Shown: one piece after another, positions 1-64,000 of the stretch
How positions within the stretch are numbered: the first letter of the stretch is position 1
Layout: the number at the start of each line of letters is the position of its first letter
Source of the DNA: Candidatus Obscuribacteraceae bacterium
GTDB taxonomy: Bacteria; Cyanobacteriota; Vampirovibrionia; Obscuribacterales; Obscuribacteraceae
DNA: 64,000 bases
Direction of reading: 5' to 3'
NCBI GenBank assembly: GCA_044226015.1
Contig: JBGAHS010000002.1
Location: 39,029 to 103,028 of the forward strand
Notes under the pieces: generated by a model
Seen by the model: the letters and a program-made list of their open reading frames with translations, nothing else
Database searches by the model: none
Told to the model about the DNA's origin: nothing
Program-made: the position numbers and the translations under genes

Positions 1-92
1 AAGATGTGGCAGACACATTGGAGTTCCTCGTGAAAAGTAAACACATAACGGGTGAGTGCATTTTTCTTTCCGCGGGAAAACATCTGATTTAG
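1..92 (+). CDS. 3' end of a short-chain dehydrogenase/reductase-like gene (partial, begins upstream of the window)
   Basis: Reading from nt 3 gives DVADTLEFLVKSKHITGECIFLSAGKHLI followed by TAG at 90-92. This resembles the C-terminal DVA..FL.s...yITG..i.vdGG region of classical SDRs. It is absent from the ORF track because it has no start in the window. Confidence 0.4.
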   Translation, partial: DVADTLEFLVKSKHITGECIFLSAGKHLI

Positions 93-160
93 CGGACAAC
101 AGCGCAAGCTTCCCGCAATCTCCGATCAGCGCTCGCCGCAGCAATTGTCTTTAGTCTAGA

Positions 161-1267
161 TTACTTCGTCTTTTTATCTAAGCCAGAAAGCGCTTCCGAG
201 GCTGGCGTGTAATTAGGTTTCTTTTCCAGGACTTTCTTGAGCTCAGCTTTTGCTTCATCTTTACGCTGCTGATTCTCCAGAAACTTCGCGTATGCAGTGC
301 GAACGCGTTCATCATCTGGACTTACCTTCAACGCAGTCTTGTACTGTTCTTCAGCACCTGAAAGGTCGTTCTTCTTCACCAGTAGTTCTGCCAATCTGAC
401 GTAAGCCGGCATAAAGATTGGATAGTCTTTGATTGCCTTTCGCTCGCAAGCTATACCTTCATCAATTTTGCCGTCTTTCTCGGCCACTGCCCAGCCATAA
501 CCGCTCATAGCGACAGGATGTCCCTTCGCTCTTGCCAACACCGATTTGAAAGGTGGAATAGCATCAGCAGCGTTCCCTGAATCTACCAAAATATTTCCCA
601 GAGCAAGCTGCGAATCAATTTGCTCAGAGTCTTTGCTTGCAAACTGAACCGCCTGCATTGCTTCATTCAGCGCATCGCGATAGTTTCTATTCGTGGACAA
701 AAGCAAGGCCAGTTTCATATGAGCATCACAGCCTTTGGGTTTAATTTCGATGGCTTTTTTCAATTCCGCCATCGCCTCGTCTCCCTTACCAGACGCCATA
801 TATGCGATGCCGAGGTCGCGATGGGCACCATAACTTGTTGGTTTCAGTTCTACGGCTTCTTTTAGAATGGCGATAGAATCGGCGCCTTTGTTTTGATTCG
901 CGTAAATATGACCAAGAATAATGCGGGCACCGAAAGACTTAGGGTCAAGCTTAAGTGCTTGTTTTTCCTCAAGAATTGCTGTTTCGTAATCTTCCTTTTC
1001 AGCCAACGCAGCCAGAGATGCCCCTAACTGCATATGCGCTTGCGAATTATCAGGGTTTGTTCTGATGATTTCGCGCAAGAGATCTGCTGCGGCTTGCGCC
1101 TTACCACCTTGCATGAGCGCATCTGCCTTTGCCAACTGCTTGCTTGGGTCTTCCGCAGCAAAGCCACTTTGCACCGCACCAAAGCTCAGAGTCAAAACTG
1201 TCGAGAGTCCCAGGAATCTGCCAAAGTCTTTGCGCATTCGAATTTCCGCCTCTTGTTTTCCATCCAT
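161..1267 (-). CDS. secreted TPR-repeat protein
   Basis: 368-aa ORF. Signal-like N-terminus (FLGLSTVLTLSFGAVQSGFA) followed by about eight 34-residue TPR-like units, e.g. AHMQLGASLAALAEKEDYETAILEEKQALKLDP and AHRDLGIAYMASGKGDEAMAELKKAIEIKP. The start may be the internal Met at 1237. Confidence 0.8.
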   Translation of the reverse strand: MDGKQEAEIRMRKDFGRFLGLSTVLTLSFGAVQSGFAAEDPSKQLAKADALMQGGKAQAAADLLREIIRTNPDNSQAHMQLGASLAALAEKEDYETAILEEKQALKLDPKSFGARIILGHIYANQNKGADSIAILKEAVELKPTSYGAHRDLGIAYMASGKGDEAMAELKKAIEIKPKGCDAHMKLALLLSTNRNYRDALNEAMQAVQFASKDSEQIDSQLALGNILVDSGNAADAIPPFKSVLARAKGHPVAMSGYGWAVAEKDGKIDEGIACERKAIKDYPIFMPAYVRLAELLVKKNDLSGAEEQYKTALKVSPDDERVRTAYAKFLENQQRKDEAKAELKKVLEKKPNYTPASEALSGLDKKTK

Positions 1268-1313
1268 TCTTCAGCTCTTAATCAACGCCTTGACACGCTA
1301 AATTGAGCTTGCA

Positions 1314-2504
1314 GTGTGCGATACTATCAGAACTTTGCACAGCAAAGACAAACTGTCTTTCATAAAGACTAAACCCTTGCGTCCATGGCAGTTTAACGAC
1401 TCAGAGCATAGAACCTTGGCAGAACAGATAACAAACAAAAGTGCATGCATCGCAGACAATGCAGCCCAAAACGCAGAACTGCACGACAGCCCTTTCATGA
1501 AAGCATGCAGACGCGAAAAAACGCCATACACACCGATCTGGTTGATGCGGCAAGCTGGTCGTTACATGAAAGAATTTCGGGACATCCGAGCAAAAGTTAG
1601 CTTCCTAGAGCTTTGCAAAAATCCTGAGCTTTGTTGCGAAGTAACAGTATTTGCACAGGAATGCCTGGGTGTTGATGCGGCGATCATCTTCGCTGACATC
1701 TTGCTTCCACTTGATGCACTGGGTGTAGGACTCGATTATGTAAAAGGCGAAGGTCCCGTAATAGCAAGACCGTTTAGAAGCGAAGAAGACTTAAAAGCAT
1801 TACCAGATTTGAACGCAGCAGAGTCACTCGGCTACGTAATGAAGGCAATCTCTCTAACAAGAAGTGCACTAAAAAACAACATTCCTCTTTTGGGATTTGC
1901 AGCATGCCCATTTACATTGGCTTCTTACTTGATTGAGGGCGGGAGTTCACGTAATTACGAGAATGCAAAAGCTATGATGTATAGCCGCCCGGAACTCTGG
2001 AATGCTTTGATGGACAAGCTTGTACCGCTGAGCATAGACTACTTGAATGCCCAGATCGCAGCAGGTGCGCAAGCCGTGCAACTATTCGACAGCTGGGTTG
2101 GCTGCCTGTCGCCAGCTGATTATGAACGTTACGTTTTTGCACATACGAAGCGAATGATCGAAGGCATTAATCCGAATACTCCAGTAATCCACTTTGGAAC
2201 AGGCAACACAACATTGCTACCATTGATGAAGTCTGCAGGTGGCCAGGTGATCGGATTAGACTGGCGCGTAGACCTTGCTCAAACATGGAATTCACTTGGC
2301 GACGTAGCAGTTCAAGGTAATATGGACCCCTGTGTTTTGTTTTCGGGACGCGACTTCATTAAGTCAGAACTCAACAAGTTAATGAGCAGTGTTCAAGGCC
2401 GAAACGGTCATATATTCAACCTCGGGCACGGGGTTTTGCCGGGCACACCGGTTGACAATGTTAAACACCTAGTGGATCTTGTTCACGGAATCAAGGAAAA
2501 TTAA
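1314..2504 (+). CDS. hemE: uroporphyrinogen decarboxylase
   Basis: Contains PIWLMRQAGRYMKEFR, FADILLPLDALG, QLFDSWVG and NLGHGVLPGTP, all typical HemE motifs. The longest ORF starts at GTG 1314, only 46 nt from the divergent TPR gene. The true start is probably further in (TTG 1416 or ATG 1497). Confidence 0.9.
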   Translation: MCDTIRTLHSKDKLSFIKTKPLRPWQFNDSEHRTLAEQITNKSACIADNAAQNAELHDSPFMKACRREKTPYTPIWLMRQAGRYMKEFRDIRAKVSFLELCKNPELCCEVTVFAQECLGVDAAIIFADILLPLDALGVGLDYVKGEGPVIARPFRSEEDLKALPDLNAAESLGYVMKAISLTRSALKNNIPLLGFAACPFTLASYLIEGGSSRNYENAKAMMYSRPELWNALMDKLVPLSIDYLNAQIAAGAQAVQLFDSWVGCLSPADYERYVFAHTKRMIEGINPNTPVIHFGTGNTTLLPLMKSAGGQVIGLDWRVDLAQTWNSLGDVAVQGNMDPCVLFSGRDFIKSELNKLMSSVQGRNGHIFNLGHGVLPGTPVDNVKHLVDLVHGIKEN

Positions 2505-2567
2505 GTAATTGCGCGAAGCTGGTAAATTTGAAGGGTATAGATCAGAGGGTGAAAGCGGGAGTATACG

Positions 2568-4052
2568 TTGGTATTCGGCGGCGGTCTGTCAATCAAAATG
2601 ATGACTAAAGAGGAGTCTGGGGCGGACCCTCTCAGAATTACAATTATCGGTTCCGGAATGGCTGGGCTTGCTGCAGCTTACAGACTGACACGACCTGGTG
2701 TTCTCGGCAATCGCACACCACAAGTTATTTTGCTCGAACGAATTTCGCGAGCAGGCGGAGCAATCAGCACCTACGAACTTGAGGACTATACGCTCGAGTT
2801 AGGTCCCGACATGTTTCAGACAGAGAAGCCTGAAGCTATTAATCTCTGCGAAGAACTCGGACTGGCTGACGAAATCGTTTCTACCAATGAGAAAAACAGA
2901 CGAACATTCATTGCGCATGGCGGACAACTGCACGCGTTGCCACCAGGCTTTCAACTTCTGGCACCAAGCCAGATGGCACCGTTTTTCTCGACAAATTTGC
3001 TAAGCATGGCTGGCAAAATGCGCATGGCTATGGATCTTTTCATAGCTAAGAAAACGGACAATGAAGATGAGAGTCTAGCTCAGTTTGTGCGCCGCCGCTT
3101 TGGACAGGAAGCTCTTGAACGAATTGCACAGCCGATGGTGGGTGGAATTTACACCGCTGACCCAGAAAAGCTCAGCTTGAAGGCAACGATGCCTCGCTTC
3201 ATCGACCTTGAGCAAAAGCACGGAAGTGTAATTCGCGGACTCATGTCTGAAAAGAAAAGCGGAGATTCATCAGAAGCAGCTGGTTGCAGATATGGTTCGT
3301 TTGTGAGCCTGCGACGCGGATTAGGCATGCTTGTCGAACGACTTGTTGCAGCTCTGCCACCAGACTGCATCCACTACCAAAACCCTGTTGTCGCAATCGA
3401 GAAAGGAACCAACGGAAAAGCGTTTGATGTTGTGGTGGCCAGCGGAACTGTAGTTCCGAGCGACGTAGTAATTATGTCTAGCCCTTCATTTGCTAGTGCT
3501 GAGATGATAACGACTCTGGATAATGACTCAGCAATTGACTTGAGAAAAATTCAGTACGCATCGTCTGCAGTGATGAACTTGATTTACAATCGCGCAGACA
3601 TTCCACATCCACTTGACGGTTTCGGCTTTGTCGTTCCGGCAATAGAAAAGCGCACCATTATGGCGTGCAGTTTTGCAAGCGTAAAATTTCCAGGTCGCTG
3701 CCCTCCAGAGAAAGCCATTCTGCGCATTTTCGTTGGTGGCGCACTTCAACCAGACGTGTACGATCTAACTGATGAGCAAATTGAATGCTGCATGTGGGAA
3801 GATTTGCACACGTATTTAGGACTGAAATCAATTCCACTTCTTTCGCTAATAACAAGATATCCACGCTCAATGCCGCAATATCATGTTGGACACACGGCAC
3901 TGGTTGCAGGCGTTCGAAACAGATTGAAAGCACTCCCCGGACTCTATCTAGCTGGCAATGCATATGATGGGGTTGGAATTCCAGATTGCATTCGCTCTGG
4001 AGAACATGCAGCAAAGCAAGCAGTTGAACTGCTTAGCGGAACGACTGTCTGA
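2568..4052 (+). CDS. hemY: HemY-type protoporphyrinogen/coproporphyrinogen III oxidase (FAD-dependent)
   Basis: N-terminal dinucleotide fold ITIIGSGMAGLAAAYRL and C-terminal GLYLAGNAYDGVGIPDCIRSG. Lies 63 nt downstream of hemE on the same strand. Confidence 0.9.
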   Translation: MVFGGGLSIKMMTKEESGADPLRITIIGSGMAGLAAAYRLTRPGVLGNRTPQVILLERISRAGGAISTYELEDYTLELGPDMFQTEKPEAINLCEELGLADEIVSTNEKNRRTFIAHGGQLHALPPGFQLLAPSQMAPFFSTNLLSMAGKMRMAMDLFIAKKTDNEDESLAQFVRRRFGQEALERIAQPMVGGIYTADPEKLSLKATMPRFIDLEQKHGSVIRGLMSEKKSGDSSEAAGCRYGSFVSLRRGLGMLVERLVAALPPDCIHYQNPVVAIEKGTNGKAFDVVVASGTVVPSDVVIMSSPSFASAEMITTLDNDSAIDLRKIQYASSAVMNLIYNRADIPHPLDGFGFVVPAIEKRTIMACSFASVKFPGRCPPEKAILRIFVGGALQPDVYDLTDEQIECCMWEDLHTYLGLKSIPLLSLITRYPRSMPQYHVGHTALVAGVRNRLKALPGLYLAGNAYDGVGIPDCIRSGEHAAKQAVELLSGTTV

Positions 4053-4220
4053 GTCACTTATCAAACAGGCTCCTGACGATTCCAGCGCGCAAAAGCAGAT
4101 AGACAATCCGAGCGAATGTCGAGATCCACGCCGCCAGGATAGCGGAGCTTGCAAGGGCACCAAGGTGGATTCACTTTAATGATCCACTGATCTAGAGCCC
4201 CAGATCCAGCGGCAGCTGAA

Positions 4221-7200
4221 CTAAGTGTTCCAGAAGCCTCGGAAAAGGGTTTGCCAATTCTTGCGGAAATCATTTCGTGCCATTTCCATCGCTTTTTTCG
4301 GAGGAATAGTACTCGGCGACCGGCTGCGATCTCCAGCTCGATTCAATCGAACTCTATAAGAAACATCTGGAAAAATTTGATATTCAGAAACTCCGACCCA
4401 TTCGCCACCAGCATATATTTGTAGAGACAAACACAAACCTCTTGTGTCGCCATCTAGCATTTCGGACTCAACGATATAAGCAATATCATCGAGCTTCTCA
4501 GGTTCTTCCTTTGGTGTCCAAATCGGATCACTCTCTTCAAAACCGATTTTGACCTCGGCGAGATCAGCCTTCGGAAGCAGATTTTGCTGATGTGAAACTG
4601 ACTCTATCTTCTCTCCATACGCAGCCGGAACAGGCTCAGACCCTTGTGGTGCTTGTTCGTCTGGACTGAAATTCATAGCGGGCTCATCGTTTAGCTCTAG
4701 ACTTACGTCTTGCAAGTCGACAGCTTCCATTTTCGCAATAGGGTCGAGCTCGATATTTTCGCCACGCAAAAAACCATCAGGGTTCTTTTCATAGGCAGCA
4801 ATCGTCTGGGCGTTCGGCAGCTGAATCTGGTCGCCTCGCTTCAGCTGTGCCAGCGGATTACCTTTCGCATCAGTATCTAGCGGCAAATCATTTACGTAAG
4901 CAAGCAAGCGCCAGTGAGAAGGCTTGTTGTACAGTTTCTGCGCGATACTGCGCAGACCTTCGCCCAACTTAACAGCATGCATCGATGCTTTTTCTGAAGC
5001 GGCACCACCCATAGCGGCACGAACATTTGCCTTACGCTCATCGTCAGAGGCACTCTTGCTAGAAAACGACCTGGTCTTCACAGGTCCCTCATCCTTCGCT
5101 TCACGATCATTGCCGATGAATTTGCGCATGGCAGTCATTCCTGCTTCCCATGCCTTGAGTTCATCTTCAGCAGAACCGTATGGAATTTTTCCAAAATTTA
5201 TATGACCATATGAGCGCGTTGAACGCTTAAATTCATCGATAAACTTCTGGTTTGGAATAGTTATTTTCTGACCAGGAAATAGCTTGGCATACTTCTTACC
5301 CTGGTAATCATGCAGCATGATCTGTCCACTGCTCTCATTTCTTGCATAAATGATTTGGGCAGTTCTACCAGAAAATTTGCCAGCAATTGAGTCGAGTGTG
5401 TCGCCTTCAGAAACAGTGTAGCTGAACTCTGCATCCTGATACTTTTTAGACTCTTCTTCCTTCCGCTTCTTCTCTTCTTCTTCCAGCTTTCTGAGACGAT
5501 CTTTCTCCTTCTCCTCTTCGAGGCGTTCATCTTTCTCTTTTTGTTCTCTGTCTTGCTTTTCCTTGAGCTGTTGTGTCAACAGTTGCTCTTGTTGTAGCCT
5601 GAGCTCATCTTCTTTCTTTCTTCGACCTTCTTCTTCAAGCGACTGCGCAATGGGCTTTCCGTCAGGGGCTTTAAGATCACTTTGATTGCTTGACTGCAAC
5701 TCTGCTTTGACCGTAGTCTCCACAACATTCTGACGTACATTCAAAGCCGGTTCATTTCTATCAGCTGGTCTTTCAGTCAATGCTCGAGTAATTTCGCCCC
5801 TGCTGAGCGCGTCTTTCACAACTTCAGAGAAGCGCCCCTTACCTTCGGTTAACTGCTGTATAAGTTCTCGACCGCCAAGTTCTTTACCAGCTTCACGATT
5901 CGCGCCATCTTTGGCTTGAGAAAGCTGCACACCATCCTTAGTGGCAACATTTTCTTTGAGCATGCCTGCATCTTTATTTAGATTCATACCCAACTGTTCG
6001 CCAGGACGTCCGTCAAGACGTGCGGTCAAACCACGCTCACTCAGCGTGCTTAGGAAGTCTTTGTTTTGCATTCTCAGAGCCAGCTCTGCTCCAAGTGTGC
6101 CAAGTTCTTTAGGGCTCAAGCGGAATTCAGCGGCGCCCTTTTCTCCGAGAGAACGATTGAGAATACTCATCAGCTCTCTGCCGGGTTCTCGCCCTCCAGC
6201 TAGCTGCGTTTCTTTTAGACCTTTTAGAAGATCTTGCAAAATAAATTTGCTTTGCTCTCCAGTCGGAATCTTATCTACATACCTGCCCTTCTCGCCAAGT
6301 AGATCTAGAACTCGACCAGACACACGGTCACTAGTTTGCAAAAGCTCAAATGCGTTTGATAGGCGTTGTTGAGTTTTGATATCTAAAGACTTGACATCGA
6401 GAGGAAAGCGCCCGCCATCCTGAGACCAACTCTTAAGCGCGCTTAACTGCTCTGGTTTGAGTCCCTTAAAGAGATCAGCAAGTGCAGCATCCTTCCCAGC
6501 TAGCTGCTTTCCTTCCTGAAACTTTGCGATGAGGTCAGCAAACTGCTGTCTCATCTCAGGTGAGCGCCCCATGCCCTGCAGCTGTGCAATTAGCTTACCA
6601 TCGACTTGCATAGATGCCGCTTCAGTTCTAACAGCAGCAGCCTTGTCTCGCATTTCGCCCTGAATAAAATCCTGCTTGCCAGCAGGATTTCGCCCTGCCG
6701 CATCTAAGATTCCCGCATCTTTGCCACCGTCACGAGGCTGGTGCGGACCTCCATCGCTGTGGTCCCCTCGTCCTTCAGGTCTAACACTCGAGCCGGGATT
6801 CTTAGGTGAGCCATCCGCGTTGTAGGCTACCTCGCCCCGCAAAGTGCCGGGCCCGCGCCCTGCATCATTGCTGGCATCAGGTCTACCAGGATGCGGATTG
6901 TATGGTCTCTCTCCCTGCGGCACCGAAAAATCATTTGCGGTTATTGGCTTAGAGGCTAAATCTGGACGAGCTTGATTCGGTTGAATTTGATTTCCATCGT
7001 TGTTACGAGGAATGCCATCATGCGGTCTACCATCGTGAGGACGCGGGTTGCCGTCCCCAGGCGTGCCATCTGCTCGCGGCACACGAGGCGCTATGCCACC
7101 AGGGGTAGCATCAGCTGTGGCGTGTTGATTGTGCGGAGCTTCCGCAGTAACCTGAGTAGCAGCAGCATCGTTATGTGCTGCATTAGCCACACTAGCATCT

Positions 7201-7850
7201 TTCATCGCAATGGTATTTAGAGCCGCAGGACGTTCACCCTGCACGGGAGCATCTGGCTTAGCAACGGCAGGACGATTCTCCAGAACTGGCGTTACTGTGC
7301 TACTGGTGTTTACCAATCCGCCTCGTTCCGAACCTCCCCTATCGACGGGCACCGGACGCGCACGTTCAGTTAGACTTTCAGACCCTCCAGGAGGAGCGGT
7401 GAGATTAGTGTTTCTTGGAGCAATACTTTCAACAACGTTGCCATTTTCGACTTTATTAAGGCTGGAAATTTTTCCGTCCTTATACTCAACGTTGTAGCTC
7501 GAAAAAGTTCCGCTTTTGTCAGCGATGAATGCAGTGGTCTGTCCTTCATGCGAACTAAGATAGCCCGAGTATTGTTTTCCCGAACTATCCTGAAACTTCA
7601 AAGCCTGACCATAGCCCTGTGATTCAGTAGATTGTTTGTAGGAAAGTAATGCAGTGTTGCGATCAGAGAACGATGACGGCGGCGCATCATTGGCTTTCTG
7701 GGAAAGTTCGATAGGACTGATTTGCTTGGCTTCGGATGGCTGAGCAGCCTGGTCATTCAGCGGCTTGCCGTCCAAACCCACGCGAGCCCGGCCCATATCA
7801 TCGACTTTTGGTTCCTGATCTGGTCTAACTTTACTGGGATCCCCTTCCAT
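4221..7850 (-). CDS. 1209-aa, largely disordered protein with two LysM domains and an E/K-rich coiled coil
   Basis: Single uninterrupted ORF. LysM-like segments YTVSEGDTLDSIAGKFSG...LFPGQKITIP (about 5255-5420) and HAVKLGEGLRSIAQKLYNK...LKRGDQIQLP (about 4816-4980). Long P/G/D/R-rich N-terminal half and an EEEKEKDRLRKLEEEEKKRKEEE stretch. No recognisable signal peptide or TM segment. Confidence 0.8.
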   Translation of the reverse strand: MEGDPSKVRPDQEPKVDDMGRARVGLDGKPLNDQAAQPSEAKQISPIELSQKANDAPPSSFSDRNTALLSYKQSTESQGYGQALKFQDSSGKQYSGYLSSHEGQTTAFIADKSGTFSSYNVEYKDGKISSLNKVENGNVVESIAPRNTNLTAPPGGSESLTERARPVPVDRGGSERGGLVNTSSTVTPVLENRPAVAKPDAPVQGERPAALNTIAMKDASVANAAHNDAAATQVTAEAPHNQHATADATPGGIAPRVPRADGTPGDGNPRPHDGRPHDGIPRNNDGNQIQPNQARPDLASKPITANDFSVPQGERPYNPHPGRPDASNDAGRGPGTLRGEVAYNADGSPKNPGSSVRPEGRGDHSDGGPHQPRDGGKDAGILDAAGRNPAGKQDFIQGEMRDKAAAVRTEAASMQVDGKLIAQLQGMGRSPEMRQQFADLIAKFQEGKQLAGKDAALADLFKGLKPEQLSALKSWSQDGGRFPLDVKSLDIKTQQRLSNAFELLQTSDRVSGRVLDLLGEKGRYVDKIPTGEQSKFILQDLLKGLKETQLAGGREPGRELMSILNRSLGEKGAAEFRLSPKELGTLGAELALRMQNKDFLSTLSERGLTARLDGRPGEQLGMNLNKDAGMLKENVATKDGVQLSQAKDGANREAGKELGGRELIQQLTEGKGRFSEVVKDALSRGEITRALTERPADRNEPALNVRQNVVETTVKAELQSSNQSDLKAPDGKPIAQSLEEEGRRKKEDELRLQQEQLLTQQLKEKQDREQKEKDERLEEEKEKDRLRKLEEEEKKRKEEESKKYQDAEFSYTVSEGDTLDSIAGKFSGRTAQIIYARNESSGQIMLHDYQGKKYAKLFPGQKITIPNQKFIDEFKRSTRSYGHINFGKIPYGSAEDELKAWEAGMTAMRKFIGNDREAKDEGPVKTRSFSSKSASDDERKANVRAAMGGAASEKASMHAVKLGEGLRSIAQKLYNKPSHWRLLAYVNDLPLDTDAKGNPLAQLKRGDQIQLPNAQTIAAYEKNPDGFLRGENIELDPIAKMEAVDLQDVSLELNDEPAMNFSPDEQAPQGSEPVPAAYGEKIESVSHQQNLLPKADLAEVKIGFEESDPIWTPKEEPEKLDDIAYIVESEMLDGDTRGLCLSLQIYAGGEWVGVSEYQIFPDVSYRVRLNRAGDRSRSPSTIPPKKAMEMARNDFRKNWQTLFRGFWNT

Positions 7851-8087
7851 GGTCGGCGCCTCGTGACGTGCTCTATCCTATAACTCAGTTCTAAAATACT
7901 AGCCAAACAATCAATTTACGAGGGCTTTGCCCTTAAACAGCCTACAAAGTGGCAAAATTAACAGACAGCTAGCGGCATTGAAATCTAAAACAGCATTATT
8001 ACCTTGTCATTCCCCTAATGCACCCGTTTTTTCACCCTCCAGGGATTTCACAATGGAATTAATCATCTAATTTCAAGCTATAGAAAG

Positions 8088-8717
8088 TTGACCCTTCTGT
8101 ACGCATATGCTAAGACCTTATTACGTTTCGAAGCAAAGAAAGTAGCGCCCATGACCGTTCAAAATTCCAGCTCTGATGATGAAGAACTCGAAGACGAAGT
8201 CGATGATGACGACGACGACGAGGAAGATGAGCTTGTCAGACATTCTGGCAAACGCCAAATTCAGAAGTATTCGGTAAAAAATGGACACCTATTTCTTGAG
8301 ATAGACGGTGGACTCCCAGTAATAGACTTGCGGGCAGACGGAACAATCGTAGCTCAAGCCAATGAAACCGAAAACATTGGCGAAATCGAAGAGATTCGCG
8401 AAGGCGTTGACAGGCTCGGGCGACGCCTCAGTCATTCAGGAGCGGCGCTTCGCGTATCCAATGCTAAATACAAGGGACATCAGCTTTATGAGATGTACAG
8501 GCGAGACCCCGAAACGGGCGGGCGCTTTGCTGCGTGGTTTGATGAAAGCGGACAGGCACAATTTCTCTATTTCAATGACGTTTTGCTTATGGTAAAGCAA
8601 GTGGAAGCGGTTCTGATGAAACTTGCTCACCTGGCAAATCCAGATCTCTCAACTTTCGAGGAACTTGCTTCCCGTCCCGCCCACGAAGAAGAAGCATGGA
8701 TTAGAGCTAATAGTTGA
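8088..8717 (+). CDS. hypothetical acidic protein
   Basis: 209-aa ORF with a D/E run (SSSDDEELEDEVDDDDDDEEDE). No recognisable domain. The ATG at 8151 (MTVQNSSS) is a more likely start than TTG 8088. Confidence 0.55.
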   Translation: MTLLYAYAKTLLRFEAKKVAPMTVQNSSSDDEELEDEVDDDDDDEEDELVRHSGKRQIQKYSVKNGHLFLEIDGGLPVIDLRADGTIVAQANETENIGEIEEIREGVDRLGRRLSHSGAALRVSNAKYKGHQLYEMYRRDPETGGRFAAWFDESGQAQFLYFNDVLLMVKQVEAVLMKLAHLANPDLSTFEELASRPAHEEEAWIRANS

Positions 8718-8764
8718 AGAGGTAGATGAGTTTGAAGAGTCGAAACCGCAAACAAACAAATTGA

Positions 8765-10999
8765 TCAGTCAACCTTCTTCCGACGCAAAAATGCTAGCGC
8801 CACTGGATGTTCATAAAAGCTTCTGTCGCCGTTCTTTTCAATCCATTTAAGATGCTTGATGGCATCTTGAGATTTTCCATTTTGCAATTCATCCATTGCC
8901 ATGTAGAAATACACCTCAGTCGAGCGCGAGTAACCACGAGCCTCTTCCTGGAAATCTTTAGCGCTCAAATCATGGCTGAGATAACGAACAATAGGACCGG
9001 GCCAGGCATGAGCAGTAGTCTGCTTTTTAGCTTGCTCAAGTAAGGTTCTTGCTGCACTTTCATTCTTCAAAAATCTGTAGGCAATAGAACCGACTATGTC
9101 AGCATAAACCCTGTCAGAATCTGGTTCGGAAGTGTTTGCAATAACGGACTCGGCATCGGCCGCAGATTCTTTGTATTTTTCCAGTCCGAGATAGGAATAA
9201 GAGCGTCCCAAGAAAGCTTGCACGCAGTCTGGGTCTAACTTGAGTGCTTCAGTGAGATCAGCACAAGCTTCAGCGCATTTTCCAACAGTCTGCTCAGCAG
9301 AAGCGCGAGCAATATAGCCTGCCTTGAATTTCTTTTGCTGAAGAGCCTTCGTATAATCTGCTATTGCCTTCTCGGGCTCGTCCACATCAGCCCAACCGCA
9401 CCCGCGCGAGAAATACTCCGGCGCATTGCTAGCAGAAATTTTTGCCATTTGCTTTCTGGCTTGCTCTCTGAGCTTTTTTGCTTCATCAAGGTTTTGAGCA
9501 ATGCCCTGGCCTTGCTCATACAAGGTAGCCAGCCGCATCTGTCCTTCCGCTTGCTCGTTGCTTGCATTTTTCTTGTAGAGATTGGCTGCACGTTCTAGAG
9601 ATTCTGGAAAACCATATTGGTATGAAAGAAAGTTGCCATAGGCAATTGGTGCTCTGAGCAAATCGAGTTGCATTGACAATTGCAAATACTTCTCGGCTTT
9701 AATCAGATCTTGCTTTTCACCATCTCCACGTTCATATGCGGCTGCAAGCGCGAGCATGCTCGCCATACTGCCTTTCTTTGATGCCATGTGATAATAGTAA
9801 ACTGAGCGTTTCAGGTCGCGCTTTACTCCACTGCCATCGTGATACATCCAGCCGAGAGCTAGCATTGCTTTAGCTGACCCCTGCTCAGCAGCGGCTTTTG
9901 TCATATCAAACACTTGCTTCAGAGACTCATTTGATGCAGTACCATGTTCATCTAATTGATTGGCAATCTGCATCATTGCATATTCATCTTTTTGCGCAGC
10001 AAGCTTACGTAAAGCAGCTTCGGCTCGCTCGTAGACAGAACCTGGCGCGTATATTTTCCGGAAAGTAGCACGGTCTCTTTCGGATAGCACAGGTGCGCCC
10101 GAAAAATACATCAGGTCGCCTGCATTACAAGAATGCCCTACAATTCCCAGCGCATGCCCAATTTCGTGCAGCAGAATCATGTGGCGATTAGCAACTCTCT
10201 TATCCGACTCGCAGGTGATTTCCGGATTGAAACGCAAAGGCTCTATCTTTGTTTTCAATACCGGAAAAACAGACCACTCCGATGGTCCCGATGGAATAGG
10301 TATTGTGTGAGCAAGTACTGACCTGGAAAAGCTCAAATCAATCAATCGATCTTTCTGCGCAAATGAAATGTCAGCCGCTGCTGGATTGTTCACCACTTTG
10401 TAGGAAAGTCTGCCTGGAACGATGGAACACCACTCATCAAAACACCTTTTGATGAGCCTTCTGTCGAAATCGTTGAAACCATCTTTTTTCGAATTTTCAG
10501 GAATATATATCCGAATTGGCATCTGCTCAGCACGCCAGTAGCAAATGTTCGAATGGCTCACCAGCTCTCCGAAGTAATCATCTTTCTCCATAATCCGGCG
10601 ACAGTCTAGAAGTTCCTTCAAAACAACCTTCACTTTGTTGTTTAACTTCTTGAAGTCGGGCTGATGCATAGCGTACTTATAATCGATTGTTCCCAGGTCA
10701 GGATGCCCCTCCATATCGTGCTTTTGAGCAGATGTGAGAAGTTCTACTGCAGTCATGTTGTTGAGAACGTTGAAATACTTAAAAGTGCCATTCTCTTGCT
10801 TGTAATAAATGTGCGAGTGAATCTTTATAGTCATCCACACAAATGTAATTAGTGCAAAGCCCATAAGCAGGAGAGCAAAACCAAGAATGAAATGCCGCCA
10901 ATTAATACTGCGGACATCAGTTCCTGATTTAGCGGAATTGGGCGCGGGCTGCATCGGCATTCCATTCATCGATGTCAAATCTATAATCCAAGAGATCAT
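8765..10999 (-). CDS. membrane-anchored matrixin-like metzincin fused to Sel1 and TPR repeats
   Basis: N-terminal TM (FILGFALLLMGFALITFVWMTI). Zinc motif HEIGHALGIVGHS (about 10128-10170) followed by a Met-turn candidate DLMYF. Sel1-like units (GSAKAMLALGWMYHDGSGVKRDLKRSVYYYHMASKKGSMASMLALAAAYERGDGEKQD) and C-terminal TPR-like units. Confidence 0.85.
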   Translation of the reverse strand: MISWIIDLTSMNGMPMQPAPNSAKSGTDVRSINWRHFILGFALLLMGFALITFVWMTIKIHSHIYYKQENGTFKYFNVLNNMTAVELLTSAQKHDMEGHPDLGTIDYKYAMHQPDFKKLNNKVKVVLKELLDCRRIMEKDDYFGELVSHSNICYWRAEQMPIRIYIPENSKKDGFNDFDRRLIKRCFDEWCSIVPGRLSYKVVNNPAAADISFAQKDRLIDLSFSRSVLAHTIPIPSGPSEWSVFPVLKTKIEPLRFNPEITCESDKRVANRHMILLHEIGHALGIVGHSCNAGDLMYFSGAPVLSERDRATFRKIYAPGSVYERAEAALRKLAAQKDEYAMMQIANQLDEHGTASNESLKQVFDMTKAAAEQGSAKAMLALGWMYHDGSGVKRDLKRSVYYYHMASKKGSMASMLALAAAYERGDGEKQDLIKAEKYLQLSMQLDLLRAPIAYGNFLSYQYGFPESLERAANLYKKNASNEQAEGQMRLATLYEQGQGIAQNLDEAKKLREQARKQMAKISASNAPEYFSRGCGWADVDEPEKAIADYTKALQQKKFKAGYIARASAEQTVGKCAEACADLTEALKLDPDCVQAFLGRSYSYLGLEKYKESAADAESVIANTSEPDSDRVYADIVGSIAYRFLKNESAARTLLEQAKKQTTAHAWPGPIVRYLSHDLSAKDFQEEARGYSRSTEVYFYMAMDELQNGKSQDAIKHLKWIEKNGDRSFYEHPVALAFLRRKKVD

Positions 11000-11042
11000 T
11001 CCCCCTGTAGCTTAGCAATTAACGGATGAGCCCGCACGCAGC

Positions 11043-12848
11043 TTGCTTATTAAAACAAAACAGCATAAGGCCCTGAGCCAAACTCGTGATACCTTTGTAG
11101 AACGTTCTCTATTGCAATGCGAGGCCTCTGGAGTCAGCAAGAAATCAATGGTTCCAACCCAAATGACATCAACTAGCAAAGGACGAAACAAAAACACGGT
11201 GGATGTAAGCGCTCCACCTGTTCTGGCTTGCATAGATATGGGCACCAACTCTTTCCACATGATTGTGTGCCAGGCTAGCGAAAATCACGATAATTTTGAG
11301 GTCATTACCAAGGTTAGAGATGCAGTGCCGTTTTTTCGACGGGCACTCACCGCTCACACCATCGACGAAACAGCGATGACCAGTGCATTGCGCATACTCA
11401 AAGACATGAAGACAAAAGCCGCGGAACATGGCGCCAGACGCCTGGTTGCGGTTGCAACATCAGCAGTTCGCGAATCTGACAATGGCGAACTGGTACTCAG
11501 CAAAATTAGAAACGAACTTGCATTAGATGCCCGCATGATTTCGGGTCGCGAAGAAGCACGGCTTATCTATTTGGGTGTTCTCTGGAGCATGCCCAAACTA
11601 AAGGGTAAGTTTGCAATCGTTGATATCGGCGGTGGAAGCACCGAAGTAATTGTTGCAGACCGGCATCGTTCGTACTTTTCAGAGTCTTACAAACTTGGTG
11701 CGGCGCGTCTCACACAACGCTTCTTCAAGAAAGATAGCCCCACCCCACAAGAAATTCGCGAACTTCACGACGAAGTGAGAGGCATGCTTAGACCCGCAGC
11801 CGCAAGAATTGCAGAAAGCGGTGGCTTCAGCCAACTCATCGGAACATCAGGTACGGTGCAAGCCCTGGCTAAACTCGACCGCTCACGTCACAAAAAATCG
11901 GCTCAGCAAGAACTCGATGGATATGTGCTTACCTTGAGCGCCCTCGAAGAAATTGTGGCATTCCTGGAAGAGGCTTCGCTTGAAGGGGCAAAAATAAGCG
12001 GCGTCAGCAGCGATCGCAACCGCACAATTTTGGCAGGTTCGATTGTACTGCTGGAAGCCATGCGGTCTTTAGGCGTTAACCAAATCACGGTGTGCACAGC
12101 CGCACTCCGCGAAGGCGTTGTAGTGGACATGCTTCTGCAAGAAGGGTGGATTGAAGCTGGCTTGAGCGAGCATCTCAACCCACGTGCACGAAGTGTCTAT
12201 GCGCTGCTCGAAAAATATCAGGCAAGCGTTGAGCACGCCGAACAGGTCGCAGACCTTGCATTTCAAATTTTCGATAAAACCCGCGAACTCAAACTGCATA
12301 ACTACGGGGACCAGGCGCTTCATATGCTGTGGTCAGCCTCAATGCTTCATGATGTCGGCATGTTCATTGGCCGAAACGGGCATCACAAGCACTCCTTCTA
12401 CTTGATTAAAAACGGCGGCTTATTGGGTCATTCCGAGGAAGAAGTAGCGATTATCGCGAACATCGCCAGATATCACAGAGGAAGCGAACCTAAACCGTCG
12501 CATGAAGCGTACACTCAGCTTGAGACTCAAGACAAGCAGATGGTCGCTGACATGGCGGCTATACTCCGATTGGCCGAAGCACTAGATAGAAGCCACAGAC
12601 AAGTAGTGCAGCGCATTGAGTTTGACATTCAGGCGCCGTCAAAAGGTCAAGACAGGACGCCTGCCTCTCTGCTGATTTTTGTGCGCCAGGGCGAAAGCTG
12701 GGAGCCAGAAACGTGGGCACTCAAGGAAAAGAAAGCCTTCTTCGAAAAACAGTTTCTTTTGAAACTCAATTTTGAAGTGAGAGTAGAGAGCAGACCACAA
12801 ATGACCCGAAGCGCCCTTAGCAGCTTCCGGTCAAAAGCCAGCCCTTAA
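11043..12848 (+). CDS. ppx: exopolyphosphatase / guanosine pentaphosphate phosphohydrolase (Ppx/GppA) with C-terminal HD domain
   Basis: ACIDMGTNSFHMIV, VDIGGGSTEV and LHDVGMFIGRNGHHKHSFYLI motifs. The longest ORF starts at TTG 11043. ATG 11148 is an alternative start. Confidence 0.9.
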   Translation: MLIKTKQHKALSQTRDTFVERSLLQCEASGVSKKSMVPTQMTSTSKGRNKNTVDVSAPPVLACIDMGTNSFHMIVCQASENHDNFEVITKVRDAVPFFRRALTAHTIDETAMTSALRILKDMKTKAAEHGARRLVAVATSAVRESDNGELVLSKIRNELALDARMISGREEARLIYLGVLWSMPKLKGKFAIVDIGGGSTEVIVADRHRSYFSESYKLGAARLTQRFFKKDSPTPQEIRELHDEVRGMLRPAAARIAESGGFSQLIGTSGTVQALAKLDRSRHKKSAQQELDGYVLTLSALEEIVAFLEEASLEGAKISGVSSDRNRTILAGSIVLLEAMRSLGVNQITVCTAALREGVVVDMLLQEGWIEAGLSEHLNPRARSVYALLEKYQASVEHAEQVADLAFQIFDKTRELKLHNYGDQALHMLWSASMLHDVGMFIGRNGHHKHSFYLIKNGGLLGHSEEEVAIIANIARYHRGSEPKPSHEAYTQLETQDKQMVADMAAILRLAEALDRSHRQVVQRIEFDIQAPSKGQDRTPASLLIFVRQGESWEPETWALKEKKAFFEKQFLLKLNFEVRVESRPQMTRSALSSFRSKASP

Positions 12849-13005
12849 CTTGACAATAATTCTACAATCTGCCTTAATTGCCTTTAACACTACTTCTGCC
12901 AAAAGGAACGAAGAACTCAGGGATAACCCCGGTTTAACAGGTGGAAATTCCAGGCATGATGTAGTCAGGCAAGTGGGCGCAGTCCAGTGCGTCCAGGAGG
13001 AATCA

Positions 13006-13248
13006 ATGAAGTTGCGTCTGCTTGTTACGGGTCTGATGGCTTTAATTTTGCAGTTTTCTTGCGGCGCGGCCCACGCAGTCACATGGTTTGATACCAGCGT
13101 GCGACCAGACGGCGTAGGCGACACAGGCTATAGCCCAAGCAACAACAACGGACAAACTTACGCCGCACCCAGCGAAGACGGAGGAACCATCGTCTACGGT
13201 GGACAGGATGGCGAAGTTGTAGGCGATGTTTTTGATTCCGGCGACTAA
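13006..13248 (+). CDS. small secreted hypothetical protein (80 aa)
   Basis: AGGAGG at 12995-13000 lies 5 nt before ATG 13006. Signal peptide MKLRLLVTGLMALILQFSCGAAHA. Followed by a hairpin terminator. The ORF-track entry (12850-13248) extends upstream without support. Confidence 0.55.
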   Translation: MKLRLLVTGLMALILQFSCGAAHAVTWFDTSVRPDGVGDTGYSPSNNNGQTYAAPSEDGGTIVYGGQDGEVVGDVFDSGD

Positions 13249-13274
13249 CGAAAGCCGCTTAAATTCAGTGTTTG

Positions 13275-13299
13275 AAACCGCTCGTGAGGGCGGTTTTTT
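13275..13299 (+). terminator. rho-independent terminator
   Basis: AAACCGC (13275-13281) pairs with GCGGTTT (13290-13296), extendable inward with a G-U pair to a GTGA loop, and runs into a T tract through 13299. Lies 27 nt after the stop of the small secreted gene. Confidence 0.6.
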
Positions 13300-13367
13300 G
13301 TTGGCATTTTGTCCAACCGCGCAATTATCAATCGTCCTGCGCCATCCACAGGTCCTTTTACAGATAC

Positions 13368-13499
13368 ACGGATCCTTTTATCCATTCTCAAGCCATTGAT
13401 GCAGCGACATCTCTGCATCTCTATGACGGATCCGCCTGTGCAATAACAGAGCCCGGGACATCCACGTCAATTCACAATCCATTGATGCAAGGCGGATCC
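13368..13499. promoter_or_regulatory. cluster of CGGATCC-core motifs plus an 11-nt direct repeat upstream of the response-regulator gene (candidate operator sites)
   Basis: ACGGATCC at 13368, ACGGATCCGC at 13426 (8-bp palindrome CGGATCCG) and GCGGATCC at 13492. The first and third copies are followed by TTTT. There is an exact CCATTGATGCA repeat at 13393 and 13479, and an inverted repeat GATGCAG-n8-CTGCATC at about 13398-13419. Confidence 0.4.
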
Positions 13500-13790
13500 T
13501 TTTTGCAGAAACTTCGCATCAACCCAAAGAGAATGATGACACCGTATGTGCCACCACAACGAAACAAGCCACAGCAACAATCTGTCGCACCATATACGCC
13601 ACCAAGATCAAATAAAGTATCTGTACCGAAGTTTAACCGGACGAAAGATTAGCAATCCATAACACAAGTGTTAGAGAATCTTCTTTATCGGTTCAGACAC
13701 AATGTCTAGACAGAAGACAAGAGGAGGGAATAGAATGGACGAAATTCGTCCCCCGCAGGAACGAAATTCCCCTTTAACCATCTACAGAAG

Positions 13791-14411
13791 TTGACTGTTT
13801 TTCAACAAGAACTTCAAAAGGTGCAGGATTCTATTATGCCAATGCAAGCAATATCCCTCCTCATCGTTGACGACGAGCCAGTTACAAGACGTGGGCTACA
13901 GCTTTTCGTTCAACAGTTGAAGGGAATTGAAGTTCTAGATGTAGCGATTGATGCAGAAGATGCCCTGAGCAAAATCGAAAATTTGCACCCCTCCGTTGTA
14001 GTAATGGACATTGGTCTCCCGGGAATGGACGGCATCTCTGCAGCTCGCGAAATAAAAAAAAGAAATCCCAATCAAAAAGTTTTGATGCTTACTGCAAACG
14101 AAAGTGAAGATGCGATTTTCGGTTCTTTCGATGCAGGTGCTGATGGGTATGTCTTGAAGACAGCTTTCGCCAACAGCCTTGAGCTGGCACTTAGAACTAT
14201 AAAGTGCGGCTCAGTGTGGTTTGACCCGATGATTGCTCAAAAAATCTTGCAATTCGCCAGGGGAAACTCGCCAGTGTCGCAGTCAGCCACTCTTTCTAAG
14301 AATGAGCAGGGAGTTCTCGAAGAGCTTGCCAGAGAAAGCTGCAGTGATGGAGTCTGCCTGATCAATCCGAGTTTCATCGACAATTTAAGAAGAGCACGCT
14401 TTCATCCCTAG
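13791..14411 (+). CDS. orphan response regulator (CheY-like receiver; NarL/LuxR-type linker with a truncated or degenerate output region)
   Basis: Receiver motifs LLIVDDEP, VVVMDIGLPGMDG and VLMLTA...GADGYVLK. The C-terminus starts like a NarL-family protein (WFDPMIAQKIL...LSKNEQGVLEELA) and then stops after about 25 unrelated residues. The start is probably ATG 13836 (MPMQAISLL). No histidine kinase is nearby. Confidence 0.85.
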   Translation: MTVFQQELQKVQDSIMPMQAISLLIVDDEPVTRRGLQLFVQQLKGIEVLDVAIDAEDALSKIENLHPSVVVMDIGLPGMDGISAAREIKKRNPNQKVLMLTANESEDAIFGSFDAGADGYVLKTAFANSLELALRTIKCGSVWFDPMIAQKILQFARGNSPVSQSATLSKNEQGVLEELARESCSDGVCLINPSFIDNLRRARFHP

Positions 14412-14429
14412 ACCTCGTTTGAGCAAACC

Positions 14430-14487
14430 TGGATCCGGAACTGGTCTCTAAATTGGATCCGGAACTGGCTCGAACTGGATCCGGAAC
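14430..14487. repeat. three exact copies of TGGATCCGGAAC spaced 24 and 22 nt apart
   Basis: Copies at 14430-14441, 14454-14465 and 14476-14487, immediately downstream of the response-regulator stop. Followed by the short inverted repeat CCGAACCGGATTCGG. Confidence 0.7.
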
Positions 14488-14539
14488 CCGAACCGGATTC
14501 GGATATGGAGCTAAACTGGATGGATGCAAGAAATGTATT

Positions 14540-14592
14540 CCAGAAAGCAAAAGCGCCGCGCTGGCGCACGACGCTCTCAGATTCTTTTCTGG
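14540..14592. terminator. possible bidirectional hairpin between convergent genes
   Basis: Outer arms CCAGAAAG (14540-14547) and CTTTTCTGG (14584-14592). Inner GC stem GCGCC (14553-14557) and GGCGC (14563-14567). Lies between the RR gene (+) and the 14604 operon end (-). The T tracts are weak. Confidence 0.35.
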
Positions 14593-14603
14593 ACTAACCC
14601 TGA

Positions 14604-15317
14604 TTAGTTAGCCATGGGCTTTGATTGCTGAGCGATTTTTCTGTTCTCAGCGACCTTTTTCACATTGCTCAGACGAGTCGCTAGTTTCTTCCCGGCGATG
14701 TTCTCAATAAAAGAACGTGGAGCTGGAACACCTATATCAATAAAAGAACCCAATTCGAGAATGGTATTTCCATCTACATCAGGTTGGAGAATCCAGCTGC
14801 CTTCGACAGCTTTGAAACGATCTGACTTCAACAAGTGATAGTCAATTCTCTTATTAGTTTCTTCTGTACTTTTCAAAACACAAACGGAAGTACCAAGAAC
14901 CGGAATCAATTGGAATTTTTGTTCCAGGGTTTGCTCAGTTTTACCGTGCTCATTTTTTCCTTCTTCCAGAATCTTGCTATAAGCAAGGTCTGGATCAGAC
15001 TTACGTTCTTCATGGACAGCTTCCCAAACATCGTGTGGCTGAGCATTGATCTTGATCTTCGCAGTTACCCAACGGCGTCCGTTTGGCTTGGGAGCCGTAC
15101 CGATTACTACCTGACCTTTTGATAGCTTTGCATGCTCTGCTTCGGTAACAACCACCAGCGGTGGCTCAGCCTTTGTCTCTGTTGTTGGACAGTGAGTTAC
15201 GTGCTGGGTTTGCACTACATCAGCCGAGTTATTCGCAAGTGCTGGACTCGAACATAAAGACGCGAACGCCATCATTACTGCGCCTTTTTTCACATGTTCA
15301 ACAGTTGATTTCTTCAC
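14604..15317 (-). CDS. secreted SRPBCC (START/cyclase-dehydrase-like) family protein
   Basis: GAGGT lies 7 nt upstream of GTG 15317. Signal peptide ...GAVMMAFASLCSSPALA. The core (AQPHDVWEAVHEERKSDPDLAYSKI...VEGSWILQPDVDGNTILELGSFIDIG) has an SRPBCC-like pattern. The longest ORF extends to TTG 15404. Confidence 0.6.
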   Translation of the reverse strand: MKKSTVEHVKKGAVMMAFASLCSSPALANNSADVVQTQHVTHCPTTETKAEPPLVVVTEAEHAKLSKGQVVIGTAPKPNGRRWVTAKIKINAQPHDVWEAVHEERKSDPDLAYSKILEEGKNEHGKTEQTLEQKFQLIPVLGTSVCVLKSTEETNKRIDYHLLKSDRFKAVEGSWILQPDVDGNTILELGSFIDIGVPAPRSFIENIAGKKLATRLSNVKKVAENRKIAQQSKPMAN

Positions 15318-15466
15318 AACACTTACCTCATACCGACTAAAGAATGTACTTGAACGCAGTAACAAACAGCTTGTTGTTAGTTGTTTGTTCCGTCTTGCTG
15401 ACAAAAAGGAGAGCGCATCATGCTATACCAGATTGTCGACGAACTTAATTTATGAAGGTTCCTCAT

Positions 15467-16114
15467 TTATACTCCGATTGGAATAAACTTGGGAACCAGT
15501 CGGCGCCACTTCATCTCTTCGCCATATTGTTTGTATTCAGAGCCCAAACTTTCGAGGAGAAGTTTTTCCTCGTATTTGGCTCTGTTAAGCCAGAGAGGTG
15601 CCACCAAAAATAGAGTCAAGCAAACTGCAAGGGGTGAAAGTGAGGCGAGCGATGCCCCAAGTACACTTTGAATAATGCCTGAGTAAGCCGGGTGCATGAC
15701 GAACTTCAACAATCCATCTTTACGCACCTTATGACCATCGAGTACTTCCGCGTCAGTGGTGAAGCACTCTCCTAAAGAATACCAGCCACCGATCATAAAA
15801 ACCAATCCGCTAAAGAACTGAATTACACCCCACCAGCCGATCGGCTGAGCGGCTTCAGGAGCCACAAATGGTATCGGACACAGAATCATCGCAAGTGTTC
15901 CGCCAATCAAACCAAATTGCGCTAAGAAGCCGAGAATCAGAACGATGACTGTTAGCAGAGTTGAGTATTGCGGTGCACGTTGAATCAGAAAATTCACTTC
16001 GTAAAAGACACCGGTTCCACGTCTCTGAAAACCTTTATATAGAACTGGCGCTGAAAGAAGAGCTCCGATACCAGCCAGAATTGCCGTGCATATGGTCGGC
16101 GGTGAAAGTTGCAT
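15467..16114 (-). CDS. isoprenylcysteine carboxyl methyltransferase / phospholipid methyltransferase family membrane protein
   Basis: Multi-TM protein ending in VRKDGLLKFVMHPAYSGIIQSVLG...LNRAKYEEKLLLESLGSEYKQYGEEMKWRRLVP, the typical ICMT/PEMT C-terminal signature. Confidence 0.8.
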   Translation of the reverse strand: MQLSPPTICTAILAGIGALLSAPVLYKGFQRRGTGVFYEVNFLIQRAPQYSTLLTVIVLILGFLAQFGLIGGTLAMILCPIPFVAPEAAQPIGWWGVIQFFSGLVFMIGGWYSLGECFTTDAEVLDGHKVRKDGLLKFVMHPAYSGIIQSVLGASLASLSPLAVCLTLFLVAPLWLNRAKYEEKLLLESLGSEYKQYGEEMKWRRLVPKFIPIGV

Positions 16115-16131
16115 ACGAACCAGGATCCTCC

Positions 16132-16896
16132 CTAGAGATCAAAAAGCGTGTCGTTTAAATCGATATTGAGCTGGACATCTTTCCAATTTGTATGAGCAAA
16201 CAGCTTTCCGTCCTTATAATCAAACCACTCGCGTGGTAACAATGTCTGTGGGTCTATGTAAGCGCGCTTCATGAGTTCGTCTTTGGACGCACTCGTATAG
16301 AGTTCGATTATGTAAACGGGCTTCGGATGACCTTCTACTGTAACAGTCGATTCTGTCACCAAACTTTTCTTGCCTGCCTTAACAAAGTTAAGCATGACTT
16401 GGGACATTCCGTAGAAATCAGAATCAACAAGCGGGTATCCGTTACCTGACCGAACCCATTCAGAATCAGGGTCAACAGTTGCTACAAATTTCGACATCAA
16501 ACCGCCGAGATGCCCTTTGACCTTTCCGTTCTTTAACAGAACTGCACACGAACCTTTCTTAAAAGGTCCCAACTCCTCTGCGCGAATCTGACGAGGACGC
16601 TTGTAATAAAACTTACTGTTCTCTTCGATCGACTTTCCACCTTTGTAGACCGTCATGTGAGATTGAAATGTATAGGACTTCAGCTGATCGGCAGCGTCTG
16701 CCATTTCTTTGAGAAAATCGGCGCCATCACGCATGCGCTCTTGAGTTTGTCCAGCTGCGGCTGAAACTGAAGTTGCTTTGTCTGGAACGCGGGTCGGCAG
16801 CTGGGTGCTTTCTGCAAGACCTGGATTGAGCAAACTCAACGCGAAAGTGGCAAGACTGATTTGCAGTAATCTGGAGAACCTGGTTCTAAAGTGCAT
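16132..16896 (-). CDS. secreted hypothetical protein (possibly LolA-like fold)
   Basis: Signal peptide MHFRTRFSRLLQISLATFALSLLNPGLA. Ends 17 nt upstream of the ICMT-family gene on the same strand. The fold assignment is only a guess from size and composition. Confidence 0.6.
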   Translation of the reverse strand: MHFRTRFSRLLQISLATFALSLLNPGLAESTQLPTRVPDKATSVSAAAGQTQERMRDGADFLKEMADAADQLKSYTFQSHMTVYKGGKSIEENSKFYYKRPRQIRAEELGPFKKGSCAVLLKNGKVKGHLGGLMSKFVATVDPDSEWVRSGNGYPLVDSDFYGMSQVMLNFVKAGKKSLVTESTVTVEGHPKPVYIIELYTSASKDELMKRAYIDPQTLLPREWFDYKDGKLFAHTNWKDVQLNIDLNDTLFDL

Positions 16897-17106
16897 CTGT
16901 ATTGACTCTTGGTTTGGAGCTCAGTGTGAATAACCGGTTATATCTGGATATTAGGACCAAAAAAGGAAGTTCAGTTAACGAGACTTTCCCCTTTGCTAGC
17001 TTCCGCATGATTATGCCATGACTGCAAAAGCACGTTCCTTAGAGGTACTTGATGTTGCCAAGATCCGCCAGCGATGGCGCGGATTGAGCGCTGCGATAAA
17101 ACTTAA

Positions 17107-17802
17107 CTAATTGGATCGTGCTCCCACGATCGATTCTTTCGGACACTCCCAGAGTGCAAGCGTCGCATCAAGAACCTCTTGGGCAGCCTCAGGAATTTGC
17201 TCACCGTGGGTCTCATTCAAATCGTCCAGCATACGCTTCATCCAGATGGCGTGGCGCATATGCGTTCTTGCATGCAAGCGAACCCACTCTAACCCCTGGC
17301 TGATAAGCGCCGGCTCATATTCAGCTGCATGTTTTTCAAAATATTTTTCGCAACTCGGCAAAGCGGCGCGACAATACATCGTCGCGGCCAGTTCGGCGGC
17401 AACTATGGAATGAATGCCCTCTGCAAAAGTCTTCCGGGTGCACATTTCAGTCATCACATCGCAAAGGTTCTTAGTCACAGGGCCCACCGGCGCTGCTTCG
17501 ACCTCTTCTAAAGTGACGCCAGCAAGAGGAAATTGGTGCAAGAAAAGACCCTGATATTTACTTTCGTCATCGCTGAGACGATTCAGAAGCTGAGAAGCTG
17601 CGCTCATTTCAGGTGGCAAGGCATCCCTTACAGTACGAATGTTCTGTGGCAGCTCTTTCATAAAAGGCCAGAGGACGAAGATTATTTTTCGTCCACGTTC
17701 TCTGAATTTGCCATCAGCCAGGTCGATAAACCAGGGACTGACCGAGCAGCCCCAGCTTAGTCTTTCTATCAAAACTGGCATCCAACCTGGCAGAGACCCC
17801 AT
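17107..17802 (-). CDS. heme-oxygenase-like fold protein (TenA/PqqC/CADD-type, possible diiron enzyme)
   Basis: 231-aa all-helical ORF. C-terminal LHARTHMRHAIWMKRM gives H-x3-H-x2-H, in the position of the H-x3-D-x2-H metal-ligand helix of CADD-like proteins. An AAELAATMY helix is also present. Divergent from the GH3 operon. Confidence 0.5.
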   Translation of the reverse strand: MGSLPGWMPVLIERLSWGCSVSPWFIDLADGKFRERGRKIIFVLWPFMKELPQNIRTVRDALPPEMSAASQLLNRLSDDESKYQGLFLHQFPLAGVTLEEVEAAPVGPVTKNLCDVMTEMCTRKTFAEGIHSIVAAELAATMYCRAALPSCEKYFEKHAAEYEPALISQGLEWVRLHARTHMRHAIWMKRMLDDLNETHGEQIPEAAQEVLDATLALWECPKESIVGARSN

Positions 17803-17992
17803 CTAACCCTTTTCTTCCTCGCAACACACACTAAATGCGAAACTCTACTTTACCGCAGAGCAGTTAAGTCATGGCATGGACGAAGCGCATTGCTTAACCC
17901 TTTTCAATGTTTTAAAGAAAGAAAGTTTCGCGAAAGGTTCCTTCGCTTGACCTCTTTTTACAAATTCGGAACCCTGCTTCATCTCGTAGCCT

Positions 17993-18928
17993 TTGCTCTT
18001 TATGCTTTTCGCCACCCTTGATAGAATTCTAAAGATGACAGTAAGCAGGCAAAACAAAACTGAACCATTCGTATCTAACACTTTGACCAGGGTCGAGTCC
18101 GCAGATGGAACAGAAAATTTGATACGCGTTTGGGAAGCCACGGCTCCAGACGCCTTCGTTCTGTACTTACACGGCATTGAAGGTCATAGTTTGTGGTTCG
18201 ATGAGAGTGCGAGTTTTTTAGCTAAGCACGGAATAAGCACCTTCGCGCTTGATCGCCGCGGCTCAGGATGCAGCAAGGAAGCACGCGGTGATGCAAAAGA
18301 TCCTCAGCAACTTCTGAATGATGTGCGGGCGGCGCTTAGATTCGCACGAGAAAAGTCCGCAAGAAAGCCACTCTTCCTGATGGCAAATTGCTGGGGCGCA
18401 AAACTTGCCGCAATTTTAGCGGAGAGGCAAAATCCAGAATCGCAGATGCTAGCAGGGCTGGTACTCAGTTCGCCAGCTATCGAAGTGAAGGTCGACCTTT
18501 CTTTCCAGGAAAAGCTGCAGGTAGCCTGGCGACTCTTGCTCGGCAATCGCGATCCGCTTCCACTGCCGCTAAAGGTTGAAGATTTCACGAACAACCCTGT
18601 TTATTTGAAATACATCGCAGAAGACACAAAGCGCCTGACCACAGCAACTGCTCGATTTTTGTTTTGCACTATGCTCTTGACGAAAATGAGTCAACGCAGC
18701 GCAGAGAAAATAACGCTGCCGACACTTGTGTTGCAATCAGGAATTGACACCATAGTTGATGAGCCTGGCATCAAGAAATGGTTTGAGCGATTGGCTGCAA
18801 GCGATAAAAAATTTGTCTTATATCCTGAGGTGCACCACAGCCTCGACTTTGATGCGAATCCGCATGCCTACAGAGAAACACTGCTTGATTGGCTGCAAGA
18901 GCATTTGAAGGAGCATAAGCAGCCGTGA
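17993..18928 (+). CDS. alpha/beta hydrolase (lysophospholipase/monoacylglycerol-lipase-like) with Cys at the nucleophile elbow
   Basis: FVLYLHGIEGHSLWFDE (HG oxyanion region). The elbow is LMANCWGAK instead of GxSxG (Cys codon 18389-18391). Late Asp (SGIDTIVD) and His (EVHHSLDF). The start may be ATG 18035. Confidence 0.8.
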   Translation: MLFMLFATLDRILKMTVSRQNKTEPFVSNTLTRVESADGTENLIRVWEATAPDAFVLYLHGIEGHSLWFDESASFLAKHGISTFALDRRGSGCSKEARGDAKDPQQLLNDVRAALRFAREKSARKPLFLMANCWGAKLAAILAERQNPESQMLAGLVLSSPAIEVKVDLSFQEKLQVAWRLLLGNRDPLPLPLKVEDFTNNPVYLKYIAEDTKRLTTATARFLFCTMLLTKMSQRSAEKITLPTLVLQSGIDTIVDEPGIKKWFERLAASDKKFVLYPEVHHSLDFDANPHAYRETLLDWLQEHLKEHKQP

Positions 18929-20136
18929 GAATTCGTTCAATTGAAACCTTCAAGATAACTCTTCCTTTTCGCTTCGCGTTTGGACACTCGCTTGCCACGC
19001 GCGCCGAGTCCCGAAATCTGATCGTGAAAGTAACACTTGCCAATGGAATTTGCGGCTATGGCGAGAGCGTACCGAGAGACTATGTCACAGGTGAAACGGT
19101 TGAACAGGCAGAAGATAACGTGCTGCTGAACTATGCACCAGCACTGCAGAAAACGTCATTTGATGACCCCAAAAAGCTTCTGAGCACCCTGAGCGAAACT
19201 TTCTTTTCGATGGGGCTTGATGACAAAATGCAAGGGGCATCATGGTGCGCACTCGAGCTAGCATTCTTAGACGCTTGCAGCAGATTGCACGAGATGCAGC
19301 TTCATCAGCTCATTGGCACCCACAAGCAAGATAAGATTCGCTATGGCGGAACAGTTCCGTTTGGAAAGAAGAAAGCGCTTCAAGCAATTCTGAACTTCTA
19401 TAAGATTTATGGCTTTGAAACTGTCAAACTAAAAGTCGGAGCAGCCAAGCTTGAAGATGACGTGGAGAAAGTGAAGTTGGCTCGCAGCATTCTAGGTGCA
19501 AATCGGAAGATTCGCGTAGATGCAAACTGTGCCTGGACACTGGATGAAGCGCTCAGAGCAGCTGAAGCATTCAGACCATACGGCATTCTTTCCTATGAAC
19601 AACCCCTGCCAGCAAATAAATGGGACGAACTCAAAAAGCTTAGCGAGCAAATTGAAGAAGATGTTTTACTCGATGAGTCTTTATGCACATTGAGGCAAGC
19701 AAGCGAACTAGCTAGCAACAGAATTTGCGATGCGTTCAACGTGCGCGTATCGAAGGCAGGAGGCATCTTTGCTTCGCAGAAAATGATTGATATTGCGTTG
19801 AATGCAAATCTGAAAGTTCACCTCGGGGCACAGGTTGGCGAAAGCGGAATTCTCAGCGCAGCTGCAAGACACTTAGCTTTGACAAACGAGAAAATGGAAA
19901 ATTATGAAGGGTCAGCAAACTTTTTTCTGCTGAAGAAAGACATCTGCAAAGAGAATCTAAATGCTGGACTCGGCGGTTTCGGTGACCTTCGTTTTGCAGC
20001 TAAGACTGGCGGTACCGGAATAAACATAATTGACAAAAATCTGAATTCGATGACTGATTCTTGTGATGAGAGTCAGGCAGATGCGATAACCCCCCGGGTC
20101 CAAAATCAAGGATCCTTGAGCCCAAAAGCGAGGTAA
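18925..20136 (+). CDS. enolase-superfamily enzyme, mandelate racemase/muconate lactonizing (dipeptide or N-acyl-amino-acid epimerase-like)
   Basis: ETVKLKVG, IRVDANCAW, SYEQPL and LLDESL give the K / D-E-D metal-ligand pattern of MR/MLE enzymes. GTG start overlaps the upstream stop (GTGA). Confidence 0.85.
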   Translation: MRIRSIETFKITLPFRFAFGHSLATRAESRNLIVKVTLANGICGYGESVPRDYVTGETVEQAEDNVLLNYAPALQKTSFDDPKKLLSTLSETFFSMGLDDKMQGASWCALELAFLDACSRLHEMQLHQLIGTHKQDKIRYGGTVPFGKKKALQAILNFYKIYGFETVKLKVGAAKLEDDVEKVKLARSILGANRKIRVDANCAWTLDEALRAAEAFRPYGILSYEQPLPANKWDELKKLSEQIEEDVLLDESLCTLRQASELASNRICDAFNVRVSKAGGIFASQKMIDIALNANLKVHLGAQVGESGILSAAARHLALTNEKMENYEGSANFFLLKKDICKENLNAGLGGFGDLRFAAKTGGTGINIIDKNLNSMTDSCDESQADAITPRVQNQGSLSPKAR

Positions 20137-20138
20137 TT

Positions 20139-21830
20139 GTGGCGTTCAATCCTTACATTTTCATAGGGCAGTGTTATCGCGAGTTGACCCATATCAAAAA
20201 GTTCAAACAAGCGCTTTCTCGTCCGAGACAGGCTCAAGAAGAGAAACTGTTGAGCATTATTCGCCAGAACGAAAACACAGACTTTGGCAGGAAGCATCGT
20301 TTCTCTGAGATACGCAACATTCAGGACTTCCAGAGACTGGTGCCTCCAAACACTTACGAGACCCTTGAGCCATACATAGAAAAGTCCATGGCGGGAGAGA
20401 GAAATCAGCTTACGACGGAGAAGCCGCTTATGTTTGCCACTACCAGTGGCACCACAGGCAAGCCCAAATACATTCCCATAACTCCAACACACCTGAAGGA
20501 CTACACCCACGCGTTTCACATTCACAACTGGGGAATGATTAAAGACAACCCTGAAGCGGTGCACCACCCAGGCGGACGTTACCTCATCTTCAATTCAAAT
20601 GACGAAGAAGGTTTCACTAAAGATGGTACTCCATTTGGTGCCGTCTCTGGCTTGCTTCGCCGCAAACAATCTCCTCTTGTTCAGCGCTACATCGCACTGC
20701 CTTCACTGGTTAGCAGAATCAAAGACGTCGAATCAAAGTACTACACGATTTTAAGACTTTCACTGGTTCAAGACATTATCGCTATTACGAGTTGCAACCC
20801 GTCAACACTTCTTCTGCTGGCAGATCAGTTGCAAGAACACGCGGCAAGCTTGATAAAAGATATCAATGACGGAACCCTGGCAAAATTCGTGAAACCGGGC
20901 GCAGATGTTGCCCAGGAATTGAGTACTTACTTGAAAGCTGACCCGGCGTGCGCAAAGCGGCTGTCTTCAATTCTAGAGAAAAAAGGCGAATTACTTCCAA
21001 GCGAAGCATGGCCAAACTTAAGAATAATAAGCGTCTGGAAGGGTGGTCCGATGCCTTTCTATCTCAAGAAGCTTCCAGAAAAATTTGGCAACATTCCATT
21101 TAGAGACTTTGGCTATATGGCCAGTGAAGGCAGAGGCACCATTCCACTGAAAGACGACGGAGCAGGTGGCGTGGCAGCTTTAACTTCTCACTTCTTTGAA
21201 TTTGTGCCGGAAGAAGACGAAGGAAAAGAAGAAAGACGTTTTCTCACCTTAGACCAGCTCGAATTGGGCAAACGCTATTTCATTCATTTCACAACCGCAG
21301 CGGGACTTTACAGATACAACATCAATGACTTGATGGAGGTCGTAGGCTTTGAGGAAAAGACTCCAATCCTTCAATTTGTTCAAAAAGGAATGGGCATTAG
21401 TTCCATCACTGGCGAAAAATTGACTGAAGAACAAGTCTCTGTCGCCTTGCAGTATGCAATCAGACAGCACAGCCTGGACCAGATTGATCATTTCATACTG
21501 GCAGTCGAGTTGGCTGACGTTCCGTATTACAAAGGATACGTTGAGAACTCTGGAGAGCTGCCTGAGTCTGTGCTCAGCGCCATGGCTCGAACAATCGACC
21601 TTTCTCTACAATTACAGAATATAGAGTACAAGGACAAACGCGAGTCCATGCGCCTTGCTCCTATTCAGTTAGTCGAGGTTCCGCGCGGAACTTTCAAACG
21701 ACTCAGACAGCAGCGAGTTCATGATGGCGCACCAGAAGCTCAAGTAAAGATACCGTTTCTTACAAACAACAGCAGATTCAGCCAAGATATTGCTAAACTG
21801 ACGAACGCAGAACTTGCACTACAGGTCTAG
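20139..21830 (+). CDS. GH3-family acyl-acid amido synthetase-like adenylating enzyme
   Basis: N-terminal FGRKHRFSEIRNIQDFQRLVPPNTYETLEPYIEK and ATTSGTTGKPKYIPIT, plus C-terminal YRYNINDLMEV, which are GH3 hallmarks. GAGGT lies 6 nt before GTG 20139, 2 nt after the upstream stop. Confidence 0.85.
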   Translation: MAFNPYIFIGQCYRELTHIKKFKQALSRPRQAQEEKLLSIIRQNENTDFGRKHRFSEIRNIQDFQRLVPPNTYETLEPYIEKSMAGERNQLTTEKPLMFATTSGTTGKPKYIPITPTHLKDYTHAFHIHNWGMIKDNPEAVHHPGGRYLIFNSNDEEGFTKDGTPFGAVSGLLRRKQSPLVQRYIALPSLVSRIKDVESKYYTILRLSLVQDIIAITSCNPSTLLLLADQLQEHAASLIKDINDGTLAKFVKPGADVAQELSTYLKADPACAKRLSSILEKKGELLPSEAWPNLRIISVWKGGPMPFYLKKLPEKFGNIPFRDFGYMASEGRGTIPLKDDGAGGVAALTSHFFEFVPEEDEGKEERRFLTLDQLELGKRYFIHFTTAAGLYRYNINDLMEVVGFEEKTPILQFVQKGMGISSITGEKLTEEQVSVALQYAIRQHSLDQIDHFILAVELADVPYYKGYVENSGELPESVLSAMARTIDLSLQLQNIEYKDKRESMRLAPIQLVEVPRGTFKRLRQQRVHDGAPEAQVKIPFLTNNSRFSQDIAKLTNAELALQV

Positions 21831-21837
21831 GAAAGAA

Positions 21838-22881
21838 ATGCAAACACAAAAGGTTCTTGTAACCGGCGCAAGCGGGATGGTTGGCTATCACACGGTGAAA
21901 GGGCTGCTCAGCCAGGGGCATGAAGTCACAGCTCTGATTAGACCCTCGAGCAACGATAGTGAGCTAAAAAATCTCAAAGGAAACCTGTGGATTAAGAGAG
22001 CGGAGCTCAATGATGAAAACGCGTTGCGTCTCGCGCTGAAAGACAGCGACATCGTAATTCATGCCGCAGGCATGGTAGACCCACATGCGAAGCGCGAGCA
22101 AATCTTCGAAGTAAATGTTGAGTGCACAAAGACCCTTCTTTCTCTGGCTGACGCCGCCAATGTCAAGCATTTCATTCATATTAGCAGCCTCTCAGTAATC
22201 ACGGGACAGGGCGATTTGCACGGCGCAAGCGAGGACATGCCGCTGGTATATTGCGGCGAATCTTACGCAGACTCCAAAGTTGATGCAGAAAAAGCAGTAA
22301 CCATGTTTTTCGGTCGTGGCAGTATGATGGTCAGCATTCTGCGACCGGGTTTCATTTATGGCCCCATGGAAAAAGCATGGATGCCGCGCCTCATCGAAAA
22401 CTTGCGCACAAGAAAAGCGATGCTTATTGATGGCGGAATTAAGCAAACCAACGTTATTTACGTCGACAATCTATTCTCCGCAATAAGCCTGTCAATGCTA
22501 AACCCCAAAGCGGATAAGCAAGTTTTCAATCTCACAGATGGTGAGATTGTGACAAAGAAGGAGCTTTTCGATGCCATTTGTGATGGCATGGGTTTCAAAA
22601 GAATCAACAAAGAAGTTCCGGGTTGGCTCGCTAAGGCTGCCTGTGAGGTGGTTTCATGCATCGCCCCTTATCTTCCAGAAGATTCGAGAAAAGGACTTTC
22701 ACGTTTTTCAAGAGCCGCATTCAGGCTGGCTGGCGTCAATCAAGGCTTCGACATCAGCAAAGCAGAACGCGTTCTCGGCTATACCCAACGAATTCCATTT
22801 GGTGAAGGTATGCGCGTGACAGTTGAGTACTTTAAGAAGAACACAGCCGCGAGCAATCGCGATAAAGCAGCTGTAAAATAA
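21838..22881 (+). CDS. NAD-dependent epimerase/dehydratase (extended SDR, 3-beta-HSD-like)
   Basis: KVLVTGASGMVGYH Rossmann motif and YADSK catalytic YxxxK. ATG 21838 lies 7 nt after the GH3 stop. The ORF-track start 21814 overlaps GH3 and is less likely. Confidence 0.85.
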   Translation: MQTQKVLVTGASGMVGYHTVKGLLSQGHEVTALIRPSSNDSELKNLKGNLWIKRAELNDENALRLALKDSDIVIHAAGMVDPHAKREQIFEVNVECTKTLLSLADAANVKHFIHISSLSVITGQGDLHGASEDMPLVYCGESYADSKVDAEKAVTMFFGRGSMMVSILRPGFIYGPMEKAWMPRLIENLRTRKAMLIDGGIKQTNVIYVDNLFSAISLSMLNPKADKQVFNLTDGEIVTKKELFDAICDGMGFKRINKEVPGWLAKAACEVVSCIAPYLPEDSRKGLSRFSRAAFRLAGVNQGFDISKAERVLGYTQRIPFGEGMRVTVEYFKKNTAASNRDKAAVK

Positions 22882-22912
22882 GCAGACCAAGAACTCACGC
22901 GGAGTTAAAAAG

Positions 22913-23215
22913 ATGTCGGTTCTTCAACCTGTCGCAGACTTTGTGGTCGATTACATCGGTCGCCACAAGCATCCGGTTAACGCGTTCTTACACATCTTCG
23001 GCGTGCCCATGGTTTTCTATGGTGTCTACAAGCTCTTTTGTGGGGAAAGTGAGCTTGCAATGGCTTGGACTCTAATAGTGTTTGGCTATGTGCTTCAATA
23101 TCTGGGTCACAAGGCACAAGGCAACGAAGTGGGCGAGGTCACCCTCATCAAGAAAATTTGGAAAAAACTGGCGAAGAAAAATTCCGGCATAGAAGAGAGC
23201 GGCGCAAATGAGTGA
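22913..23215 (+). CDS. DUF962 / Mpo1-like small membrane protein
   Basis: YIGRHKHPVNAFLHIFGVPMVFYGV and LQYLGHKAQGNEVGE match the His-rich DUF962 (yeast Mpo1-like) pattern. 100 aa with two TM segments. Confidence 0.65.
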   Translation: MSVLQPVADFVVDYIGRHKHPVNAFLHIFGVPMVFYGVYKLFCGESELAMAWTLIVFGYVLQYLGHKAQGNEVGEVTLIKKIWKKLAKKNSGIEESGANE

Positions 23216-24131
23216 ACAAAATCAGATCATCGCAGTGGACGGAGCTAGTGGATATGTCGGCAGCCACCTTATCCACGCTTTATGCAAAAGTGGTGTCCGT
23301 GTTAGAGCAATCGTCCATCCTAAAGCTAACCTTTCGGACTGCCAGTTTCTCTCGGAATGCGGCGCCGAGATTTACAAAACCGACATTGATGCCAATTCGC
23401 CAACTCTGATAGACGCACTGACGGGAGCAAGCACCGTCATACATTTAATTGGAAGCATCGCTCCGAAAAAAGGGCAGAAACTTGAAGAGCTTCATGCAGG
23501 CATAACGCAGCAACTCGTAAAAGCAGCACAAAGCACTAACACTAAGATTTTGATGATTACGGCACTGGGCACATCAGCTGACGCCCTCAGCCAATATCAC
23601 AAGACAAAATGGCAAGCAGAAGAGCTTGTTCGCAAGAGCGGATTGCCCTACACAATTCTTCGACCATCACTGATTTTAGGCAGACAGGTTGGAAGACGTG
23701 ACAGCAAGTTGATGGCACGATATATCGAGCTGATCAAAACAAGACCTAAAGTACCTCTTCTTGGGGGAGGCAAAAATCTACTGCAGCCGGTTTTCATCGG
23801 TGACTTAAGCCGCGCAATTTCAAAGCTTGCATTGAGTCAGGAAATGACTGGAAAGACTCTAGAAATTGGCGGTGCCGAAGTTCTTTCAATGCAAGAACTG
23901 GTGAGCAAGCTGATGGATGCTATCGGCAAACGCAAGCCACTGCAGCCGGTGCCTCCTGCTTTAGCGAATATCTTAGCCAGCGTGTTGGAGCTGGTGCAAT
24001 CAGTTCCGATGGTAAGCAAAGACCAGGTGAAACTATCAACGACTGACAATATTTGCAGTGACAACGCACTGGAAAATCAACTTGCCTTAACACCAACGCC
24101 ATTGGCTAAGGCACTGGCTACTTACAGATAG
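23208..24131 (+). CDS. NAD(P)H-binding atypical SDR (NDUFA9/Ycf39-like)
   Basis: IIAVDGASGYVGSHLIHAL and YHKTKWQAEELVRKSGLPYTILRPSLILG. The start overlaps the upstream stop by 8 nt (ATGAGTGA). Confidence 0.8.
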   Translation: MSEQNQIIAVDGASGYVGSHLIHALCKSGVRVRAIVHPKANLSDCQFLSECGAEIYKTDIDANSPTLIDALTGASTVIHLIGSIAPKKGQKLEELHAGITQQLVKAAQSTNTKILMITALGTSADALSQYHKTKWQAEELVRKSGLPYTILRPSLILGRQVGRRDSKLMARYIELIKTRPKVPLLGGGKNLLQPVFIGDLSRAISKLALSQEMTGKTLEIGGAEVLSMQELVSKLMDAIGKRKPLQPVPPALANILASVLELVQSVPMVSKDQVKLSTTDNICSDNALENQLALTPTPLAKALATYR

Positions 24132-24144
24132 ATTGGAGTCAATT

Positions 24145-25146
24145 GTGCCAGCAGTACTAGTAACAGGGGCAAGCGGATTTCTGGGAGCACGACTGTGCGA
24201 ACGACTTCACGAAATGGGTGTAGAAGTCAAAACATTCGGGCGCCAGGCTGCGCAAACCGAGCGATTAAATCGTCTGGCAATACCGCATGTTCAGGGCGAT
24301 ATCTGCGATCTTGACTCATTCAAAAAAGCACTGGTTGACGTAGGCGCTGTTTTCCACCTTGCAGGACTGGTTTCTTATCGCCGATGCGACTATGACTTGC
24401 TCTATAAAATAAATGTTTTAGGGACACGCAATGTAATGAAAGCCTGCCTTGAAGCAAATGTTCAAAGAGTGATCAACATGGGCTCAATTGCTGGTATGGG
24501 AATTCCTGAGCCAGGCAAGCTTGGAACCGAAGAAATTGAATATAACTTGAAGGGTCACGGGCTGCACTATTGCGATACCAAATTCGAAGCAGAGCAAGAA
24601 GCATTAAGGGTTGCAAAACAAGGACTGAATGTCCTGTCACTTAACCCTGGTATCACATTTGGTGAAGGAGACACGCACCCTCACCACCATACTATTTTCA
24701 GATCAATGCTGAGCGGGTGGTTCATAGGCTATCCCGCCGGTGGAGTTATGTTTTCTGACATTGAAGATGTAGTTTCTACCTGCATCGCTAGCCTCAGCAG
24801 AGGACAGGCCGGGCAGAGATATGTGATCGGAACTGCAAACCTTAGCTTTAAAGAGGCTGGCGATATGTTAGCGACAGTTCTGAATGGACGCAAACCAATT
24901 TTTCAAATACCAGGTTGGCTGGCTGAGTCAGCAGGTGTAGTTTGCGAAACTGTCTTTCCTTTGTTTAAAATGAAACCAGCACTGTCATGGCAGGTTGCCT
25001 GGCTCAGTCAGAGAAAAATCTTCTATAGCTCTGACAAAGCTATTGCTGAACTGGGCTTGAACCAAACGCCATTCATCGAAACGTTACGAAGAACTGCGCC
25101 ATACTACCTGGGACAAAATTCCCAAGTACTTAGCACAGCACATTGA
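24145..25146 (+). CDS. NAD-dependent epimerase/dehydratase (dihydroflavonol-reductase-like extended SDR)
   Basis: VLVTGASGFLGARLCERL and YCDTKFEAE (YxxxK). GGAG lies 6 nt before GTG 24145. The ORF-track start is TTG 24133. Confidence 0.8.
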   Translation: MPAVLVTGASGFLGARLCERLHEMGVEVKTFGRQAAQTERLNRLAIPHVQGDICDLDSFKKALVDVGAVFHLAGLVSYRRCDYDLLYKINVLGTRNVMKACLEANVQRVINMGSIAGMGIPEPGKLGTEEIEYNLKGHGLHYCDTKFEAEQEALRVAKQGLNVLSLNPGITFGEGDTHPHHHTIFRSMLSGWFIGYPAGGVMFSDIEDVVSTCIASLSRGQAGQRYVIGTANLSFKEAGDMLATVLNGRKPIFQIPGWLAESAGVVCETVFPLFKMKPALSWQVAWLSQRKIFYSSDKAIAELGLNQTPFIETLRRTAPYYLGQNSQVLSTAH

Positions 25147-25173
25147 ACAGGAAGGCAAACAACAGGAACTAAC

Positions 25174-26079
25174 ATGCATAAATTGCTACAACATTTATTT
25201 CTTGTTGCCAGCTTACTCATCATCGCTGCAACTCCAGGTCTGGCACAAAACAAGGCCACGGAATTGTCGGTGGGACCAAACGCCAAACTAAAAACCCGTT
25301 TTAGCGTGCCGTTAAATTTGCCAACCCTGTTCAACTACAAAACACGGGCCGAAATTCTAGCGATGCGGAAAAGGGAAATCGACAAGATTCCAGGACTTTT
25401 GAAATCACCTTATGAGCCTTACACACCAATATGGAGTGCAATTGAAGACGGCAAACCCTGGTGGGGATTAGCCGGTGCTGGCATCTTCGACTCTGGAAAA
25501 AGGAGCATGACCGGCCCAGCGGAAGAATCACGCTTCGTCATGAATCCCTATCTATTGGTTGCGGCAAACCCAGGAGCTGGTGGTATTTGGAACCCCGCAG
25601 CATTTACGCCCAAGGAAATGAATGACCCGGCTTTTCCATTTTTCTGGCTGCCAGAATCATTGGAAATTGATCCGACGCGCCCACTTGGAGTAGTGAAATA
25701 CGACATTACAAAATGGCACCAGGACTGCATCGCAACCGGAAAACTCCGAGGAAGAGTTTCCATAAAGCGCTTCAGCCTCGTTGCTTATAACGCCAGAGAT
25801 TTTGGCTACAACTATATTTACTTCAACCCTGAAAAATCCATCAACGTAATCAATGACATACCTACTCACGATGCGGCTTTCATAAAACAGTTCATTCACT
25901 GCGGTGGCACATGTGGATGCCCAACGTCATGTTGCAACAACATGAGTCCATTCATGGATGAAATCGATCGACTCAGAATTACACGCCTGCCAGCAAGAGC
26001 TGTTGTCTATTTATGGAAAGAGAGTCCAGCTGATGTGCAAAAATCGCCCGACATGGTTTTCCTGATCGAGTTCCACTAA
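25174..26079 (+). CDS. secreted hypothetical protein with a C-terminal cysteine cluster
   Basis: Signal peptide MHKLLQHLFLVASLLIIAATPGLA. Cluster HCGGTCGCPTSCCNN. Starts 27 nt after the preceding SDR gene on the same strand. No family recognised. Confidence 0.65.
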   Translation: MHKLLQHLFLVASLLIIAATPGLAQNKATELSVGPNAKLKTRFSVPLNLPTLFNYKTRAEILAMRKREIDKIPGLLKSPYEPYTPIWSAIEDGKPWWGLAGAGIFDSGKRSMTGPAEESRFVMNPYLLVAANPGAGGIWNPAAFTPKEMNDPAFPFFWLPESLEIDPTRPLGVVKYDITKWHQDCIATGKLRGRVSIKRFSLVAYNARDFGYNYIYFNPEKSINVINDIPTHDAAFIKQFIHCGGTCGCPTSCCNNMSPFMDEIDRLRITRLPARAVVYLWKESPADVQKSPDMVFLIEFH

Positions 26080-26234
26080 GATGACACCAAATATGGTGCG
26101 CTATCATTCGGTTCGCTTACGCCGATAATTAGTTACGAATAGTTCTTTGCAATCATTAAAGCTTAGCTGGAAGTTTTGGCGCATATAGCCAACAGGTGAG
26201 ACAATAGATATTCGGGGATATGCAGGCATGATGC

Positions 26235-27434
26235 ATGTTTTGCAAAGGCAAGCTGAAAAGTCATCAATATATTAGAAGAGCTGAAGCAAGCTCTTTTCTT
26301 AGCGCCTTCTTGGCGATAGCGCTTGTATTGCAGGTGGTTTCGCTGCCAATGGCGTTAGCTGCCGACAAAGCGGGTAGTTCGCCCCTGGATACAGCCAGCG
26401 CTTCAGTCGACGGTACTGAGCCTGACAAGTCGATGCTGGGCGAAATACCAGCAACAGATTCCCCAAAAGCAAAAGACGGCATGGTCGAGCAATCCGGCGA
26501 CAGCAGTCCTGACTCCCCAAATTCTGCAACAAGCTCATCAGGCGACTCTGAATCATCTGCAAAAGCAGATGCGAGAAAGAAAAAGAAGAAAGTAGAGTTC
26601 GCAGACGTTCTTCCGACTCTCACCTGGATTGACCCAGATGTCGAACCTAAGGCTATCCTTCTCTGCGTACACGGGCTAGGGCTGCATAACGATGCCTATG
26701 ATGCATTCGGCAAAACTATGGCCAAACATGGCTACCTGGTCTATGCGGTGGATGTGCCGGGCTTCGGCAGCTTCAAAGCTGCAGAGGGTCGCGAGAGAAT
26801 CGATTTCGACTACTGCCTCCGTGGAATTGAGCACACCTTACATTTCGTTCACAAAGTAAACCCTAAGATGCCCGTCTTCATTCTTGGCGAATCGATGGGT
26901 GGCGCTATTGCATTACGGGTGACTTCACAGCATCCAGAGTTGGTTGCAGGACTGGTAAGCTCCGTTCCATCAGGAGACAGATTTAATCAAGGCAAAGAAA
27001 CTTTCAGAGTCGGGCTAAAACTGCTCACAGCTCCGAACAAGGAGTTTGACATTGGATCGAGCGTAATCAGCAGAGCCACGAGCAAAGACGACCTCAAAGA
27101 GCGCTGGGAAAAAGATCCCTTAAATAGGATGGCGCTTACACCGAAGGAACTCGTAAGGTTTCAAGATTTCATGAATGAGAATCATGAAAGTGCTAAAAGC
27201 ATTACCAATACACCAGTTTTGTTTGTTCAAGGCTGCAAGGATACTCTTGTCCGCCCGGAAGGCACAATGGAGCTCTACAACCAAATTTCCAGTCCAGATA
27301 GAGAGCTGGAATTAATTCATGATGGCGAGCACCTAATTTTCGAAGAGAATCAGTTTAATGATGAGGTGATCAAGAAACTAGATAAATGGCTAACTAGCCA
27401 TCTCACCACAAGCAAACAACTAGGCAGCAAATAA
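26235..27434 (+). CDS. secreted alpha/beta hydrolase (lysophospholipase-like) with Ser/Asp-rich linker
   Basis: Signal/TM (FLSAFLAIALVLQVVSLPMALA), S/D-rich low-complexity linker, ILLCVHGLGLHNDAY, canonical elbow ILGESMGGAIAL, and late DGEHLIF. Confidence 0.8.
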   Translation: MFCKGKLKSHQYIRRAEASSFLSAFLAIALVLQVVSLPMALAADKAGSSPLDTASASVDGTEPDKSMLGEIPATDSPKAKDGMVEQSGDSSPDSPNSATSSSGDSESSAKADARKKKKKVEFADVLPTLTWIDPDVEPKAILLCVHGLGLHNDAYDAFGKTMAKHGYLVYAVDVPGFGSFKAAEGRERIDFDYCLRGIEHTLHFVHKVNPKMPVFILGESMGGAIALRVTSQHPELVAGLVSSVPSGDRFNQGKETFRVGLKLLTAPNKEFDIGSSVISRATSKDDLKERWEKDPLNRMALTPKELVRFQDFMNENHESAKSITNTPVLFVQGCKDTLVRPEGTMELYNQISSPDRELELIHDGEHLIFEENQFNDEVIKKLDKWLTSHLTTSKQLGSK

Positions 27435-27460
27435 AAGAGAAGAAACTCAAGGGGAGTAAA

Positions 27461-28219
27461 ATGAATTCCGAAAAACAGATGAAGCTCAAACGTGTGCTGG
27501 GAGCGTTGATTCTAACAGCCACTATTGGTGGGCCTCTCGCGTCGATTGCTGCTCCAGCTCCTACAACTCCGATGACATTGGGCAAGGCAGCGCTGGTTCA
27601 GAAAAATTATGCAAAAGCAGTGACAATATACGAGCAGGCAGCGAAAACCGACCAATACAAAAACAGCTGCGAATGCCGTCTTGGACTGGGCAAATCGCTA
27701 TGCTTGTTGGGCACAGCACAAAAGGGTGAGCTTCAATCAGCCACCTACAAGAAGGCTGCAAAAGAATTGCGCACCGCCATTAGACTTGGCAGAGGCGGCG
27801 CTAATTCGCTTGAAGCCAACAAGATTTTGCTTACACAGCTTCCAAAATCAGCAACTGCTCCAAAAATGGGCGCTGACACTCCGATGATCGCAATGGCGCA
27901 CGGAATCAGAGGTAGAGACCGCGGAACAGGCGAGGCCAAGCCAAAAATTCTTGAGTTCACTGCTAAATGGTGTGAGCCATGCAAACAGTTGAAACCTATC
28001 ATCGATAAGGCTAAAGCTGATTACGGCGATAAAGTCGAATTCATTACTTACGATATTGATGATCCGAAATCGGAAAAAATCATCGAAGATTACGAAGTAA
28101 GCCCAATTCCAACCCTCATTTTCCTTGATGGAAGCAACCAGGTGATAACTTACTCGGTTGGATATTCTGGAGAAAACGGATTGAAGGCTGGCATCAAGAA
28201 GATTGTGCCGCAATCTTAG
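27461..28219 (+). CDS. periplasmic thioredoxin-domain protein with helical N-terminal region
   Basis: Signal peptide ...TATIGGPLASIAAPA. Thioredoxin core ILEFTAKWCEPCKQLKPIIDKA...VSPIPTLIFLDG with active site WCEPC (27968-27982). AAGGGGAG SD lies before the ATG. Confidence 0.8.
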   Translation: MNSEKQMKLKRVLGALILTATIGGPLASIAAPAPTTPMTLGKAALVQKNYAKAVTIYEQAAKTDQYKNSCECRLGLGKSLCLLGTAQKGELQSATYKKAAKELRTAIRLGRGGANSLEANKILLTQLPKSATAPKMGADTPMIAMAHGIRGRDRGTGEAKPKILEFTAKWCEPCKQLKPIIDKAKADYGDKVEFITYDIDDPKSEKIIEDYEVSPIPTLIFLDGSNQVITYSVGYSGENGLKAGIKKIVPQS

Positions 28220-28243
28220 TCCGAAACTAAAGACTCGATCCCG

Positions 28244-28278
28244 AAGCGAGAGCGCGAGCTCTCGCTTTTGCCCTTTTT
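28244..28278 (+). terminator. rho-independent terminator
   Basis: Perfect 10-bp stem AAGCGAGAGC (28244-28253) / GCTCTCGCTT (28258-28267) with a GCGA loop, followed by TTGCCCTTTTT. Lies 25 nt after the thioredoxin stop. Confidence 0.75.
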
Positions 28279-28350
28279 GAAGCGGAACTAATTCACAGAT
28301 CTTGGCTTGTGATAAGCTTTGACCATTGTTTATTGTGCAGGTGACTATTA

Positions 28351-29355
28351 ATGCTGAACCAACGCCAAAACGCATTAGCATTGCTGATTTCATTTTTGTG
28401 TGCGACACCTTCGGCATGGTCGACTCCAGCGTTTGAACTCCCACCATGTCCAACGGAAGACAACAAAGAGACTAAAAAGTTACCGGTAGTAAATTTTGAA
28501 TCCGATCAACGACAAGAAACAACACCAGCTCTTGAGAAAACAGAAACAAAAGACAAGCGCTCTAACGCGCCACTTAGCACACTGGATAAAGCGGCAAAAG
28601 CAAATTTGATGCCACTAGCTTTAATACCATCAAAAAACGAGGCTGAAAAAGCAGAACAGATTTCACTCGAACGACACAAAGAACAACTAAAGAACCTGTG
28701 GTCCGCCACTATTGAGCAGTCACCTGACATACAATTTGTGATTTCAGCTCTTCAACCAAATAGCAACGCGAAACACGCCACAGCGGCGGCAATGAATCTT
28801 GTAGGCAGTACCTTGTTCAATGTCGGCGGAGCCTTGGCGCCAAATGGACCAGCGAAGATTGGCGTAAACATGGTTGGACCAGGATTAATCAAGAAGCTGT
28901 TCAGCGAAAACAGTACAGCACAAGTTTCAGTCGGAGAGACACTCGTTTTATACAAAATGGTTCGCGATATCGCTGATAACCTTGTTGATTCTTATTGGAA
29001 TTATCGAAGAGCTCTGGCCGAGCGAGATACTGCGCAGGTCGACCTCGACGACTTAAAAAGACTAGAAGAGCAATTGATGGAAGGCTCCAGCAATTTAGAA
29101 ATCAGCAAATATGAGTACCTGTTACATAAGGCTGAGAGAGAGCTTCGCTCTAAATCCGAAGCATTGGCAATATACCAACAACATCTTGCTGATTTGTGCG
29201 GAGTAGAGGCCCTAGCAAAACTAAATACAGAGATTATCGAAGAGAAGCAAACATTGGTAGAACTCATCGGAAGACCGGACATCAAAGAGCCTTTGTCTGC
29301 ACCGAAATCAGAATCAGCGTTTACTATAGATGCAAATCTGAGGAAGAAGAATTAG
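28351..29355 (+). CDS. secreted coiled-coil hypothetical protein (weak TolC/OEP-like helical character)
   Basis: Signal peptide MLNQRQNALALLISFLCATPSAWS. The C-terminal half is heptad-like (DTAQVDLDDLKRLEEQLMEGSSNLEISKYEYLLHKAERELRSKSEALAIYQQHLADLCG). The family assignment is uncertain. Confidence 0.55.
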   Translation: MLNQRQNALALLISFLCATPSAWSTPAFELPPCPTEDNKETKKLPVVNFESDQRQETTPALEKTETKDKRSNAPLSTLDKAAKANLMPLALIPSKNEAEKAEQISLERHKEQLKNLWSATIEQSPDIQFVISALQPNSNAKHATAAAMNLVGSTLFNVGGALAPNGPAKIGVNMVGPGLIKKLFSENSTAQVSVGETLVLYKMVRDIADNLVDSYWNYRRALAERDTAQVDLDDLKRLEEQLMEGSSNLEISKYEYLLHKAERELRSKSEALAIYQQHLADLCGVEALAKLNTEIIEEKQTLVELIGRPDIKEPLSAPKSESAFTIDANLRKKN

Positions 29356-29773
29356 GCGAACGCTCTATAAAAGAAATGGAAAAGCCCGAAGGCGTTTTCC
29401 GATTTTCAGATTGTGCCCAAAACTCCTGCCCATTCTTTCGCCGCTGCCAACCTGCAGTTGCATATGACCCTCTGGTTGAGGCAGCGAGCAACTCATAAAC
29501 AGCTCGACCATGCTTGAGGTCGTCAGCGCAATACACCAGAGCGATGTGTTTTCCGATGGCCTCTCCTGGCTCATATCCAAAAATGCGCTCAGCGCCCTGC
29601 GTCCACACCGTTATGAACCCGCATTCGTCACATTCCAGGTTAGCCAACTCAGCGGCTCCAGCGCGAACAAATTCTGTTGTCCGACGCTTCGAATCGGCAG
29701 TGCATGGAGCCAGCGCGGCAAGACGATCACGGTCGGTCTTGTGCTCACCACTGCGGTTATATGGCAATTTCAT
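29324..29773 (-). CDS. stand-alone PAS-domain protein
   Basis: ECDECGFITVWTQGAERIFGYEPGEAIGKHIALVY...ATAGWQRRKNGQEFWAQSE is a PAS-core pattern. The 3' end overlaps the convergent 28351 gene by 32 nt. Confidence 0.65.
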   Translation of the reverse strand: MKLPYNRSGEHKTDRDRLAALAPCTADSKRRTTEFVRAGAAELANLECDECGFITVWTQGAERIFGYEPGEAIGKHIALVYCADDLKHGRAVYELLAASTRGSYATAGWQRRKNGQEFWAQSENRKTPSGFSISFIERSPNSSSSDLHL

Positions 29774-30115
29774 TGGGCTGATACCTTACGCCAAAACTAA
29801 CTTATTATGCTGACGAACTATCTACAAAACATCCTATATATTTAGGTTGAAGAATCTGTGAAGAACAAACATTTTTGTTTACATTGCAATTTAATCTTCG
29901 ATTTTTGAACTATCTCAAGCAAAAAGACGTCTATTAAGTATTCGACGCAGAAAAACCTTGAGATTTATCACCGACTGACCAGGCGGAGGCAGACCTTTGC
30001 CCTGCGCCAGCTACTTTTGCGCCAGGGTCAAAAAAAGTTCAGATACAAGCTAAAAGATACCAAGCAAAGCCCCTTTGCTGGCACCGTATTCAGTACCACC
30101 GGAGATTCAGCTCTG

Positions 30116-30967
30116 ATGCGCAAACTCATTACTTTTTGTGTTGTAACCCTATTGCTGAGTCTTGTAGCTTTAATGCTCGATCATTCCATGAATTCACTTA
30201 GCACCTGGATAAAGCCCGCTAAATTTGCTCTATCCATTTTGCTCTACGCAGTCAGCCTCCAATTCATCCAGCGATTCATAAACAGCCAACACGCCATTCT
30301 TCCAACCGTAGTTCAAGCAAGCCTTGTAGGTGGATTTATTGAACTCATCAGTACGCTTACTCAATCTGTTTTGATAAGCAGTGGACTCTCAAACCAAGTG
30401 AGCGATGGCATACTTTTGATTGTCGGGCGACTCGCAATAATGCCACTGGCTTTGCTTGATCTTCTGATGCTGGTCCTTCTTATGAAAGAAGAGAATCTGC
30501 CCCCGTTGCTCGGAAGTGCATTGAAGTGGGGGCTTGTCTTAACTGCAGTTGGCTTCATACCCGGACTTCTTCTGATCGCGCCGGAACCAGTACAAGCGTG
30601 CTTGTCGAGCAACACATTTTGCTCAGGCGGAAATCTGCGAATTGCTCATTTCACAGGTATACATGCACTCCAAGTTCTTCCATTGCTGGCTATCTATTTA
30701 GAGCGCTTTGACGGCAAGTTGTCACAGAACGAGCAGCTAAACATTTTGAGAATATCTGGGTTTTCTTACTTTGCTCTGATTCAAATTTTGACCTGGCAGG
30801 CGTTGTGTGATGAGATGGTTCTTTTCCCAGGAACCCAAACAAAGCAAATTTTTGAAATCTGGTTGCTCGCCACTTCCGTTGCTATCAGCTCAAGCATCTT
30901 GTGGTCAAAGCTTTTGAGCCGTTGTTGGAAACAAGTCACTAATGAAGGTTCGTGCTACATAGGTTAA
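30116..30967 (+). CDS. polytopic membrane protein, unknown function
   Basis: GGAGA lies 9 nt before ATG 30116 (MRKLITFCVVTLLLSLVALML). About 7-8 hydrophobic segments. The ORF-track start TTG 30017 is less likely. Confidence 0.6.
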   Translation: MRKLITFCVVTLLLSLVALMLDHSMNSLSTWIKPAKFALSILLYAVSLQFIQRFINSQHAILPTVVQASLVGGFIELISTLTQSVLISSGLSNQVSDGILLIVGRLAIMPLALLDLLMLVLLMKEENLPPLLGSALKWGLVLTAVGFIPGLLLIAPEPVQACLSSNTFCSGGNLRIAHFTGIHALQVLPLLAIYLERFDGKLSQNEQLNILRISGFSYFALIQILTWQALCDEMVLFPGTQTKQIFEIWLLATSVAISSSILWSKLLSRCWKQVTNEGSCYIG

Positions 30968-30995
30968 ACTATCACCTGAATACGAGGTGACAGAA

Positions 30996-32174
30996 ATGAA
31001 ATGGGCAACTTCATTAGCCCGAAATTCGTCTTTGGAGAAAGCTTTCACAAGCGCAGCTGAAGAAATCAAAGAGGCTCTTGGCTCTGCCCCTGACCTCCTT
31101 ATTTGTTTCATTTCACCAAGCTTCAAAAACAATTACAGCGATGTGACAGAACTCGCAAAAAATTGTCTATCACCGCAGCATTTTATTGCTTGCACAGCAG
31201 GCGGAATTATTGGTGGTGGGCTGGAACTAGAGAGAGAACCAGCCATTGCGCTCGCCGCCGCATTGCTTCCCGATGTAAAGGTCACAACTTTCCATATAGA
31301 CGATAAAGACATGCCAGATGGCGATGCGCCTCAAACCGCATGGGAGAAGCTGGTATCCGTTACATTCCGAGACAGCCCGCATTTTGTTCTCCTGCCTGAT
31401 CCTTTTTCTTTTCGCATCGATGTCTTAGCGGAAGGGCTAGACTTCGCGTTTCCGGGCTCGGTGAAAATCGGTGGGCTTGCCAGTGGCGCACACCAACCCA
31501 ACCAAAATGCATTGTTTCTGAATGAGAAAATGTACCGAACGGGTGCCGTCGGCATCGCGCTTTCCGGCAACATCGAAGTCGACAGCATCGTCGCGCAGGG
31601 CTGCCGCCCGGTGGGTCCAACGTTTCGCGTCACTGAGTGTCAAAATAATGTACTGCTAGAACTAGACGGACAACCCGCCGTGAATGCGCTTTACAGCGTG
31701 CTGGAAAAAATGAGTGAAAAGGATCAGAAACTGGCAAAGTACTCGCTTTTCCTTGGTGTTGTAATGGATGAGTTCAAAGATAGTTTCCAGCATGGAGACT
31801 TTCTCATTAGAAATATCTTGGGATTAGAGCCGAATTCCGGGGCGTTGATTGTTGGCGAATTGTTGCGAAACGAACGAACAGTCCAGTTCCATTTGAGAGA
31901 TGCAGAGACCTCTTCCGACGATTTGAGTAAAATGCTCAAAAGATACAAAGAGACTCAGCCGGCGCCGCCAGAAGGCGCACTGCTCTTTTCCTGCCTGGGT
32001 AGAGGTGAGCACCTATACGGCATACCAAATCATGATAGTGATATGTTCACCGAATCCATTGGCGAAATCCCGCTGGCGGGCTTCTTCTGCAACGGCGAGA
32101 TAGGTCCTGTGGGCGGAACGACGTTCCTGCACGGGTATACTTCATCCTTTGCAATTTTTAGACCTCGAAGCTGA
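30996..32174 (+). CDS. FIST (N and C) domain sensory protein
   Basis: PDLLICFISPSF, KIGGLASG and C-terminal GALLFSCLGRGEHLYG...PLAGFFCNGEIGPVGGTTFLHGYTSSFAIF are typical FIST_N/FIST_C features. GAGGTG lies 8 nt before ATG 30996. Confidence 0.8.
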   Translation: MKWATSLARNSSLEKAFTSAAEEIKEALGSAPDLLICFISPSFKNNYSDVTELAKNCLSPQHFIACTAGGIIGGGLELEREPAIALAAALLPDVKVTTFHIDDKDMPDGDAPQTAWEKLVSVTFRDSPHFVLLPDPFSFRIDVLAEGLDFAFPGSVKIGGLASGAHQPNQNALFLNEKMYRTGAVGIALSGNIEVDSIVAQGCRPVGPTFRVTECQNNVLLELDGQPAVNALYSVLEKMSEKDQKLAKYSLFLGVVMDEFKDSFQHGDFLIRNILGLEPNSGALIVGELLRNERTVQFHLRDAETSSDDLSKMLKRYKETQPAPPEGALLFSCLGRGEHLYGIPNHDSDMFTESIGEIPLAGFFCNGEIGPVGGTTFLHGYTSSFAIFRPRS

Positions 32175-32234
32175 AGGCTACTTGTCTTTTGTCATGCTAA
32201 ACTTAGCTCAGCCGCGCTTACTCGGGGGTTAAGA

Positions 32235-32771
32235 GTGATATTCACTAAACATACTGCCACGTTTTTAATGGCAATCTCGTTTCTGTACGCAAATTCAGCT
32301 TCGGCAGCTCCAGCAAAACCAGCAGCAAAGAAGGCTACACCTGCTGCAAAATCTGCCGCCCCGAAAGCAGGGGCAGGGTCAGCATCAGGCGCTCCCAGCG
32401 CAGCTCTCAATTCGTATGCGGACCAGATGCGCAATAAGATGGGCGGAAAATGGGATTATCCCAGCGGCAACAACAGCGTCACGTTAGTCGTTAAAGTGTC
32501 GCAAGATGGCAGCGTGTCAGACCTCTCATTGAGCAGCTCACCGAAAAATACAGAAGCAGAACAAAAGGCAAATGATGCTTTCAATTCGGCTCAACCTCTT
32601 CAACCGCTTCCGGGCGGCACGGCGTCAGCAGTCATAACTTGTAAGTTTGACTCTCAAGCAGACCAGTGGAATTCGAAAGCCAATATTGCTGTTCGAATTG
32701 ACCCACAAAAAGCAGCAGAACCAGCTGCCACCACAGACGGTGGCAGCACTCCGTCAACCCCAACTCCGTAA
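32235..32771 (+). CDS. secreted protein with A/P/K-rich linker and TonB-C/TolA-like C-terminal module
   Basis: Signal peptide ...FLMAISFLYANSASA, an APAKPAAKKATPAAKSAAPKAG linker, then YADQMRNKMGGKWDYP...VTLVVKVSQDGSVSDLSLSSSPKNTEAEQKANDAFNSAQPLQPLP. Confidence 0.55.
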   Translation: MIFTKHTATFLMAISFLYANSASAAPAKPAAKKATPAAKSAAPKAGAGSASGAPSAALNSYADQMRNKMGGKWDYPSGNNSVTLVVKVSQDGSVSDLSLSSSPKNTEAEQKANDAFNSAQPLQPLPGGTASAVITCKFDSQADQWNSKANIAVRIDPQKAAEPAATTDGGSTPSTPTP

Positions 32772-32797
32772 GAACACCGAAATTGAAACAAGCAACA

Positions 32798-34318
32798 ATG
32801 TCACCATTCTGGGCAACCGAAAAAATCAGAAAAACTCAATACGCCGGCTCCTGGTACGAAAAAAATCCGGACAAACTAAAATCGGAGCTAGACCAGTACA
32901 TTGAGTCAGCAAAGACCACTCCGGATGAAAGCAGCGCGGAGTTGCTAAAGACCAATAGCGAACCAATAACCGACGATTTGCTTGCAATCATTGTGCCTCA
33001 CGCAGGATATATGTTCTCTGGTGCGACAGCTGCCTTCGCTTATAAGTCAGCCACTAAACGAGAAATCAAACGAGTTTTCTTACTCGGTCCATCACATCAC
33101 ATCGGGTTTCGCGGAGCAGCAGTGCCTGATGCTGAAGTGTTCGCGACACCACTGGGAGATCTGAAGGTCGACACTGAACTGGTTAATGAGCTGAAGACAT
33201 ACCCAATGTTTTCCACTCAGCCTGAGGTTCACCGCGTTGAACACTCACTAGAATTGCAATTGCCATTCATCAGACATTGTTTTGAAGGCGCAAAAATTGT
33301 ACCCATCGTAATCGGTCAACTCAATGGAGAAGCAGACTCCAGACTCATCGGTGAAGTCCTAAAGCGCTTCATTAAGAAGGACGACTTAGTCGTAGTAAGT
33401 TCTGATTTTACACATTATGGACCACGCTATGGCTATACCCCGTTCGGGCTCAATGAAGATGTGCCAACACGTGTCAGCGACATGGACGGCATCGCCTTCC
33501 GCCTTCTGAGCGACCTGGATCTTGAAGGCTTTGTCGATTTTCTCGACCGCACGGGTGACACCATATGTGGTATGTATCCCTGCCAGGTTTTGTTGACCAT
33601 GTTGCCGACAGCAACCCACGGTACCTTACTTAAGTATGCAACATCCAGAGACTCGCACGTCGAAGACGAAAGCAATTCAGTCAGCTATCTGGCAATTGCA
33701 TTTTCTGGAGCGGAATGGGCATCAGAAGGTGAATCTGAAAACAGCACACCTCAATTTAGTGATGCTGAAAGAGAGAATCTTCTCAAACTGGCGAAGGGCA
33801 CCATCAGCACATTCGTCAAAGAGAAGCGCTGCCCTACGCCAGTTGAACTCGGCGTAGACCTCACACCCAACATGAAATCTTGCCGAGGAGTTTTCGTAAC
33901 TCTCAACAAGGCTGCTCTTGATGGAGGCGAACACAAGCGTTTGAGAGGTTGCATAGGAAGCATTTATCCAACGCGCGCCCTTCATAAAGCAGTTCAAGAA
34001 AATGCTATTGCAGCATGTTCAAGAGACCCAAGATTTGGACCGGTGTCCGTTAGAGAACTCGATGAATTGATGATTGACGTCAATGTTCTGACTCCGCCGA
34101 GAAGAATCGCCGATTACAATGACATTGTTATTGGACGAGATGGTGTCATCTTGAGCAAGGGCGACTATCAGGCAGTCTTTTTGCCGCAAGTTGCAGTCGA
34201 ATGGGGCTGGACGCTTGAACAAATGCTTACTGAACTGGCACTCAAAGCTGGGCTTGGACGTGACGATTGGCGCTCAGGTTGCCACTTCGATGTGTTCCAA
34301 TCAGAAGAGATTCACTAA
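32798..34318 (+). CDS. fused MEMO-like (AmmeMemoRadiSam protein B) and AMMECR1 (protein A) protein
   Basis: The N-half has YAGSWYE, IIVPHAGYMFSG, LLGPSHH, SSDFTHYGPRYGY and DTICGMYP (MEMO). The C-half has GVFVTLNK...LRGCIGS and SRDPRFGPV (AMMECR1). The start is probably ATG 32798. Confidence 0.85.
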   Translation: MSPFWATEKIRKTQYAGSWYEKNPDKLKSELDQYIESAKTTPDESSAELLKTNSEPITDDLLAIIVPHAGYMFSGATAAFAYKSATKREIKRVFLLGPSHHIGFRGAAVPDAEVFATPLGDLKVDTELVNELKTYPMFSTQPEVHRVEHSLELQLPFIRHCFEGAKIVPIVIGQLNGEADSRLIGEVLKRFIKKDDLVVVSSDFTHYGPRYGYTPFGLNEDVPTRVSDMDGIAFRLLSDLDLEGFVDFLDRTGDTICGMYPCQVLLTMLPTATHGTLLKYATSRDSHVEDESNSVSYLAIAFSGAEWASEGESENSTPQFSDAERENLLKLAKGTISTFVKEKRCPTPVELGVDLTPNMKSCRGVFVTLNKAALDGGEHKRLRGCIGSIYPTRALHKAVQENAIAACSRDPRFGPVSVRELDELMIDVNVLTPPRRIADYNDIVIGRDGVILSKGDYQAVFLPQVAVEWGWTLEQMLTELALKAGLGRDDWRSGCHFDVFQSEEIH

Positions 34319-34452
34319 GCTCTCGAACCACAGGTGTTTCAACCTTTGAACGAAGGCTTAGAGCAAAACAGAAAGCGCATATCCTGCGCGCCCCGCTTGG
34401 CGCATGTAATTGCACGTGTCATTCGGCGTTAACAAAACGGCAAAGTTGCTAG

Positions 34453-34980
34453 CTAAATCATGTGGATAGCAATTTGCTCAAGAACAATTTGCAGGAACAT
34501 GAACATCAGAAAATAGAGGCTGATTTCCTGTTTTACAAATCGATTCAGCTCGTTCTCAATACTCGGAATAGCTTTATTCATTTCTTCAGCTGATAGCATT
34601 GAGCTAGATACGATTACACGAGGGTTGTAGCGCAACAAGCCATAGCTGAAGGTTTCTTCGTTAGAATCAACAACCGCAAGCTTTATCTTTGATACAGAAA
34701 GCTTCTGGCATTGTTGGTCAAGGTAAGCTTTTAATTCAGGGTTATCCTTTGCGACATCTTCGATTTGAATGAACCTTGCTTTCAGATACTTTTGCTCACT
34801 CCAATCGAGCACCAGCGGTAGTATCAACGCAAATAGCACATTCCAGGAAACAGGCATTAGCATCGCGGCATTTGGACCAATTTCGCCTGACTTCAGCAAG
34901 CAAACAGCCAGCGCAGTAAGAAGAATGCCAATTCCGCAGCTTGTGAGCAGATATATTCGCAGAATCTTTGACGGCTTCAT
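34453..34980 (-). CDS. short M48/HtpX-like membrane protein with degenerate active site
   Basis: IKLAVVDSNEETFSYGLLRYNPRVIVSSSMLSAEEMNKAIPSIENELNRF aligns by eye with the HtpX segment [15 protein letters not shown]...[27 protein letters not shown]. HEISH is replaced by NELNR. 175 aa with TM segments at both ends. Confidence 0.5.
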   Translation of the reverse strand: MKPSKILRIYLLTSCGIGILLTALAVCLLKSGEIGPNAAMLMPVSWNVLFALILPLVLDWSEQKYLKARFIQIEDVAKDNPELKAYLDQQCQKLSVSKIKLAVVDSNEETFSYGLLRYNPRVIVSSSMLSAEEMNKAIPSIENELNRFVKQEISLYFLMFMFLQIVLEQIAIHMI

Positions 34981-35397
34981 TCCTGTGGCTCTCAGACCAG
35001 TGAAAGTTTTTCTCTAGGTTTATCTTTCCCAATAGACAGGAATCCAAACCCAACGCCAGTTTTCAAGCGAAAAGCCCTGCTTTATAAGTCGCCGCGAAAC
35101 ATATGCGATACACCCACAAACAGAACCTCCGCGGACAGAATTCGTCAAAATTAAATGTGGTTTTCAAGCGAAGCAACTCATCAGGATTTTTCGTTTCGCC
35201 CAAAAAGTTGTTAGCTGAAAAATTTAAGCCAAAAGGGAAGTCCTCGCCCCTCCATAATATCGATTCAATTCACAGCCATAAAGCTGATAAAAACAATCGA
35301 TTGCGTCGATGGCACAAAACTGACTTAAACAATCGGGCGTTGTAGCTGCCAGACTGCATCGCACACAGCCCGGGGATGGAATGGGTCCGAAAGCTTG

Positions 35398-35991
35398 CTA
35401 TTTAGCCGGCTCAGCGCCGCCGCCACCGGACATCTTCGACTTGATTTTTTCCATCATACTGGGGTCATTCATAATTCGCTCTTTTATGGAATCAGGAATG
35501 TTGTCCAGCTTTCCACCGAGCTTATTTTTCAACTTGTCAATCATGTCGCCTGAGCCGCCACCCTCAATTGCAGCTGGACTTCCAGGCTTGCTTGCAGTCG
35601 GAGCCGAAATGGTCGAATCGCTGCCGGTAATCTGTGAACCCTGCGGGGGCAAAGGTTTTTGAGTCTTGAGAATCTTCGCATTGTCAACTTGCTTGTTTAG
35701 CGCTGCATTAATCGATTCAATTCGAGGACTTATTTTTTCGGCAGCATCACCGGCTTTAACCTGTTCTTCAATTGCTTTAAATGCCATCATGTAGGCACTT
35801 ATGCCTATTCCTTGCGCTTTCGCCTGTAAGATGCGCTCATACAATTTCTGGCGAGCATCTTGCGCAGGCCCGGGGGTGACTCCATCTTCCGCAAATGAGG
35901 GGGATACAAAAGACAGTGCGATCAAGGTACCAAACAAAAGCTTGCTTCCCAGCTCGAATACTCTGCTCATCTCAATCTCTCCAATTCCCAT
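35398..35991 (-). CDS. secreted hypothetical helical protein
   Basis: Signal peptide MSRVFELGSKLLFGTLIALSFVSPSFA (likely start 35970). Helical, K/A/G-rich, with a GGGSGD low-complexity C-terminus. Confidence 0.55.
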   Translation of the reverse strand: MGIGEIEMSRVFELGSKLLFGTLIALSFVSPSFAEDGVTPGPAQDARQKLYERILQAKAQGIGISAYMMAFKAIEEQVKAGDAAEKISPRIESINAALNKQVDNAKILKTQKPLPPQGSQITGSDSTISAPTASKPGSPAAIEGGGSGDMIDKLKNKLGGKLDNIPDSIKERIMNDPSMMEKIKSKMSGGGGAEPAK

Positions 35992-36134
35992 TTCTCATGC
36001 TACTTCAGTTCAGCACTTTCAGCCTCAAATAAGCTGCACATCGCTGAATTAATCCTACCCATATTGACGCATTTTTATAGCAGTTACGCTTTATTGGACG
36101 CCTGCATGTAAAATACTGCATGAATCAGCTCTGA

Positions 36135-36485
36135 ATGAGACAAGAATTGAGCCAGGGATTTTCAATCGACAAATATTTGAAAGAGGTTGCCGGGCGGCTG
36201 AGACAAGCAGAAGCTGAGCGTGCACGAGGCGACCTGGCGCGCCTCGAAGAGCTAGAGCACACCTCGGACATGACTCTAGTAAAAAAGTGGGGCTGGATAA
36301 GCGTTATTGTTGGCGCTGCATTCAGTTTTGTTGTGCTTCCTTTCATCGTAGGGATTGCGCAGCATTACGTTCCTGATTGGATTGGAACTTTGCTCTGGTC
36401 TGTAATCAAAGTTTCAATGGGAATGACTCTTTTAATGTTAGGTGTGACAATATACTTCACCATAGGTCCAAATTCGGACCGTTGA
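36135..36485 (+). CDS. small membrane protein, unknown function
   Basis: 116-aa ORF with a charged helical N-terminus and two TM segments (WGWISVIVGAAFSFVVLPFIVGI, VSMGMTLLMLGVTIYFTI). Ends 19 nt before the GS-like gene. Confidence 0.5.
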   Translation: MRQELSQGFSIDKYLKEVAGRLRQAEAERARGDLARLEELEHTSDMTLVKKWGWISVIVGAAFSFVVLPFIVGIAQHYVPDWIGTLLWSVIKVSMGMTLLMLGVTIYFTIGPNSDR

Positions 36486-36504
36486 AAAGGAAGAAGGACT
36501 TGGC

Positions 36505-37845
36505 ATGGATCTGGAAACAATAACAGCGCAAATCGAAGAAAATAACATTCAGCTGGTGCGATTTCTCTACTGCGACACAAGCAATTTAATTCGCGGGAAA
36601 GCTACCCATGTGTCCAGCTTCGAGGCGCGAGTACAATCAGGCATCGGTTTGGTGAAGGGCATGATGGCCATGAACCAGATGGATGAAATGCAAACCGACA
36701 CCGGATATGGTGCCACAGGTGAAATCAGACTGGTACCAGATCTTTCAACATTCCGAGTTTTGCCATACGCACCGTCTTCAGCACTCGTTCTTTGTGACAT
36801 GCTTGAGTTAGATAAAAGCCCGTGGCTGCTTTGCCCCAGGTCGATTCTCAAACGACAGATTGATCAGTACAAGCAGCTTGGCATCAGCTTTCAGGCGGCT
36901 TTCGAACCCGAGTTTTTTGTAGCAAAACAAGATGGCGACAAACTCATACCAATAGACCAGAGCAATTGCTTCTCCACTGATGGTATGAATAAAGCCGCTA
37001 CATTCATCGATGATTTTGTCAAAGCTTTAACTGTTCAAAATTTGTCGGTAGAACAATATTATCCGGAACTAGGACACGGTCAGCACGAGCTCAGTATCAA
37101 ACATTCAGAGGCGTTAGAAGCCGCTGACAATCAGATTCTCTATAGAGAAACTCTGCGCGGCGTTGCCGCATTGCACGGACTCGTCGCAAGCCTTGCCCCG
37201 AAACCTGGTGAGAATCTACCGGGTAACGGTTGCCACCTCCACATATCTGCATGGGACAGTGATACCAACAGCAATCTGTTCTATTCCGATGATGGGCTGA
37301 GCAACTTTGGCAAGTGCTTTGTCGCTGGTGTGTTGCGCCATCTTCCAGCACTGGTGGCGATCACATGTCCCTCAGTCAATTCCTATCGCCGCTTGAAACC
37401 AAAATCGTGGGCATCAGCATACACATGCTGGGGTTATGAAAACAGAGAAGCTGCGGTACGAGTGCCATCGCTTTACTGGGAGAAAGAACTGGAGTCATCG
37501 AACATTGAAATAAAGTGCGTAGATTCTAGCGCTAACCCTTATCTGGTTTTAGCAGTAATTATTGCTGCTGGCATGGATGGAGTAAAGAGAAAAATGACGC
37601 CACCAGAACCGGTATCAACAGACCCCAGCTCAATCAGCCCCGCCGAAGCCAGCGAGAAGAAGGTAGAAAGACTTCCGGCTTCGCTGAAAGATTCTTTGAA
37701 AAAACTGTTTATGGATCAAACAGTAAAAGAAGCTCTCGGGGAAGAATTTGCAAGAGTCTATCTAAAAGTAAAAACATCAGAAGACAATTACTTTGCTAAT
37801 TTGACTCCTGAAGAAGAGATAAAAGCCCACCTCACCCGCTTCTAA
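36505..37845 (+). CDS. glutamine synthetase family (type I-like, gamma-glutamyl ligase) protein
   Basis: AFEPEFF, ELGHGQHELS, GNGCHLHIS, NSYRRLKP and WGYENREAAVRVP are GS catalytic-domain motifs. Confidence 0.85.
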   Translation: MDLETITAQIEENNIQLVRFLYCDTSNLIRGKATHVSSFEARVQSGIGLVKGMMAMNQMDEMQTDTGYGATGEIRLVPDLSTFRVLPYAPSSALVLCDMLELDKSPWLLCPRSILKRQIDQYKQLGISFQAAFEPEFFVAKQDGDKLIPIDQSNCFSTDGMNKAATFIDDFVKALTVQNLSVEQYYPELGHGQHELSIKHSEALEAADNQILYRETLRGVAALHGLVASLAPKPGENLPGNGCHLHISAWDSDTNSNLFYSDDGLSNFGKCFVAGVLRHLPALVAITCPSVNSYRRLKPKSWASAYTCWGYENREAAVRVPSLYWEKELESSNIEIKCVDSSANPYLVLAVIIAAGMDGVKRKMTPPEPVSTDPSSISPAEASEKKVERLPASLKDSLKKLFMDQTVKEALGEEFARVYLKVKTSEDNYFANLTPEEEIKAHLTRF

Positions 37846-37847
37846 TC

Positions 37848-38993
37848 ATGAGCTTTGAAGTAGAGAAATTCATTTTCATCGACAATCACGCCCATTCGCT
37901 TTTGAAAAAGTACAATGAGCTCGATGAAATAGGTTTTCGTCAATCATTTAGCGAAAGTAACTCGCTGACTGTTCTCACTGAACATGTGCCGAACTCAATC
38001 CACTATATGGATTTGATGGACCAACTACATCGATATCTGGACATAAAAACCGAGCAGGAATTTATGTCGTTCAGAATGTCGCAACGTCCTGTAGATTACA
38101 TTCAAATGCTCTGGGATGACGCATCAATCGGCGCCCTGATAATTGATGACGGATTTGCTTCCGGCGAAACAATGAGCCTCGACGAACTCAGCAATTTAAG
38201 TCAGCGCCCTGTTTTCCATTGCAAGCGCATCGAGCCCTTAATGGAAGCTTGCTTTCAAGAGACTGATTCCTTTGAAGAACTGAGAAGAGAATTCGAGAAA
38301 AGACTTTTTCCAGCGACGACAAAGCGAAAGAGTGTAAGCCTGAAAACTATTTGCGGCTACCGTGGCGGACTTGAGCTGATGCGCCCCAGCGTAGCTGAAG
38401 CGGAATTAGACTTTATGCAAAGCAAGAAAAAAATTGCTGAAAGCAAAAGGAAATTTCGAATTTCAGCCAGCCCTCTATATCATTTCTTACTCTTGCAAGC
38501 ATTTGAGATAGCGGCTCAAGAGGAGGTGCCGGTGCAGGTTCACACGGGCATCGGAGATGACGATGCAGACCTGGTTAAGTGCAACCCTGCGCTGATGCAA
38601 GGTATATTCAGGTCCAGAGCATATTCCAAAACGAAATTCGTTTTACTGCATTGCTATCCCTACATAAGAGAAGCTGCATTCATGTGCTCACTCTACAGTA
38701 ACGTGTTCATGGACCTCTCACTATCCATTTCATTAGCTTCGCCGCGAGCAGCGAAAATGGTTTCAGAAGCACTTGCCCTGGCACCAGCGAGTAAACTACT
38801 TGCAGGCAGCGATGGACATAGCAATCCTGAAAGTCACTGGTACGGGGCTCTCTGCTGGAAGCGAGGACTGAAATTCAGTCTCTATGACGTGATCAATCAA
38901 GGAGTAATCACGCAGAGAGAAGCAGAAAATATTGCAGGACTGGTGCTACACAAAAATGCCATTAACCTGTATAAACTCGAAGGTTTGGTTTGA
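37848..38993 (+). CDS. amidohydrolase-fold (amidohydrolase_2-like) metal-dependent hydrolase
   Basis: N-terminal FIDNHAHS (HxH metal motif), VQVHTGIGD, VLLHCYPY and AGSDGH. The ATG lies 2 nt after the GS-like stop. Confidence 0.75.
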   Translation: MSFEVEKFIFIDNHAHSLLKKYNELDEIGFRQSFSESNSLTVLTEHVPNSIHYMDLMDQLHRYLDIKTEQEFMSFRMSQRPVDYIQMLWDDASIGALIIDDGFASGETMSLDELSNLSQRPVFHCKRIEPLMEACFQETDSFEELRREFEKRLFPATTKRKSVSLKTICGYRGGLELMRPSVAEAELDFMQSKKKIAESKRKFRISASPLYHFLLLQAFEIAAQEEVPVQVHTGIGDDDADLVKCNPALMQGIFRSRAYSKTKFVLLHCYPYIREAAFMCSLYSNVFMDLSLSISLASPRAAKMVSEALALAPASKLLAGSDGHSNPESHWYGALCWKRGLKFSLYDVINQGVITQREAENIAGLVLHKNAINLYKLEGLV

Positions 38994-39114
38994 GCTAAGC
39001 GAATACTTTTTCTTGCATCCAAGGAGGGCTGAGAGCAATCAGAGCTTGTTGCAATCTGACTGGTGCGGATCTCGGCTGGGGGCGCTGGCTTCGGGCTGGC
39101 TTAGAATCGGGGAT

Positions 39115-39870
39115 CTATTCAGCGGGTATATATAGATTCAAACCGTGATCACCAAAGGGATCGAAGTCGTCGACGTGAGCCACAAGTTCCTCACCCACTT
39201 TCACGTGCAAATGAGTAGCACGACCCGGCGGAATAAAATACCCCTGATGTTCGGGTGAGTAAAAGCCAAGCATCTCTGCTCTTACATCCATTGTCTGTCC
39301 ATGAAATTTCTGCGACTGATGCTTTTGCGGCGTAAGTGGCTTACCGTCATCCTTTACGTTCACCACATGCCAGGCAATTCTTCCAAAATGTCCTTTAATC
39401 AAAAAAGGGAATTGCCTTCGCAAAGGAAAATCATCGCCACCGACCATTGAACTCATCCACTGCTCAAACATGGCCGGGCTGCGGACAGAGTCAGGAACCA
39501 TGAGCTTCTTCCACTTTTTGACAGAAGCCCACACTAGAAAAGCCGCGGACTCATTCCAATCGTGTTTGACTTGAATCTCACCTTTATTAGCACGAGATTC
39601 AGATGGAATAGAGTCCCAAATAAGTATTTCGCCTCTCAGCCCAGAGAGGGGACCTAACGCATAAAGGTGTTCTTTCGACTGCAAATCTTTTAGTGAAACC
39701 TTTGCCGCCGCATTGTCCTTATAGATTTCTTGCATAGAGCCGCGGTCATATAACACTATCTGCGGTGCTCTAAAATGTTTCGCCCAAACAGCAGCGCTGT
39801 CCTTCAGGAAGGGGGAAAAGAACCCCAGAACCAAAAGAACAGCGCTAATAACTGCTGAGCGAGGTCGCAT
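39115..39870 (-). CDS. acetolactate decarboxylase-family protein with N-terminal signal/anchor
   Basis: LKDLQSKEHLYALGPLSGLRGEILIWDS, FPFLIKGHFGRIAWHVV and MLGFYSPEHQGYFIPPGRATHLHVKVGEELVAHVDDF align by eye with Bacillus AlsD ([33 protein letters not shown]), including the three His. The start lies 3 nt after the korB stop. Confidence 0.55.
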   Translation of the reverse strand: MRPRSAVISAVLLVLGFFSPFLKDSAAVWAKHFRAPQIVLYDRGSMQEIYKDNAAAKVSLKDLQSKEHLYALGPLSGLRGEILIWDSIPSESRANKGEIQVKHDWNESAAFLVWASVKKWKKLMVPDSVRSPAMFEQWMSSMVGGDDFPLRRQFPFLIKGHFGRIAWHVVNVKDDGKPLTPQKHQSQKFHGQTMDVRAEMLGFYSPEHQGYFIPPGRATHLHVKVGEELVAHVDDFDPFGDHGLNLYIPAE

Positions 39871-39873
39871 CGA

Positions 39874-40908
39874 TTACATCAAGGACTTCATGATTTCATC
39901 GAGAGCAGACTTCGGAGGACGAGTCACTGACTGTGGAAGTGTTGCCAGGGCTTGATCACCCAGGCTCATCACTTCGGAGAATGGCTCGTTTTCTTCATTA
40001 ACATAGAGCAACCCGGTCAAGAAATGTCTATCTTGCGCAGCTTTGTGCAACGTAGCGATTGCTTGTGCACGATCCTTAGGATTGTAATCGTGCCCGGTCT
40101 TCTTCAATGTGATTTTTGAACCGTCATGCATTTCAACTTCTTGAACTGCACCTGGTTCATAGTCAACGGTGATTTGCTCGTAGAAGCCAACATAACCGAG
40201 TTCATGCAATGGCTCTTCGTGCTCTTTGGCGTACTTATAGCCTTTTGTGGAGCCTTCGTGGTTATTGAAGGTGACACATGGGCTTACTACATCAAGAACA
40301 GCAGTTCCATTGTGTGACATAGCGGCTTTCATCAAAGCAACCAACTGTTTCGGGTCGCCGGCGAAAGAGCGTCCAACAAATCCGCAACCTAACTCAATTG
40401 CAAGACTGCAAAGGTCAATCGATTGCAACTCGTTTTGTGCTCCTGATTTCAACTTAGCGCCTTTCTCAGCAGTCGCGGAGAACTGTCCTTTTGTCAAACC
40501 ATAAACGCCGTTGTTTTCAACGATGTATAGCATCGGAACATTACGTCTAACGATATGACAGAACTGACCTAAGCCGATGCTTGCCGTGTCGCCGTCTCCG
40601 CTCACAGCAATGAGCTTGAGATTTTTGTTAGCGAGTGAAGCGCCGGTAGCAACTGATGGCATACGGCCGTGCACGGCGTTGAATCCGTGAGAGCGGCTCA
40701 GGAAGTAAGCTGGAGTTTTGCTCGAGCAGCCGATTCCACTGAGTTTTGCCACCATGTGAGGGTTAACGCCAACTTCAAAGCAAGCTTTGATAATCTGCGC
40801 AGTGATAGCATCGTGTCCACAACCGTCGCAGAGAGTAGATGCTGAACCTTTGTAATCGGCTTGGGTTAAGCCAATTCGATTAGTTTTCGGTGCTGGTGCT
40901 GTAACCAT
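39874..40908 (-). CDS. korB: 2-oxoacid:ferredoxin oxidoreductase, beta (TPP-binding) subunit
   Basis: CDGCGHDAIT, GIGCSS, SGDGDTASIGLGQFCH and VENNGVYGLTKGQ are the TPP-binding beta-subunit signature. Confidence 0.9.
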   Translation of the reverse strand: MVTAPAPKTNRIGLTQADYKGSASTLCDGCGHDAITAQIIKACFEVGVNPHMVAKLSGIGCSSKTPAYFLSRSHGFNAVHGRMPSVATGASLANKNLKLIAVSGDGDTASIGLGQFCHIVRRNVPMLYIVENNGVYGLTKGQFSATAEKGAKLKSGAQNELQSIDLCSLAIELGCGFVGRSFAGDPKQLVALMKAAMSHNGTAVLDVVSPCVTFNNHEGSTKGYKYAKEHEEPLHELGYVGFYEQITVDYEPGAVQEVEMHDGSKITLKKTGHDYNPKDRAQAIATLHKAAQDRHFLTGLLYVNEENEPFSEVMSLGDQALATLPQSVTRPPKSALDEIMKSLM

Positions 40909-40911
40909 TTT

Positions 40912-42732
40912 CTATTTCTCCTGCTCGAGTATAGCGTCAGTAATCGATCTTGCATCGATTGGCAGACCGTCATAGTTGCGCACTGAACGCAGCTTCATTG
41001 AGAATTGCGGCAATTCCAATCTGATCAAATCGCGCATCTGAGCGTCGCGGTTTTGCTCGACAACATAAACATGGTCGTACTTCTCAACGAACTTGTGCAG
41101 TTCTTCAGTGAAAGGTACAGCCTTAAGTCGCAAGTAGCTAGCTTCGAGGTTTGACGCCTTAAGCTGCTCAAGCGATTCTTTGATCGCTGGGTCGGAAGAG
41201 CCGAATGCGATGATGCCGACTTTGGCGTTCTTCGCTTCAATTAATTCCGGTTTTGGAACATAGCTGCGAGCAGTTTGATACTTCTTGTTCAAACGATCCA
41301 TCAAATTGACGTAATCATCTGGACGCTCGGTATAGAGAGCTTTCTCGTTGTGACCACTTCCACGTGTGAAGTAGGCAGCCAACGGATGATCGGTACCAGG
41401 AATGGTGCGATAAGGAATACCATCACCATCAACATCGCGATAACGCTCGAATTTGCCCAGTTTTTCCAACTGCTCAGCATCGAGAACCTTGCCTCTATCG
41501 ATTGGAGACTCAGGATACTTGAACTGGTCGGACATCCAGTTGTTCATTCCGAGGTCGAGGTCGCTCAAAACAAACACTGGTGTTTGGAAACGCTCAGCAA
41601 GGTCGAAGGCGGTAAGGGCATGCGTATAGCACTCTTCGACGGACCCCGGCAACAAGATAATGTGCTTGGTGTCACCATGCGACAACTGATAAGTGCTCAT
41701 CAAGTCTGCCTGGTGAGTACGTGTAGGCATACCGGTTGAAGGACCAACACGCTGAACGTCAAAAATAACGGTCGGCAACTCAGCAAAATAACCAAGTCCG
41801 GTGAATTCACCCATGAGCGAAATTCCAGGACCGCTGGTTGAGGTCATGCTGCGTGCGCCGGCCCAGCCAGCGCCCAGAGCCATACCGATTGCAGCGATTT
41901 CATCTTCTGCCTGAACAATTGCAAAGCTTGGGTTGCCATCTTTGTCCACGCGGTATTCATGCATGTATTCAGCGAGGCTTTCGCAGAGGCTCGATGAAGG
42001 AGTGATGGGGTACCAGGTGACAACAGTCACACCAGCAAACATACAACCCAGAGCAGCGGCGGAGTTACCATCGATGATGATTTTGCCAGCTGTCTTGTCC
42101 ATCTTCTCTACAAAGAAAGGATCTTCTTTCTTCAAGTTCTCTTTGGCCCACTGACGGCCTTTATTCGAGGCGGTCAGGTTCAAATCGATAGCCTTTGTCT
42201 TACCTTCGAACTGTTTAGCAATAGCCGCGTCTATTTCCTTCTGGTCAATATTTAGCAATTCGGCAACCACACCAACGTAAATCATGTTGGTGAGCAGCTT
42301 CTTCATTTTTATATTGTCAGATGTTTCGCTGGCCAATTGAGCAAACGGAACCAGGTAATGGCGAACATCGCTTCTTACTTTGTCAAGATTCAGCTCACTT
42401 GGACTGATGCAAACTGCACCTGGTCTCAATGACCTGACATCCTCGACAGCTGTTTGCGGGTTCATCGCAACCAGAATGTCGATTTCTTTCTTTCTAGCAA
42501 TCCATCCGTCCTTGTTCACACGAATTGTGAACCAGGTTGGAAGTCCTGCAATATTTGACGGGAAGAGGTTTTTGCCGCTTACCGGAATACCCATCTGGAA
42601 GATGGAGCGCATCAATACGTTGTTGGAAGATTGGCTTCCAGACCCGTTTACTGTTGCGACTTGAATCGAAAAATCATTAATCACTTTGCCCTGTTCTGTT
42701 TTTTGGGCGCTGTCTGCTGCTAGGGTCTTCAC
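40912..42732 (-). CDS. korA: 2-oxoacid:ferredoxin oxidoreductase, alpha (fused gamma-alpha) subunit
   Basis: N-terminal gamma-like VATVNGSGSQSSNNVL...GKNLFPSNIAG, then alpha YPITPSS, SGPGISLMGE and GPSTGMPT. Ends 3 nt before korB. Confidence 0.9.
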   Translation of the reverse strand: MKTLAADSAQKTEQGKVINDFSIQVATVNGSGSQSSNNVLMRSIFQMGIPVSGKNLFPSNIAGLPTWFTIRVNKDGWIARKKEIDILVAMNPQTAVEDVRSLRPGAVCISPSELNLDKVRSDVRHYLVPFAQLASETSDNIKMKKLLTNMIYVGVVAELLNIDQKEIDAAIAKQFEGKTKAIDLNLTASNKGRQWAKENLKKEDPFFVEKMDKTAGKIIIDGNSAAALGCMFAGVTVVTWYPITPSSSLCESLAEYMHEYRVDKDGNPSFAIVQAEDEIAAIGMALGAGWAGARSMTSTSGPGISLMGEFTGLGYFAELPTVIFDVQRVGPSTGMPTRTHQADLMSTYQLSHGDTKHIILLPGSVEECYTHALTAFDLAERFQTPVFVLSDLDLGMNNWMSDQFKYPESPIDRGKVLDAEQLEKLGKFERYRDVDGDGIPYRTIPGTDHPLAAYFTRGSGHNEKALYTERPDDYVNLMDRLNKKYQTARSYVPKPELIEAKNAKVGIIAFGSSDPAIKESLEQLKASNLEASYLRLKAVPFTEELHKFVEKYDHVYVVEQNRDAQMRDLIRLELPQFSMKLRSVRNYDGLPIDARSITDAILEQEK

Positions 42733-42910
42733 TGAGTTAGTACCTTAAATATGTGATGACGTAGGTCAAGTTTATCAAGGTACGGCGGGCATCTGGCCAA
42801 GCTACAAGATATGCTAATGATTTTCGGCAGTCAGATTGAAACACTTCAAAACATTTGTTCAGATAAGCAGCCAATCGTTAGCAAAAGAATGCAAAGGCGG
42901 CTGTCAAGAG

Positions 42911-44152
42911 TCAACAATAATGCTTTAGCTCTGCGAGGGTGAACGCTAACTGGTCTTCTTTGTGAACATAAGACAAAACCAGGTGCTTGCCTTCTATCTC
43001 ATAATAATGACCAGGATGCACAAGAATGTTCTTGCGCTCAAGCAAGTCCAGGGCTATATCTTCCTCATCGCCGCTAACAGGCAAAGTCAAATAGAACCCA
43101 GCTCTGGGCCGCACGAGCTTGCAGCCCGATAAAGCAGTCATAGCTATCTGCCTCTGACTCCGAATTCTGGCTTTCAACTCTGCCAAGAATGGCTTACCCA
43201 GCTCAAAGATATTGGGTAGGGCGAACTGCATAATCTCATTCACGGGAAGATAGGTGTCCGAAATCATTTCCAGAGCGGCTCTGGCACGCTTAACCTGCGC
43301 CCTGTCGCCACTCATCAAAATCCAGCCAACTTTGACGCCAGGCAAGGCGAATGATTTCGAGAGCCCATTCAATGTAAACACAAGAGGAGCATTTAAGCTC
43401 AACAGGCGCGGCAACTTATGCTCGCCAAGCACAGAAGATTCCTGAATGTCCGCGCAGTTCTGTGAATCTTCGAGCACCGAGGACAGCGTTGTGGTGTTCT
43501 TGTGCGCCGGTGGCTCAAAAAGAAATTCAGAAAAGACTTCATCAGAAATAATTGCGAGCTTATATTTGCGAGCGATTCTTGCAAGCTCATTAAGCTCTTC
43601 TACGCCAGCATACATTCCTGTCGGATTATGTGGTGAGATCAAAACAATAGCGCGAGTGCGCTCGGAAATATTGGCTTCAAGGGCATCAAAATCAATACAC
43701 CACTGACGGTGCTCAAGCAATTGATATGGAACCAACTTCACGTGACTCATCATAGCGATGTAGTCGAGCAGCGGATAAGAAGGGCTTGGACAGAGTATTT
43801 CGTCACCGGGGTTCGCCAACAATTTGAAGCAATAGAGAAAGGAGATACTTGTGCCGGGTGTAAGCAAGATGTTTTCAGCGTCAATCAATTCACCCTGCTG
43901 TGCGTAAAAATTAGAGACCGCAGCCCTGGCGATGGGCTGACCAAAGGTATCAGGTTTGTAGTGGGCGGCTTTGTCCAGCGATTCAGCGATAATCCGTGAA
44001 AGCAAGTTCTGAGGAAAGAGAATTCCAGCCTCGCTCAAATTAGCCCGAACCAGGTCAGTTAGGGGCTCTTTAGCAGCCTCTTTCTGCGCCTTAAGCTCAT
44101 AGAGCGGATTCTTCTCCGCAACAAAATCAAATGCCAGGTCAGAAAATTTCAT
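42911..44152 (-). CDS. PLP-dependent aminotransferase, class I/II
   Basis: SPSYPLL, SPHNPTG, ISDEVFSEF and LNGLSKSFALPGVKVGW (PLP lysine motif). Confidence 0.85.
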   Translation of the reverse strand: MKFSDLAFDFVAEKNPLYELKAQKEAAKEPLTDLVRANLSEAGILFPQNLLSRIIAESLDKAAHYKPDTFGQPIARAAVSNFYAQQGELIDAENILLTPGTSISFLYCFKLLANPGDEILCPSPSYPLLDYIAMMSHVKLVPYQLLEHRQWCIDFDALEANISERTRAIVLISPHNPTGMYAGVEELNELARIARKYKLAIISDEVFSEFLFEPPAHKNTTTLSSVLEDSQNCADIQESSVLGEHKLPRLLSLNAPLVFTLNGLSKSFALPGVKVGWILMSGDRAQVKRARAALEMISDTYLPVNEIMQFALPNIFELGKPFLAELKARIRSQRQIAMTALSGCKLVRPRAGFYLTLPVSGDEEDIALDLLERKNILVHPGHYYEIEGKHLVLSYVHKEDQLAFTLAELKHYC

Positions 44153-44356
44153 GGCAGTAATATAGCATCAAGAGAATCCGCCATTTAGTCTTCTTCTAGA
44201 TTTTGGTATCGATAACGTTTGGTTCACAGTGCAGCCCAATACTTCGCCCCATCGAGATTCACTATCGGAAACTAGTCTTCGCATATTAGCCAAAATTATG
44301 GGAATATTGACTGCGATTATTGCTAATCAGATTACCGTTCATTTGAGAAAATTACA

Positions 44357-45400
44357 GTGCTGAAATCGGCTCGAACAAACAGCATTAATAAGGCCGTATT
44401 CAGATTCTCACTCTTGCTCGCGTTGATTAGCATCGCGCCTTTCGCTATCACAGGCTGCAGCACCAGAACAGAGAATGATGAACCCGAGCCCGATGATACA
44501 CCTGTGCCGGCTAACGTTGAGACTTTGGTAAAAAAACGCGGCGACTACCTGAGCTTTTCAGTAGATGAACACACTAATGTTCCTATTAAATGGACTAAGA
44601 AAGGTCCTTTGACAGTTTACTTTCATCCGGTTTCGAACGATGTCGAAAGCTACCGCCCCAAGATGCAATTGATTATGCACACAGCTCTGGCGAGTTGGAC
44701 GAAAAAGACAAATGGTGCTGTACGATTTCAAATTGTGAAACAGCTTCCGGCTGACATCGAGATAAAGTATTTGGATTTCCCACCCGATGAGTCACACTCT
44801 CCGGGCTGCACAGACCATGCGCTTGGAGTTACATATGGGCGTCACAACGACAAGAGAATCAAAAGCAAAGAAATCGTAATTTGTTTGCCACCGAACTCGA
44901 CCGACCATCAGGTTCTACATGTCAGCGAACATGAACTAGGTCACGCGCTAGGACTGGGACACAGTCCAATAGAAACAGACGTCATGGCTACACACATGAA
45001 TAACTCAGAACCAACCATAACTGACGAAGACGCGCGAACGGTTAAGCGCCTTTATAAATCGAGCACAGGGAAGCACGATGACGATCCGAAGTTTAACAAA
45101 AAGCGCTATATTCAAGATTGGAACGAGTTTGTAAAAGAGAAGATTTGCATACACTCGCACTCAGTTCACGACACCTGCACGCTGCGCATCGCAATTAATA
45201 ACACCGGAAGAATGTTCAAACATCAGGTTCTTGCCGGGGAAGACTATGGCGAAACTATTCTAGATGCCCTCAAGCGCATCAACTTTTTTCCGGCACCAGA
45301 CCTTGCGCCTGGTGATTGGCTGAGCCTCAAGATTAATGCATCGAAAGACCACGAAGTGACAATTAGTCAGATCGACCTGATGCACGAACAGATTCCATGA
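44357..45400 (+). CDS. matrixin-like metzincin lipoprotein with a possible TonB-C-like C-terminal module
   Basis: Lipobox FAITGCS. Zinc motif HELGHALGLGHS (about 44927-44966) followed by DVMA. The C-terminal 100 aa (TLRIAINNTGRMFKHQVLAGEDYGETILDALKRINFFPAP) loosely resemble TonB_C. Confidence 0.8.
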   Translation: MLKSARTNSINKAVFRFSLLLALISIAPFAITGCSTRTENDEPEPDDTPVPANVETLVKKRGDYLSFSVDEHTNVPIKWTKKGPLTVYFHPVSNDVESYRPKMQLIMHTALASWTKKTNGAVRFQIVKQLPADIEIKYLDFPPDESHSPGCTDHALGVTYGRHNDKRIKSKEIVICLPPNSTDHQVLHVSEHELGHALGLGHSPIETDVMATHMNNSEPTITDEDARTVKRLYKSSTGKHDDDPKFNKKRYIQDWNEFVKEKICIHSHSVHDTCTLRIAINNTGRMFKHQVLAGEDYGETILDALKRINFFPAPDLAPGDWLSLKINASKDHEVTISQIDLMHEQIP

Positions 45401-45705
45401 GGGCTACTCGATCGTTCCAGCAATTGGGGCTCGCTCCAGCAATTAGGGCTACATTGCTTAAAGTAGGCTCTGTCTCAATTCCTTCTCCCCAGCTCACCAC
45501 ATATGATACCAAACGGATCCGTTAATAATCCAGAAGCCGCCAGGATGGCAGCACTACCAGAGCTTGTTGAATGGACCCTACCGGAAGTAGACTTCCTCCT
45601 CCGAGCTTTGAATTAAATAATTCCTCCAGCTGAATCATAATGTGAAGGATCTGGGTAGATAGTAAATGACAATGTAGTTTAAGCAGACTATTTGGGGATG
45701 ATTTT

Positions 45706-46506
45706 ATGCAATTTGACAAAGCTGAAGGGCAAAATCCTGAGAAACAAGAAGCCCCCCAACCGAATTTTGATGTGGTGAAGAGCTTCCAGGAAGATCAACT
45801 CAGTAAAAACACCGAGAAAAGCATAAGTTCAACCGACAAGGCAAATTCCTCTACTGACACCGCTAAGGACTCGTTGAAAGAGTTGAACGCGTCACAAATT
45901 GCCGATTTGATAATAAAGAACAAAGGCTTCGGAGCTAAAGGTAGCGAAGACAGAGACAAAATTGACAGCGCACTCGGAAAAGCTTTCGATAAAAGCATGA
46001 AGAACCCCGATACGGGAAACCTTAGCAAAGATGAAAACAAAGACTTGGCAAAGAAGGTCAACGAAGAGTTAGCGAAAAAGAACTCCGACTTACGTGTGGA
46101 TTTCGACAGCAAAGGCGGTGGCGGTGGCGGTGGTCGACGCAGTGATGGGCTGAGTGAAAAACACCAGGAAAAAGATGGCAGCTTCAGTGTTACTGAAAAA
46201 GGTAAGCCCGTTGACGAAATTTCCATGCACGGCACAAAAGACACCGTTTATGACAAGAATGGAAAGGTTGTTGGAGAAAGAAGCTCAAGAGAAAGCGAAA
46301 ACGGTGGCAGCGGTGGCGGCTGGGGTAAAGGTCCAGAGCACAATTCTAATTCCGACAAATCCGACAAATCTGGAAAAGATGAATTCAAGCTCGATGACTT
46401 CATTATAGAAGATGGCGGCAAAGGCGGCGGCGGTGGCGGTGGCGGCGGCAAAGGTGGCGGTGGTGGCGGCAAAGGCGGCGGCAAAAGCTTCCCCAAGAAC
46501 GGTTAA
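45706..46506 (+). CDS. hypothetical low-complexity K/D/S/G-rich protein with poly-Gly/Lys tail
   Basis: GGGGA SD before ATG 45706. No signal peptide. GGGGGGGRR mid-region and C-terminal GGKGGGGGGGGGKGGGGGGKGGGK. Coding status rests on ORF length and strand context only. Confidence 0.5.
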   Translation: MQFDKAEGQNPEKQEAPQPNFDVVKSFQEDQLSKNTEKSISSTDKANSSTDTAKDSLKELNASQIADLIIKNKGFGAKGSEDRDKIDSALGKAFDKSMKNPDTGNLSKDENKDLAKKVNEELAKKNSDLRVDFDSKGGGGGGGRRSDGLSEKHQEKDGSFSVTEKGKPVDEISMHGTKDTVYDKNGKVVGERSSRESENGGSGGGWGKGPEHNSNSDKSDKSGKDEFKLDDFIIEDGGKGGGGGGGGGKGGGGGGKGGGKSFPKNG

Positions 46507-46594
46507 CCATTATTTGCCGACTCTTTGTTTCAGAACGGCTTGAAGCAAAACGGGTATGATCAGTACAGGCTCTATCTCCGGAGGGGGTGCGTCA

Positions 46595-48274
46595 ATGCGT
46601 ATTGGGGATTTACTGATCCAGGCAGGTTTTGTCACGCAACAGCAGGTCGATGCAGCACTCAAGCAGCAAAGTTCCGCTCGAAAGACTCCACTGGGCAAGC
46701 ATTTACTCCTGCTCGATTACCTAACCGATGCAGAACTTGAGCTGGTACTACAGGCTCAGCGAAAAATTGCGTTTACAACCATGACCGACCAGCTTGCCAT
46801 CGCTAGCTTGAAATACGCAAAGTTACATAGAGTAGATTTTGAAACCGCAAGCCGCATTGTTTTGAGCTCATTCGCTCAGGACTCCAGCAAGAAGATCACA
46901 CAGCCACTGCCAAAGCCTGAGCAGCCACAAACACCGAAAGCAGATTCATCTATCGGTACAACAAAGATAACAGGCTCAACGGCGCGCTTTTCATCAAACC
47001 CCGACCAGCTTCTCAAGCTTAGCGAAACAGCATACGCTGAAAAACGCTTCGAAGAGTCAGCTAAAGCGCTTGAAGAAGTCAGAACGATTTACGAACGCAG
47101 CGATGGTTTCTCTACAGACCTTTTGATTCCTGTATATTCCAGACTGGCAGAAATATACTCATCACTGGGCAAAAATTCACTTGCAGAAGACCGCGTTTTG
47201 AAATTGATCCAGGTCTTGAAACAGGAAACGAAGCTGCTACCTGGCTCGATAACAGCAATTGCACAGGTTGCCCATAATTGCTCAAGACAGGGGCTCAACG
47301 AGCAAGCAGACAAGGTCTACAAGGTGATTCTTCCGCTATGGGCAAAACTTTTACCGTTTGAACAATCACAGTTTCCGTTTTACTTGCGAGATGCAATCTC
47401 ATCTTCAAGAACCTGTCACAAAGCGACAAACAGAAATATAAGAATTGGCGAACTTCTCGTTGAAAGCAAGATTTTAGAAGCGGTGCAATTTCAAGAAGCA
47501 CTGCAAAAGAGCAAACGACTCAGACAGCCACTGGGCAAGGTTCTATCAGAATCAGGGCTAGTAAGAGTGCAAGACCTACGCAATGCAATGCGCGTTCAAT
47601 TGATGTGCAGAGCCGCAGTAATTCCAGTGGAATACGCAGCACTTACAGTCATTGCAGCATCTTGCGCCAAGGAATCAGTTGACATATTTTTCAAATCATT
47701 CTACACATCGTTTGAAAACCCTGCTGCGCTGCTGTTACCGGAACTCATTGAAAAAATGGATAAACTTCTTGTTCTCGAAGAGAAATTGGGAATCAAGAAC
47801 CCGGAAGTTGCATCACTCGCAGTAGAAGTTGCGGACATCTGTCTTCGCCGAAATGAAACAGAAGAGGCAGAGCTGATGCTGCGCCGCGCGCACGCAGTCT
47901 TCGCAGTGGAGTCTGAAACATACAGACTTGATTTGGCAAATACGTGTTACAAAATTGCTCGACTGCTTCAAGCAAAAAACAAATACGAAGAAGCAGAATT
48001 GCTTTTGATGCAATCAATGGAAATCAGGAACCGTTTGCTTGGCGACAAAGACCCTGAACTCGCGGAAGTATTAATCGAGCTGGGTTCATTGTATATCGGG
48101 CAGGGCAATTACCTTCCAGCAGCAGGTTTCCTGAAGTCAGCTTGGGCTATCATCGCCGGCAAGTGCGAAGCTGAGAAATCGCAATTTGTGCTCAAACTGC
48201 TCATCAAATGCTACGAGCAGATGGGAATTGAAAGTGAATGTAATATCTATCGCCAGCAGCTGCCAAACTATTAG
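46595..48274 (+). CDS. protein with two MshEN (T2SS-E N-terminal-like, c-di-GMP-binding type) modules and TPR repeats
   Basis: RIGDLLIQAGFVTQQQVDAALKQQ + SSARKT + PLGKHLLLLDYLTDAELELVLQAQ (about 46598-46759). RIGELLVESKILEAVQFQEALQKS + KRLRQ + PLGKVLSESGLVRVQDLRNAMRVQ (about 47441-47599). TPR/KLC-like repeats follow each module. The start is probably ATG 46595. Confidence 0.75.
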   Translation: MRIGDLLIQAGFVTQQQVDAALKQQSSARKTPLGKHLLLLDYLTDAELELVLQAQRKIAFTTMTDQLAIASLKYAKLHRVDFETASRIVLSSFAQDSSKKITQPLPKPEQPQTPKADSSIGTTKITGSTARFSSNPDQLLKLSETAYAEKRFEESAKALEEVRTIYERSDGFSTDLLIPVYSRLAEIYSSLGKNSLAEDRVLKLIQVLKQETKLLPGSITAIAQVAHNCSRQGLNEQADKVYKVILPLWAKLLPFEQSQFPFYLRDAISSSRTCHKATNRNIRIGELLVESKILEAVQFQEALQKSKRLRQPLGKVLSESGLVRVQDLRNAMRVQLMCRAAVIPVEYAALTVIAASCAKESVDIFFKSFYTSFENPAALLLPELIEKMDKLLVLEEKLGIKNPEVASLAVEVADICLRRNETEEAELMLRRAHAVFAVESETYRLDLANTCYKIARLLQAKNKYEEAELLLMQSMEIRNRLLGDKDPELAEVLIELGSLYIGQGNYLPAAGFLKSAWAIIAGKCEAEKSQFVLKLLIKCYEQMGIESECNIYRQQLPNY

Positions 48275-49273
48275 TCAAAAATGATCTAGTTCAAGCATCA
48301 TTGCGGGAAATTCTTCCGTCCATTCGAACATGAGTTCATCGTACTCTGGCTTCAGTGAGCGAATCATGGGGAAGGACCAGTCTCTCTCAACATGAGCAAG
48401 CCCACTCAGGGGCGGCTCCATGACGTTCCAGCCGCGCACATAGCTAGCCTCATACCTGGCCGCCAGTCTAAAAATCTCAGCCCAAATTGAACAGAACATC
48501 TGTGGGCTCGCGATTACTTCAAGAACACGAAGATAAGGACCTGACTGCTCAATCAGCGCATACCCGCTCTCAAATTTACCGTAATTGTCAGAGAGCAAAC
48601 TCAACTTTGGCCAATTCAGCTTTGAGTGCTGAAATAAGAAAGCTTCTCTCCCCGTCTTATAACGCCAGTAATCCTCATCTCTGGACATGCCGTAAGGCTG
48701 TCGCCGCAGCCACCGCCTATGGTGCCGAACCATTTCGGGAATATCTTCTGCTCTCATAGACCTGACGTTGAATACTTCGTCCAAGTCCGGTGCTGACAGT
48801 TCATCAAGCTTACGAATTGAATACCGCAGCCAATCCGAATTGAGCTTGATTGAAAAAGAGGAATAATCGCAAAGGTCAAACCCGAACCTTTCATAAAACG
48901 CCGGGTCTATATCTGAATTGAGAACCATACCATCGAAGCCATCTTGCACGCAGGACGCAATGAGTTCATCAAACATTTGTCCAGCGTATCCCTTGCCTCG
49001 ATTCTCATCAGCGACAAAGACAGCGCCTACGCCAGCCATTTTGAATTCGCGACCTTTCGAGCAAAAAACAAAATTGTATAACTTGCAGCTTGCCAGCACT
49101 TTTCCATCTTGGGAAACAAGTCCAAGATAATGGAGATTGCGTCGCCCCCAAGCAGAATGCATCTGCCACCACTGGTAGTTCCTATAAGTGCTGCGGTCTA
49201 ATCCGGGTGACCAGATTTCGAAATTCTCAGCGAGCACTTGATTAATTTCGCGATCTTCAAGCCGCCGGAGCAC
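48275..49273 (-). CDS. GNAT-family N-acetyltransferase with extended C-terminal domain (Eis-like architecture)
   Basis: GVGAVFVADENRGKGYAGQMFDELI (acetyl-CoA-binding R/Q-x-x-G-x-G/A motif) and FYERFGF. Its stop abuts the convergent upstream stop with no gap. Confidence 0.75.
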   Translation of the reverse strand: MLRRLEDREINQVLAENFEIWSPGLDRSTYRNYQWWQMHSAWGRRNLHYLGLVSQDGKVLASCKLYNFVFCSKGREFKMAGVGAVFVADENRGKGYAGQMFDELIASCVQDGFDGMVLNSDIDPAFYERFGFDLCDYSSFSIKLNSDWLRYSIRKLDELSAPDLDEVFNVRSMRAEDIPEMVRHHRRWLRRQPYGMSRDEDYWRYKTGREAFLFQHSKLNWPKLSLLSDNYGKFESGYALIEQSGPYLRVLEVIASPQMFCSIWAEIFRLAARYEASYVRGWNVMEPPLSGLAHVERDWSFPMIRSLKPEYDELMFEWTEEFPAMMLELDHF

Positions 49274-49361
49274 ATTACCCTCTTGATCATTCTCGCCAAA
49301 CAGCGTTCAATTCTATCTTCAAGGCTTACAATAAGTCCAGAATAGTTTAGAATATTGGCAC

Positions 49362-50696
49362 ATGAGTGAAAAGAATCAATTTACAGCGTTCCGCGGGCAC
49401 ATCATCAGCCCGATAGATTTCAACAGTTACGAAGACTACGCTGACGGCTGCCTTCTGGTCGATAAAGACGGAAAAATTGCCGATGTTGGAAACTGGCAAG
49501 ATTTAGTCAAGCTCCATGGAACGCCAGCTCAAGTCGTTGACTACGGCAAGCGAGTAATCTTGCCGGGTTTCATCGATTTACATATACATCTGGTACAAAT
49601 TGCACAAACCGGACGGTCAGGTGACACACTTTTGGGCTGGCTCAATAAGTACATTTTTCCTGCAGAAGTAAAATTTGCACGGAAAGAACATGCCACCAAA
49701 CTCGCTGATTGGTTCTTCAGAGAGCTAGCGAAAAATGGCACCACATTGTCCTCGGTGTTCACTAGCATTCACAAAGAAGCAGCAGATATTGCATTCACCA
49801 ACGCAGCTGAGCGCGGCTGTCGAGTCATCATGGGCAAAACTCTGATGGACAGAAATGCACCGGACAATTTGAGCGAAGACTCTGAGCGTTCACTTGCAGA
49901 GTCGGAAGAGCTATGTTCAAAATGGCACAACTACGATAATGGGCGACTTCTTTACGCTGTCACTCCCCGATTTGCACCTACGTCGACAAGTAAGCAACTT
50001 TCTGGTGCAGCCGAGTTGTGGAAAAGGTTTCCAGGCTCATACATGCAAACACATCTTTCAGAAAATATTGATGAGATCGCCTGGGTAAAAGAGCTATTTC
50101 CGGGCTGCAAAAACTACCTTGATGTTTACGCGAGCCATGGTCTCATTGGAAGAAACAGCCTGTTTGCGCACAGCATCCACCTGAGTGACCACGAAATGGA
50201 AAAGTTAGTCCAGTCTGAGTCAGCAGTTGTGCATTGCCCAAGCTCAAATTTGTTCCTTAAGAGTGGTGTCTTTCCATATCAAAGGGCGAAAACAAAAGGA
50301 CTCAAAATGGGGCTTGGCTCTGACGTTGCAGCAGGACCAGAGATGTCTTTATTCAAAGTAATGAAGGACGCTGCATACGTTCAAACCGAATTGTGGCTTG
50401 GGGCTCGCGAATTGATGTATTTAGCGACTCTATCAGGAGCAAAAGCTGTAGGACTTGACGATAAAGTCGGTAGCTTGAGCAAAGGAAAAGAAGCTGACTT
50501 CGTCGTCATTGATCCCAACCTCAAGACCTCAGTACCGAGAGATATTCTGGAGCAGCCTGCCGACGAGATTCTCTCAAGCCTGGTTTATGTTGGAGATGAC
50601 CGCATGGTTGCGGCCACTTATGTCAGAGGCAAAGCCATTTTCAAAAATGACGAAGTTTACGAACACAAGAAAGAAAGCCTTGCCCGCTCAGTCTGA
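49362..50696 (+). CDS. guaD: guanine deaminase (amidohydrolase superfamily)
   Basis: LPGFIDLHIHLVQ, THLSENIDEIAWVKELFPGCKNYLDVY, FAHSIHLSDHE and GLGSDVAAG, the pattern typical of guanine deaminases. Confidence 0.8.
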   Translation: MSEKNQFTAFRGHIISPIDFNSYEDYADGCLLVDKDGKIADVGNWQDLVKLHGTPAQVVDYGKRVILPGFIDLHIHLVQIAQTGRSGDTLLGWLNKYIFPAEVKFARKEHATKLADWFFRELAKNGTTLSSVFTSIHKEAADIAFTNAAERGCRVIMGKTLMDRNAPDNLSEDSERSLAESEELCSKWHNYDNGRLLYAVTPRFAPTSTSKQLSGAAELWKRFPGSYMQTHLSENIDEIAWVKELFPGCKNYLDVYASHGLIGRNSLFAHSIHLSDHEMEKLVQSESAVVHCPSSNLFLKSGVFPYQRAKTKGLKMGLGSDVAAGPEMSLFKVMKDAAYVQTELWLGARELMYLATLSGAKAVGLDDKVGSLSKGKEADFVVIDPNLKTSVPRDILEQPADEILSSLVYVGDDRMVAATYVRGKAIFKNDEVYEHKKESLARSV

Positions 50697-50825
50697 GATT
50701 CACATTTGTAAATATAAACCGCCGCCATCTGGGCTTGTTAGCTAATTAATCTTACTTAGCTTCAATGAAAACCGGTTCCTCCAAGATTTGCGCTACCATA
50801 TTGGCTCACTTCAGAGGGAAACATC

Positions 50826-51410
50826 ATGCCAGTGGACCTGTCCAGACGTGTTTATAAAGACAAGCAACAAGCCACAGCGAATATTCGCGAAGTCTACTCT
50901 GGAGCCCAGGTCAGAGCGCGCATCGCCGAGATGGGAAAACAAATTAGCGAAGACTACCGCGACCTTGAAAGACCAGTTGTAATCGGTGTCATGAAAGGAG
51001 CCATCTTCTTCCTCTCCGATTTAATGCGCGAAATTCAAACTAATGACCCTCTGCAGCTCGAGTTTGTGCGCCTTGCGAGCTACGGTTCTGCAACCGAAAG
51101 TTCCGGCACAGTTCAAACACCTTATTTGGATCTTCCCAACATAGCCCATCGACACATTCTCGTGGTCGAAGACATTATCGATTCAGGAAGAACAGCGAAA
51201 TTCTTTCTCGACTATTTAAAAGGCCAATTCGCTCCGAAGACTCTCAAGATGGCAGCATTGCTAGACAAACCATCACGAAGAGTTGTTGAAATGGAAGCTG
51301 ATTATGTTGGCTTCAAAATTGATGATTTCTTTGTCGTTGGGTATGGGCTAGATTATGCCGAGCAATTCAGAGAACTGCCGTTCCTTGGAGAAGTCACTGA
51401 TTTCAACTAA
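50826..51410 (+). CDS. hpt: hypoxanthine-guanine phosphoribosyltransferase
   Basis: VIGVMKGAIFFLSDL, PRPP loop ILVVEDIIDSGRT, and DYVGFKIDDFFVVGYGLDY. Confidence 0.9.
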   Translation: MPVDLSRRVYKDKQQATANIREVYSGAQVRARIAEMGKQISEDYRDLERPVVIGVMKGAIFFLSDLMREIQTNDPLQLEFVRLASYGSATESSGTVQTPYLDLPNIAHRHILVVEDIIDSGRTAKFFLDYLKGQFAPKTLKMAALLDKPSRRVVEMEADYVGFKIDDFFVVGYGLDYAEQFRELPFLGEVTDFN

Positions 51411-51823
51411 GTCCGGAATCTTGTTTAACGTTGCAGCGGGCGATGGAATTTTGCTGCATTGCGACTAGCACAAACGAATTCCATTTGAATTTTCAGAATG
51501 GATTTTTGGGCGAACCGTTTCAGTTGCCTCGACAAACTTTGGTCTGAACATGAAACAAAAGAATGCCGATAAAGCTTTAGCAAAGCCAGTGACAGCATTG
51601 CAGTCGTTGGCACGAGCTTTTGCCAGCGATTTAAGCGTCGAGATGTCCTGGCGAGTAATTCTGCCATTTTCAGAGGGGCTCTGAGTATAGAGGAGTTCCA
51701 GGTTTTTGTGTTGATACATCGACATCTCAGCGTCCCCCATCAGTTGATGATTAGATATTAGGGAGCAAATCTGAAAACGATCTGAGAATGCGCGAAGCTT
51801 TTGCTTTAATGCTCTGGCCGAAC

Positions 51824-52972
51824 CTAGTATTGCGGCAAAGACGGGTCGACATCGCGCGACCAGGCTAAGACACCGCCTGTCAGATTTCTGATTTTGGAAT
51901 AACCGCGATCAACCAGGTAGTGCAAAGCTCTCATGGAGCGCCCGCCGCTCTTGCAGTAGACAACAATATCTGCGGATTTGTCCAATTCTTTTTCTCGTTC
52001 TACCAACTCGGAAAGCGGAATGTGTTTTGCGTTTGGAAGAATTCCCAGAGCTACTTCCTCGTAATTGCGAACATCGAGAAGAATAAGGTCCTTACCCTCT
52101 TTCAGTTCTTTGTCTAGCTCGATAGGATTTATTACTCGTGTCATTTCAGCCTCCTCTGTGCTGCATTGAATTTCCAAGTCTTTTAGCGAACGAATTGTCG
52201 CGTCCTTTGAACAAACCGGACACGAAGAACTTTTCAAAATTGGAACTGTATCGAAAGTCATCGATAAAGCGTCGTAAATCAAAAGCTTGCCCGAGAGTAT
52301 TTCACCTACACCCAGCAAGATTTTTATGGCTTCACTGGCTTGAATACAACCAATCAACCCAGCCATCACACCGAACACACCACCTTCAGCACAGTTTGGA
52401 ACAGCGTCAGATGGTGGAGGGTCGGGAAACAAGCACCTGTAACATGGACCGTTATTGTGAGAGAACACACTTGCCTGCCCATCCCAACGATAGATTGCTC
52501 CATGTACGTTTGTTTTGCCAGACAAGACACAGGCATCATTTACCAGATATCTCGTAGGGAAATTGTCGCTTCCATCTAAGACCAAATCGAACTCTGAGAT
52601 GATTTCCAGAGCATTAGAAGCATCAAGCCTGACGGGGTACTCTACGACCTCAATTTCCGGGTTGAGGCTTTTGATTCTCTTCGCCGCTGAGCTTGCTTTG
52701 GATGCTCCAACCTCAAGGTCTGCATAAAGAATTTGTCTCTGCAAATTTGATCGATCAACTCGATCAAAATCAACAATGCCAATTTTTCCAACACCAGCTG
52801 CAGCAAGGTAAAGTAGGGCAGGGGACCCCAAGCCACCAGCACCAACGACCAGCACGCTCGCAGTTTTCAGTCGTTGCTGACCGTCTGTGCCCACTTCAGG
52901 AAGCAAAAGGTGACGGCTGTAGCGAACAAGCTCTGATTGACTGAAAGACGATGACACCATAGATTTAGCCAC
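51824..52972 (-). CDS. moeB: MoeB/ThiF-type E1-like adenylyltransferase fused to a C-terminal rhodanese domain (MoeZ-type)
   Basis: YSRHLLLPEVGTDGQQRL, VVGAGGLGSP, CxxC pairs CYRC and CPVC, catalytic-loop NCAEGGV, and rhodanese loop VVYCKSGGRS. Confidence 0.9.
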   Translation of the reverse strand: MAKSMVSSSFSQSELVRYSRHLLLPEVGTDGQQRLKTASVLVVGAGGLGSPALLYLAAAGVGKIGIVDFDRVDRSNLQRQILYADLEVGASKASSAAKRIKSLNPEIEVVEYPVRLDASNALEIISEFDLVLDGSDNFPTRYLVNDACVLSGKTNVHGAIYRWDGQASVFSHNNGPCYRCLFPDPPPSDAVPNCAEGGVFGVMAGLIGCIQASEAIKILLGVGEILSGKLLIYDALSMTFDTVPILKSSSCPVCSKDATIRSLKDLEIQCSTEEAEMTRVINPIELDKELKEGKDLILLDVRNYEEVALGILPNAKHIPLSELVEREKELDKSADIVVYCKSGGRSMRALHYLVDRGYSKIRNLTGGVLAWSRDVDPSLPQY

Positions 52973-53228
52973 CGCTCAAAGCACAAACTATCTGTATTCG
53001 CTCTTGTCCGCTCAATGTATGCGATAAATCAGCAGCCAGGGTTTTGTCCACGTAGATTTTTATGTGTTGGCGAATGGCATCTTGCTCATCAATCATTCTG
53101 AAACGAATTCCCGGATGAGCTTGTTCAAGGTTGTGCAGCGCGTCAAATAACGTGTTGGCAGCCTTGATTTCAACCTGATTTTTGTTTGCTGTGTAAGAGC
53201 GCAACGGACTTGGAATAAGTACTAACAT
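52965..53228 (-). CDS. MoaD/ThiS/CysO-like ubiquitin-fold sulfur carrier ending in Gly-Gly
   Basis: 87 aa from ATG 53228 (MLVLIPSPLRSY...) ending ...IQIVCALSGG then stop. Overlaps the moeB start by 8 nt. The ORF-track entry (to 53375) overlaps the upstream gene and is too long. Confidence 0.8.
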   Translation of the reverse strand: MLVLIPSPLRSYTANKNQVEIKAANTLFDALHNLEQAHPGIRFRMIDEQDAIRQHIKIYVDKTLAADLSHTLSGQERIQIVCALSGG

Positions 53229-53238
53229 ATCGGAAGTC

Positions 53239-54357
53239 TCAGTTAAGTACAGTGACGGAGTAAATCTCTGGAAGGTGCTTAACGAGGCATTTCCAGTTCT
53301 CGCCTTCATCAGTGCTTCCCCAGATTTCACCCTGACTGGTACCGTAATAAAGCCCAAGTGGTTTTCTCGTGTCACAGGTCATCGCTTGTCTTTTGACAGT
53401 GAAATATGCGTTTTTTCTTGGCATACCTTTATCTTGCCGCTGCCATTTCTTGCCACCATCCTTGGTGACATAGACAGCAGGCTTTGCATCAGGACTTGTT
53501 CGTGGCCAAACTGTGCTGCCATCCATCGGGAATACCCACGCCCAATCGACTTTACGGGGATGCGCTACTATCGGAAAGCCAATGTCTCCAATTTCTGGAG
53601 GCATGTTCTTGCCGATGCGAACCCACTCATTTGATGGGCGGTCAATACGATAAATTCCGCAGTGATTCTGATGGTATAGACGATCTGGGTTTAGTGGATG
53701 CAGTATCACACAATGAGGGTCATGCCCATATTCAACGGTCGGGTCGGGAAGGAACTCAGCTTCGACCCCTTTGTTCAGAGGAGTCCAGTGTAGCCCTTTG
53801 TCCTTTGATTCAAAAATTCCGCCAACAGAAATACCAATGTACATGTGATTAGCATCTCGAGGGTCAATCAAAATCGAATGCACAAGGACGCCAGCAGGAG
53901 TCGGTCCGGTAGCAGTCCAATTTTCGTAGTTTGGATTGTCGTTAAATCCCGAAACAGGCTCCCAGGTATTTCCAGCATCTTCGCTGCGGAAAATTCCAGC
54001 AGGGGAAGTACCTGCATACCAAACGTTTGGTTCGCTCTCATGCCCAGGGCTAATCCAAAAAACAGTCTCTACCGAACGTCCTTTTTCGCCCTCTGCAACC
54101 TTTGGGAAAGCAGGAGGGTGCTTAGCCTCCGTCCAAGTTACTCCAGCATCATTCGAAAAATATACAGTCGGTCCTAAATGCCCTGTCTTCGCAGCCATGA
54201 CAACATTCTTAGTGTTTCGAGGATCACTCACTATGTGATAAATAATGTGACCTAAAAACAATGCGGGCGAAATCGTCCACTTTTCCCGTTCTTTGTCGCT
54301 TGAGAGTACAAAAGCTCCCTTTCGTGTACCGACTAAGAGCGACACCTCTTTAGGCAT
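53239..54357 (-). CDS. cytoplasmic BNR/Asp-box beta-propeller protein (sialidase-like / Ycf48-like fold)
   Basis: Five Asp-box-like motifs SNDAGVTW, SEDAGNTW, SKDKGLHW, TKDGGKKW and STDEGENW at regular spacing. No signal peptide. The stop lies 10 nt before the MoaD-like start. Confidence 0.8.
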   Translation of the reverse strand: MPKEVSLLVGTRKGAFVLSSDKEREKWTISPALFLGHIIYHIVSDPRNTKNVVMAAKTGHLGPTVYFSNDAGVTWTEAKHPPAFPKVAEGEKGRSVETVFWISPGHESEPNVWYAGTSPAGIFRSEDAGNTWEPVSGFNDNPNYENWTATGPTPAGVLVHSILIDPRDANHMYIGISVGGIFESKDKGLHWTPLNKGVEAEFLPDPTVEYGHDPHCVILHPLNPDRLYHQNHCGIYRIDRPSNEWVRIGKNMPPEIGDIGFPIVAHPRKVDWAWVFPMDGSTVWPRTSPDAKPAVYVTKDGGKKWQRQDKGMPRKNAYFTVKRQAMTCDTRKPLGLYYGTSQGEIWGSTDEGENWKCLVKHLPEIYSVTVLN

Positions 54358-54536
54358 GGTTTTCCTCCCTCAGATTCAGGATTGCTAGTTTACAAGAAAA
54401 CCAGACTTGCAAGGCAAAGCGTTAACAAATGCTTGCCGGATAAGATTTCCCCGGAAACTGAAGCGGTACCAGGCATCGTCACAGAATCCACCCGAATTTA
54501 GGGTAGACTTAGTTCAGACAGTCAGGTAGAGAAAAT

Positions 54537-55268
54537 ATGATCCGAATAAAATCCATTCTCGTTATGGCAACACTATTGTGCACTGTTTCCGTTGACGTTA
54601 TTGCTTCTGCAGAAGATGAATCTGTCAATAAAACAAGCACTGAATCAAGCGAAGCAAAAGAGACAGCTGAGACAAAAGATGCCCCCGAGTCACTTCCTTC
54701 GCCATCTCAGGTTTTGAAAGGTGGTGTCAGAGGTTCGGCAATCAAGCTTGAAGAGGGGCTGGATATGATCGAACAGAGTGCAAGAATGGTCAAGGACCCC
54801 GCCCTTGAGATAGCAAAAGAGTGCACCAGAAAAGAAACTGCTGTCGCAAGAGGTCCGAATTACATTGGAAATGGCATTGTGATTCCAGCGATAGGCAATC
54901 CAAACGGTACCTTTCAGGTGGGAGAACTTCCCGCAAGAAAGGATCGCGTTGAGAACTTCATCGCATCAGCGGCCGATGCGGTAAAAGCTCTGAGAACTCA
55001 TGTCGATGGTTTGATTATTCCTGAAGGCTCCCCTGAAGAGATGACAAACCTCTGGAAAGGAATGCAAAGCACAATGCAAGCCGCAGAGAATAACATCGCG
55101 AGCATGAAAAGCCTACTCGATGAAACGCCGGTGAAAAAAGGCGAAATCAAGCAGAAAGATGCAAAGCCTCTCGGACGAGCTGCTATGAAAATCTATGATT
55201 CTATGACAGCACTTGAAAAAATCAGAGCGCAGCTAGACGATATGGTGAAGCCCGAATTGAAGAAATAG
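54537..55268 (+). CDS. secreted hypothetical helical protein
   Basis: Signal peptide MIRIKSILVMATLLCTVSVDVIASA, then an E/S/T-rich linker. No recognisable domain. Confidence 0.6.
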   Translation: MIRIKSILVMATLLCTVSVDVIASAEDESVNKTSTESSEAKETAETKDAPESLPSPSQVLKGGVRGSAIKLEEGLDMIEQSARMVKDPALEIAKECTRKETAVARGPNYIGNGIVIPAIGNPNGTFQVGELPARKDRVENFIASAADAVKALRTHVDGLIIPEGSPEEMTNLWKGMQSTMQAAENNIASMKSLLDETPVKKGEIKQKDAKPLGRAAMKIYDSMTALEKIRAQLDDMVKPELKK

Positions 55269-55318
55269 GATTGATTCGTTCCCGCAAAGTCTCCCCAGAT
55301 TTACGGGACGAATCAATC
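55269..55318. terminator. long hairpin between convergent genes (possible bidirectional terminator)
   Basis: GATTGATTCGTTCCCG (55269-55284) pairs with CGGGACGAATCAATC (55304-55318), one bulge and a 19-nt loop. Sits between stops at 55268 (+) and 55333 (-). Confidence 0.5.
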
Positions 55319-55332
55319 GAGGACCAGATCTG

Positions 55333-55827
55333 CTAGCGAATAACCTCCTTCACGGTTCCGGTACCTCCCAAAACGTGACCATTGGATAGTGCACCAAACT
55401 CACAGGCGCCTCTAGCACGCAGCACTTTCAGTCTCACTGACTCATGCCCACTTAATTCAAGCCTCTTGAGACTTTCAACGGCAGTGTTCTTCTGAGACTT
55501 GCCAGGTCCAGTCGCAATTTTAGAATAGACAGCTTCTTCAGAATCTGTGGACTCTACGCTGCCACCTTTTGACTCGGATGGCTCAGAGCTAGCTCCAAGC
55601 GAGTCGCTTCCGAAATCTACTTCAGCGGGCTCAATAAACATCACCTGACGACCCTTGCTTTCGCGCGCTCTTCCAAAATAATTTCTGCCCGAAGAAATCG
55701 GAACCCTCACCAGTAACAAGCGCGGTTGCGGACACAACCATGCCACCGAATACGGTATCGCACTAAATATGCCAAAAACGCGAGCAAGCAGATCTTTTGT
55801 GGAATTACCTTTTGGGCGTTTTTCCAT
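55333..55827 (-). CDS. hypothetical protein
   Basis: AGGAGGT lies 4 nt before ATG 55827 (MEKRPKGNSTKDLL...). 164 aa with an S/E-rich middle. No family recognised. Confidence 0.5.
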   Translation of the reverse strand: MEKRPKGNSTKDLLARVFGIFSAIPYSVAWLCPQPRLLLVRVPISSGRNYFGRARESKGRQVMFIEPAEVDFGSDSLGASSEPSESKGGSVESTDSEEAVYSKIATGPGKSQKNTAVESLKRLELSGHESVRLKVLRARGACEFGALSNGHVLGGTGTVKEVIR

Positions 55828-56251
55828 ATGACCTCCTATACAACACCTGATATCTAGAAGCACAACACAATCTTGCTCCTATCTCTAAAACGTAATCGGA
55901 CCCAAAAAAGTTCAATCAAAAAGCAGCTTGAGATCTTGATTTAATTTAGATAGAAATTCACAGCGTTTTTCTGTTCTCAGGCAGCTTTTTCAAGGGACAA
56001 AGTTACTCCTGCTCTCAGTGAGTTGTTGTTGCTTCATTTGCTGTGCATGCATTCTTACTTCAAGAAAAATGGAATTGCATGATTCTAAGTTGCAATGATT
56101 TGCTTTCAGTTCTGTTAGTGCCTGCACCTTCCTGTAAATGCATTCGCTTACCTCAATACAGCCACTAAAATGTACGGTCTTATTTTCAATATCCAGCAAC
56201 TGAAATTTGCGGAGCAAAAAAGGGCATAAACCATGCATAAAAGGTATCGCT

Positions 56252-56878
56252 GTGAACACTAAGAAAAAAAGGCGCAAAAAGAAGCAACTGCCTCCTGTAT
56301 TGCAGGATTGGCTGGATGAAATTCAAGATTGGTCTACCGGGCGAATCTGGTGGCCCAGATTGATTCTTCTGTTCTTTTTCCTGCACTTGCTGGTCTCACA
56401 CATTAAAGACCCGATGTATAGCGACATCTTTAAGGGGCTAAACCTTGGAATTCACGAGATAGGGCACATGGTTTTCAATCCCTTCGGCGAATTCATGACT
56501 ATTGCTGGAGGTTCACTGCTACAGTGCCTTGTGCCGCTTCTTTCAACCTTTATGTTCTTTCGCCAGCGCGACTATTTTGGAATAACGGTTTGTTTTGCCT
56601 GGCTGTCCACAAATCTCTTCGACGTCGCGGTATATGCCGATGACGCACGCGCCCTCGCGCTGCCGCTGGTTACGCCATTTAAGGGCGATGAGACAATCCA
56701 CGACTGGAATTTCATGCTCGATAAGCTCGACCTGATGGCTTATGACCATAACATCGCCGGTATTTTGCGCCTTGCGGCAATTGTCTCCATGCTTTTCTCC
56801 ATCGCCAGCGGATTTTATCTGGTCCTTCTAATGATGCAAAATCCAAAAACCAATACCGCAGCCGAGCAAGAGCCTTAA
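56252..56878 (+). CDS. polytopic membrane protein with HExxH motif (putative intramembrane zinc metallopeptidase)
   Basis: K/R-rich N-terminus, TM segments, and LNLGIHEIGHMVFNPFGEF inside a hydrophobic region. The start is probably GTG 56252 (AAGGT 6 nt upstream). The ORF-track start is TTG 56207. Confidence 0.55.
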   Translation: MNTKKKRRKKKQLPPVLQDWLDEIQDWSTGRIWWPRLILLFFFLHLLVSHIKDPMYSDIFKGLNLGIHEIGHMVFNPFGEFMTIAGGSLLQCLVPLLSTFMFFRQRDYFGITVCFAWLSTNLFDVAVYADDARALALPLVTPFKGDETIHDWNFMLDKLDLMAYDHNIAGILRLAAIVSMLFSIASGFYLVLLMMQNPKTNTAAEQEP

Positions 56879-56980
56879 CGCCTAAATTAAACGGAAGGCT
56901 TTCAATGGGAGATCTACGGTAGACCGCCTTAGAAATCTTACATATACTTTTGCCAGGATGGGAATCGGGAGCCCTCGCTG

Positions 56981-58159
56981 GTGAATACGCACATAGAACA
57001 TTTTTCGTCTGGCGCGGCATCACATGATGCCTCAGATGCATTACGCGCAGATTTTTTCAGTTCAGTAATCGAAAAGGCAATGGCACCATCAGATGCGCCA
57101 GCAGCACCGGCAGCACCTGCAGGCATGGATGCCGGCGCATGGTCGCAAATCAATGCCATGGTCGCAGCTGGAAAACAGGTCAATTTCACAACTGCTGGAG
57201 ACAACGTAGTACCTGATTTCATCATGGGTGCAGACGGCAAACTCGCTCCAAACCCTGCAAAAACAACACCGAATGCTGACGGCTCGGTCTCAATTCAAGT
57301 TGAAAATTCTCAAGGCAAAGAAGCAGCGATGAAAGCTGCAAAAGACTACCAGGTGTCAGTAATTCAAAGCCAGATTGCATACTGGCAGGCAGCACATCCT
57401 GGCGAAAAGGACATTCCAAATCATTTGAAGGGCGCACTTCACGCAGCGCAGACAGCAGCGTCAGCTCCTCCAGAGCAAGCACAACTGCAACCGCAACAAC
57501 AAGCTCCGAAAGCAGTCGATGCGCCAGCACCAGTCAGTTCACCCGTAAATTATGGTGCACCAGGCTCGCAAAGCATTGGCGACAGAAACATTGGACCTGC
57601 GCCTAGCGGCGGGTACAGACCAGGTAGCTTCGAACCAAACGGTCCTATCGACAGAAGTGTAGTACCACCACCGGTGGCAGGCGACCTCAACATCAAAGGA
57701 CCGCCCTCCTGCAACGTCGAACAAATCCAGAATTTCTTAGACCGCATTGGCTCACCAGCTGCGAAAGAACAAGGCTTCTCTCAAGCCCTTTATGATGCGT
57801 GCACCCAGCGCGGCATTGACCCAGCAGTCGCAGTAGGTTTCTTCTTGCAAGAATCAACCTGCGGAAGATATGGACGGGCACACGAAAACCACAGTTTCGG
57901 CAACATCAAAGGTGTTTCGCCTGAGTCGCACCAAACAGATGGAACGTTCCGTCGTTATGAATCATGGGCAGAAGGAGCTCGCGATTGGGCTCGCTTGATT
58001 GACGAATCTTACGTTCAAAAACGTGGCTTACAAACAATGTCTCAGGTCATTAGTGTATACGCTCCTGGCAGTGACGGAAATAACGAGCGTGGTTATGTTG
58101 CTACAGTTAAGGGCGTTGTCGAGAACTTCAAGAAGCAGAACAACGTCGCTACCGCATAG
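56981..58159 (+). CDS. GH73-type N-acetylglucosaminidase-domain protein with long A/P/Q-rich N-terminal region
   Basis: The C-terminal GIDPAVAVGFFLQESTCGRYGRAHENHSFGNIKG...FRRYESWAEGARDWARLI matches the mannosyl-glycoprotein endo-beta-N-acetylglucosaminidase pattern (catalytic E in LQES). No signal peptide seen. Confidence 0.7.
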   Translation: MNTHIEHFSSGAASHDASDALRADFFSSVIEKAMAPSDAPAAPAAPAGMDAGAWSQINAMVAAGKQVNFTTAGDNVVPDFIMGADGKLAPNPAKTTPNADGSVSIQVENSQGKEAAMKAAKDYQVSVIQSQIAYWQAAHPGEKDIPNHLKGALHAAQTAASAPPEQAQLQPQQQAPKAVDAPAPVSSPVNYGAPGSQSIGDRNIGPAPSGGYRPGSFEPNGPIDRSVVPPPVAGDLNIKGPPSCNVEQIQNFLDRIGSPAAKEQGFSQALYDACTQRGIDPAVAVGFFLQESTCGRYGRAHENHSFGNIKGVSPESHQTDGTFRRYESWAEGARDWARLIDESYVQKRGLQTMSQVISVYAPGSDGNNERGYVATVKGVVENFKKQNNVATA

Positions 58160-58324
58160 AATTCAAGAGATAAAGGCAAATAAAACATCTACTACTTTTC
58201 CAGTAGTAAGTACCTGTTCACGGCGCTTTCGGGCATTTCCTGGCAAATGATTGAACAGTTTTTAAGCGGAACACTAACCTTTGCATCCATAATATAGACG
58301 TTCGTTTTTGGAGACAGACGCATT

Positions 58325-58768
58325 ATGGACGGTTCACGCCCAATTTCCCGCAAAAGATTAGCTATGCTTCTGGCACTTATTGCCACTGTCGGCATTGTCG
58401 TGTGCGCATCAGTTTTCTACATCAATCAGTCAACCAAAAAACAACTAGCTGACTCAGCTGAGACCACTGAGTTAAAACCAGCAACTGCAACCGAAGCCGC
58501 CGCTCCAACCGTAGCTGCGTCACCCGAACCTGCAGAAGAGAACAAAGAGATTTTTATTGACCATGCACAAGTGCAAGAGTCGCCAAAGAAGGTCACTCCG
58601 AAGCGCTTTAAGAATCGTCGTAACAGCATAGCGATGAAGTTTCCAGCACCACCTGTAACACCATCAGCTTCAAATATGACTTCTGCAAATGGTGGAGAAG
58701 TTGAGATGTGGGCAGGGGACAAACGCACTTTTGTGTCTGTTCCACCCGGCACCAAATTCGAAGACTAA
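58325..58768 (+). CDS. membrane-anchored hypothetical protein
   Basis: N-terminal anchor LAMLLALIATVGIVVCASVFYI followed by an A/T/E/P-rich region. 147 aa. Confidence 0.5.
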   Translation: MDGSRPISRKRLAMLLALIATVGIVVCASVFYINQSTKKQLADSAETTELKPATATEAAAPTVAASPEPAEENKEIFIDHAQVQESPKKVTPKRFKNRRNSIAMKFPAPPVTPSASNMTSANGGEVEMWAGDKRTFVSVPPGTKFED

Positions 58769-58915
58769 CCCAATCAAATAAACCGGAAACGAGGCAGTCA
58801 CTGAATGCTTGCGAATCCTCTTTGTACACTAAATTGAGGAAGCCTTAGAATCAAACGTGTAAGTAATTCTAAAGGCTCAATCAGAGTCCGTCCATGTATT
58901 GAAGAGTAAACCGAG

Positions 58916-61414
58916 CTACTCTTCTTTCTTTTCTTCTTCAGTTTCATTCAAATCAAAATCAAGACGAACTTTGAATTCGGCGTTGAGTACCAGCCGTGCA
59001 TCATATGTTCCATCTCCAGATTTCTTCTTGAATCCTTTGATTACAGATGTTCTTTTCTTCTGAACAAGTTCTTTCATCTGTGCTTCCGAAATTGTTTTTC
59101 CATACATTTCGTTCCAGAGACCGAACTTGCAACCTTCGCGCCAGCGCGTGCATCCGGCACCCTTCGGTGTCGCGCGCACTACACCTTCCTGACACTGCGG
59201 ACAGGGGCCAAGCCCAGCGTCATCAATATCAAATCTAACTTTAAAGTCTTCCGTCAGTACCAACTGCGCATCAAAAGTGCCTTCGCCCGACTTCTTTTTG
59301 AAGCCTTTAATGACTTTTGTTTTTCCGTTTTTGATCAGCTCTTTTATTTGAGCTTCACTGAGAGTTTTGCCGCTCACTTCGCCCCATACGGAGAAGTTGC
59401 ATCCCTCTCTCCAACGATTGCATCCAGCACCTTTTGGAGTTGGTCTGACAATGCCAGAACGACACTGCGGGCAAGACGCTATACCGTCAGGAAGGTCTTT
59501 GGGGTTTGATTTTTTCGCATTTGGATCAGGCACAAAAGCTGGTCGTTTCGACGTTGTGACATCGGGAAGCAAGCCAGAAACAAAAGTAGCTATGTCTCCT
59601 TCAAACTTGTTGAGTTGAAGTTTGCCATCCTGCATATCTGCTAACTGTTGCTCCCAAGACGCAGTTAAGGCAACGTCCTTCAAGTCTTTATGCACCTGCG
59701 AAATAAGGGCTCTTCCTTTTTCAGTCGGAACAAGCCACTTCTTGTTTCGCTCAATATAGTTTGAGGCAAGAAGTCTCTCGATTATCGCTGCACGAGTTGC
59801 TGGAGTTCCTAACCCCTTTTGCTTCATGTAGCTGGCAAGGTCTTCATCGTCAAGTTCCTGGCCAGCATTCTTCATAGCAGTAAGCAAACTGGCATCATCA
59901 TAAGGTTTCGGTGGGGTGGTCTTTCCTTCCTTTAGCTCAGATTTTCGCTTTGGAACAAGCTGGTCTTTCGCGAGTGCAGGAAGCTGCTGGCTCTCTTCAC
60001 CATCTTTGTCCTTCTCTTTTTTCGCCTTGCCTTTACCTTTTTCCTCTTTGTCCTCTGACTTAGGCTCAACAATAGTCCAACCAACATCCTTTATCACGAT
60101 GCCTTTAGCGCGGAACGAATGCTCAGCAAGTTTGATGATAACGGTCGTTTCGTCACGAATTTCAGGAGGCAAGAAAATAGCCAAAAATCTGGTGGCAACA
60201 AGCTGATATACGTTGCGTTGCTTCTCCGGAAGATTGTTAGGCGGCGAGTTATAGGTTGGAATAATAGCGTGGTGATCAGTTAGCTTAGTGTCGTCGACAT
60301 AAGCTTTTCCGAGTTTCGGGCGAATAAGATCTCCGGTGATTTTTCCGGGCTCTAATGATTCATTCTTGAATGCTTCACGAACCTCTTTGCTGGTGCTGGA
60401 AATATTCAAAACCGTAGTCAAAATGCGTGGCAACTCATCGACCATGTCGTTTGAAATATGACGTGACTCAGTTCTCGGATAACTGATTAGTTTGTACTCT
60501 TCATACAAACTCTGTGCAATATTCAACGTTTCCTGGGCAGTGTATCCAAAGCGCTTGTTGGCGTCTTTTTGTAGAGTCAACAAATCGTACAGCGCTGGTG
60601 CCTTAGTTCGTTTCTCAGAAGTAATGACAGAACTGACTTGCCCCTCTTTGATCGGATTAACCGCAGCAAGAATAGCTTCAGCTGCAGCTTTGTCGTTGAG
60701 TCGAGTCTGCGGCTCTGCTCCAGGTGTTATAAACCGAGCAACGAACCCTGGCTCAAAAGTAGCCAGAATTTCGTAGAACTGATTTGACTTGAAATTGTCG
60801 ATAGCAGCCTGTCTTTCTACGATAAGAGAAAGCGTAGGAGTTTGAACTCTACCTATCGTGCATAACGAACGATTAATGCTTGTGTAAGCACGGGTAAAAT
60901 TCAGCCCCACAATCCAGTCAGCATGAGCACGGGCGGTCGCTGCATTTGCAAGATTGTCGAACTCTTTGGATGACTTCAGCTTCCGCAAGCCATCTTTAAT
61001 TGCATCTGGTGTCAACGAACTTATCCAGAGTCGCTCAACACTTTTACTTGAACCACTCAATTTATAGATGAGTCGAAAAATGTGCTCACCTTCTCGCCCC
61101 GCGTCAGTCGCGCATATGATCGAAGTAGTGGCAGGGTCAGAAAATAGCTTTTTGATTACGTTGAACTGCGCAGATGCTTTATCTGCGATCCGGTATTTCC
61201 AGTTATCAGGAATCATCGGGAGTTGATCTATTCGCCATGGCTTTCCCCAGCCAGGGTTCATTTCCTCTGGCTCTGCGATCGTCACAAGGTGCCCGAACGC
61301 GTAAGTCACGGCAAAATTATTGCCTTCAAAATAGCCGTCTTTCTTCGTGTTCGCACCTACGACAGAAGCGATATCACGAGCAACCGACGGTTTTTCTGCA
61401 AGAACAACTTTCAT
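58916..61414 (-). CDS. topB: DNA topoisomerase III with two C-terminal zinc-ribbon repeat modules
   Basis: MKVVLAEKPSVARDIA, AFGHL, TDAGREGE (Toprim) and active-site ISYPRTESR. Two modules of about 90 aa, CPQC...GAGC.RWREGC. GGGGAGA SD before ATG 61414. Confidence 0.9.
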   Translation of the reverse strand: MKVVLAEKPSVARDIASVVGANTKKDGYFEGNNFAVTYAFGHLVTIAEPEEMNPGWGKPWRIDQLPMIPDNWKYRIADKASAQFNVIKKLFSDPATTSIICATDAGREGEHIFRLIYKLSGSSKSVERLWISSLTPDAIKDGLRKLKSSKEFDNLANAATARAHADWIVGLNFTRAYTSINRSLCTIGRVQTPTLSLIVERQAAIDNFKSNQFYEILATFEPGFVARFITPGAEPQTRLNDKAAAEAILAAVNPIKEGQVSSVITSEKRTKAPALYDLLTLQKDANKRFGYTAQETLNIAQSLYEEYKLISYPRTESRHISNDMVDELPRILTTVLNISSTSKEVREAFKNESLEPGKITGDLIRPKLGKAYVDDTKLTDHHAIIPTYNSPPNNLPEKQRNVYQLVATRFLAIFLPPEIRDETTVIIKLAEHSFRAKGIVIKDVGWTIVEPKSEDKEEKGKGKAKKEKDKDGEESQQLPALAKDQLVPKRKSELKEGKTTPPKPYDDASLLTAMKNAGQELDDEDLASYMKQKGLGTPATRAAIIERLLASNYIERNKKWLVPTEKGRALISQVHKDLKDVALTASWEQQLADMQDGKLQLNKFEGDIATFVSGLLPDVTTSKRPAFVPDPNAKKSNPKDLPDGIASCPQCRSGIVRPTPKGAGCNRWREGCNFSVWGEVSGKTLSEAQIKELIKNGKTKVIKGFKKKSGEGTFDAQLVLTEDFKVRFDIDDAGLGPCPQCQEGVVRATPKGAGCTRWREGCKFGLWNEMYGKTISEAQMKELVQKKRTSVIKGFKKKSGDGTYDARLVLNAEFKVRLDFDLNETEEEKKEE

Positions 61415-61750
61415 TGTGTTCTCCCCGGTTGATTTTGCGTCAGTAAAGATAACCGAACAAACCAAGTTAGGCTACTCCACTCGATCGATATATCACAGAT
61501 AGAGATCAGGCAGCCACAGAAAAACAAGAAATTGAGGGGCGAAAGTCCTTGTACACACAGGGTTTACAGCAGCAAAATTCGCACGCATATTTAAGCTTTC
61601 CCTCCTTAGATTTAGTTGAAGGAAAGCGCGAAAAATTCTTCTAACTTGCATTAAAGGGCGGGTTGATCGTCCCTATCCATGAATACAAGCAGGAACAGAC
61701 AAGCCACAGCTTGGAAATATACACTTCAAGTTGCAGTATTAAAGAGCGGA

Positions 61751-62062
61751 CTAAAGAATGCCTAATTCCATACGAGCGTCTTCTGTAGCCATAGTCTTTG
61801 GATCCCAACGGGGAGTCCAAACTAGTTCGACTTTGACTTCTTTTGCCCAGGGCAATTTTTTCACAGCTTGATGTACTTGCGCTTGAATTACCGGACCCAC
61901 TGGGCAAGCTGGGCTAGTAAGAGTCATGCGAACATGCACATCACTTTCGTTGCTGACTTCGACACCATAAATCAAACCAAGCTCAACAATGCTGACCCCA
62001 ATTTCAGGGTCGAGAATCGTTCTGATGGTTTCCATTACGAGATCTTCTTTTAGTGAGGACAT
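61751..62062 (-). CDS. DUF59 / SufT-like Fe-S cluster assembly protein
   Basis: ILDPEIGVSIVELGLIY...VRMTLTSPACP is the DUF59 signature. Lies 13 nt downstream of sufU. Confidence 0.85.
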   Translation of the reverse strand: MSSLKEDLVMETIRTILDPEIGVSIVELGLIYGVEVSNESDVHVRMTLTSPACPVGPVIQAQVHQAVKKLPWAKEVKVELVWTPRWDPKTMATEDARMELGIL

Positions 62063-62075
62063 ATCCCTTCTCCAC

Positions 62076-62558
62076 TTACTCAGTACTTACGGTTTTTGGA
62101 CCTTCTTTAACACCCTTTACCTGCGCTTCAGCACAGCGCAATCCTTCAATTAGCGTATTCCATGGCAATAGAGCGCATTTAATTCGCACAGGGTACTTCT
62201 TAACGCCCTGGAGAGCTTCGATTTCCTCAAACTCTTCTGGAAGCTCAATTGCTTCCTGCTTCATCATCATGCTTTTGAAATTCTCAATCAGCTCCGAAAC
62301 ATGCTCAACAGGCTGACCTTTAACCGCTTCTGTCATCATAGAGCAGGATGCAGTATTTATAGAGCAGCCGCGGGACTTGATTGAAACATCTTGGACCTTG
62401 CCGTCTTTCACATCTAGATAGAGAACAAGCTCATCACCGCACAGGGGATTCACGCCCTCAATAGAGAGAACCGAATCTCCCTCTAAAACGCCATTATTGC
62501 GAGGATTGTGATAATGATCGAGAATCGTCTCTCGATATAACTCATCTGAAAGCGACAT
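62076..62558 (-). CDS. sufU: SufU-type (zinc-dependent) sulfur acceptor / Fe-S scaffold-like protein
   Basis: ILDHYHNPRN, NPLCGDEL, SRGCSINTAS and RIKCALLPW. Likely start ATG 62558 (MSLSDELY), overlapping the sufS stop. Confidence 0.85.
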   Translation of the reverse strand: MSLSDELYRETILDHYHNPRNNGVLEGDSVLSIEGVNPLCGDELVLYLDVKDGKVQDVSIKSRGCSINTASCSMMTEAVKGQPVEHVSELIENFKSMMMKQEAIELPEEFEEIEALQGVKKYPVRIKCALLPWNTLIEGLRCAEAQVKGVKEGPKTVSTE

Positions 62559-63786
62559 GACCAAATACCTTTTGAACTTTTTTGAGTGATTCAATCAACA
62601 TATCTACTTCTTCTTTCAGAGTGTAGATATAGAAGCTTGCACGTGCCGTACCCATCACATCAAGATCGCGCATTAGCGGCTGGCAGCAATGATGCCCAAC
62701 CCTTATAGCCACGCCATCTTCATTGACGATTTGCCCTACGTCGTGAGGGTGCAGTCCTTTCAAATTGAACGAAATAACTCCGCCGCGGTCAGCCGCATTT
62801 TTGGGACCATATACGGTGGCATCTTCCAGTTCTGCAAATTTGCTGAGCGCATACTGCGTCAGCTCAATTTCATGAGCGCGAACGTTCTCCATTCCTATTG
62901 ATTTCAAATAATCGATAGCAACACCAGACGCTATCACGTCGGCGATGTTTGGTGTTCCAGCCTCAAACTTCCATGGCAGTTGATTTGGAGTGAAACGATC
63001 TCTCCAGACCATGCTTATCATGTCACCGCCACCCATTACTGGCGGCATAGCGTCGAGAAGATCGAACTTCCCGTACAACACACCGACACCTGTTGGACCA
63101 CACATTTTGTGCATCGAAAGCACTAAGAAGTCGCAATCGATTTCTTTGACGTTTGTTGGAATGTGCGGCACACCCTGAGCACCATCAACAAGAACCTTAG
63201 TTCCGTTTGCGTGTGCTAGCCTGCAAACTTCAGAAAGCGGAACAATAGTTCCCAAAACGTTCGACATCTGAGTAATCGCCAGCAACTTGCTACGCGAGTT
63301 TAATATGGATTTGAGTGAGCCCAGGTCAAGCAATCCATCTTCAGTCAAACTCAAGAATACAAGTTTGGCACCCTTTTCTTTTGCCAACATCTGCCAGGGC
63401 ACCAGATTTGAATGGTGCTCAAGCGGGCTAAGAACGATCTCGTCGCCCTCTTTGATATTTTCTCGTCCCCAGCTCTGAGCAACAAGATTGATTGCTTCAG
63501 TGGCGTTACGAGTAAAAATAACTTCTCTAGTATCAGTGATGCCGATGAAATCAGCCACTTTCTTACGGACATTCTCGAACGCCTCAGTAGCTTCTTCAGA
63601 AAGCGTGTGGATGCCGCGATGAATATTGGCATTGTAGTGCGAATAATATTGCGTAAGCGCATCGATAACAATCTGAGGCTTCTGAGAAGTCGCAGCGCTA
63701 TCAAGATAAACAAGGGGCTTCCCGTCAATCACTCTTTCCAAGATAGGAAAGTCTTTTCTGATCTTTATAAAATCAACTTTTTCCAT
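62542..63786 (-). CDS. sufS: cysteine desulfurase, SufS type
   Basis: YLDSAATSQKP, ANIHRGIH, LSMHKMCGPTGVG (PLP Lys) and RVGHHCCQP (active-site Cys loop). Likely start ATG 63786. Confidence 0.9.
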   Translation of the reverse strand: MEKVDFIKIRKDFPILERVIDGKPLVYLDSAATSQKPQIVIDALTQYYSHYNANIHRGIHTLSEEATEAFENVRKKVADFIGITDTREVIFTRNATEAINLVAQSWGRENIKEGDEIVLSPLEHHSNLVPWQMLAKEKGAKLVFLSLTEDGLLDLGSLKSILNSRSKLLAITQMSNVLGTIVPLSEVCRLAHANGTKVLVDGAQGVPHIPTNVKEIDCDFLVLSMHKMCGPTGVGVLYGKFDLLDAMPPVMGGGDMISMVWRDRFTPNQLPWKFEAGTPNIADVIASGVAIDYLKSIGMENVRAHEIELTQYALSKFAELEDATVYGPKNAADRGGVISFNLKGLHPHDVGQIVNEDGVAIRVGHHCCQPLMRDLDVMGTARASFYIYTLKEEVDMLIESLKKVQKVFGHVAFR

Positions 63787-64000
63787 GGGTGGGCAAACCA
63801 ACATAAATTTCTCCATCTCTTACTTCAACACTGTAAGCGCAAACGCTTCCAACTGCAGGCAAGCAGAGCGCTTTTCCAGTAGTCACATCAAACTTAGCAC
63901 CATGTCGAGGACACTCGATTTCACCGTCTGAGAATTCACCATCTCCAAGGGGTCCATCATCATGCGTACATCGATCATCAATAGCGTGGACTTGTCCTTC
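63773..64000 (-). CDS. Rieske [2Fe-2S] ferredoxin-like protein (partial, start outside window)
   Basis: The reverse-strand translation reads ...VHAIDDRCTHDDGPLGDGEFSDGEIECPRHGAKFDVTTGKALCLPAVGSVCAYSVEVRDGEIYVGLPTHGKS then stop. It has CxH...CxxH Rieske ligands. It overlaps the sufS start by 14 nt. It is not in the ORF track because its N-terminus is outside the window. Confidence 0.7.
   Translation of the reverse strand, partial: EGQVHAIDDRCTHDDGPLGDGEFSDGEIECPRHGAKFDVTTGKALCLPAVGSVCAYSVEVRDGEIYVGLPTHGKS

What the first reader, a model, noticed from the sequence alone, without database searches (positions are those of the whole stretch)
17993..26079. Orphan eight-gene operon centred on a GH3 acyl-acid amido synthetase (candidate undescribed small-molecule or lipid-modification pathway)
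Seen: eight same-strand ORFs with junctions of -4 (GTGA overlap), +2, +7, +31, -8 (ATGAGTGA overlap), +13 and +27 nt. SD-like GAGG/AGGA elements precede most starts, so this is one translationally coupled unit. The genes, in order:
- alpha/beta hydrolase with a Cys elbow
- MR/MLE enolase-superfamily enzyme (KLKVG, RVDAN, YEQPL, LDES)
- GH3 (TSGTTGKPKYIP, YRYNINDLMEV)
- extended SDR
- DUF962/Mpo1-like His-rich membrane protein
- NDUFA9/Ycf39-like SDR
- a third extended SDR
- a secreted protein with a Cys cluster

Established:
- GH3 enzymes adenylate carboxylic acids and ligate them to amino acids.
- MR/MLE members of this type epimerise dipeptides or racemise N-acyl amino acids.
- Yeast Mpo1 is an Fe(II) dioxygenase acting on 2-hydroxy fatty acids.

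Inference: the operon makes and tailors an N-acyl-amino-acid-like compound by epimerisation, redox steps and hydrolytic release, possibly for export. I know of no characterised bacterial pathway with this composition. Bacterial GH3 proteins are largely functionally unassigned.
Basis: partly seen in the sequence, partly recalled or inferred. Interest (0 to 1): 0.7.

Follow-up and report, generated by a model that had tools for sequence, protein, structure and literature searches.

The report
Conserved GH3–epimerase–hydrolase–reductase gene module
The eight genes are real, but the unit that matters is an uncharacterised four-enzyme module (hydrolase, epimerase-type enzyme, GH3 ligase, reductase) linked in at least five bacterial phyla, which probably builds and stereo-inverts an acid–amino-acid conjugate.

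Summary
The ORFs, junctions, SD-like motifs and all domain calls were confirmed. The window comes from an Obscuribacterales (non-photosynthetic cyanobacterial) genome.

The locus is not an orphan. Genes 1–7 keep the same order, strand and tight spacing in about 70–79 of 80 Obscuribacterales genomes, with GH3 identity down to 49%. Gene 8 is next to the cluster in only 5 of 80 and is not part of the core.

The evolutionary core is smaller and much wider. A Ser/Cys alpha/beta hydrolase, an MLE-subgroup enolase enzyme, the GH3 ligase and the gene-4 SDR recur as neighbours, in varying order, in Chloroflexota, Omnitrophota, Hinthialibacteria and Planctomycetota.

No member reaches any curated equivalog cut-off. 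The one characterised bacterial GH3 system is OlsH/OlsI, which makes ornithine lipid (2025). It is an analogue, not an orthologue.

Most likely function: GH3 ligates a carboxylic (probably fatty) acid to an amino acid, the MLE enzyme epimerises that residue, and the hydrolase and SDR supply or process the acyl part. The substrates are inferred only.

Verdict: new variant of a known kind, directly testable. Interest 0.6.

The parts
17993..18928 (+). g1: alpha/beta hydrolase (Hydrolase_4, monoglyceride-lipase-like) with a Cys nucleophile. The likely true start is ATG 18035.
   Evidence: Pfam E = 2e-44. The best solved relatives are monoglyceride lipases. Cys133 and His282 are invariant in 76/76 orthologues. 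Partner-family orthologues in other phyla carry Ser or Cys at this position.
18925..20136 (+). g2: enolase-superfamily enzyme of the MLE subgroup, nearest to dipeptide / N-acyl-amino-acid epimerases. It forms a distinct family with E-G-S in place of the dipeptide-epimerase DxD motif.
   Evidence: Pfam. The best solved match is 1jpm/1tkk, L-Ala-D/L-Glu epimerase. KxK, the D/E/D metal ligands and the beta-6 Lys are conserved. No NCBIfam equivalog cut-off is reached.
20139..21830 (+). g3: GH3 acyl-acid amido synthetase (ATP-dependent ligase joining a carboxylic acid to an amino acid).
   Evidence: Pfam GH3 N, M and C domains. The nucleotide-binding motifs are invariant in alignment A1. The best solved relative is JAR1. 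It scores 116 bits against the OlsH model, whose cut-off is 620.
21838..22881 (+). g4: extended SDR. Its best, sub-threshold, matches are 2-alkyl-3-oxoalkanoate reductase (OleD) and HpnA. It is the fourth recurrent module member.
   Evidence: A g4-type SDR at 31-50% identity sits next to the module in Omnitrophota and in 8 metagenomic loci.
22913..23215 (+). g5: small Mpo1-like/DUF962 His-rich membrane protein. This is an Obscuribacterales-specific addition.
   Evidence: Pfam 38.2 bits, above the cut-off of 24. Present in 72/80 loci. His and QGNEVGE motifs are conserved.
23208..24131 (+). g6: NmrA/NAD_binding_10-type SDR, overlapping g5 by 8 nt. This is an Obscuribacterales-specific addition.
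24133..25146 (+). g7: extended SDR whose best match is HpnA-like (210 bits, cut-off 368). This is an Obscuribacterales-specific addition.
25174..26079 (+). g8: secreted protein of unknown family with a C-terminal Cys cluster. It is an accessory gene, not a conserved member of the cluster.
   Evidence: No Pfam, NCBIfam or PDB match. Adjacent to the cluster in only 5/80 loci. The AlphaFold single-sequence model is unusable, with pLDDT 34.
26235..28219 (+). d1 (26235-27434) is a secreted Ser-type alpha/beta hydrolase. d2 (27461-28219) is a TPR-thioredoxin protein. Both may be co-transcribed with the cluster in this genome, and linkage elsewhere is variable.
   Evidence: Pfam. d1 is within 10 kb in 24/80 loci and d2 in 15/80.
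28243..28268 (+). The first strong intrinsic-terminator-like hairpin downstream of the cluster.
   Evidence: 11-bp stem with 6 GC pairs plus a T-run. Only short (5-6 bp) + strand terminator-like matches, all inside genes, lie between 17993 and 28219.
14604..17802 (-). Divergent neighbour set u1-u4:
- u1, 17107-17802: haem-oxygenase-like / CADD-like
- u2, 16132-16896: secreted, DUF1571-like
- u3, 15467-16114: ICMT/PEMT-type membrane methyltransferase
- u4, 14604-15404: secreted SRPBCC

This is a possible tailoring or transport set.
   Evidence: Pfam and NCBIfam. Adjacent to the cluster in 55-69 of 80 loci. A terminator-like site at 14567-14553 follows u4. Caveat: the unrelated Ppx gene is equally conserved nearby.

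Best explanation
**What it is.** g1-g4 form a conserved biosynthetic module, and g5-g7 extend it in Obscuribacterales.

**Proposed steps.**
1. The GH3 enzyme (g3) adenylates a free carboxylic acid, most plausibly a fatty or 3-oxo/3-hydroxy fatty acid. It then joins the acid to the alpha-amino group of an amino acid, giving an N-acyl amino acid with a free alpha-carboxylate.
2. The MLE-subgroup enzyme (g2) binds that carboxylate through Mg2+. It uses its two Lys bases to invert the alpha-carbon, giving the D-epimer.
3. The Ser/Cys alpha/beta hydrolase (g1) works through an acyl-enzyme intermediate. It either frees the acid substrate from an ester or thioester, or transfers a second acyl group as OlsI does.
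4. The g4 SDR sets the oxidation state of a hydroxyl or keto group on the acyl chain.
5. In Obscuribacterales, two more SDRs and an Mpo1-like membrane protein tailor the product. The divergent ICMT-type methyltransferase, SRPBCC and DUF1571 proteins possibly tailor or move it, probably as an envelope lipid.

**Shown.** Domain identities, catalytic residues, and gene linkage across phyla.

**Inferred.** The substrates, the order of steps, the lipid nature of the product, and the roles of g1 and g4-g7.
For: **Enzyme identities**
- GH3 has all three domains and invariant nucleotide-binding motifs.
- g2 has the full MLE-subgroup catalytic set, invariant across 77 orthologues and across five phyla.
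- g2 is closest to L-Ala-D/L-Glu, dipeptide and N-succinyl-Arg/Lys epimerases, ahead of muconate cycloisomerases and OSBS. The dipeptide-ammonium DxD motif is replaced by E-G-S, as expected if the N-substituent is an acyl group.

**Linkage**
- g1-g7 are syntenic in about 70-79 of 80 Obscuribacterales genomes, with overlapping or near-zero gaps.
- abH-MLE-GH3 occurs in Chloroflexota.
- SDR...abH-MLE-GH3 occurs in Omnitrophota.
- MLE-GH3 occurs in Hinthialibacteria.
- MLE-abH occurs in Planctomycetota.
- Among 30 metagenomic MLE-family loci with at least 1.8 kb of flank on both sides, 21 carry GH3 and/or the partner hydrolase. Gene order is shuffled but linkage is kept.

**Precedent.** OlsH (GH3) plus OlsI (alpha/beta hydrolase) make N-acyl-ornithine and then ornithine lipid from free fatty acid, ATP and Mg2+ (PMC12493201).

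**Lipid flavour**
- g1's solved relatives are monoglyceride lipases.
- g4 and g7's best models are OleD, HpnA and SdmB.
- ICMT-type and SRPBCC neighbours are present.
Against: - No substrate, product or activity was tested here.
- GH3 scores 116 bits against the OlsH cut-off of 620. g1 does not match the OlsI model at all, so function cannot be transferred by orthology.
- No acyl carrier protein, acyltransferase, glycosyltransferase or lipid transporter recurs next to the module in other phyla.
- The SDR hits are generic for extended SDRs.
- The u1-u4 adjacency could be order-level synteny inertia, because Ppx is equally conserved nearby.
- The MLE-abH pairs without GH3 in Planctomycetota show that the epimerase-type enzyme does not strictly need a neighbouring GH3.
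Confidence: 0.42

Rival explanations
1. **Amino-acid stereoinversion by transient N-acylation.** GH3 acylates a D- or L-amino acid with a small recyclable acid. The MLE enzyme racemises the N-acyl amino acid. The alpha/beta hydrolase then deacylates one enantiomer stereospecifically. The net result is an ATP-driven, irreversible D/L inversion, with no stable conjugate as end product.
For: The same three-step logic is established with enolase-superfamily racemases.
- The Geobacillus N-succinyltransferase / NSAR / desuccinylase operon (Sakai et al. 2006, cited in PMC12006748).
- The DgcN-DgcA D-glutamate route (PMC10845958; NCBIfam DgcA model hit at 83 bits).

Each member of the abH-MLE-GH3 triad gets a necessary role. 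Pfam describes Hydrolase_4 as serine aminopeptidase S33. The triad occurs without any SDR in Chloroflexota.
Against: - The known pathways use GNAT acyltransferases and metallo-amidohydrolases, not a GH3 and an alpha/beta hydrolase.
- g1's nearest solved relatives are lipid esterases, not amidases.
- The recurrent g4-type SDR and the three SDRs plus Mpo1-like protein in Obscuribacterales have no role in this scheme.
- g2 scores far below the DgcA and NSAR/OSBS cut-offs.
Confidence: 0.2
2. **Only g1-g4 are a pathway.** g5-g8 and u1-u4 are unrelated neighbours held in place by order-level synteny and co-transcription. On this view the 'eight-gene pathway' is an over-reading.
For: - g5-g7 orthologues are not found beside the module outside Obscuribacterales-like loci.
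- g8 is present in 5/80 loci.
- The unrelated Ppx gene is also conserved within 10 kb in 55/80 loci, which shows general synteny retention.
Against: - g4/g5/g6/g7 junctions are overlapping or at most about 4 nt (median) across genomes whose GH3 has diverged to 49% identity.
- There is no terminator-like site within the run.
- L095 has an Mpo1-like gene and an SDR beside an MLE-GH3 pair.
Confidence: 0.15
3. **Menaquinone-like chemistry.** g1, g2 and g3 would be analogues of MenH (alpha/beta hydrolase), MenC (the MLE-subgroup enzyme o-succinylbenzoate synthase) and MenE (adenylating enzyme). They would act in gene order on a chorismate-derived acid.
For: - The gene order abH-MLE-adenylating enzyme mirrors the MenH-MenC-MenE reaction order (established pathway knowledge).
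- g2 gives sub-threshold OSBS hits.
- The plant GH3.12 enzyme acts on a chorismate-derived acid (4epm; PMC12493201).
Against: - g2's OSBS scores are 63-86 bits against cut-offs of 130-288 and rank below the epimerases.
- g1 does not hit the MenH model, whereas d1 does, weakly.
- No MenD, MenB, MenF or MenA family appears among 140 flanking ORFs of module loci, nor in the window.
- No GH3 enzyme is known to use CoA (PMC12493201).
Confidence: 0.04
4. **Lactone chemistry.** Two versions are possible.
- Muconate-type cycloisomerisation (g2) followed by Cys-dienelactone-hydrolase-type ring opening (g1).
- Ole-like chemistry, in which an SDR, an adenylating enzyme and an alpha/beta hydrolase make and process a beta-lactone.
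For: - g2's top NCBIfam hit by score is the muconate/chloromuconate cycloisomerase subfamily, at 142 bits.
- g1 has a Cys nucleophile like dienelactone hydrolase, and a weak DLH Pfam hit.
- g4's best model is OleD, the 2-alkyl-3-oxoalkanoate reductase.
- OleB, OleC and OleD are an alpha/beta hydrolase, an adenylating enzyme and an SDR (established knowledge).
Against: - All of these hits fall far below their cut-offs (142 against 335; 126 against 580).
- Solved muconate cycloisomerases score lower than the epimerases.
- No ring-cleavage dioxygenase, maleylacetate reductase or OleA thiolase is in any neighbourhood.
- The nucleophile is Ser in many partner hydrolases.
- GH3 enzymes are known only as intermolecular amide formers.
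Confidence: 0.06

Closest known systems
OlsH/OlsI(/OlsG) ornithine-lipid pathway of Singulisphaera acidiphila (PMC12493201)
   Same: A bacterial GH3 ligase and an alpha/beta-hydrolase-fold enzyme are encoded in one operon. The GH3 enzyme uses free acid, ATP and Mg2+ to N-acylate an amino acid, and the hydrolase-fold enzyme acts on the lipid product.
   Different: - GH3 scores 116 bits against the 620-bit OlsH cut-off, and g1 gives no OlsI hit.
- This module always carries an MLE-subgroup epimerase-type enzyme and often an SDR, both absent from OlsHI.
- There is no OlsG-type N-methyltransferase.
- The hydrolase nucleophile is Cys in Obscuribacterales.
- Substrates are unknown.
Dipeptide and N-acyl-amino-acid epimerases of the MLE subgroup: YkfB/YcjG L-Ala-D/L-Glu epimerase, BC0371 N-succinyl-Arg/Lys racemase, NSAR, DgcA
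   Same: The catalytic machinery is the same: KxK, the D/E/D Mg2+ ligands and the beta-6 Lys. These are g2's best solved relatives. All of them act on an amino-acid residue that has a free carboxylate and an acylated amine.
   Different: - The DxD ammonium-binding motif is E-G-S.
- g2 belongs to its own family, with an invariant PR-x-YVTGET loop.
- It lies below every equivalog cut-off.
- Its partners are a GH3 enzyme and an alpha/beta hydrolase, not a GNAT plus amidohydrolase or murein peptidases.
Plant GH3 acyl-acid amido synthetases (JAR1, GH3.5, GH3.6, GH3.12)
   Same: Same fold and motifs, and these are the best solved matches, JAR1 at 127 bits. The reaction type is the same: adenylation, then amide formation with an amino acid.
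   Different: The bacterial gene is operon-embedded, shares only remote sequence similarity (JAR1 127 bits), and is coupled to an epimerase-type enzyme. No hormone context exists.
Monoglyceride lipase / Hydrolase_4 alpha/beta hydrolases
   Same: Same fold, HG oxyanion motif and His/Asp triad positions. These are g1's best solved relatives.
   Different: The nucleophile is Cys in all 76 Obscuribacterales orthologues, and Ser or Cys in other phyla. The family signature is [SC]-W-[GA]-[AG]-K.

Membership tests
GH3 acyl-acid amido synthetase | GH3 N-terminal, middle and C-terminal domains above the Pfam gathering scores | tested here: met
   235, 75 and 63 bits against a cut-off of 23.6.
GH3 acyl-acid amido synthetase | The three nucleotide-binding motifs are conserved (TSGTTGK, YMASE, YRY-x-I-x-D) | tested here: met
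   Invariant columns T101-T106, G325-E330, and Y391, R392, Y393 and D397 in A1.
GH3 acyl-acid amido synthetase | ATP-dependent conjugation of an acid to an amino acid | not testable with these tools
   Needs an enzyme assay.
OlsH/OlsI ornithine-lipid pathway | The GH3 enzyme reaches the NCBIfam OlsH equivalog cut-off | tested here: not met
   116 bits against 620.
OlsH/OlsI ornithine-lipid pathway | The partner alpha/beta hydrolase matches the OlsI model | tested here: not met
   g1 gives no hit at E <= 0.01. d1 scores 19.5 bits against a cut-off of 385.
OlsH/OlsI ornithine-lipid pathway | GH3 and an alpha/beta hydrolase lie in one operon | tested here: met
   g1 and g3 are separated only by g2.
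MLE subgroup of the enolase superfamily | KxK after beta-2, Asp/Glu/Asp metal ligands, and Lys after beta-6 | tested here: met
   KLKVG, RVDAN, YEQP, LDES and SKAGG are conserved in 77 orthologues and across five phyla.
Dipeptide (L-Ala-D/L-Glu) epimerase | DxD motif after beta-8 that binds the dipeptide ammonium group. The motif definition comes from my own knowledge of the family. | tested here: not met
   YkfB D321/D323 align with E328 and S330, giving E-G-S, which is invariant across phyla.
Dipeptide epimerase / OSBS / muconate cycloisomerase / DgcA equivalogs | Score above the curated NCBIfam cut-off | tested here: not met
   Best scores are 142 against 335 (cycloisomerase), 95 against 500 (AEE), 86 against 200 (OSBS) and 83 against 400 (DgcA).
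Acylate-racemise-deacylate D/L inversion operons (NSAR, DgcN/DgcA) | GNAT N-acyltransferase and metallo-amidohydrolase partners | tested here: not met
   The partners here are a GH3 enzyme and an alpha/beta hydrolase.
Menaquinone MenH-MenC-MenE | Hits to the MenH and OSBS models, and MenD/MenB/MenF in the neighbourhood | tested here: not met
   g1 gives no MenH hit. OSBS hits are sub-threshold. No Men families appear among 140 flanking ORFs.
Serine alpha/beta hydrolase (Hydrolase_4 / monoglyceride lipase) | Ser nucleophile in the G-x-S-x-G elbow | tested here: not met
   Cys in 76/76 orthologues. The fold and the His are conserved.
Mpo1-like / DUF962 | Pfam PF06127 above the gathering score | tested here: met
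   38.2 bits against 24, covering residues 5-67. Dioxygenase activity cannot be tested here.

The most novel reading that the evidence does not exclude
The hydrolase-MLE-GH3-SDR module is a previously unrecognised pathway class, widespread in at least five phyla. In it an ATP-dependent GH3 ligase and an enolase-superfamily epimerase together make D-configured N-acyl amino acids, serving as lipo-amino-acid envelope lipids or signals. In Obscuribacterales the module would be the heart of an 11-gene lipid-building and lipid-tailoring locus.

A further untested extension concerns land plants. They hold both GH3 genes and a bacterially derived 'AEE' gene of unknown role (PMC3605383), so they may have inherited the two halves of this partnership.
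Probability: 0.25. Interest if true: 0.8.

Novelty: new variant of a known kind. Interest (0 to 1): 0.6.

Why it matters
**Bacterial GH3 enzymes.** They number in the thousands, yet only one (OlsH) has a proven function.

**The MLE subgroup.** It is a classic test bed for function prediction, yet this family, with its invariant PR-x-YVTGET loop and E-G-S motif, is unassigned.

**A testable hypothesis.** The two families are persistently linked, together with a Ser/Cys hydrolase and an SDR, across Obscuribacterales, Chloroflexota, Omnitrophota, Hinthialibacteria and Planctomycetota. That linkage gives a concrete hypothesis and a four-gene construct to express.

**If the product is a D-amino-acid lipid or conjugate,** three things follow:
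- a new route to N-acyl-D-amino acids;
- a candidate envelope-lipid pathway for the almost uncultured non-photosynthetic cyanobacteria;
- a CoA- and ACP-independent biocatalytic route to chiral N-acyl amino acids.

Tried and rejected
- **g8 structure.** The AlphaFold single-sequence model had mean pLDDT 34 and was unusable, so no fold search was run. A PDB sequence search found nothing.
- **RNA families.** An Rfam scan of 13000-30000 at E <= 0.1 found nothing, so no riboswitch or leader was detected.
- **Promoters.** The sigma-70 consensus scan found no promoter-like site in the g1/u1 divergent gap. That scan may not suit this phylum.
- **Literature.**
  - Obscuribacterales + GH3 gave 0 papers.
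  - GH3 with epimerase, cycloisomerase or enolase-superfamily terms gave no paper linking them.
  - DUF962/Mpo1 returned only unrelated hits.
- **Neighbourhood enrichment.** Pfam on 140 ORFs flanking the module found no further recurrent partner. NicO, in 7 loci, is probably redundancy among planctomycete-type loci, as in L088.
- **Menaquinone-like and muconate/dienelactone readings.** Both were considered because of the gene order and the Cys nucleophile. Both were set aside on scores and on the absence of pathway neighbours.
- **NDP-sugar / uronic-acid amidation.** This was considered because there are three extended SDRs. It was set aside because no glycosyltransferase or nucleotidyltransferase is conserved nearby.

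Full report
**1. Observation**

The eight + strand ORFs are present as described. With the likeliest start codons the junctions are -4, +2, +7, +31, -8, +13 and +27 nt. SD-like GAGG, AGGA or GGAG motifs precede five of the seven internal starts.

Pfam confirms every domain call.

| Gene | Pfam result |
|---|---|
| g1 | Hydrolase_4 alpha/beta hydrolase |
| g2 | MR_MLE_N and MR_MLE_C |
| g3 | GH3 N, M and C domains |
| g4, g6, g7 | extended SDRs with intact GxxGxxG and YxxxK motifs |
| g5 | Mpo1-like/DUF962 |
| g8 | no family |

The 'Cys elbow' is real. Cys133 sits in an N-C-W-G-A-K motif.

No Rfam family lies in the region. No convincing + strand terminator occurs before 28243-28268, which is after two further genes: a secreted Ser-type hydrolase and a TPR-thioredoxin protein. 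g1 more likely starts at ATG 18035 than at TTG 17993, because orthologue conservation begins only near residue 43.

**2. Source organism and conservation**

The GH3 protein has hundreds of relatives at 54-76% identity or more. Those that carry a name are called Candidatus Obscuribacterales or Melainabacteria. The window therefore comes from a non-photosynthetic cyanobacterium of that order.

A scan of one genome per species returned 80 loci with GH3 identity from 76% down to 49%.
- g1 to g7 are present in the same order and on the same strand in 72-79 of the 80 loci. Most gaps are contig ends.
- Median intergenic distances there are -14 to +4 nt.
- g8 is adjacent in only 5 loci, so it is not a core member.
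- The four divergently transcribed genes upstream are adjacent in 55-69 loci. They are u1 (haem-oxygenase/CADD-like), u2 (secreted, DUF1571-like), u3 (ICMT/PEMT-type membrane methyltransferase) and u4 (secreted SRPBCC).
- The unrelated Ppx gene is also conserved nearby, in 55 loci. Adjacency within this order is therefore weak evidence of function on its own.

**3. The core is wider than the order**

At 50% clustering the whole Obscuribacterales GH3 clade collapses to one representative. The next relatives are 38-44% identical.

Their contexts were as follows.

| Source (as labelled) | Arrangement | Details |
|---|---|---|
| Chloroflexota MAG | hydrolase-MLE-GH3 | 36%, 47% and 43% identity to g1-g3 |
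| Hinthialibacteria genome | MLE overlapping GH3 | no adjacent hydrolase |
| Omnitrophota contig | methyltransferase - SDR - nitroreductase - hydrolase - MLE - GH3 | SDR 31% identical to g4; hydrolase has a Cys nucleophile |
| Gemmataceae contig and an 8.7-Mb planctomycete-type contig | MLE overlapping the partner hydrolase | no adjacent GH3 |

A metagenome scan seeded with an alignment of six MLE proteins (A2) returned 80 further loci.
- 30 of them have at least 1.8 kb on both sides of the MLE gene.
- Among those 30, GH3 is adjacent in 14, the partner hydrolase in 13, either one in 21, and both in 6.
- Over all 80 loci, 54 show at least one partner.
- A g4-type SDR at 35-50% identity recurs in 8 loci.
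- Gene order varies (abH-MLE-GH3, MLE-GH3, MLE-abH, GH3-SDR-MLE-abH, GH3-SDR-abH-MLE, SDR-abH-MLE-GH3) while linkage persists.

Linkage that survives reshuffling across phyla is the strongest computational evidence for functional coupling. The core is g1-g4. g5-g7 are Obscuribacterales additions.

Pfam on 140 ORFs flanking these modules found no other recurrent partner. In particular there were no Men enzymes, no ring-cleavage enzymes, no acyl carrier protein and no glycosyltransferases.

**4. The individual enzymes**

*GH3 (g3).* All nucleotide-binding motifs are invariant. The best solved relatives are plant JAR1 and the IAA-amido synthetases. Its only NCBIfam hit is OlsH, at 116 bits against a cut-off of 620.

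*MLE enzyme (g2).*
- The KxK motif, the three metal ligands and the beta-6 Lys are invariant.
- Solved relatives rank as follows: L-Ala-D/L-Glu epimerase (122 bits), then other dipeptide epimerases (113), then the BC0371-type N-succinyl-Arg/Lys racemase entry 2p88 (98), then muconate cycloisomerases (about 70-82) and NSAR/OSBS (about 63-67).
- The two Asp residues of YkfB (D321, D323) bind the dipeptide ammonium group; this role comes from my own knowledge of the family. They align with E328 and S330 of g2. E-G-S is invariant in all five phyla, and 2p88 also has Glu at the first position.
- This fits a substrate whose nitrogen carries an acyl group rather than an aminoacyl group.
- No equivalog cut-off is reached.

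*Hydrolase (g1).*
- Its solved relatives are monoglyceride lipases.
- Cys is the nucleophile in 76/76 Obscuribacterales orthologues.
- The partner family carries Ser or Cys elsewhere. Cys appears in at least 10 of 34 metagenomic members, and every such member with enough flank also has GH3.
- A Ser/Cys swap implies an acyl-enzyme mechanism but does not separate hydrolysis from acyl transfer.

*SDRs.* The best sub-threshold models are OleD (2-alkyl-3-oxoalkanoate reductase) for g4 and HpnA, then SdmB, for g7. This is suggestive of lipid-type substrates but generic for extended SDRs.

**5. Comparison with the known**

OlsH (a GH3 enzyme) and OlsI (an alpha/beta hydrolase) of Singulisphaera acidiphila make N-acyl-ornithine and then ornithine lipid from free fatty acid, ATP and Mg2+ (PMC12493201; review PMC12971839).

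The present locus shares the GH3 plus alpha/beta-hydrolase pairing but fails the orthology tests. It also has an obligatory MLE-type partner that OlsHI lacks.

The acylate-racemise-deacylate logic of the NSAR operon (Sakai 2006, cited in PMC12006748) and of the DgcN-DgcA route (PMC10845958) is the second close analogue. It uses different acylating and deacylating enzyme families.

No paper in the searchable library links GH3 with an enolase-superfamily enzyme or mentions this locus.

**6. Most likely mechanism**

Only the enzyme classes and their linkage are shown. The steps below are inferred.
1. GH3 adenylates a free, probably fatty, acid and ligates it to an amino acid.
2. The MLE enzyme binds the free alpha-carboxylate of that product and inverts its alpha-carbon.
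3. The Ser/Cys hydrolase either supplies the free acid from an ester or thioester, or O-acylates the product as OlsI does.
4. The g4 SDR adjusts a 3-oxo or 3-hydroxy (or similar) group.
5. In Obscuribacterales, g5-g7 tailor the product and u1-u4 possibly tailor or move it. ICMT-type enzymes methylate the free carboxylate of lipidated N-acyl amino-acid-like substrates (established knowledge for ICMT).

I put about 0.4 on this reading. I put about 0.2 on transient-acylation stereoinversion. Smaller weights go to the Men-like and lactone readings, and about 0.15 to the view that only g1-g4 form a pathway.

**7. Verdict**

The finding is not an orphan eight-gene operon. It is the Obscuribacterales elaboration of a widespread, uncharacterised four-enzyme module. 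It is a new variant of a known kind, namely GH3-dependent N-acyl-amino-acid or aminolipid synthesis, and it is readily testable. Interest 0.6.

Noticed in passing
window 14604-17802 (- strand): A divergent four-gene set lies next to the cluster in 55-69 of 80 Obscuribacterales genomes. It comprises a haem-oxygenase/CADD-like protein, a secreted DUF1571-like protein, an ICMT/PEMT-type membrane methyltransferase and a secreted SRPBCC protein. It may tailor or transport the product, but Ppx is equally conserved nearby, so the link is unproven.
   Followed up: partly
window 26235-28268: A second alpha/beta hydrolase is secreted, has a Ser/Asp/Pro-rich low-complexity N-terminal region and a classical GESMGG elbow. 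It is followed by a TPR-thioredoxin protein and then the first strong terminator. The pair is within 10 kb of the cluster in 24 and 15 of 80 genomes respectively.
   Followed up: partly
window 25174-26079: g8 has a signal peptide and a C-terminal HCGGTCGCPTSCCNN cysteine cluster. It has no Pfam, NCBIfam or PDB relative and is found beside the cluster only in the closest relatives. Its fold is unknown.
   Followed up: partly
L091-L170, L081, L088-L090 (partner hydrolases): The nucleophile of the partner alpha/beta-hydrolase family switches between Ser and Cys in different lineages (for example ISWGGK, SSWAAK, GCWGAK, LCLGGK, NCWGAK). All Cys forms with enough flanking sequence are next to a GH3 gene. 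The Ser 'ISWGGK' forms are mostly in MLE-hydrolase pairs without GH3.
   Followed up: partly
literature (PMC3605383) versus alignment A2: Land plants carry an 'L-Ala-D/L-Glu epimerase' gene of unknown role. It was acquired from bacteria, and its sister clade includes green non-sulfur bacteria. Land plants also have a large GH3 family. The bacterial MLE-GH3 linkage raises the question of whether the plant enzymes are functionally connected too. This was not tested.
   Followed up: no
L016, L017, L023, L032, L037, L041, L046, L048, L057: Contigs carrying a typical Obscuribacterales-type cluster are labelled by their depositors as Drouetiella, Chloroflexota, Actinobacteria, Bryobacterales, Proteobacteria, Planktothrix or Oculatellaceae. 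Mis-binning or mislabelling of MAGs is likely.
   Followed up: no
window 4221-7850 (- strand): A 1209-aa ORF has no Pfam match at E <= 1e-5.
   Followed up: no
L088 and L089 (planctomycete-type loci): The MLE-hydrolase pairs are preceded by a squalene-hopene-cyclase-like (weak hit) protein. L088 also has a NicO nickel-transporter-like gene, and the NicO family recurs in 7 metagenomic loci. L089 has split PLP-decarboxylase ORFs downstream.
   Followed up: no

Follow-up and report, generated by a model that had tools for sequence, protein, structure and literature searches.

A predicted c-di-GMP receptor-adaptor of Obscuribacterales in which two MshEN_N modules alternate with TPR arrays

Can motifs of the MshE type, known from c-di-GMP-binding ATPases, serve as a receptor in a protein that is not an ATPase? 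The question is raised by a gene of a Candidatus Obscuribacteraceae bacterium, a member of the Obscuribacterales, which are non-photosynthetic relatives of cyanobacteria. In the window (the whole 64,000-nucleotide stretch of DNA that was analysed) it follows a gene for a G/K-rich protein, and the original prediction saw in its product two pairs of 24-residue motifs, each pair followed by repeats. Both open reading frames exist as given there, the four half-motifs read exactly as quoted, and the spacers are the same, SSARKT (6 aa) in module 1 and KRLRQ (5 aa) in module 2. The start ATG 46595 is backed by the Shine-Dalgarno-like GGAGGGGG and by nearly all homologues, which begin MRIGDLL. Against the L017 orthologue the gene has a dN/dS of ~0.04, a rough figure since dS is saturated. 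Taking sequence, models and analogy with known systems together, we read the product as a cytoplasmic c-di-GMP receptor-adaptor without enzymatic domain, made of an internally duplicated unit of MshEN_N bundle, extension and TPR solenoid, and give this reading a probability of roughly 0.6. The features of the locus are collected in Table 1.

Table 1. Features of the locus, with positions in the window and residues (aa) of the protein
Feature	Position	Strand	Description
G/K-rich hydrophilic orphan protein gene	45706..46506	+	266 aa; neighbour of the MshEN-TPR gene
Shine-Dalgarno-like GGAGGGGG	46580..46587	+	7 nt upstream of ATG 46595; read from the sequence
MshEN_N-TPR-MshEN_N-TPR protein gene	46595..48274	+	559 aa plus stop; start ATG 46595
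MshEN_N module 1	46598..46759	+	aa 2-55: RIGDLLIQAGFVTQQQVDAALKQQ-SSARKT-PLGKHLLLLDYLTDAELELVLQAQ; NF053729
Two-helix extension of module 1	46760..46879	+	aa 56-95; AF2 helices 65-78, 82-95
Disordered, poorly conserved linker	46880..46990	+	aa 96-132; pLDDT <50 over aa 95-132
Degenerate TPR_12-like helical array 1	46991..47416	+	aa 133-274; eight helices in the model
MshEN_N module 2	47441..47599	+	aa 283-335: RIGELLVESKILEAVQFQEALQKS-KRLRQ-PLGKVLSESGLVRVQDLRNAMRVQ; NF053729
Helical extension of module 2	47600..47788	+	aa 336-398; AF2 helices 345-398
Kinesin-light-chain-type TPR_12 array 2	47789..48268	+	aa 399-558; TPR_12 profile, KLC matches

The NCBIfam model NF053729 describes the MshE-related c-di-GMP motif, with a cut-off of 38 bits. 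It matches the whole protein in two stretches (68.1 bits), as it does 7/7 further homologues tested (67-85 bits). Scanned alone, module 1 scores 43.4 bits (E 2.2e-11) and module 2 41.8 bits (E 6.6e-11), a small margin of 4-5 bits per module. Both modules thus pass the curated threshold singly, whereas failure at profile thresholds had been named at the outset as what would speak against the prediction. In the T2SSE_N/MshEN profile search suggested at the same time, Pfam PF05157 (T2SSE_N/MshEN) finds no match in the protein at E up to 10. This miss is not counter-evidence because the PF05157 model covers the C-terminal subdomain; in PilB of the same genome it matches residues 71-147, i.e. that subdomain.

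By the PF05157 search and the models, the alpha/beta T2SSE_N1 subdomain is absent after both bundles and the segments found there are helical. The two-helix extension of module 1 replaces this subdomain of the full MshEN, and it is conserved in relatives, the profile matches running to position ~90. The extension of module 2 forms a conserved block of the homologue alignment that includes KMDxLLxLEE; the linker at aa 96-132 is variable and gappy. The predicted lack of an ATPase is borne out by Pfam: PF00437 (T2SSE ATPase) has no match in the protein, the positive control, PilB of the same genome, reaching 421.9 bits. The PATAN core (Pfam PF14332/DUF4388) is absent too: the weak match reaches 18.8 bits, where 25 are required, and at profile positions 49-76 of 122 it spans no more than the insertion region of that domain. 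The MshEN_N modules are free-standing and N-terminal, not set into another domain. The protein is soluble and without enzymatic domain, each of its two MshEN_N modules being followed by a TPR array.

A separate fragment model was needed for the fold of module 1, as Foldseek matches of the whole model are dominated by TPRs and uninformative on the modules. The AlphaFold model of module 1, a 96-aa fragment, has a pLDDT of 88.7, the extension helices being >90. AF2 places the helices of module 1 at 3-10, 15-27, 33-39 and 45-59 and those of module 2 at 284-290, 296-309, 313-319 and 325-339. Among 350,542 chains, 5HTL with c-di-GMP is the best PDB match of the module 1 model (RMSD 0.6 A over 57 columns at 33% identity), ahead of the c-di-GMP-bound PilF GSPII-B; the Foldseek E-value of 0.16 for the 96-aa fragment is not significant by itself, and AlphaFold may be reproducing a known fold from the motif. 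[quoted passage not shown] PDB sequence matches align module 1 to VcMshE 9-61 (5HTL) and to PilF, and module 2 to VcMshE 8-64 and to PilB and PilF GSPII domains.

The likeness to V. cholerae MshE (5HTL; PMC5013675) covers the 53-residue unit, the two 24-residue half-motifs and the four-helix bundle. Module 1 keeps R9, G11, D12, G18, L29, Q32, L39, G40, L54, L58 and Q61 of MshE, and the replacements of L10 and L25 by I and V are conservative. In contrast to MshE, the protein has neither T2SSE_N1 (MshEN_C) nor the ATPase; R38 is changed to P and G47 to D/N, the spacer of module 1 has 6 residues instead of 5, and there are two modules, each then followed by TPRs. At the contact positions compared (R9, L10, G11, L25, L29, Q32 / R38, L39, G40, L54, L58, Q61) module 1 has R, I, G, V, L, Q / P, L, G, L, L, Q and module 2 has R, I, G, F, L, S / P, L, G, L, M, Q. 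PilF GSPII-C, which has P335 at motif II position 1, binds with a KD of ~0.46 uM (PMC11731258), so a Pro can be tolerated there. The Gly47 turn position of module 1 is Asp in the target and Asn in most of the family; Gly-to-Leu/Ile changes at MshEN turns cut binding considerably (Wang et al. 2016, PMC5013675). Sequence and model together make c-di-GMP binding by module 1 likely, while binding by module 2, judged from its residues, is uncertain.

Module 2 deviates by Q32 to S, G18 to K, R38 to P and a Ser at the core hydrophobic position 7 of motif II. The loss of the Gln32-equivalent is general, Ser, Ala or Thr replacing it in 22/22 family members, and Lys for the turn Gly (G18) is a feature of the target clade. 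These changes and a score below that of module 1 on NF053729 would fit a protein in which module 1 is the only functional site, binding one ligand instead of two, while module 2 has degenerated to a pseudo-receptor that persists for structural reasons or for protein-protein contacts. PilF GSPII-A, which bears the motif yet does not bind, offers a precedent (PMC11731258). Module 2 nonetheless passes the curated cut-off, its residues G285, F299, P312, L313, G314, L328 and Q335 are invariant in the 22 sequences, and PilF GSPII-B binds at 6 nM although two of its key residues depart from the consensus (PMC11731258). A single site, which is a sub-case of the receptor-adaptor reading, therefore appears to us possible but on the whole doubtful. 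What stands of the stand-alone, possibly bivalent receptor of the original prediction is a non-ATPase MshEN_N-TPR protein with two modules that pass the profile; its bivalency is uncertain in view of the Q32, G18 and core changes of module 2.

It could also be that neither module binds: like the non-binding N-domain of Xanthomonas XpsE, the bundles would be free of ligand and would serve structure or interaction within what is simply a TPR scaffold. Wang et al. 2016 (PMC5013675) note that loss of binding is probable for many MshEN domains, and the NF053729 margins are small. The relaxed pattern of the same authors, [RKPN]hGxxhhxx[GAS]hhxxxxhxxxhxx[QNKRYWST], a search aid with manual review and not a definition, is fitted by 1/4 half-motifs. 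This is motif I of module 1, whose full agreement had already been pointed out; each of the others has a single mismatch, by D and K at position 10 (replaced turn glycines) and S at position 7. Against this reading, conservation in the family is highest at the positions whose counterparts in 5HTL touch the ligand. In 22 sequences of 39-74% identity, 17/28 key positions are invariant against 63/531 others (Fisher p 5e-9); module 1 has 10 invariant key positions out of 14, and R2, I3, G4, L22, Q25, G34, L48, L52 and Q55 are each found in 22/22. The module 1 model moreover matches the ligand-bound form of MshE, and in the alignment to VcMshE module 1 shows none of the losses of the XpsE type that are given in Wang et al. 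2016 (G11V, I19R, L29R, G40L, L54H, L58C, Q61V; PMC5013675). We thus consider a protein without any c-di-GMP site improbable.

TPR or kinesin-light-chain-like repeats do follow each motif pair, as had been predicted. The C-terminal array scores 76.4 bits with Pfam TPR_12 (cut-off 30.1) and matches the TPRs of kinesin light chain 1 (E 1.7e-21), KLC1 and KLC2 being its top Foldseek matches. Array 1 scanned alone gives 27.8 bits (E 2.9e-6), just below the cut-off, and is collinear with the bona fide TPR_12 arrays of two paralogues of the same genome, C3 and C7. When the halves of the protein are compared with each other by BLASTP only the motif region aligns (E 2e-4), and the duplication is clear only via paralogue C7, to whose first half the second half of the target can be aligned with an E of 1e-18. 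By these alignments the protein is an internal duplication of an (MshEN_N-TPR) unit. No order of duplication is claimed because the root of the tree within the family rests on very long outgroup branches.

For the receptor-adaptor reading, ligand binding and its coupling to the TPRs are steps that we infer from known systems. If the MshEN_N bundles work like those of V. cholerae MshE and T. thermophilus PilF, each would hold one c-di-GMP in a clamp formed by its two 24-residue half-motifs. The guanines would be stacked against the hydrophobic triads and their O6/N7 read by the backbone amides that follow the RxG glycine, with the terminal Gln reaching ribose and phosphate. The ligand may then stiffen the bundle, so that the adjoining TPR groove is presented differently to a partner protein, and the protein would act as a c-di-GMP-gated scaffold. 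In KLC the TPR groove is the docking site for short acidic peptide motifs carried by cargo adaptors, and docking of a peptide in this manner may serve as a working model for the output side. The likeness of the C-terminal array to the TPR domain of KLC1/KLC2 (3NF1, 7AI4, 3ZFW) is one of repeat type, TPR_12, and does not imply shared function; KLC, a eukaryotic protein, lacks a nucleotide-sensing module.

The receptor kind, MshEN_N, is known; the MshEN_N-TPR combination occurs in none of the papers searched, and its binding is predicted. In T. thermophilus PilF, GSPII-A/B/C are full GSPII domains N-terminal to a hexameric ATPase (6F8L, 8PDK, 8PFA; PMC11731258), whereas the modules here are MshEN_N only and alternate with TPR arrays. 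By architecture the protein is likened to two non-enzymatic proteins, Myxococcus xanthus FrgA (MshEN - UNK - HEAT), which joins an MshEN-type module to alpha-solenoid repeats, and Cyanothece cce_1044 ((MshEN_N)2), which has repeated MshEN_N only. Supplementary Table 4 of Wang et al. 2016 has no TPR fusion and no alternating (MshEN_N-TPR)x2 (PMC5013675). In the part of the literature on MshEN with TPR and on c-di-GMP in Obscuribacter/Melainabacteria that our searches covered, we found no description of this architecture, nor a paper on c-di-GMP signalling in Obscuribacter/Melainabacteria. The mentions of TPR in the papers found refer to NfrA or to cited SgmX papers.

The G/K-rich neighbour had been put forward as a possible partner or client. 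Its gene is real and under purifying selection: the six homologues share three conserved Gly runs and a conserved core, dN/dS is ~0.05, and the protein is hydrophilic (GRAVY -1.25), with no hydrophobic segment and no family match in Pfam or NCBIfam. Two details of the original description are to be corrected: given the start ATG 46595 the gap is 88 nt and not 50, and the G/K run does not end the protein, as SFPKNG comes after. L019 and L020 lack the MshEN-TPR gene at the orthologous block, and their G/K gene lies directly against a GNAT gene; in these more distant relatives the block reads aminotransferase / G/K gene / GNAT / amidohydrolase / PRTase, and its flanks are orthologous at 55% and 45% identity. 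Because relatives keep the flanking block without the MshEN-TPR gene, the G/K gene is, on gene order, the older resident of the locus. Most family members (L013, L015, L018, G000:C8) are in a different context without G/K neighbour, and together these observations indicate that the adjacency reflects an insertion in the window's genus, where the two genes may nevertheless be co-transcribed. The G/K protein is thus probably not a partner, which disagrees with the prediction. A functional pair is very unlikely to our mind: the two genes share a strand, no terminator-like site interrupts the 88-nt gap, the pair is adjacent also in the closest relative L017, and the G/K protein has a conserved acidic-hydrophobic FxLDxFxLED that might in principle be a TPR-groove peptide, but in L017 the gap is 360 nt, and once low-complexity filtering is applied the genome has no paralogue of the G/K gene, none lying near the other four MshEN-TPR paralogues.

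The window copy belongs to a small subfamily whose pairing with the G/K gene is confined to close relatives of the window and for which we found no conserved partner gene. The genome's second copy has the more widely conserved context of the family. The HD_4 hydrolase that adjoins this second copy was considered as a universal partner and rejected, being absent beside the L015 homologue and at the window locus. The named relatives of the protein are all Obscuribacterales. The source annotations consulted give MshEN_N proteins of this kind only the names 'tetratricopeptide repeat protein', 'CRP-like cAMP-binding protein' or 'hypothetical'. A probable reason is that the Pfam MshEN model covers the C-terminal subdomain, which those proteins lack.

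The source genome has five MshEN_N-TPR paralogues (the window protein and four others) and in all 48 MshEN_N modules in 25 ORFs. It also has a large c-di-GMP-making apparatus, with 35 GGDEF matches next to 2 EAL matches, 1 PilZ and 0 ComFB. Genomes of its family carry 12-66 modules, against 0-3 in small-genome families of the same class and 1-3 in model cyanobacteria. A Pfam scan of 14 module-bearing proteins (the target, the four paralogues and nine others) found a PilB-type ATPase as the only one with a recognisable enzymatic domain. TPR_12 is present in 16/16 two-module relatives and in 30/51 of the longer multi-module relatives.

In the c-di-GMP field many bacteria are known with many cyclases and few recognised receptors. 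It might be that in Obscuribacterales c-di-GMP acts mainly through the MshEN_N-TPR proteins as a major effector class so far undescribed, with dozens of enzyme-free scaffolds, the two-module members switching two separate TPR docking platforms at two c-di-GMP thresholds; we put this wider reading forward as a tentative one, with the odds well against it. If it were true, the two ligands would be bound with different affinities, as in PilF. If the modules bind, the protein and its relatives would show that c-di-GMP can act via ligand-gated TPR scaffolds, and this uncultured lineage would have a set of receptors.

The protein carries two MshEN_N modules, at residues 2-55 (module 1) and 283-335 (module 2). 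The profile NF053729 (NCBIfam "cyclic di-GMP-binding domain, MshE-related"; 53 positions, cut-off 38 bits) matches the whole protein in two stretches with 68.1 bits; scanned singly, the modules score 43.4 bits (module 1) and 41.8 bits (module 2), a small margin over the cut-off. The Pfam model PF05157 gives no match to the protein. The MshEN assignment of the original prediction is thus upheld for both modules by NF053729 and not by PF05157. On the PilB of the same genome, PF05157 (Pfam "MshEN") aligns to residues 71-147, i.e. the C-terminal alpha/beta T2SSE_N1 subdomain, and leaves the c-di-GMP-binding four-helix bundle outside the alignment. It misses our protein because this subdomain is absent from it, and for the same reason Pfam does not label MshEN_N-only proteins as MshEN. 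Our protein is one of these, "MshEN_N only" as Wang et al. 2016 name the type; such proteins carry no source name here other than "tetratricopeptide repeat protein", "CRP-like cAMP-binding protein" or "hypothetical protein".

Among PDB sequences, Vibrio cholerae MshE (residues 9-61) and Thermus thermophilus PilF align with module 1; module 2 aligns with MshE 8-64, with PilB and with the c-di-GMP-binding domains of PilF. The full-length AlphaFold model is all-helical (pLDDT 84.9), with a four-helix pattern in each module. For a separate model of residues 1-96 (pLDDT 88.7) the top Foldseek match among 350,542 PDB chains is 5HTL, the c-di-GMP-bound V. cholerae MshE (57 columns, RMSD 0.6 A, 33% identity), followed by several c-di-GMP-bound structures of PilF GSPII-B; the E-values are weak (0.16 and above) because the fragment is short.

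Judged from the sequence, the start of the gene is ATG 46595. The nearest database cluster has 559 aa, nearly all of the 21 full-length homologues begin with MRIGDLL, and GGAGGGGG lies 7 nt 5' of this ATG; no comparable site precedes ATG 46556. The gap to the preceding glycine/lysine-rich (G/K) gene is thus 88 nt and not about 50 nt as first proposed; the four half-motifs and the two spacers were originally quoted without error.

Key residues of 5HTL were mapped onto alignments of both modules (5HTL numbering is used throughout). Module 1 retains R9, G11, D12, G18, L29, Q32, L39, G40, L54, L58 and Q61; L10 is replaced by I and L25 by V, both conservative, R38 by P, and G47 by D (most of the family has N here). 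Module 2 retains R9, G11, L29, L39, G40, G47, L54 and Q61. Three Leu positions are occupied by I, F and M, Q32 is replaced by S, R38 by P and G18 by K (15 of the 22 family members have G there), and S occupies a core hydrophobic site in motif II. Among the four half-motifs only motif I of module 1 matches the relaxed search pattern of Wang et al. Across 22 sequences (39-74% identity) 17 of the 28 key positions are invariant, versus 63 of the 531 others (Fisher p 5e-9), a conservation that counts for the predicted binding of c-di-GMP. By analogy, two PilF domains also count for binding by these putative receptor modules: GSPII-C, which has Pro at this same position of motif II, binds c-di-GMP with about 0.46 uM, and GSPII-B does so at 6 nM despite two non-consensus key residues (PMC11731258). 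Counted against it are the considerable reduction of binding when turn glycines are changed to Leu or Ile (Wang et al. 2016, PMC5013675), and PilF GSPII-A, a non-binder in which the motif is present (PMC11731258). Module 1 probably binds c-di-GMP; module 2 may do so too, at slightly less than even odds.

Each bundle is followed by two or more helices and then by a TPR array. By profile the C-terminal one is a TPR_12 array (76.4 bits); it matches kinesin light chain (E 1.7e-21), which also provides its top Foldseek matches. The first array is a degenerate one, with 27.8 bits when scanned alone, and residues 95-132 are disordered and variable. A conserved two-helix extension behind each bundle gives a six-helix unit of ~95 aa, ending ...ALxxxGW in many paralogues, and in hundreds of representative clusters the profile match extends over it. 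These sequences suggest a distinct "extended MshEN_N" subtype. Four further proteins of the genome have two modules about 270-290 aa apart: one, on contig C8, is 47% identical to our protein, and the other three (23-26%) have a strong TPR_12 behind both modules. The first half of paralogue C7 aligns with the second half of our protein (E 1e-18). Our protein thus arose by internal duplication of one (MshEN_N-TPR) unit; where the family tree is rooted is uncertain.

Coordinates of the features discussed (window positions unless prefixed; G000, genome of the window; C, its contigs; L, loci of relatives)
Feature	Coordinates	Strand	Remark
ORF of the MshEN-TPR gene	46556-48274	+	572 aa; ATG 46595 gives the shorter reading
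G/K-rich ORF	45706-46506	+	266 aa
Matrixin gene	44357-45400		Peptidase_M10, lipoprotein-like
Two-helix extensions	46760-46879; 47600-47788		behind modules 1 and 2
Conserved run PPK2, Bestrophin_2, MshEN-TPR, HD_4	G000:C8:574131-578680; L013:3809-8370; L018:3774-8372		outside the window
Closest paralogue	G000:C8:576285-578039		
PilB	G000:C13:32943-35042		
Examples of the MshEN_N expansion	G000:C6:612087-613796; C9:456118-457338; C8:457559-458770; C11:1101187-1102410		

About 24 full-length sequences of the family are in the protein collection; those with an organism name are all Candidatus Obscuribacterales. At E <= 1e-40 it is found in three of the 151 genomes sampled from the class: this one (two copies), one of the same genus (two copies) and one with a partial match. 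The family of C7-type paralogues is equally restricted. When the 96-aa unit was used for an exhaustive profile search, 3,103 representative clusters matched at E <= 0.001 (541 at E <= 1e-10); an organism name, Obscuribacterales, stands on one of the ten clusters looked up. Among the best 150 of the 3,103, TPR_12 occurs in all 16 two-module proteins (555-885 aa) and in 30/51 longer multi-module proteins, so that fusion of MshEN_N to KLC-type TPRs is recurrent in the nearest relatives of the module.

In the genome (8.19 Mb, 13 contigs, 92% complete), 25 ORFs together contain 48 MshEN_N matches. Genes for c-di-GMP synthesis are present, with 35 GGDEF matches beside 2 EAL, 1 PilZ and 0 ComFB. Compared with Pfam, ten other MshEN_N ORFs gave one PilB ATPase, several PATAN-type matches and, for the rest, none. 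In this large expansion some proteins of ~400 aa consist of three to four units in tandem, at intervals of about 98 aa in the C9 arrays, and one of 566 aa has five modules. Within the class, genomes of the same family hold 12-66 modules, a sister family 14, another 9-10 and small-genome families 0-3; model cyanobacteria, for comparison, have 1-3. The maximum given by Wang et al. 2016 is 22 MshEN genes, in Myxococcus xanthus (PMC5013675).

The G/K gene is, by its sequence conservation, a real gene. Its family is an orphan and very small (six homologues; seven clusters with the window's own). The homologues share the core IADxIIKNxGFG, VNEEL, GKVVGE plus an FxLDxFxLED segment, and the family has three conserved glycine runs (GGGGGGG, NGGSGGGWGK and the tail GGKGGG...KGGGK); against the orthologue of the closest relative (L017) dN/dS is about 0.05. 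The protein has no hydrophobic segment, in agreement with its original description as leaderless. Its proposed role as partner or client of the MshEN-TPR protein fares worse. The two genes are adjacent also in L017, with a 360-nt gap, and no + strand terminator-like site separates them in the window, so that co-transcription is possible. However, two other relatives (L019 and L020) have the same block, with no MshEN-TPR gene: aminotransferase (-), G/K (+), GNAT (-), amidohydrolase and phosphoribosyltransferase, with G/K-to-GNAT distances of 218 and 3 nt respectively and flanking genes orthologous to those of the window (55% and 45% identity, full length). Conversely, other members of the MshEN-TPR family stand in different contexts. 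A functional pairing of the two proteins is thus very unlikely. As the L019 and L020 block lacks both the MshEN-TPR and the matrixin gene, both were inserted into an older block. The matrixin gene is a lineage-specific insertion present in the window and L017, and absent at the orthologous position of L019 and L020; in L021 its place is taken by a Peptidase_M23-TPR gene. The G/K gene directly follows a divergent aminotransferase gene in 3/4 loci with a readable upstream neighbour; in both loci without the MshEN-TPR insertion the gene next downstream is a convergent Eis-like GNAT gene.

The fusions of MshEN or MshEN_N listed by Wang et al. 2016 (PMC5013675) comprise ATPase, glycosyltransferase, REC, HD-GYP, CheA, CheX, cyclase, kinase, Peptidase_M23, AAA_31 and TrxB, besides FrgA (MshEN-UNK-HEAT) and (MshEN_N)2; TPR occurs neither in the text nor in the supplement. 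In the literature searched we found no description of an MshEN-TPR fusion, or of c-di-GMP signalling in Obscuribacterales. Our protein thus places a known receptor module in an unreported alternation with TPR arrays.

The best-supported reading is that the protein is a c-di-GMP-gated scaffold. Each MshEN_N bundle would hold one c-di-GMP, as in 5HTL, and ligand binding would alter the contact of the neighbouring TPR groove with a partner protein. Elsewhere in the family, the C8 copy and the L013 and L018 homologues lie between Bestrophin_2 and HD_4 genes, with PPK2 upstream; the context of the L015 homologue differs again, with no HD_4 gene beside it. The HD_4 product (207-213 aa) is a stand-alone RelA/SpoT-type HD hydrolase with HD...HDVVED motifs, matching TIGR00691 over positions 1-147 (E 6.7e-26). 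The PPK2/HD_4 context hints that c-di-GMP sensing may be linked to (p)ppGpp or polyphosphate metabolism.

Follow-up and report, generated by a model that had tools for sequence, protein, structure and literature searches.

A conserved pair of a cytoplasmic Asp-box propeller and a Gly-Gly-ended carrier protein probably marks an undescribed sulfur-transfer system

Which protein does a sulfur-carrier-like protein serve when its neighbor is a β-propeller rather than one of the familiar client enzymes? The question is raised by three minus-strand genes in a 64,000-nucleotide stretch of DNA (the window) from a Candidatus Obscuribacteraceae bacterium. In order of transcription, they encode a 372-residue cytoplasmic, seven-bladed Asp-box (BNR) β-propeller of the PDB 3B7F family (53239..54357), an 87-residue β-grasp protein that resembles ThiS, MoaD, and CysO and has a free C-terminal Gly-Gly (52965..53228), and a 382-residue enzyme of the MoeB/MoeZ (E1) type, consisting of a ThiF domain and a C-terminal rhodanese domain (51824..52972). 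The open reading frame coordinates bear out the three-gene arrangement given in a preliminary description of this DNA, and the sequence bears out the gap of 10 nucleotides between the stop codon (TGA) of the propeller gene and the ATG of the carrier gene. The 8-nucleotide overlap described for the second junction holds if the E1 gene starts with the GTG at 52972 and does not hold if it starts with an alternative in-frame ATG at 52960, which is preceded by GGTGG and would leave a 4-nucleotide gap to the carrier gene. Whichever start codon applies, the three genes are tightly packed. Upstream of them, an intergenic region (54358..54536; no strand assigned), presumed from its position to hold the promoter, separates the propeller gene from a gene that diverges from it and whose product is probably secreted. 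A promoter scan revealed no sigma-70-like site on the minus strand upstream of the operon, a scan of the operon for promoters and terminators yielded nothing informative, and no Rfam match, riboswitch, or leader RNA was found in the operon region of the window or in 19 short loci.

The middle protein falls in the ThiS/MoaD family (PF02597), as judged by a match to the β-grasp model that exceeds the cut-off (30.5 bits versus 22.5 for Pfam ThiS, residues 3-87) and by its free Gly-Gly end. As described previously, the 87-residue protein terminates in ALSGG (preceded by a cysteine, CALSGG), followed directly by a TAA stop codon. The Gly-Gly end is kept in 74 of 76 carriers from loci of the window type and in 79 of 80 from loci of the Burkholderiaceae type (see below). 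The nearest solved chains are chain B of 4N6E (CysO bound to BexX), which is the best match (E 6e-6), CysO of Mycobacterium tuberculosis, and SAMP1. SAMP1 is also the second-best NCBIfam model for the carrier, with a score (33.7 bits) that is far under the cut-off of 60. The third protein combines a ThiF domain (281 bits) with a GxGxxG loop, two CxxC pairs, and a rhodanese domain (68 bits) with its catalytic cysteine. The motifs reported earlier, VVGAGGLGSP, both CxxC pairs (CYRC and CPVC), and CKSGGRS, in which the active-site cysteine of the rhodanese domain lies, are all present in the translation. Matches to the NCBIfam models for MoeB (PRK08762/PRK07411) or MoeZ (PRK07878) are strong and yet all under the equivalog cut-offs (446.8 versus 449, 432 versus 633, and 423.5 versus 647). 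We place the enzyme in the MoeB/MoeZ family as a whole rather than in one of its subfamilies and refer to it, for short, as MoeZ.

The first gene encodes, as the preliminary description had recognized, a propeller with five Asp-boxes (SNDAGVTW, SEDAGNTW, SKDKGLHW, TKDGGKKW, and STDEGENW) and an N-terminus that lacks a hydrophobic leader or signal peptide. A family scan of the protein returned repeats of the BNR and Sortilin-Vps10 types. The propeller is 61% identical to chain A of 3B7F over residues 5-368 (E 2.9e-159), and its AF2 model (pLDDT 88.5) superimposes on that structure with a TM score of 0.93 and an rmsd of 2.0. With homology over its full length and the same seven-bladed fold, it is a 3B7F-type protein, a type for which we found no curated family name. 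It has more than 8,000 homologues at roughly 60-87% identity, and mean column identity across phyla is 62%. The 3B7F protein itself is Reut_B4987 of Cupriavidus pinatubonensis JMP134, a structural-genomics target described by the JCSG as a "putative glycosyl hydrolase with BNR repeats." It and the window propeller are members of one family, and there is no difference in kind between them. Its seven blades carry five Asp-boxes (PMC2716378), and a 2009 survey gave its function as "not known." A search of the literature for 3B7F/Reut_B4987, for PA1355/PA1356, and for a link between propeller and carrier found no functional study; the matches concerned unrelated BNR proteins.

Is the association of the three genes conserved? 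We compared 80 loci of the window type, from more than 10 phyla, and 80 loci of a clade found in Burkholderia, Ralstonia, and Pseudomonas aeruginosa (the Burkholderiaceae type), whose propellers are about 32% identical to that of the window. The carrier gene lies directly downstream of the propeller gene in 76 of the window-type loci, and contig ends or an insertion account for the four exceptions. In the Burkholderiaceae-type loci the order of the pair is opposite, with the carrier gene directly upstream in 80 of 80. The pair is also present in records from P. aeruginosa, Mitsuaria, Chondrinema, Arthrobacter, and C. metallidurans. Thus, propeller and carrier are kept together in more than 10 bacterial phyla, and the preliminary description was right to suggest that genes of the BNR and MoaD families are often found side by side. 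The three-gene operon did not hold up as a unit: a MoeZ gene is found near the pair in only 22 of the 80 window-type loci (in 17 cases as the next gene downstream, with the same orientation), all of them in a single propeller clade composed of Melainabacteria and Steroidobacterales. Of these 22 MoeZ proteins, 20 retain the rhodanese cysteine motif, and the other two (L008 and L026) are truncated or split in the open reading frame calls. Neither clusters of open reading frames nor a tally of flanking Pfam domains revealed any conserved neighbor besides MoeZ in the two sets of 80 loci. Some related propeller clades have no adjacent carrier gene, namely those of Streptomyces (0 of 80 loci) and the Rhodobacterales.

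Propeller and carrier also occur as a single polypeptide. Two natural carrier::propeller fusions (P0169 and P0272) come from two independent assemblies; contigs searched for the surroundings of P0169 yielded unfused relatives only. In the fused forms the Gly-Gly is internal, so that cleavage would be required before activation. We also modeled a natural read-through fusion (L027, with TAG read as Gln) with AF2, using unpaired and paired rows. The model reached a pTM of 0.85 and left both the Gly-Gly tail and the loop at 280-285 disordered (pLDDT below 50).

Nine residues of the propeller (K13, H60, H160, H215, Q230, H232, R286, R323, and D329) are invariant in three clades of 80 loci each. The invariant histidines, arginines, and aspartate sit in D-A and B-C loops. 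In standard propeller topology these loops form the top face, where the active sites of propeller enzymes are located, and we place the invariant His/Arg loops on that face by this topological assignment. The window propeller has in addition two clade-specific cysteines, Cys216 and Cys233, and in every propeller clade the loops placed on the top face contain one cysteine or more, at positions that differ from clade to clade. We considered Cys233 as a mark of carrier-paired clades. It fits the 240 loci of the three clades and fails in smaller ones, being absent from the paired P. aeruginosa, Mitsuaria, Arthrobacter, and Nonomuraea types, and we found no residue signature that divides paired from unpaired propeller clades.

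These observations probably point to an undescribed sulfur-transfer enzyme system of which the propeller-carrier pair is the mark. Most likely, MoeZ thiocarboxylates the carrier, which the propeller then uses in a sulfur-transfer reaction. A scheme in three steps, in which a sulfur-carrier system is joined to a partner enzyme of a new kind, has in our estimate an even chance of being correct. The ThiF domain of the MoeZ-type E1 would adenylate the C-terminal glycine of the 87-residue carrier, and the glycine would be converted to a thiocarboxylate via a persulfide on the rhodanese cysteine, as the chemistry established for MoeZ/CysO, MoeB/MoaD, and ThiF/ThiS leads us to infer. The carrier would then dock on the propeller, as MoaD does on MoaE; a physical pairing of the two is supported by the natural fusions and by a strict linkage of their genes that holds in two clades far apart from each other. 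Finally, the flexible Gly-Gly thiocarboxylate tail may reach a putative catalytic center on the top face, made up of the family-invariant His60, His160, His215, His232, Arg286, and Arg323 and of clade-specific cysteines (here Cys216 and Cys233), where sulfur would be handed to a substrate or to a propeller cysteine. The propeller-carrier unit would be self-contained and horizontally mobile, with the E1 encoded elsewhere in most lineages. The internal Gly-Gly of the fusions, the disordered tail in the read-through model, the absence of a residue signature of pairing, and the clades with no adjacent carrier gene count against this scheme, and the genes around the pair offer no clue to a pathway. 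More tentatively, and at slightly less than even chances, the 3B7F-type propeller could be the first known of a class of enzymes that depend on sulfur carriers, cytoplasmic, centered on His, Arg, and Cys, possibly metal-dependent, drawing sulfur from a thiocarboxylated ubiquitin-like carrier of its own, and making a thiolated metabolite or a protein persulfide.

Each of the known systems resembles part of this scheme. The CysO-CysM-MoeZ(-Mec+) system of M. tuberculosis (PDB 3DWG/3DWM) likewise has a Gly-Gly-ended β-grasp carrier and an E1 with ThiF and rhodanese domains, whereas its partner is the PLP enzyme CysM, with a JAMM peptidase to free the product, and the partner here is a seven-bladed Asp-box propeller. 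In 2-thiosugar synthesis by CysO-BexX in Amycolatopsis orientalis (PDB 4N6E), a general carrier and E1 serve an unusual acceptor enzyme; BexX, however, is a ThiG-like TIM barrel that borrows its carrier from primary metabolism, whereas the propeller here has a dedicated carrier that is inherited along with it. Molybdopterin synthase (MoaD-MoaE) is also a two-gene unit of carrier and partner with the E1 encoded elsewhere, and MoaX, in which MoaD and MoaE are fused, has its counterpart in P0169 and P0272, but the propeller has no MoaE domain. Urm1-Uba4, SAMP-UbaA, and TtuB-TtuC, finally, share with the window locus a Gly-Gly-ended β-grasp protein and a MoeB-like E1 (in Uba4 also with a rhodanese domain); unlike it, they serve tRNA thiolation enzymes of the Ncs6/TtuA type and form conjugates, whereas at the window locus the partner is a propeller and no Ncs6/TtuA-type enzyme or JAMM protein is linked. 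MoeZR of M. tuberculosis serves two carriers (PMC3227635). The window MoeZ is likely to do the same, and it probably serves as the housekeeping E1 as well, so that it need not be dedicated to this carrier. It may be nothing but the housekeeping E1, in which case its place in the operon counts for less than might be supposed.

Could the locus instead be an ordinary carrier gene for molybdopterin, thiamine, or cysteine that lies by chance beside the gene for a BNR glycosidase or sialidase? Database names ("MoaD/ThiS family protein" and "exo-alpha-sialidase / glycosyl hydrolase") favor such a reading, as does Chondrinema, where moaE, xdhC, and a gene for a cysteine desulfurase are found close to the pair. 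We nevertheless disfavor it strongly and consider it very improbable. A canonical moaD-moaE-moaA-moeA operon is present about 900 kb away in the same genome, a finding that argues that the window carrier is not the molybdenum cofactor carrier. The sole MoaE of the genome (C1:989433-989939) adjoins a different MoaD, pairwise comparison detected no similarity between that MoaD and the window carrier, and the pairing of carrier with MoaE subunit seen in molybdopterin synthase is thus not that of the window carrier. The carrier is accordingly not the only MoaD-type copy and its linkage to the propeller is conserved; the opposite of either would have spoken against the proposal of the preliminary description. 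That description also saw no client genes in the window, and in this it was upheld for the proteins and motifs covered by our crude check: tblastn with the genome's own proteins located no MoaA, MoaE, MoeA, or MoaD in the window, and a simple pattern search of its open reading frames of at least 100 residues gave no JAMM, CysK-type PLP-lysine, or radical-SAM motif. No CysM/CysK-type or JAMM gene is a conserved neighbor in the 80 loci either, as a CysO-CysM system would have it, and what is linked is a propeller rather than moaE, thiG, or cysM. Nor does the propeller look like a glycosidase of the GH33 or GH74 type, since its score for Pfam BNR_2 is 21.8 against a cut-off of 31.4, it has no signal peptide, it resembles GH74 enzymes at the level of the fold only (15-18% identity), and it is a single propeller of 372 residues in place of the tandem pair of GH74.

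Tagging in the manner of ubiquitin or Urm1 is a more serious alternative, albeit an unlikely one. Here, the activated carrier would become covalently bound to lysines, either on the propeller or on further proteins, and the propeller would be target, adaptor, or E2-like factor. The attachment might be linked to the persulfidation of a redox-active cysteine when the cell is under oxidative stress. The likeness of the carrier to SAMP1, by model and by structure, its conserved free Gly-Gly end, the invariant K13, and the conserved cysteines beside invariant histidines all fit such a role, as do the thioredoxin, ECF-like sigma factor, YciI, VOC, and AhpF genes beside the pair in P. aeruginosa and Mitsuaria; Urm1 conjugation, moreover, works without an E2 or E3. 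However, the SAMP1 score is far under its cut-off, the cysteines vary in position between clades, and in about 250 loci the surroundings of the pair show no conserved gene for a JAMM or other deconjugating peptidase (JAB included) or for an E2-like protein. In addition, the PADLOC defense models matched neither propeller nor carrier and gave only generic E1-domain similarity for MoeZ, and the rhodanese domain, which is required for thiocarboxylate formation and not for conjugation, is retained in the linked E1s. No more probable, in our view, is a function of the propeller upstream of the carrier, or one limited to binding it, with the true sulfur acceptor encoded elsewhere. It could mobilize sulfur and deliver it onto the adenylated carrier, replacing rhodanese where the E1 has none, or it could hold the β-grasp protein and do no more, as a sensor or regulatory subunit. 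This would suit the lack of a nearby E1 in 58 of the 80 window-type loci, and of one as a conserved neighbor in the Burkholderiaceae-type loci, the cysteine found in the top-face-assigned loops of every clade, the existence of paralogous clades without a carrier, and the paralogues fused to a Ser/Thr kinase (P0146 and P0273), which suggest a ligand-sensing use of the fold. Yet in the window clade the operon already supplies an E1 with a rhodanese domain, so that a second sulfur donor would be redundant, and the extreme conservation of polar loop residues (four His, two Arg, Asp, and Gln) is more in keeping with a catalytic site than with a surface for docking.

If the proposed sulfur transfer to or through the propeller is correct, its fold would be new among the acceptors of sulfur carriers, of which, to our knowledge, there are few types (MoaE, ThiG, CysM, MetY, TtuA/Ncs6, BexX, and some natural-product enzymes). 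The sulfur-containing product, or the repair reaction, would probably be new as well, and thousands of misleading "exo-alpha-sialidase / glycosyl hydrolase" annotations would be corrected. Many bacteria of soil and water have the system, among them P. aeruginosa, Burkholderia, Ralstonia, and Cupriavidus, and the strong conservation of the pair extends to tractable species. A crystal structure has stood without an assigned function since 2007, and Cupriavidus orthologues of that very protein have the same carrier gene downstream (L058, L064-L067, and L071).

The three minus-strand genes announced in the preliminary description were all recovered as open reading frames: one for a propeller of 372 aa (53239–54357), one for an 87-aa carrier (52965–53228), and one for an E1 of 382 aa (51824–52972). 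In the DNA the propeller gene ends in TGA and the ATG of the carrier gene lies 10 bases further on, as had been reported, but the reported 8-nt overlap between the carrier and E1 genes depends on a GTG start at 52972. An alternative in-frame ATG at 52960, with GGTGG 8 nt upstream, would leave a gap of 4 nt instead and, judging from the sequence, may be the true start of the E1; with either codon the two genes are tightly packed. The carrier gene finishes TGT GCT TTG AGC GGT GGC TAA, giving the expected ...CALSGG terminus, and the translations bear out the remaining motifs: the propeller has five Asp-boxes (SNDAGVTW, SEDAGNTW, SKDKGLHW, TKDGGKKW, and STDEGENW) and no hydrophobic leader, and the E1 has the nucleotide-loop sequence VVGAGGLGSP, both CxxC pairs (CYRC and CPVC), and the rhodanese motif CKSGGRS. 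In Pfam the carrier matched ThiS (30.5 bits, against a cut-off of 22.5), the E1 matched ThiF (281 bits) and Rhodanese (68 bits), and the propeller matched BNR/Sortilin-Vps10 models at the level of repeats only; in NCBIfam the E1 fell among the MoeB/MoeZ models and attained no equivalog cut-off. The operon is flanked on one side by a divergent gene, probably for a secreted product, and on the other by convergent phosphoribosyltransferase and amidohydrolase genes; none of these neighbors is related to it. Nothing in the operon region matched Rfam, and the promoter and terminator scans gave no convincing site.

The propeller and the carrier are habitual neighbors, as had been suggested for BNR-repeat and MoaD-family genes. 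We collected 80 window-type propeller loci from contigs of one genome per species, spanning Melainabacteria, Cyanobacteriota, Gamma-, Beta-, and Alphaproteobacteria, Acidobacteriota, Nitrospirota, Planctomycetota, Myxococcota, Bacteroidota, Binatota, Actinomycetota, Elusimicrobiota, and others. Of these loci, 76 have a carrier homolog as the next gene downstream; three of the remaining four run into a contig end within about 100 nt, and the fourth (L015) is the sister of a locus (L007) with a 3-kb insertion between the two genes. The carriers end in Gly-Gly in 74 of the 76 cases and have one extra residue in the other two. No other gene family recurs around these 80 loci.

A second propeller clade, which shares only about 32% identity with the propeller of the window, occurs in Burkholderia, Paraburkholderia, Ralstonia, Cupriavidus, and Trinickia. 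In all 80 of its loci the carrier gene immediately precedes the propeller gene, at a distance of at most 300 nt in 77 (gap sizes outside the window are approximate, reading frames having been called by a longest-ORF heuristic that over-extends starts in GC-rich loci). Here too the carrier ends in GG (79 of 80), and no further neighbor is conserved. The pair is annotated as "MoaD/ThiS family protein" and "exo-alpha-sialidase" in P. aeruginosa, R. solanacearum, Mitsuaria, and Chondrinema, and by HMM search we also detected it in Arthrobacter and C. metallidurans CH34. An adjacent carrier was absent from all 80 loci of a Streptomyces propeller clade and from the Rhodobacterales paralogs. Finally, two independent metagenome assemblies encode natural fusions (P0169, 454 aa; P0272, 456 aa) in which a MoaD-like carrier is joined directly to the N-terminus of the propeller, with the junction ...LPAVSGG-ASDVRKG...; their closest relatives, with identities of 90% or more, are not fused. 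Because both fusions bury the GG inside the chain, activation would require cleavage, as in MoaX, a fusion of MoaD and MoaE. The linkage of propeller and carrier is strict and ancient. The gene order is reversed between deeply divergent clades, and this, together with the natural fusions, is strong evidence that propeller and carrier work together physically.

Three loci have neighborhoods of some interest. On a plasmid of Chondrinema litorale (L251, 1–4080) the pair comes right after a cysteine desulfurase–SufU–MoaE operon and an XdhC gene, an isolated hint, absent from the other loci, of a link to handling of the molybdenum cofactor. In Rhodobacter sp. CZR27 (L250, 601–4128) an unpaired propeller paralog is divergent from the ergothioneine genes egtB–egtD, a single case that may be coincidence. 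The P. aeruginosa pair (L246, 1677–9069), which from the position of the nearby pmpM may correspond to PA1355/PA1356 of PAO1, lies among genes for YciI, VOC, thioredoxin-family, ECF-like sigma factor, and YbaK proteins, a setting like that of a stress or electrophile response.

The conservation of the pair does not extend to the whole operon. A MoeZ homolog was found within 8 kb of the pair in only 22 of the 80 window-type loci, in 17 of them directly downstream and on the same strand; 20 of the 22 have the rhodanese motif C[KR]xGxRS, and the other two (L008 and L026) are truncated or split in the ORF calls. In a maximum-likelihood tree all 23 MoeZ-linked propellers, that of the window included, fell in one clade of 26 (support 96/89), made up of a Melainabacteria/Cyanobacteriota subclade and a Steroidobacterales/Gammaproteobacteria subclade; like our other clade-level correlations, this one has few independent lineages behind it. 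Because MoeZ linkage is confined to this clade, the three-gene operon is, to judge from the tree, a lineage-specific elaboration of a two-gene core. The other 55 propellers have no MoeZ nearby, and their phyla are freely mixed, which indicates that the pair has spread horizontally.

The window (C1:39029–103028) is part of an 8.19-Mb assembly of 13 contigs, and its propeller groups with Obscuribacterales/Melainabacteria both by its named best matches and in the propeller tree. A canonical moaD–moaE–moaA–moeA operon is present at C1:987188–990185; its MoaD (81 aa, ending ...VAGG) has no BLASTP-detectable similarity to the window carrier, which is thus not the only MoaD-type protein of the genome. 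No paralog of the canonical MoaD, MoaE, MoaA, or MoeA occurs in the window, in keeping with the reported absence of moaA and moaE there. The genome has four ThiF-family genes: the window moeZ, a MoeB-like gene on contig C6 (282 aa, without rhodanese), and two short E1-like genes in clusters with small beta-grasp-like proteins (C1:1210823–1219675 and C1:812075–813889). Both clusters look like ubiquitin-like or defense-type systems unrelated to the propeller operon; one also encodes a protein with a JAMM-type motif (HSHVRMATGPSDTD) and has duplicated 83–84-aa proteins ending ...KPLAGN among repeated coiled-coil-like genes. The window MoeZ is the sole rhodanese-bearing E1 found in the genome, and we infer that it probably serves the canonical MoaD as well, by analogy with mycobacterial MoeZR, reported to be one E1 for two carriers (PMC3227635).

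Both carrier and E1 belong to known kinds of protein; the propeller is a new partner. Its closest solved structure, 3B7F (Reut_B4987 of Cupriavidus pinatubonensis JMP134), is 61% identical over the full length (E = 2.9e-159), and an AF2 model of the window propeller (pLDDT 88.5) superimposes on it with a TM score of 0.93. A 2009 survey of Asp-box propellers listed 3B7F as seven-bladed, with five Asp-boxes and a function "not known" (PMC2716378). The next structural neighbors, GH74 xyloglucanases, Ycf48, sortilin, DAIP, and a muconate-lactonizing enzyme, are 12–18% identical, and the propeller shares nothing with them beyond the fold. The family is both very large and very highly conserved in sequence: matches extend to more than 8000 database clusters, the best 120 at 59–87% identity; mean column identity is 62% in a cross-phylum alignment of 22 propellers; and a library clustered at 50% identity, which reduces the window-type clade to one or two representatives, contains 521 matching clusters at E ≤ 1e-30. 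Some members carry extra domains. Two 704-aa homologs (P0146 and P0273) have an N-terminal Ser/Thr protein kinase domain followed by a propeller of the unpaired type, no membrane segment being obvious between the two, and L261:2525–5095 is possibly another such fusion; this suggests that in some lineages the fold serves as a cytoplasmic sensor module. Histone-H1-like tails of 70–120 aa, rich in Lys, Ala, and Pro, are N-terminal in P0043, P0044, P0048, and P0053 and C-terminal in P0250, a hint that in those lineages the protein associates with nucleic acid or another polyanion.

Nine residues are invariant over 240 propellers from three clades of 80 loci: K13, H60, H160, H215, Q230, H232, R286, R323, and D329. 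In the standard propeller topology the Asp-boxes lie in the C–D loops on the bottom face, and propeller enzymes have their active sites on the top face. Assigning faces from this topology and the strands of the AF2 model, we infer that nearly all the invariant polar residues lie in D–A or B–C loops, on the top face around the axis. The window-type clade has in addition C216, C233, C357, a three-residue insertion with D258, and a long conserved B–C loop (FPMDGSxVWPRTSP), the sole low-confidence stretch of the model. At position 233 the two large paired clades have Cys in all but one of their 160 loci (159), and the 80 unpaired Streptomyces loci all have Trp, but the smaller paired clades break the rule that Cys233 marks pairing: they have Asn (P. 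aeruginosa, Mitsuaria), His (Arthrobacter), or Phe (Nonomuraea). Every clade has at least one cysteine in these loops, at 178, 213, 216, or 233, and we picture the putative site as a conserved His4/Arg2 center with a wandering cysteine.

At one locus (L027) the carrier gene continues in the frame of the propeller gene, with only one TAG codon and a spacer of 36 codons between them. We folded this read-through with Gln for TAG, using an alignment to which eleven further in-frame read-throughs were added, together with propeller rows and carrier rows left unpaired. The 514-residue model was judged by its pLDDT (87) and its pTM (0.85). This pTM is about the value expected if both domains are confidently placed relative to each other, yet the SGG tail and the loop equivalent to 280–285 had pLDDT below 50.

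How might the pair act? We give about an even chance to a scheme in which MoeZ would adenylate and thiocarboxylate the carrier, the carrier would dock onto the propeller, and sulfur would pass at the His/Arg/Cys center to a substrate. The rhodanese domain retained by the recruited E1 favors a thiocarboxylate role for the carrier. A carrier used instead for Urm1- or SAMP-like conjugation, or for persulfidation, seems to us unlikely; no conserved JAMM, E2, PLP, or other partner was found near the pair. We think it equally doubtful that the propeller acts before the carrier does, or serves as adaptor or sensor, the last being a use of the fold to which the kinase fusions point. Least credible, and by a long way, is an ordinary carrier beside an unrelated glycosidase; the sialidase-type BNR_2 model of Pfam scored under its cut-off on the window propeller. 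The rest of the probability goes to none of these readings. Our literature search found no paper tying this propeller family to a carrier or giving it a function; the sole mention of PA1356 repeats the "sialidase" annotation.

Other proteins of this genome also drew attention. Two are of low complexity, one encoded in the window at 45706–46506 on the plus strand and the other outside it at C1:993170–994354; one of the two has long poly-Gly runs, and in the other some 30 PRPEPHPP/PRPQPHPP units in tandem precede a C-terminal domain rich in Trp and His. On the minus strand at 58916–61465 is an 849-aa ORF whose N-terminal part is, by eye, topoisomerase-IA-like and whose C-terminal part has two near-identical modules, each with CPQC...GAGC.RWREGC and a KGFKKKSG.GT[FY]DA.LVL repeat.
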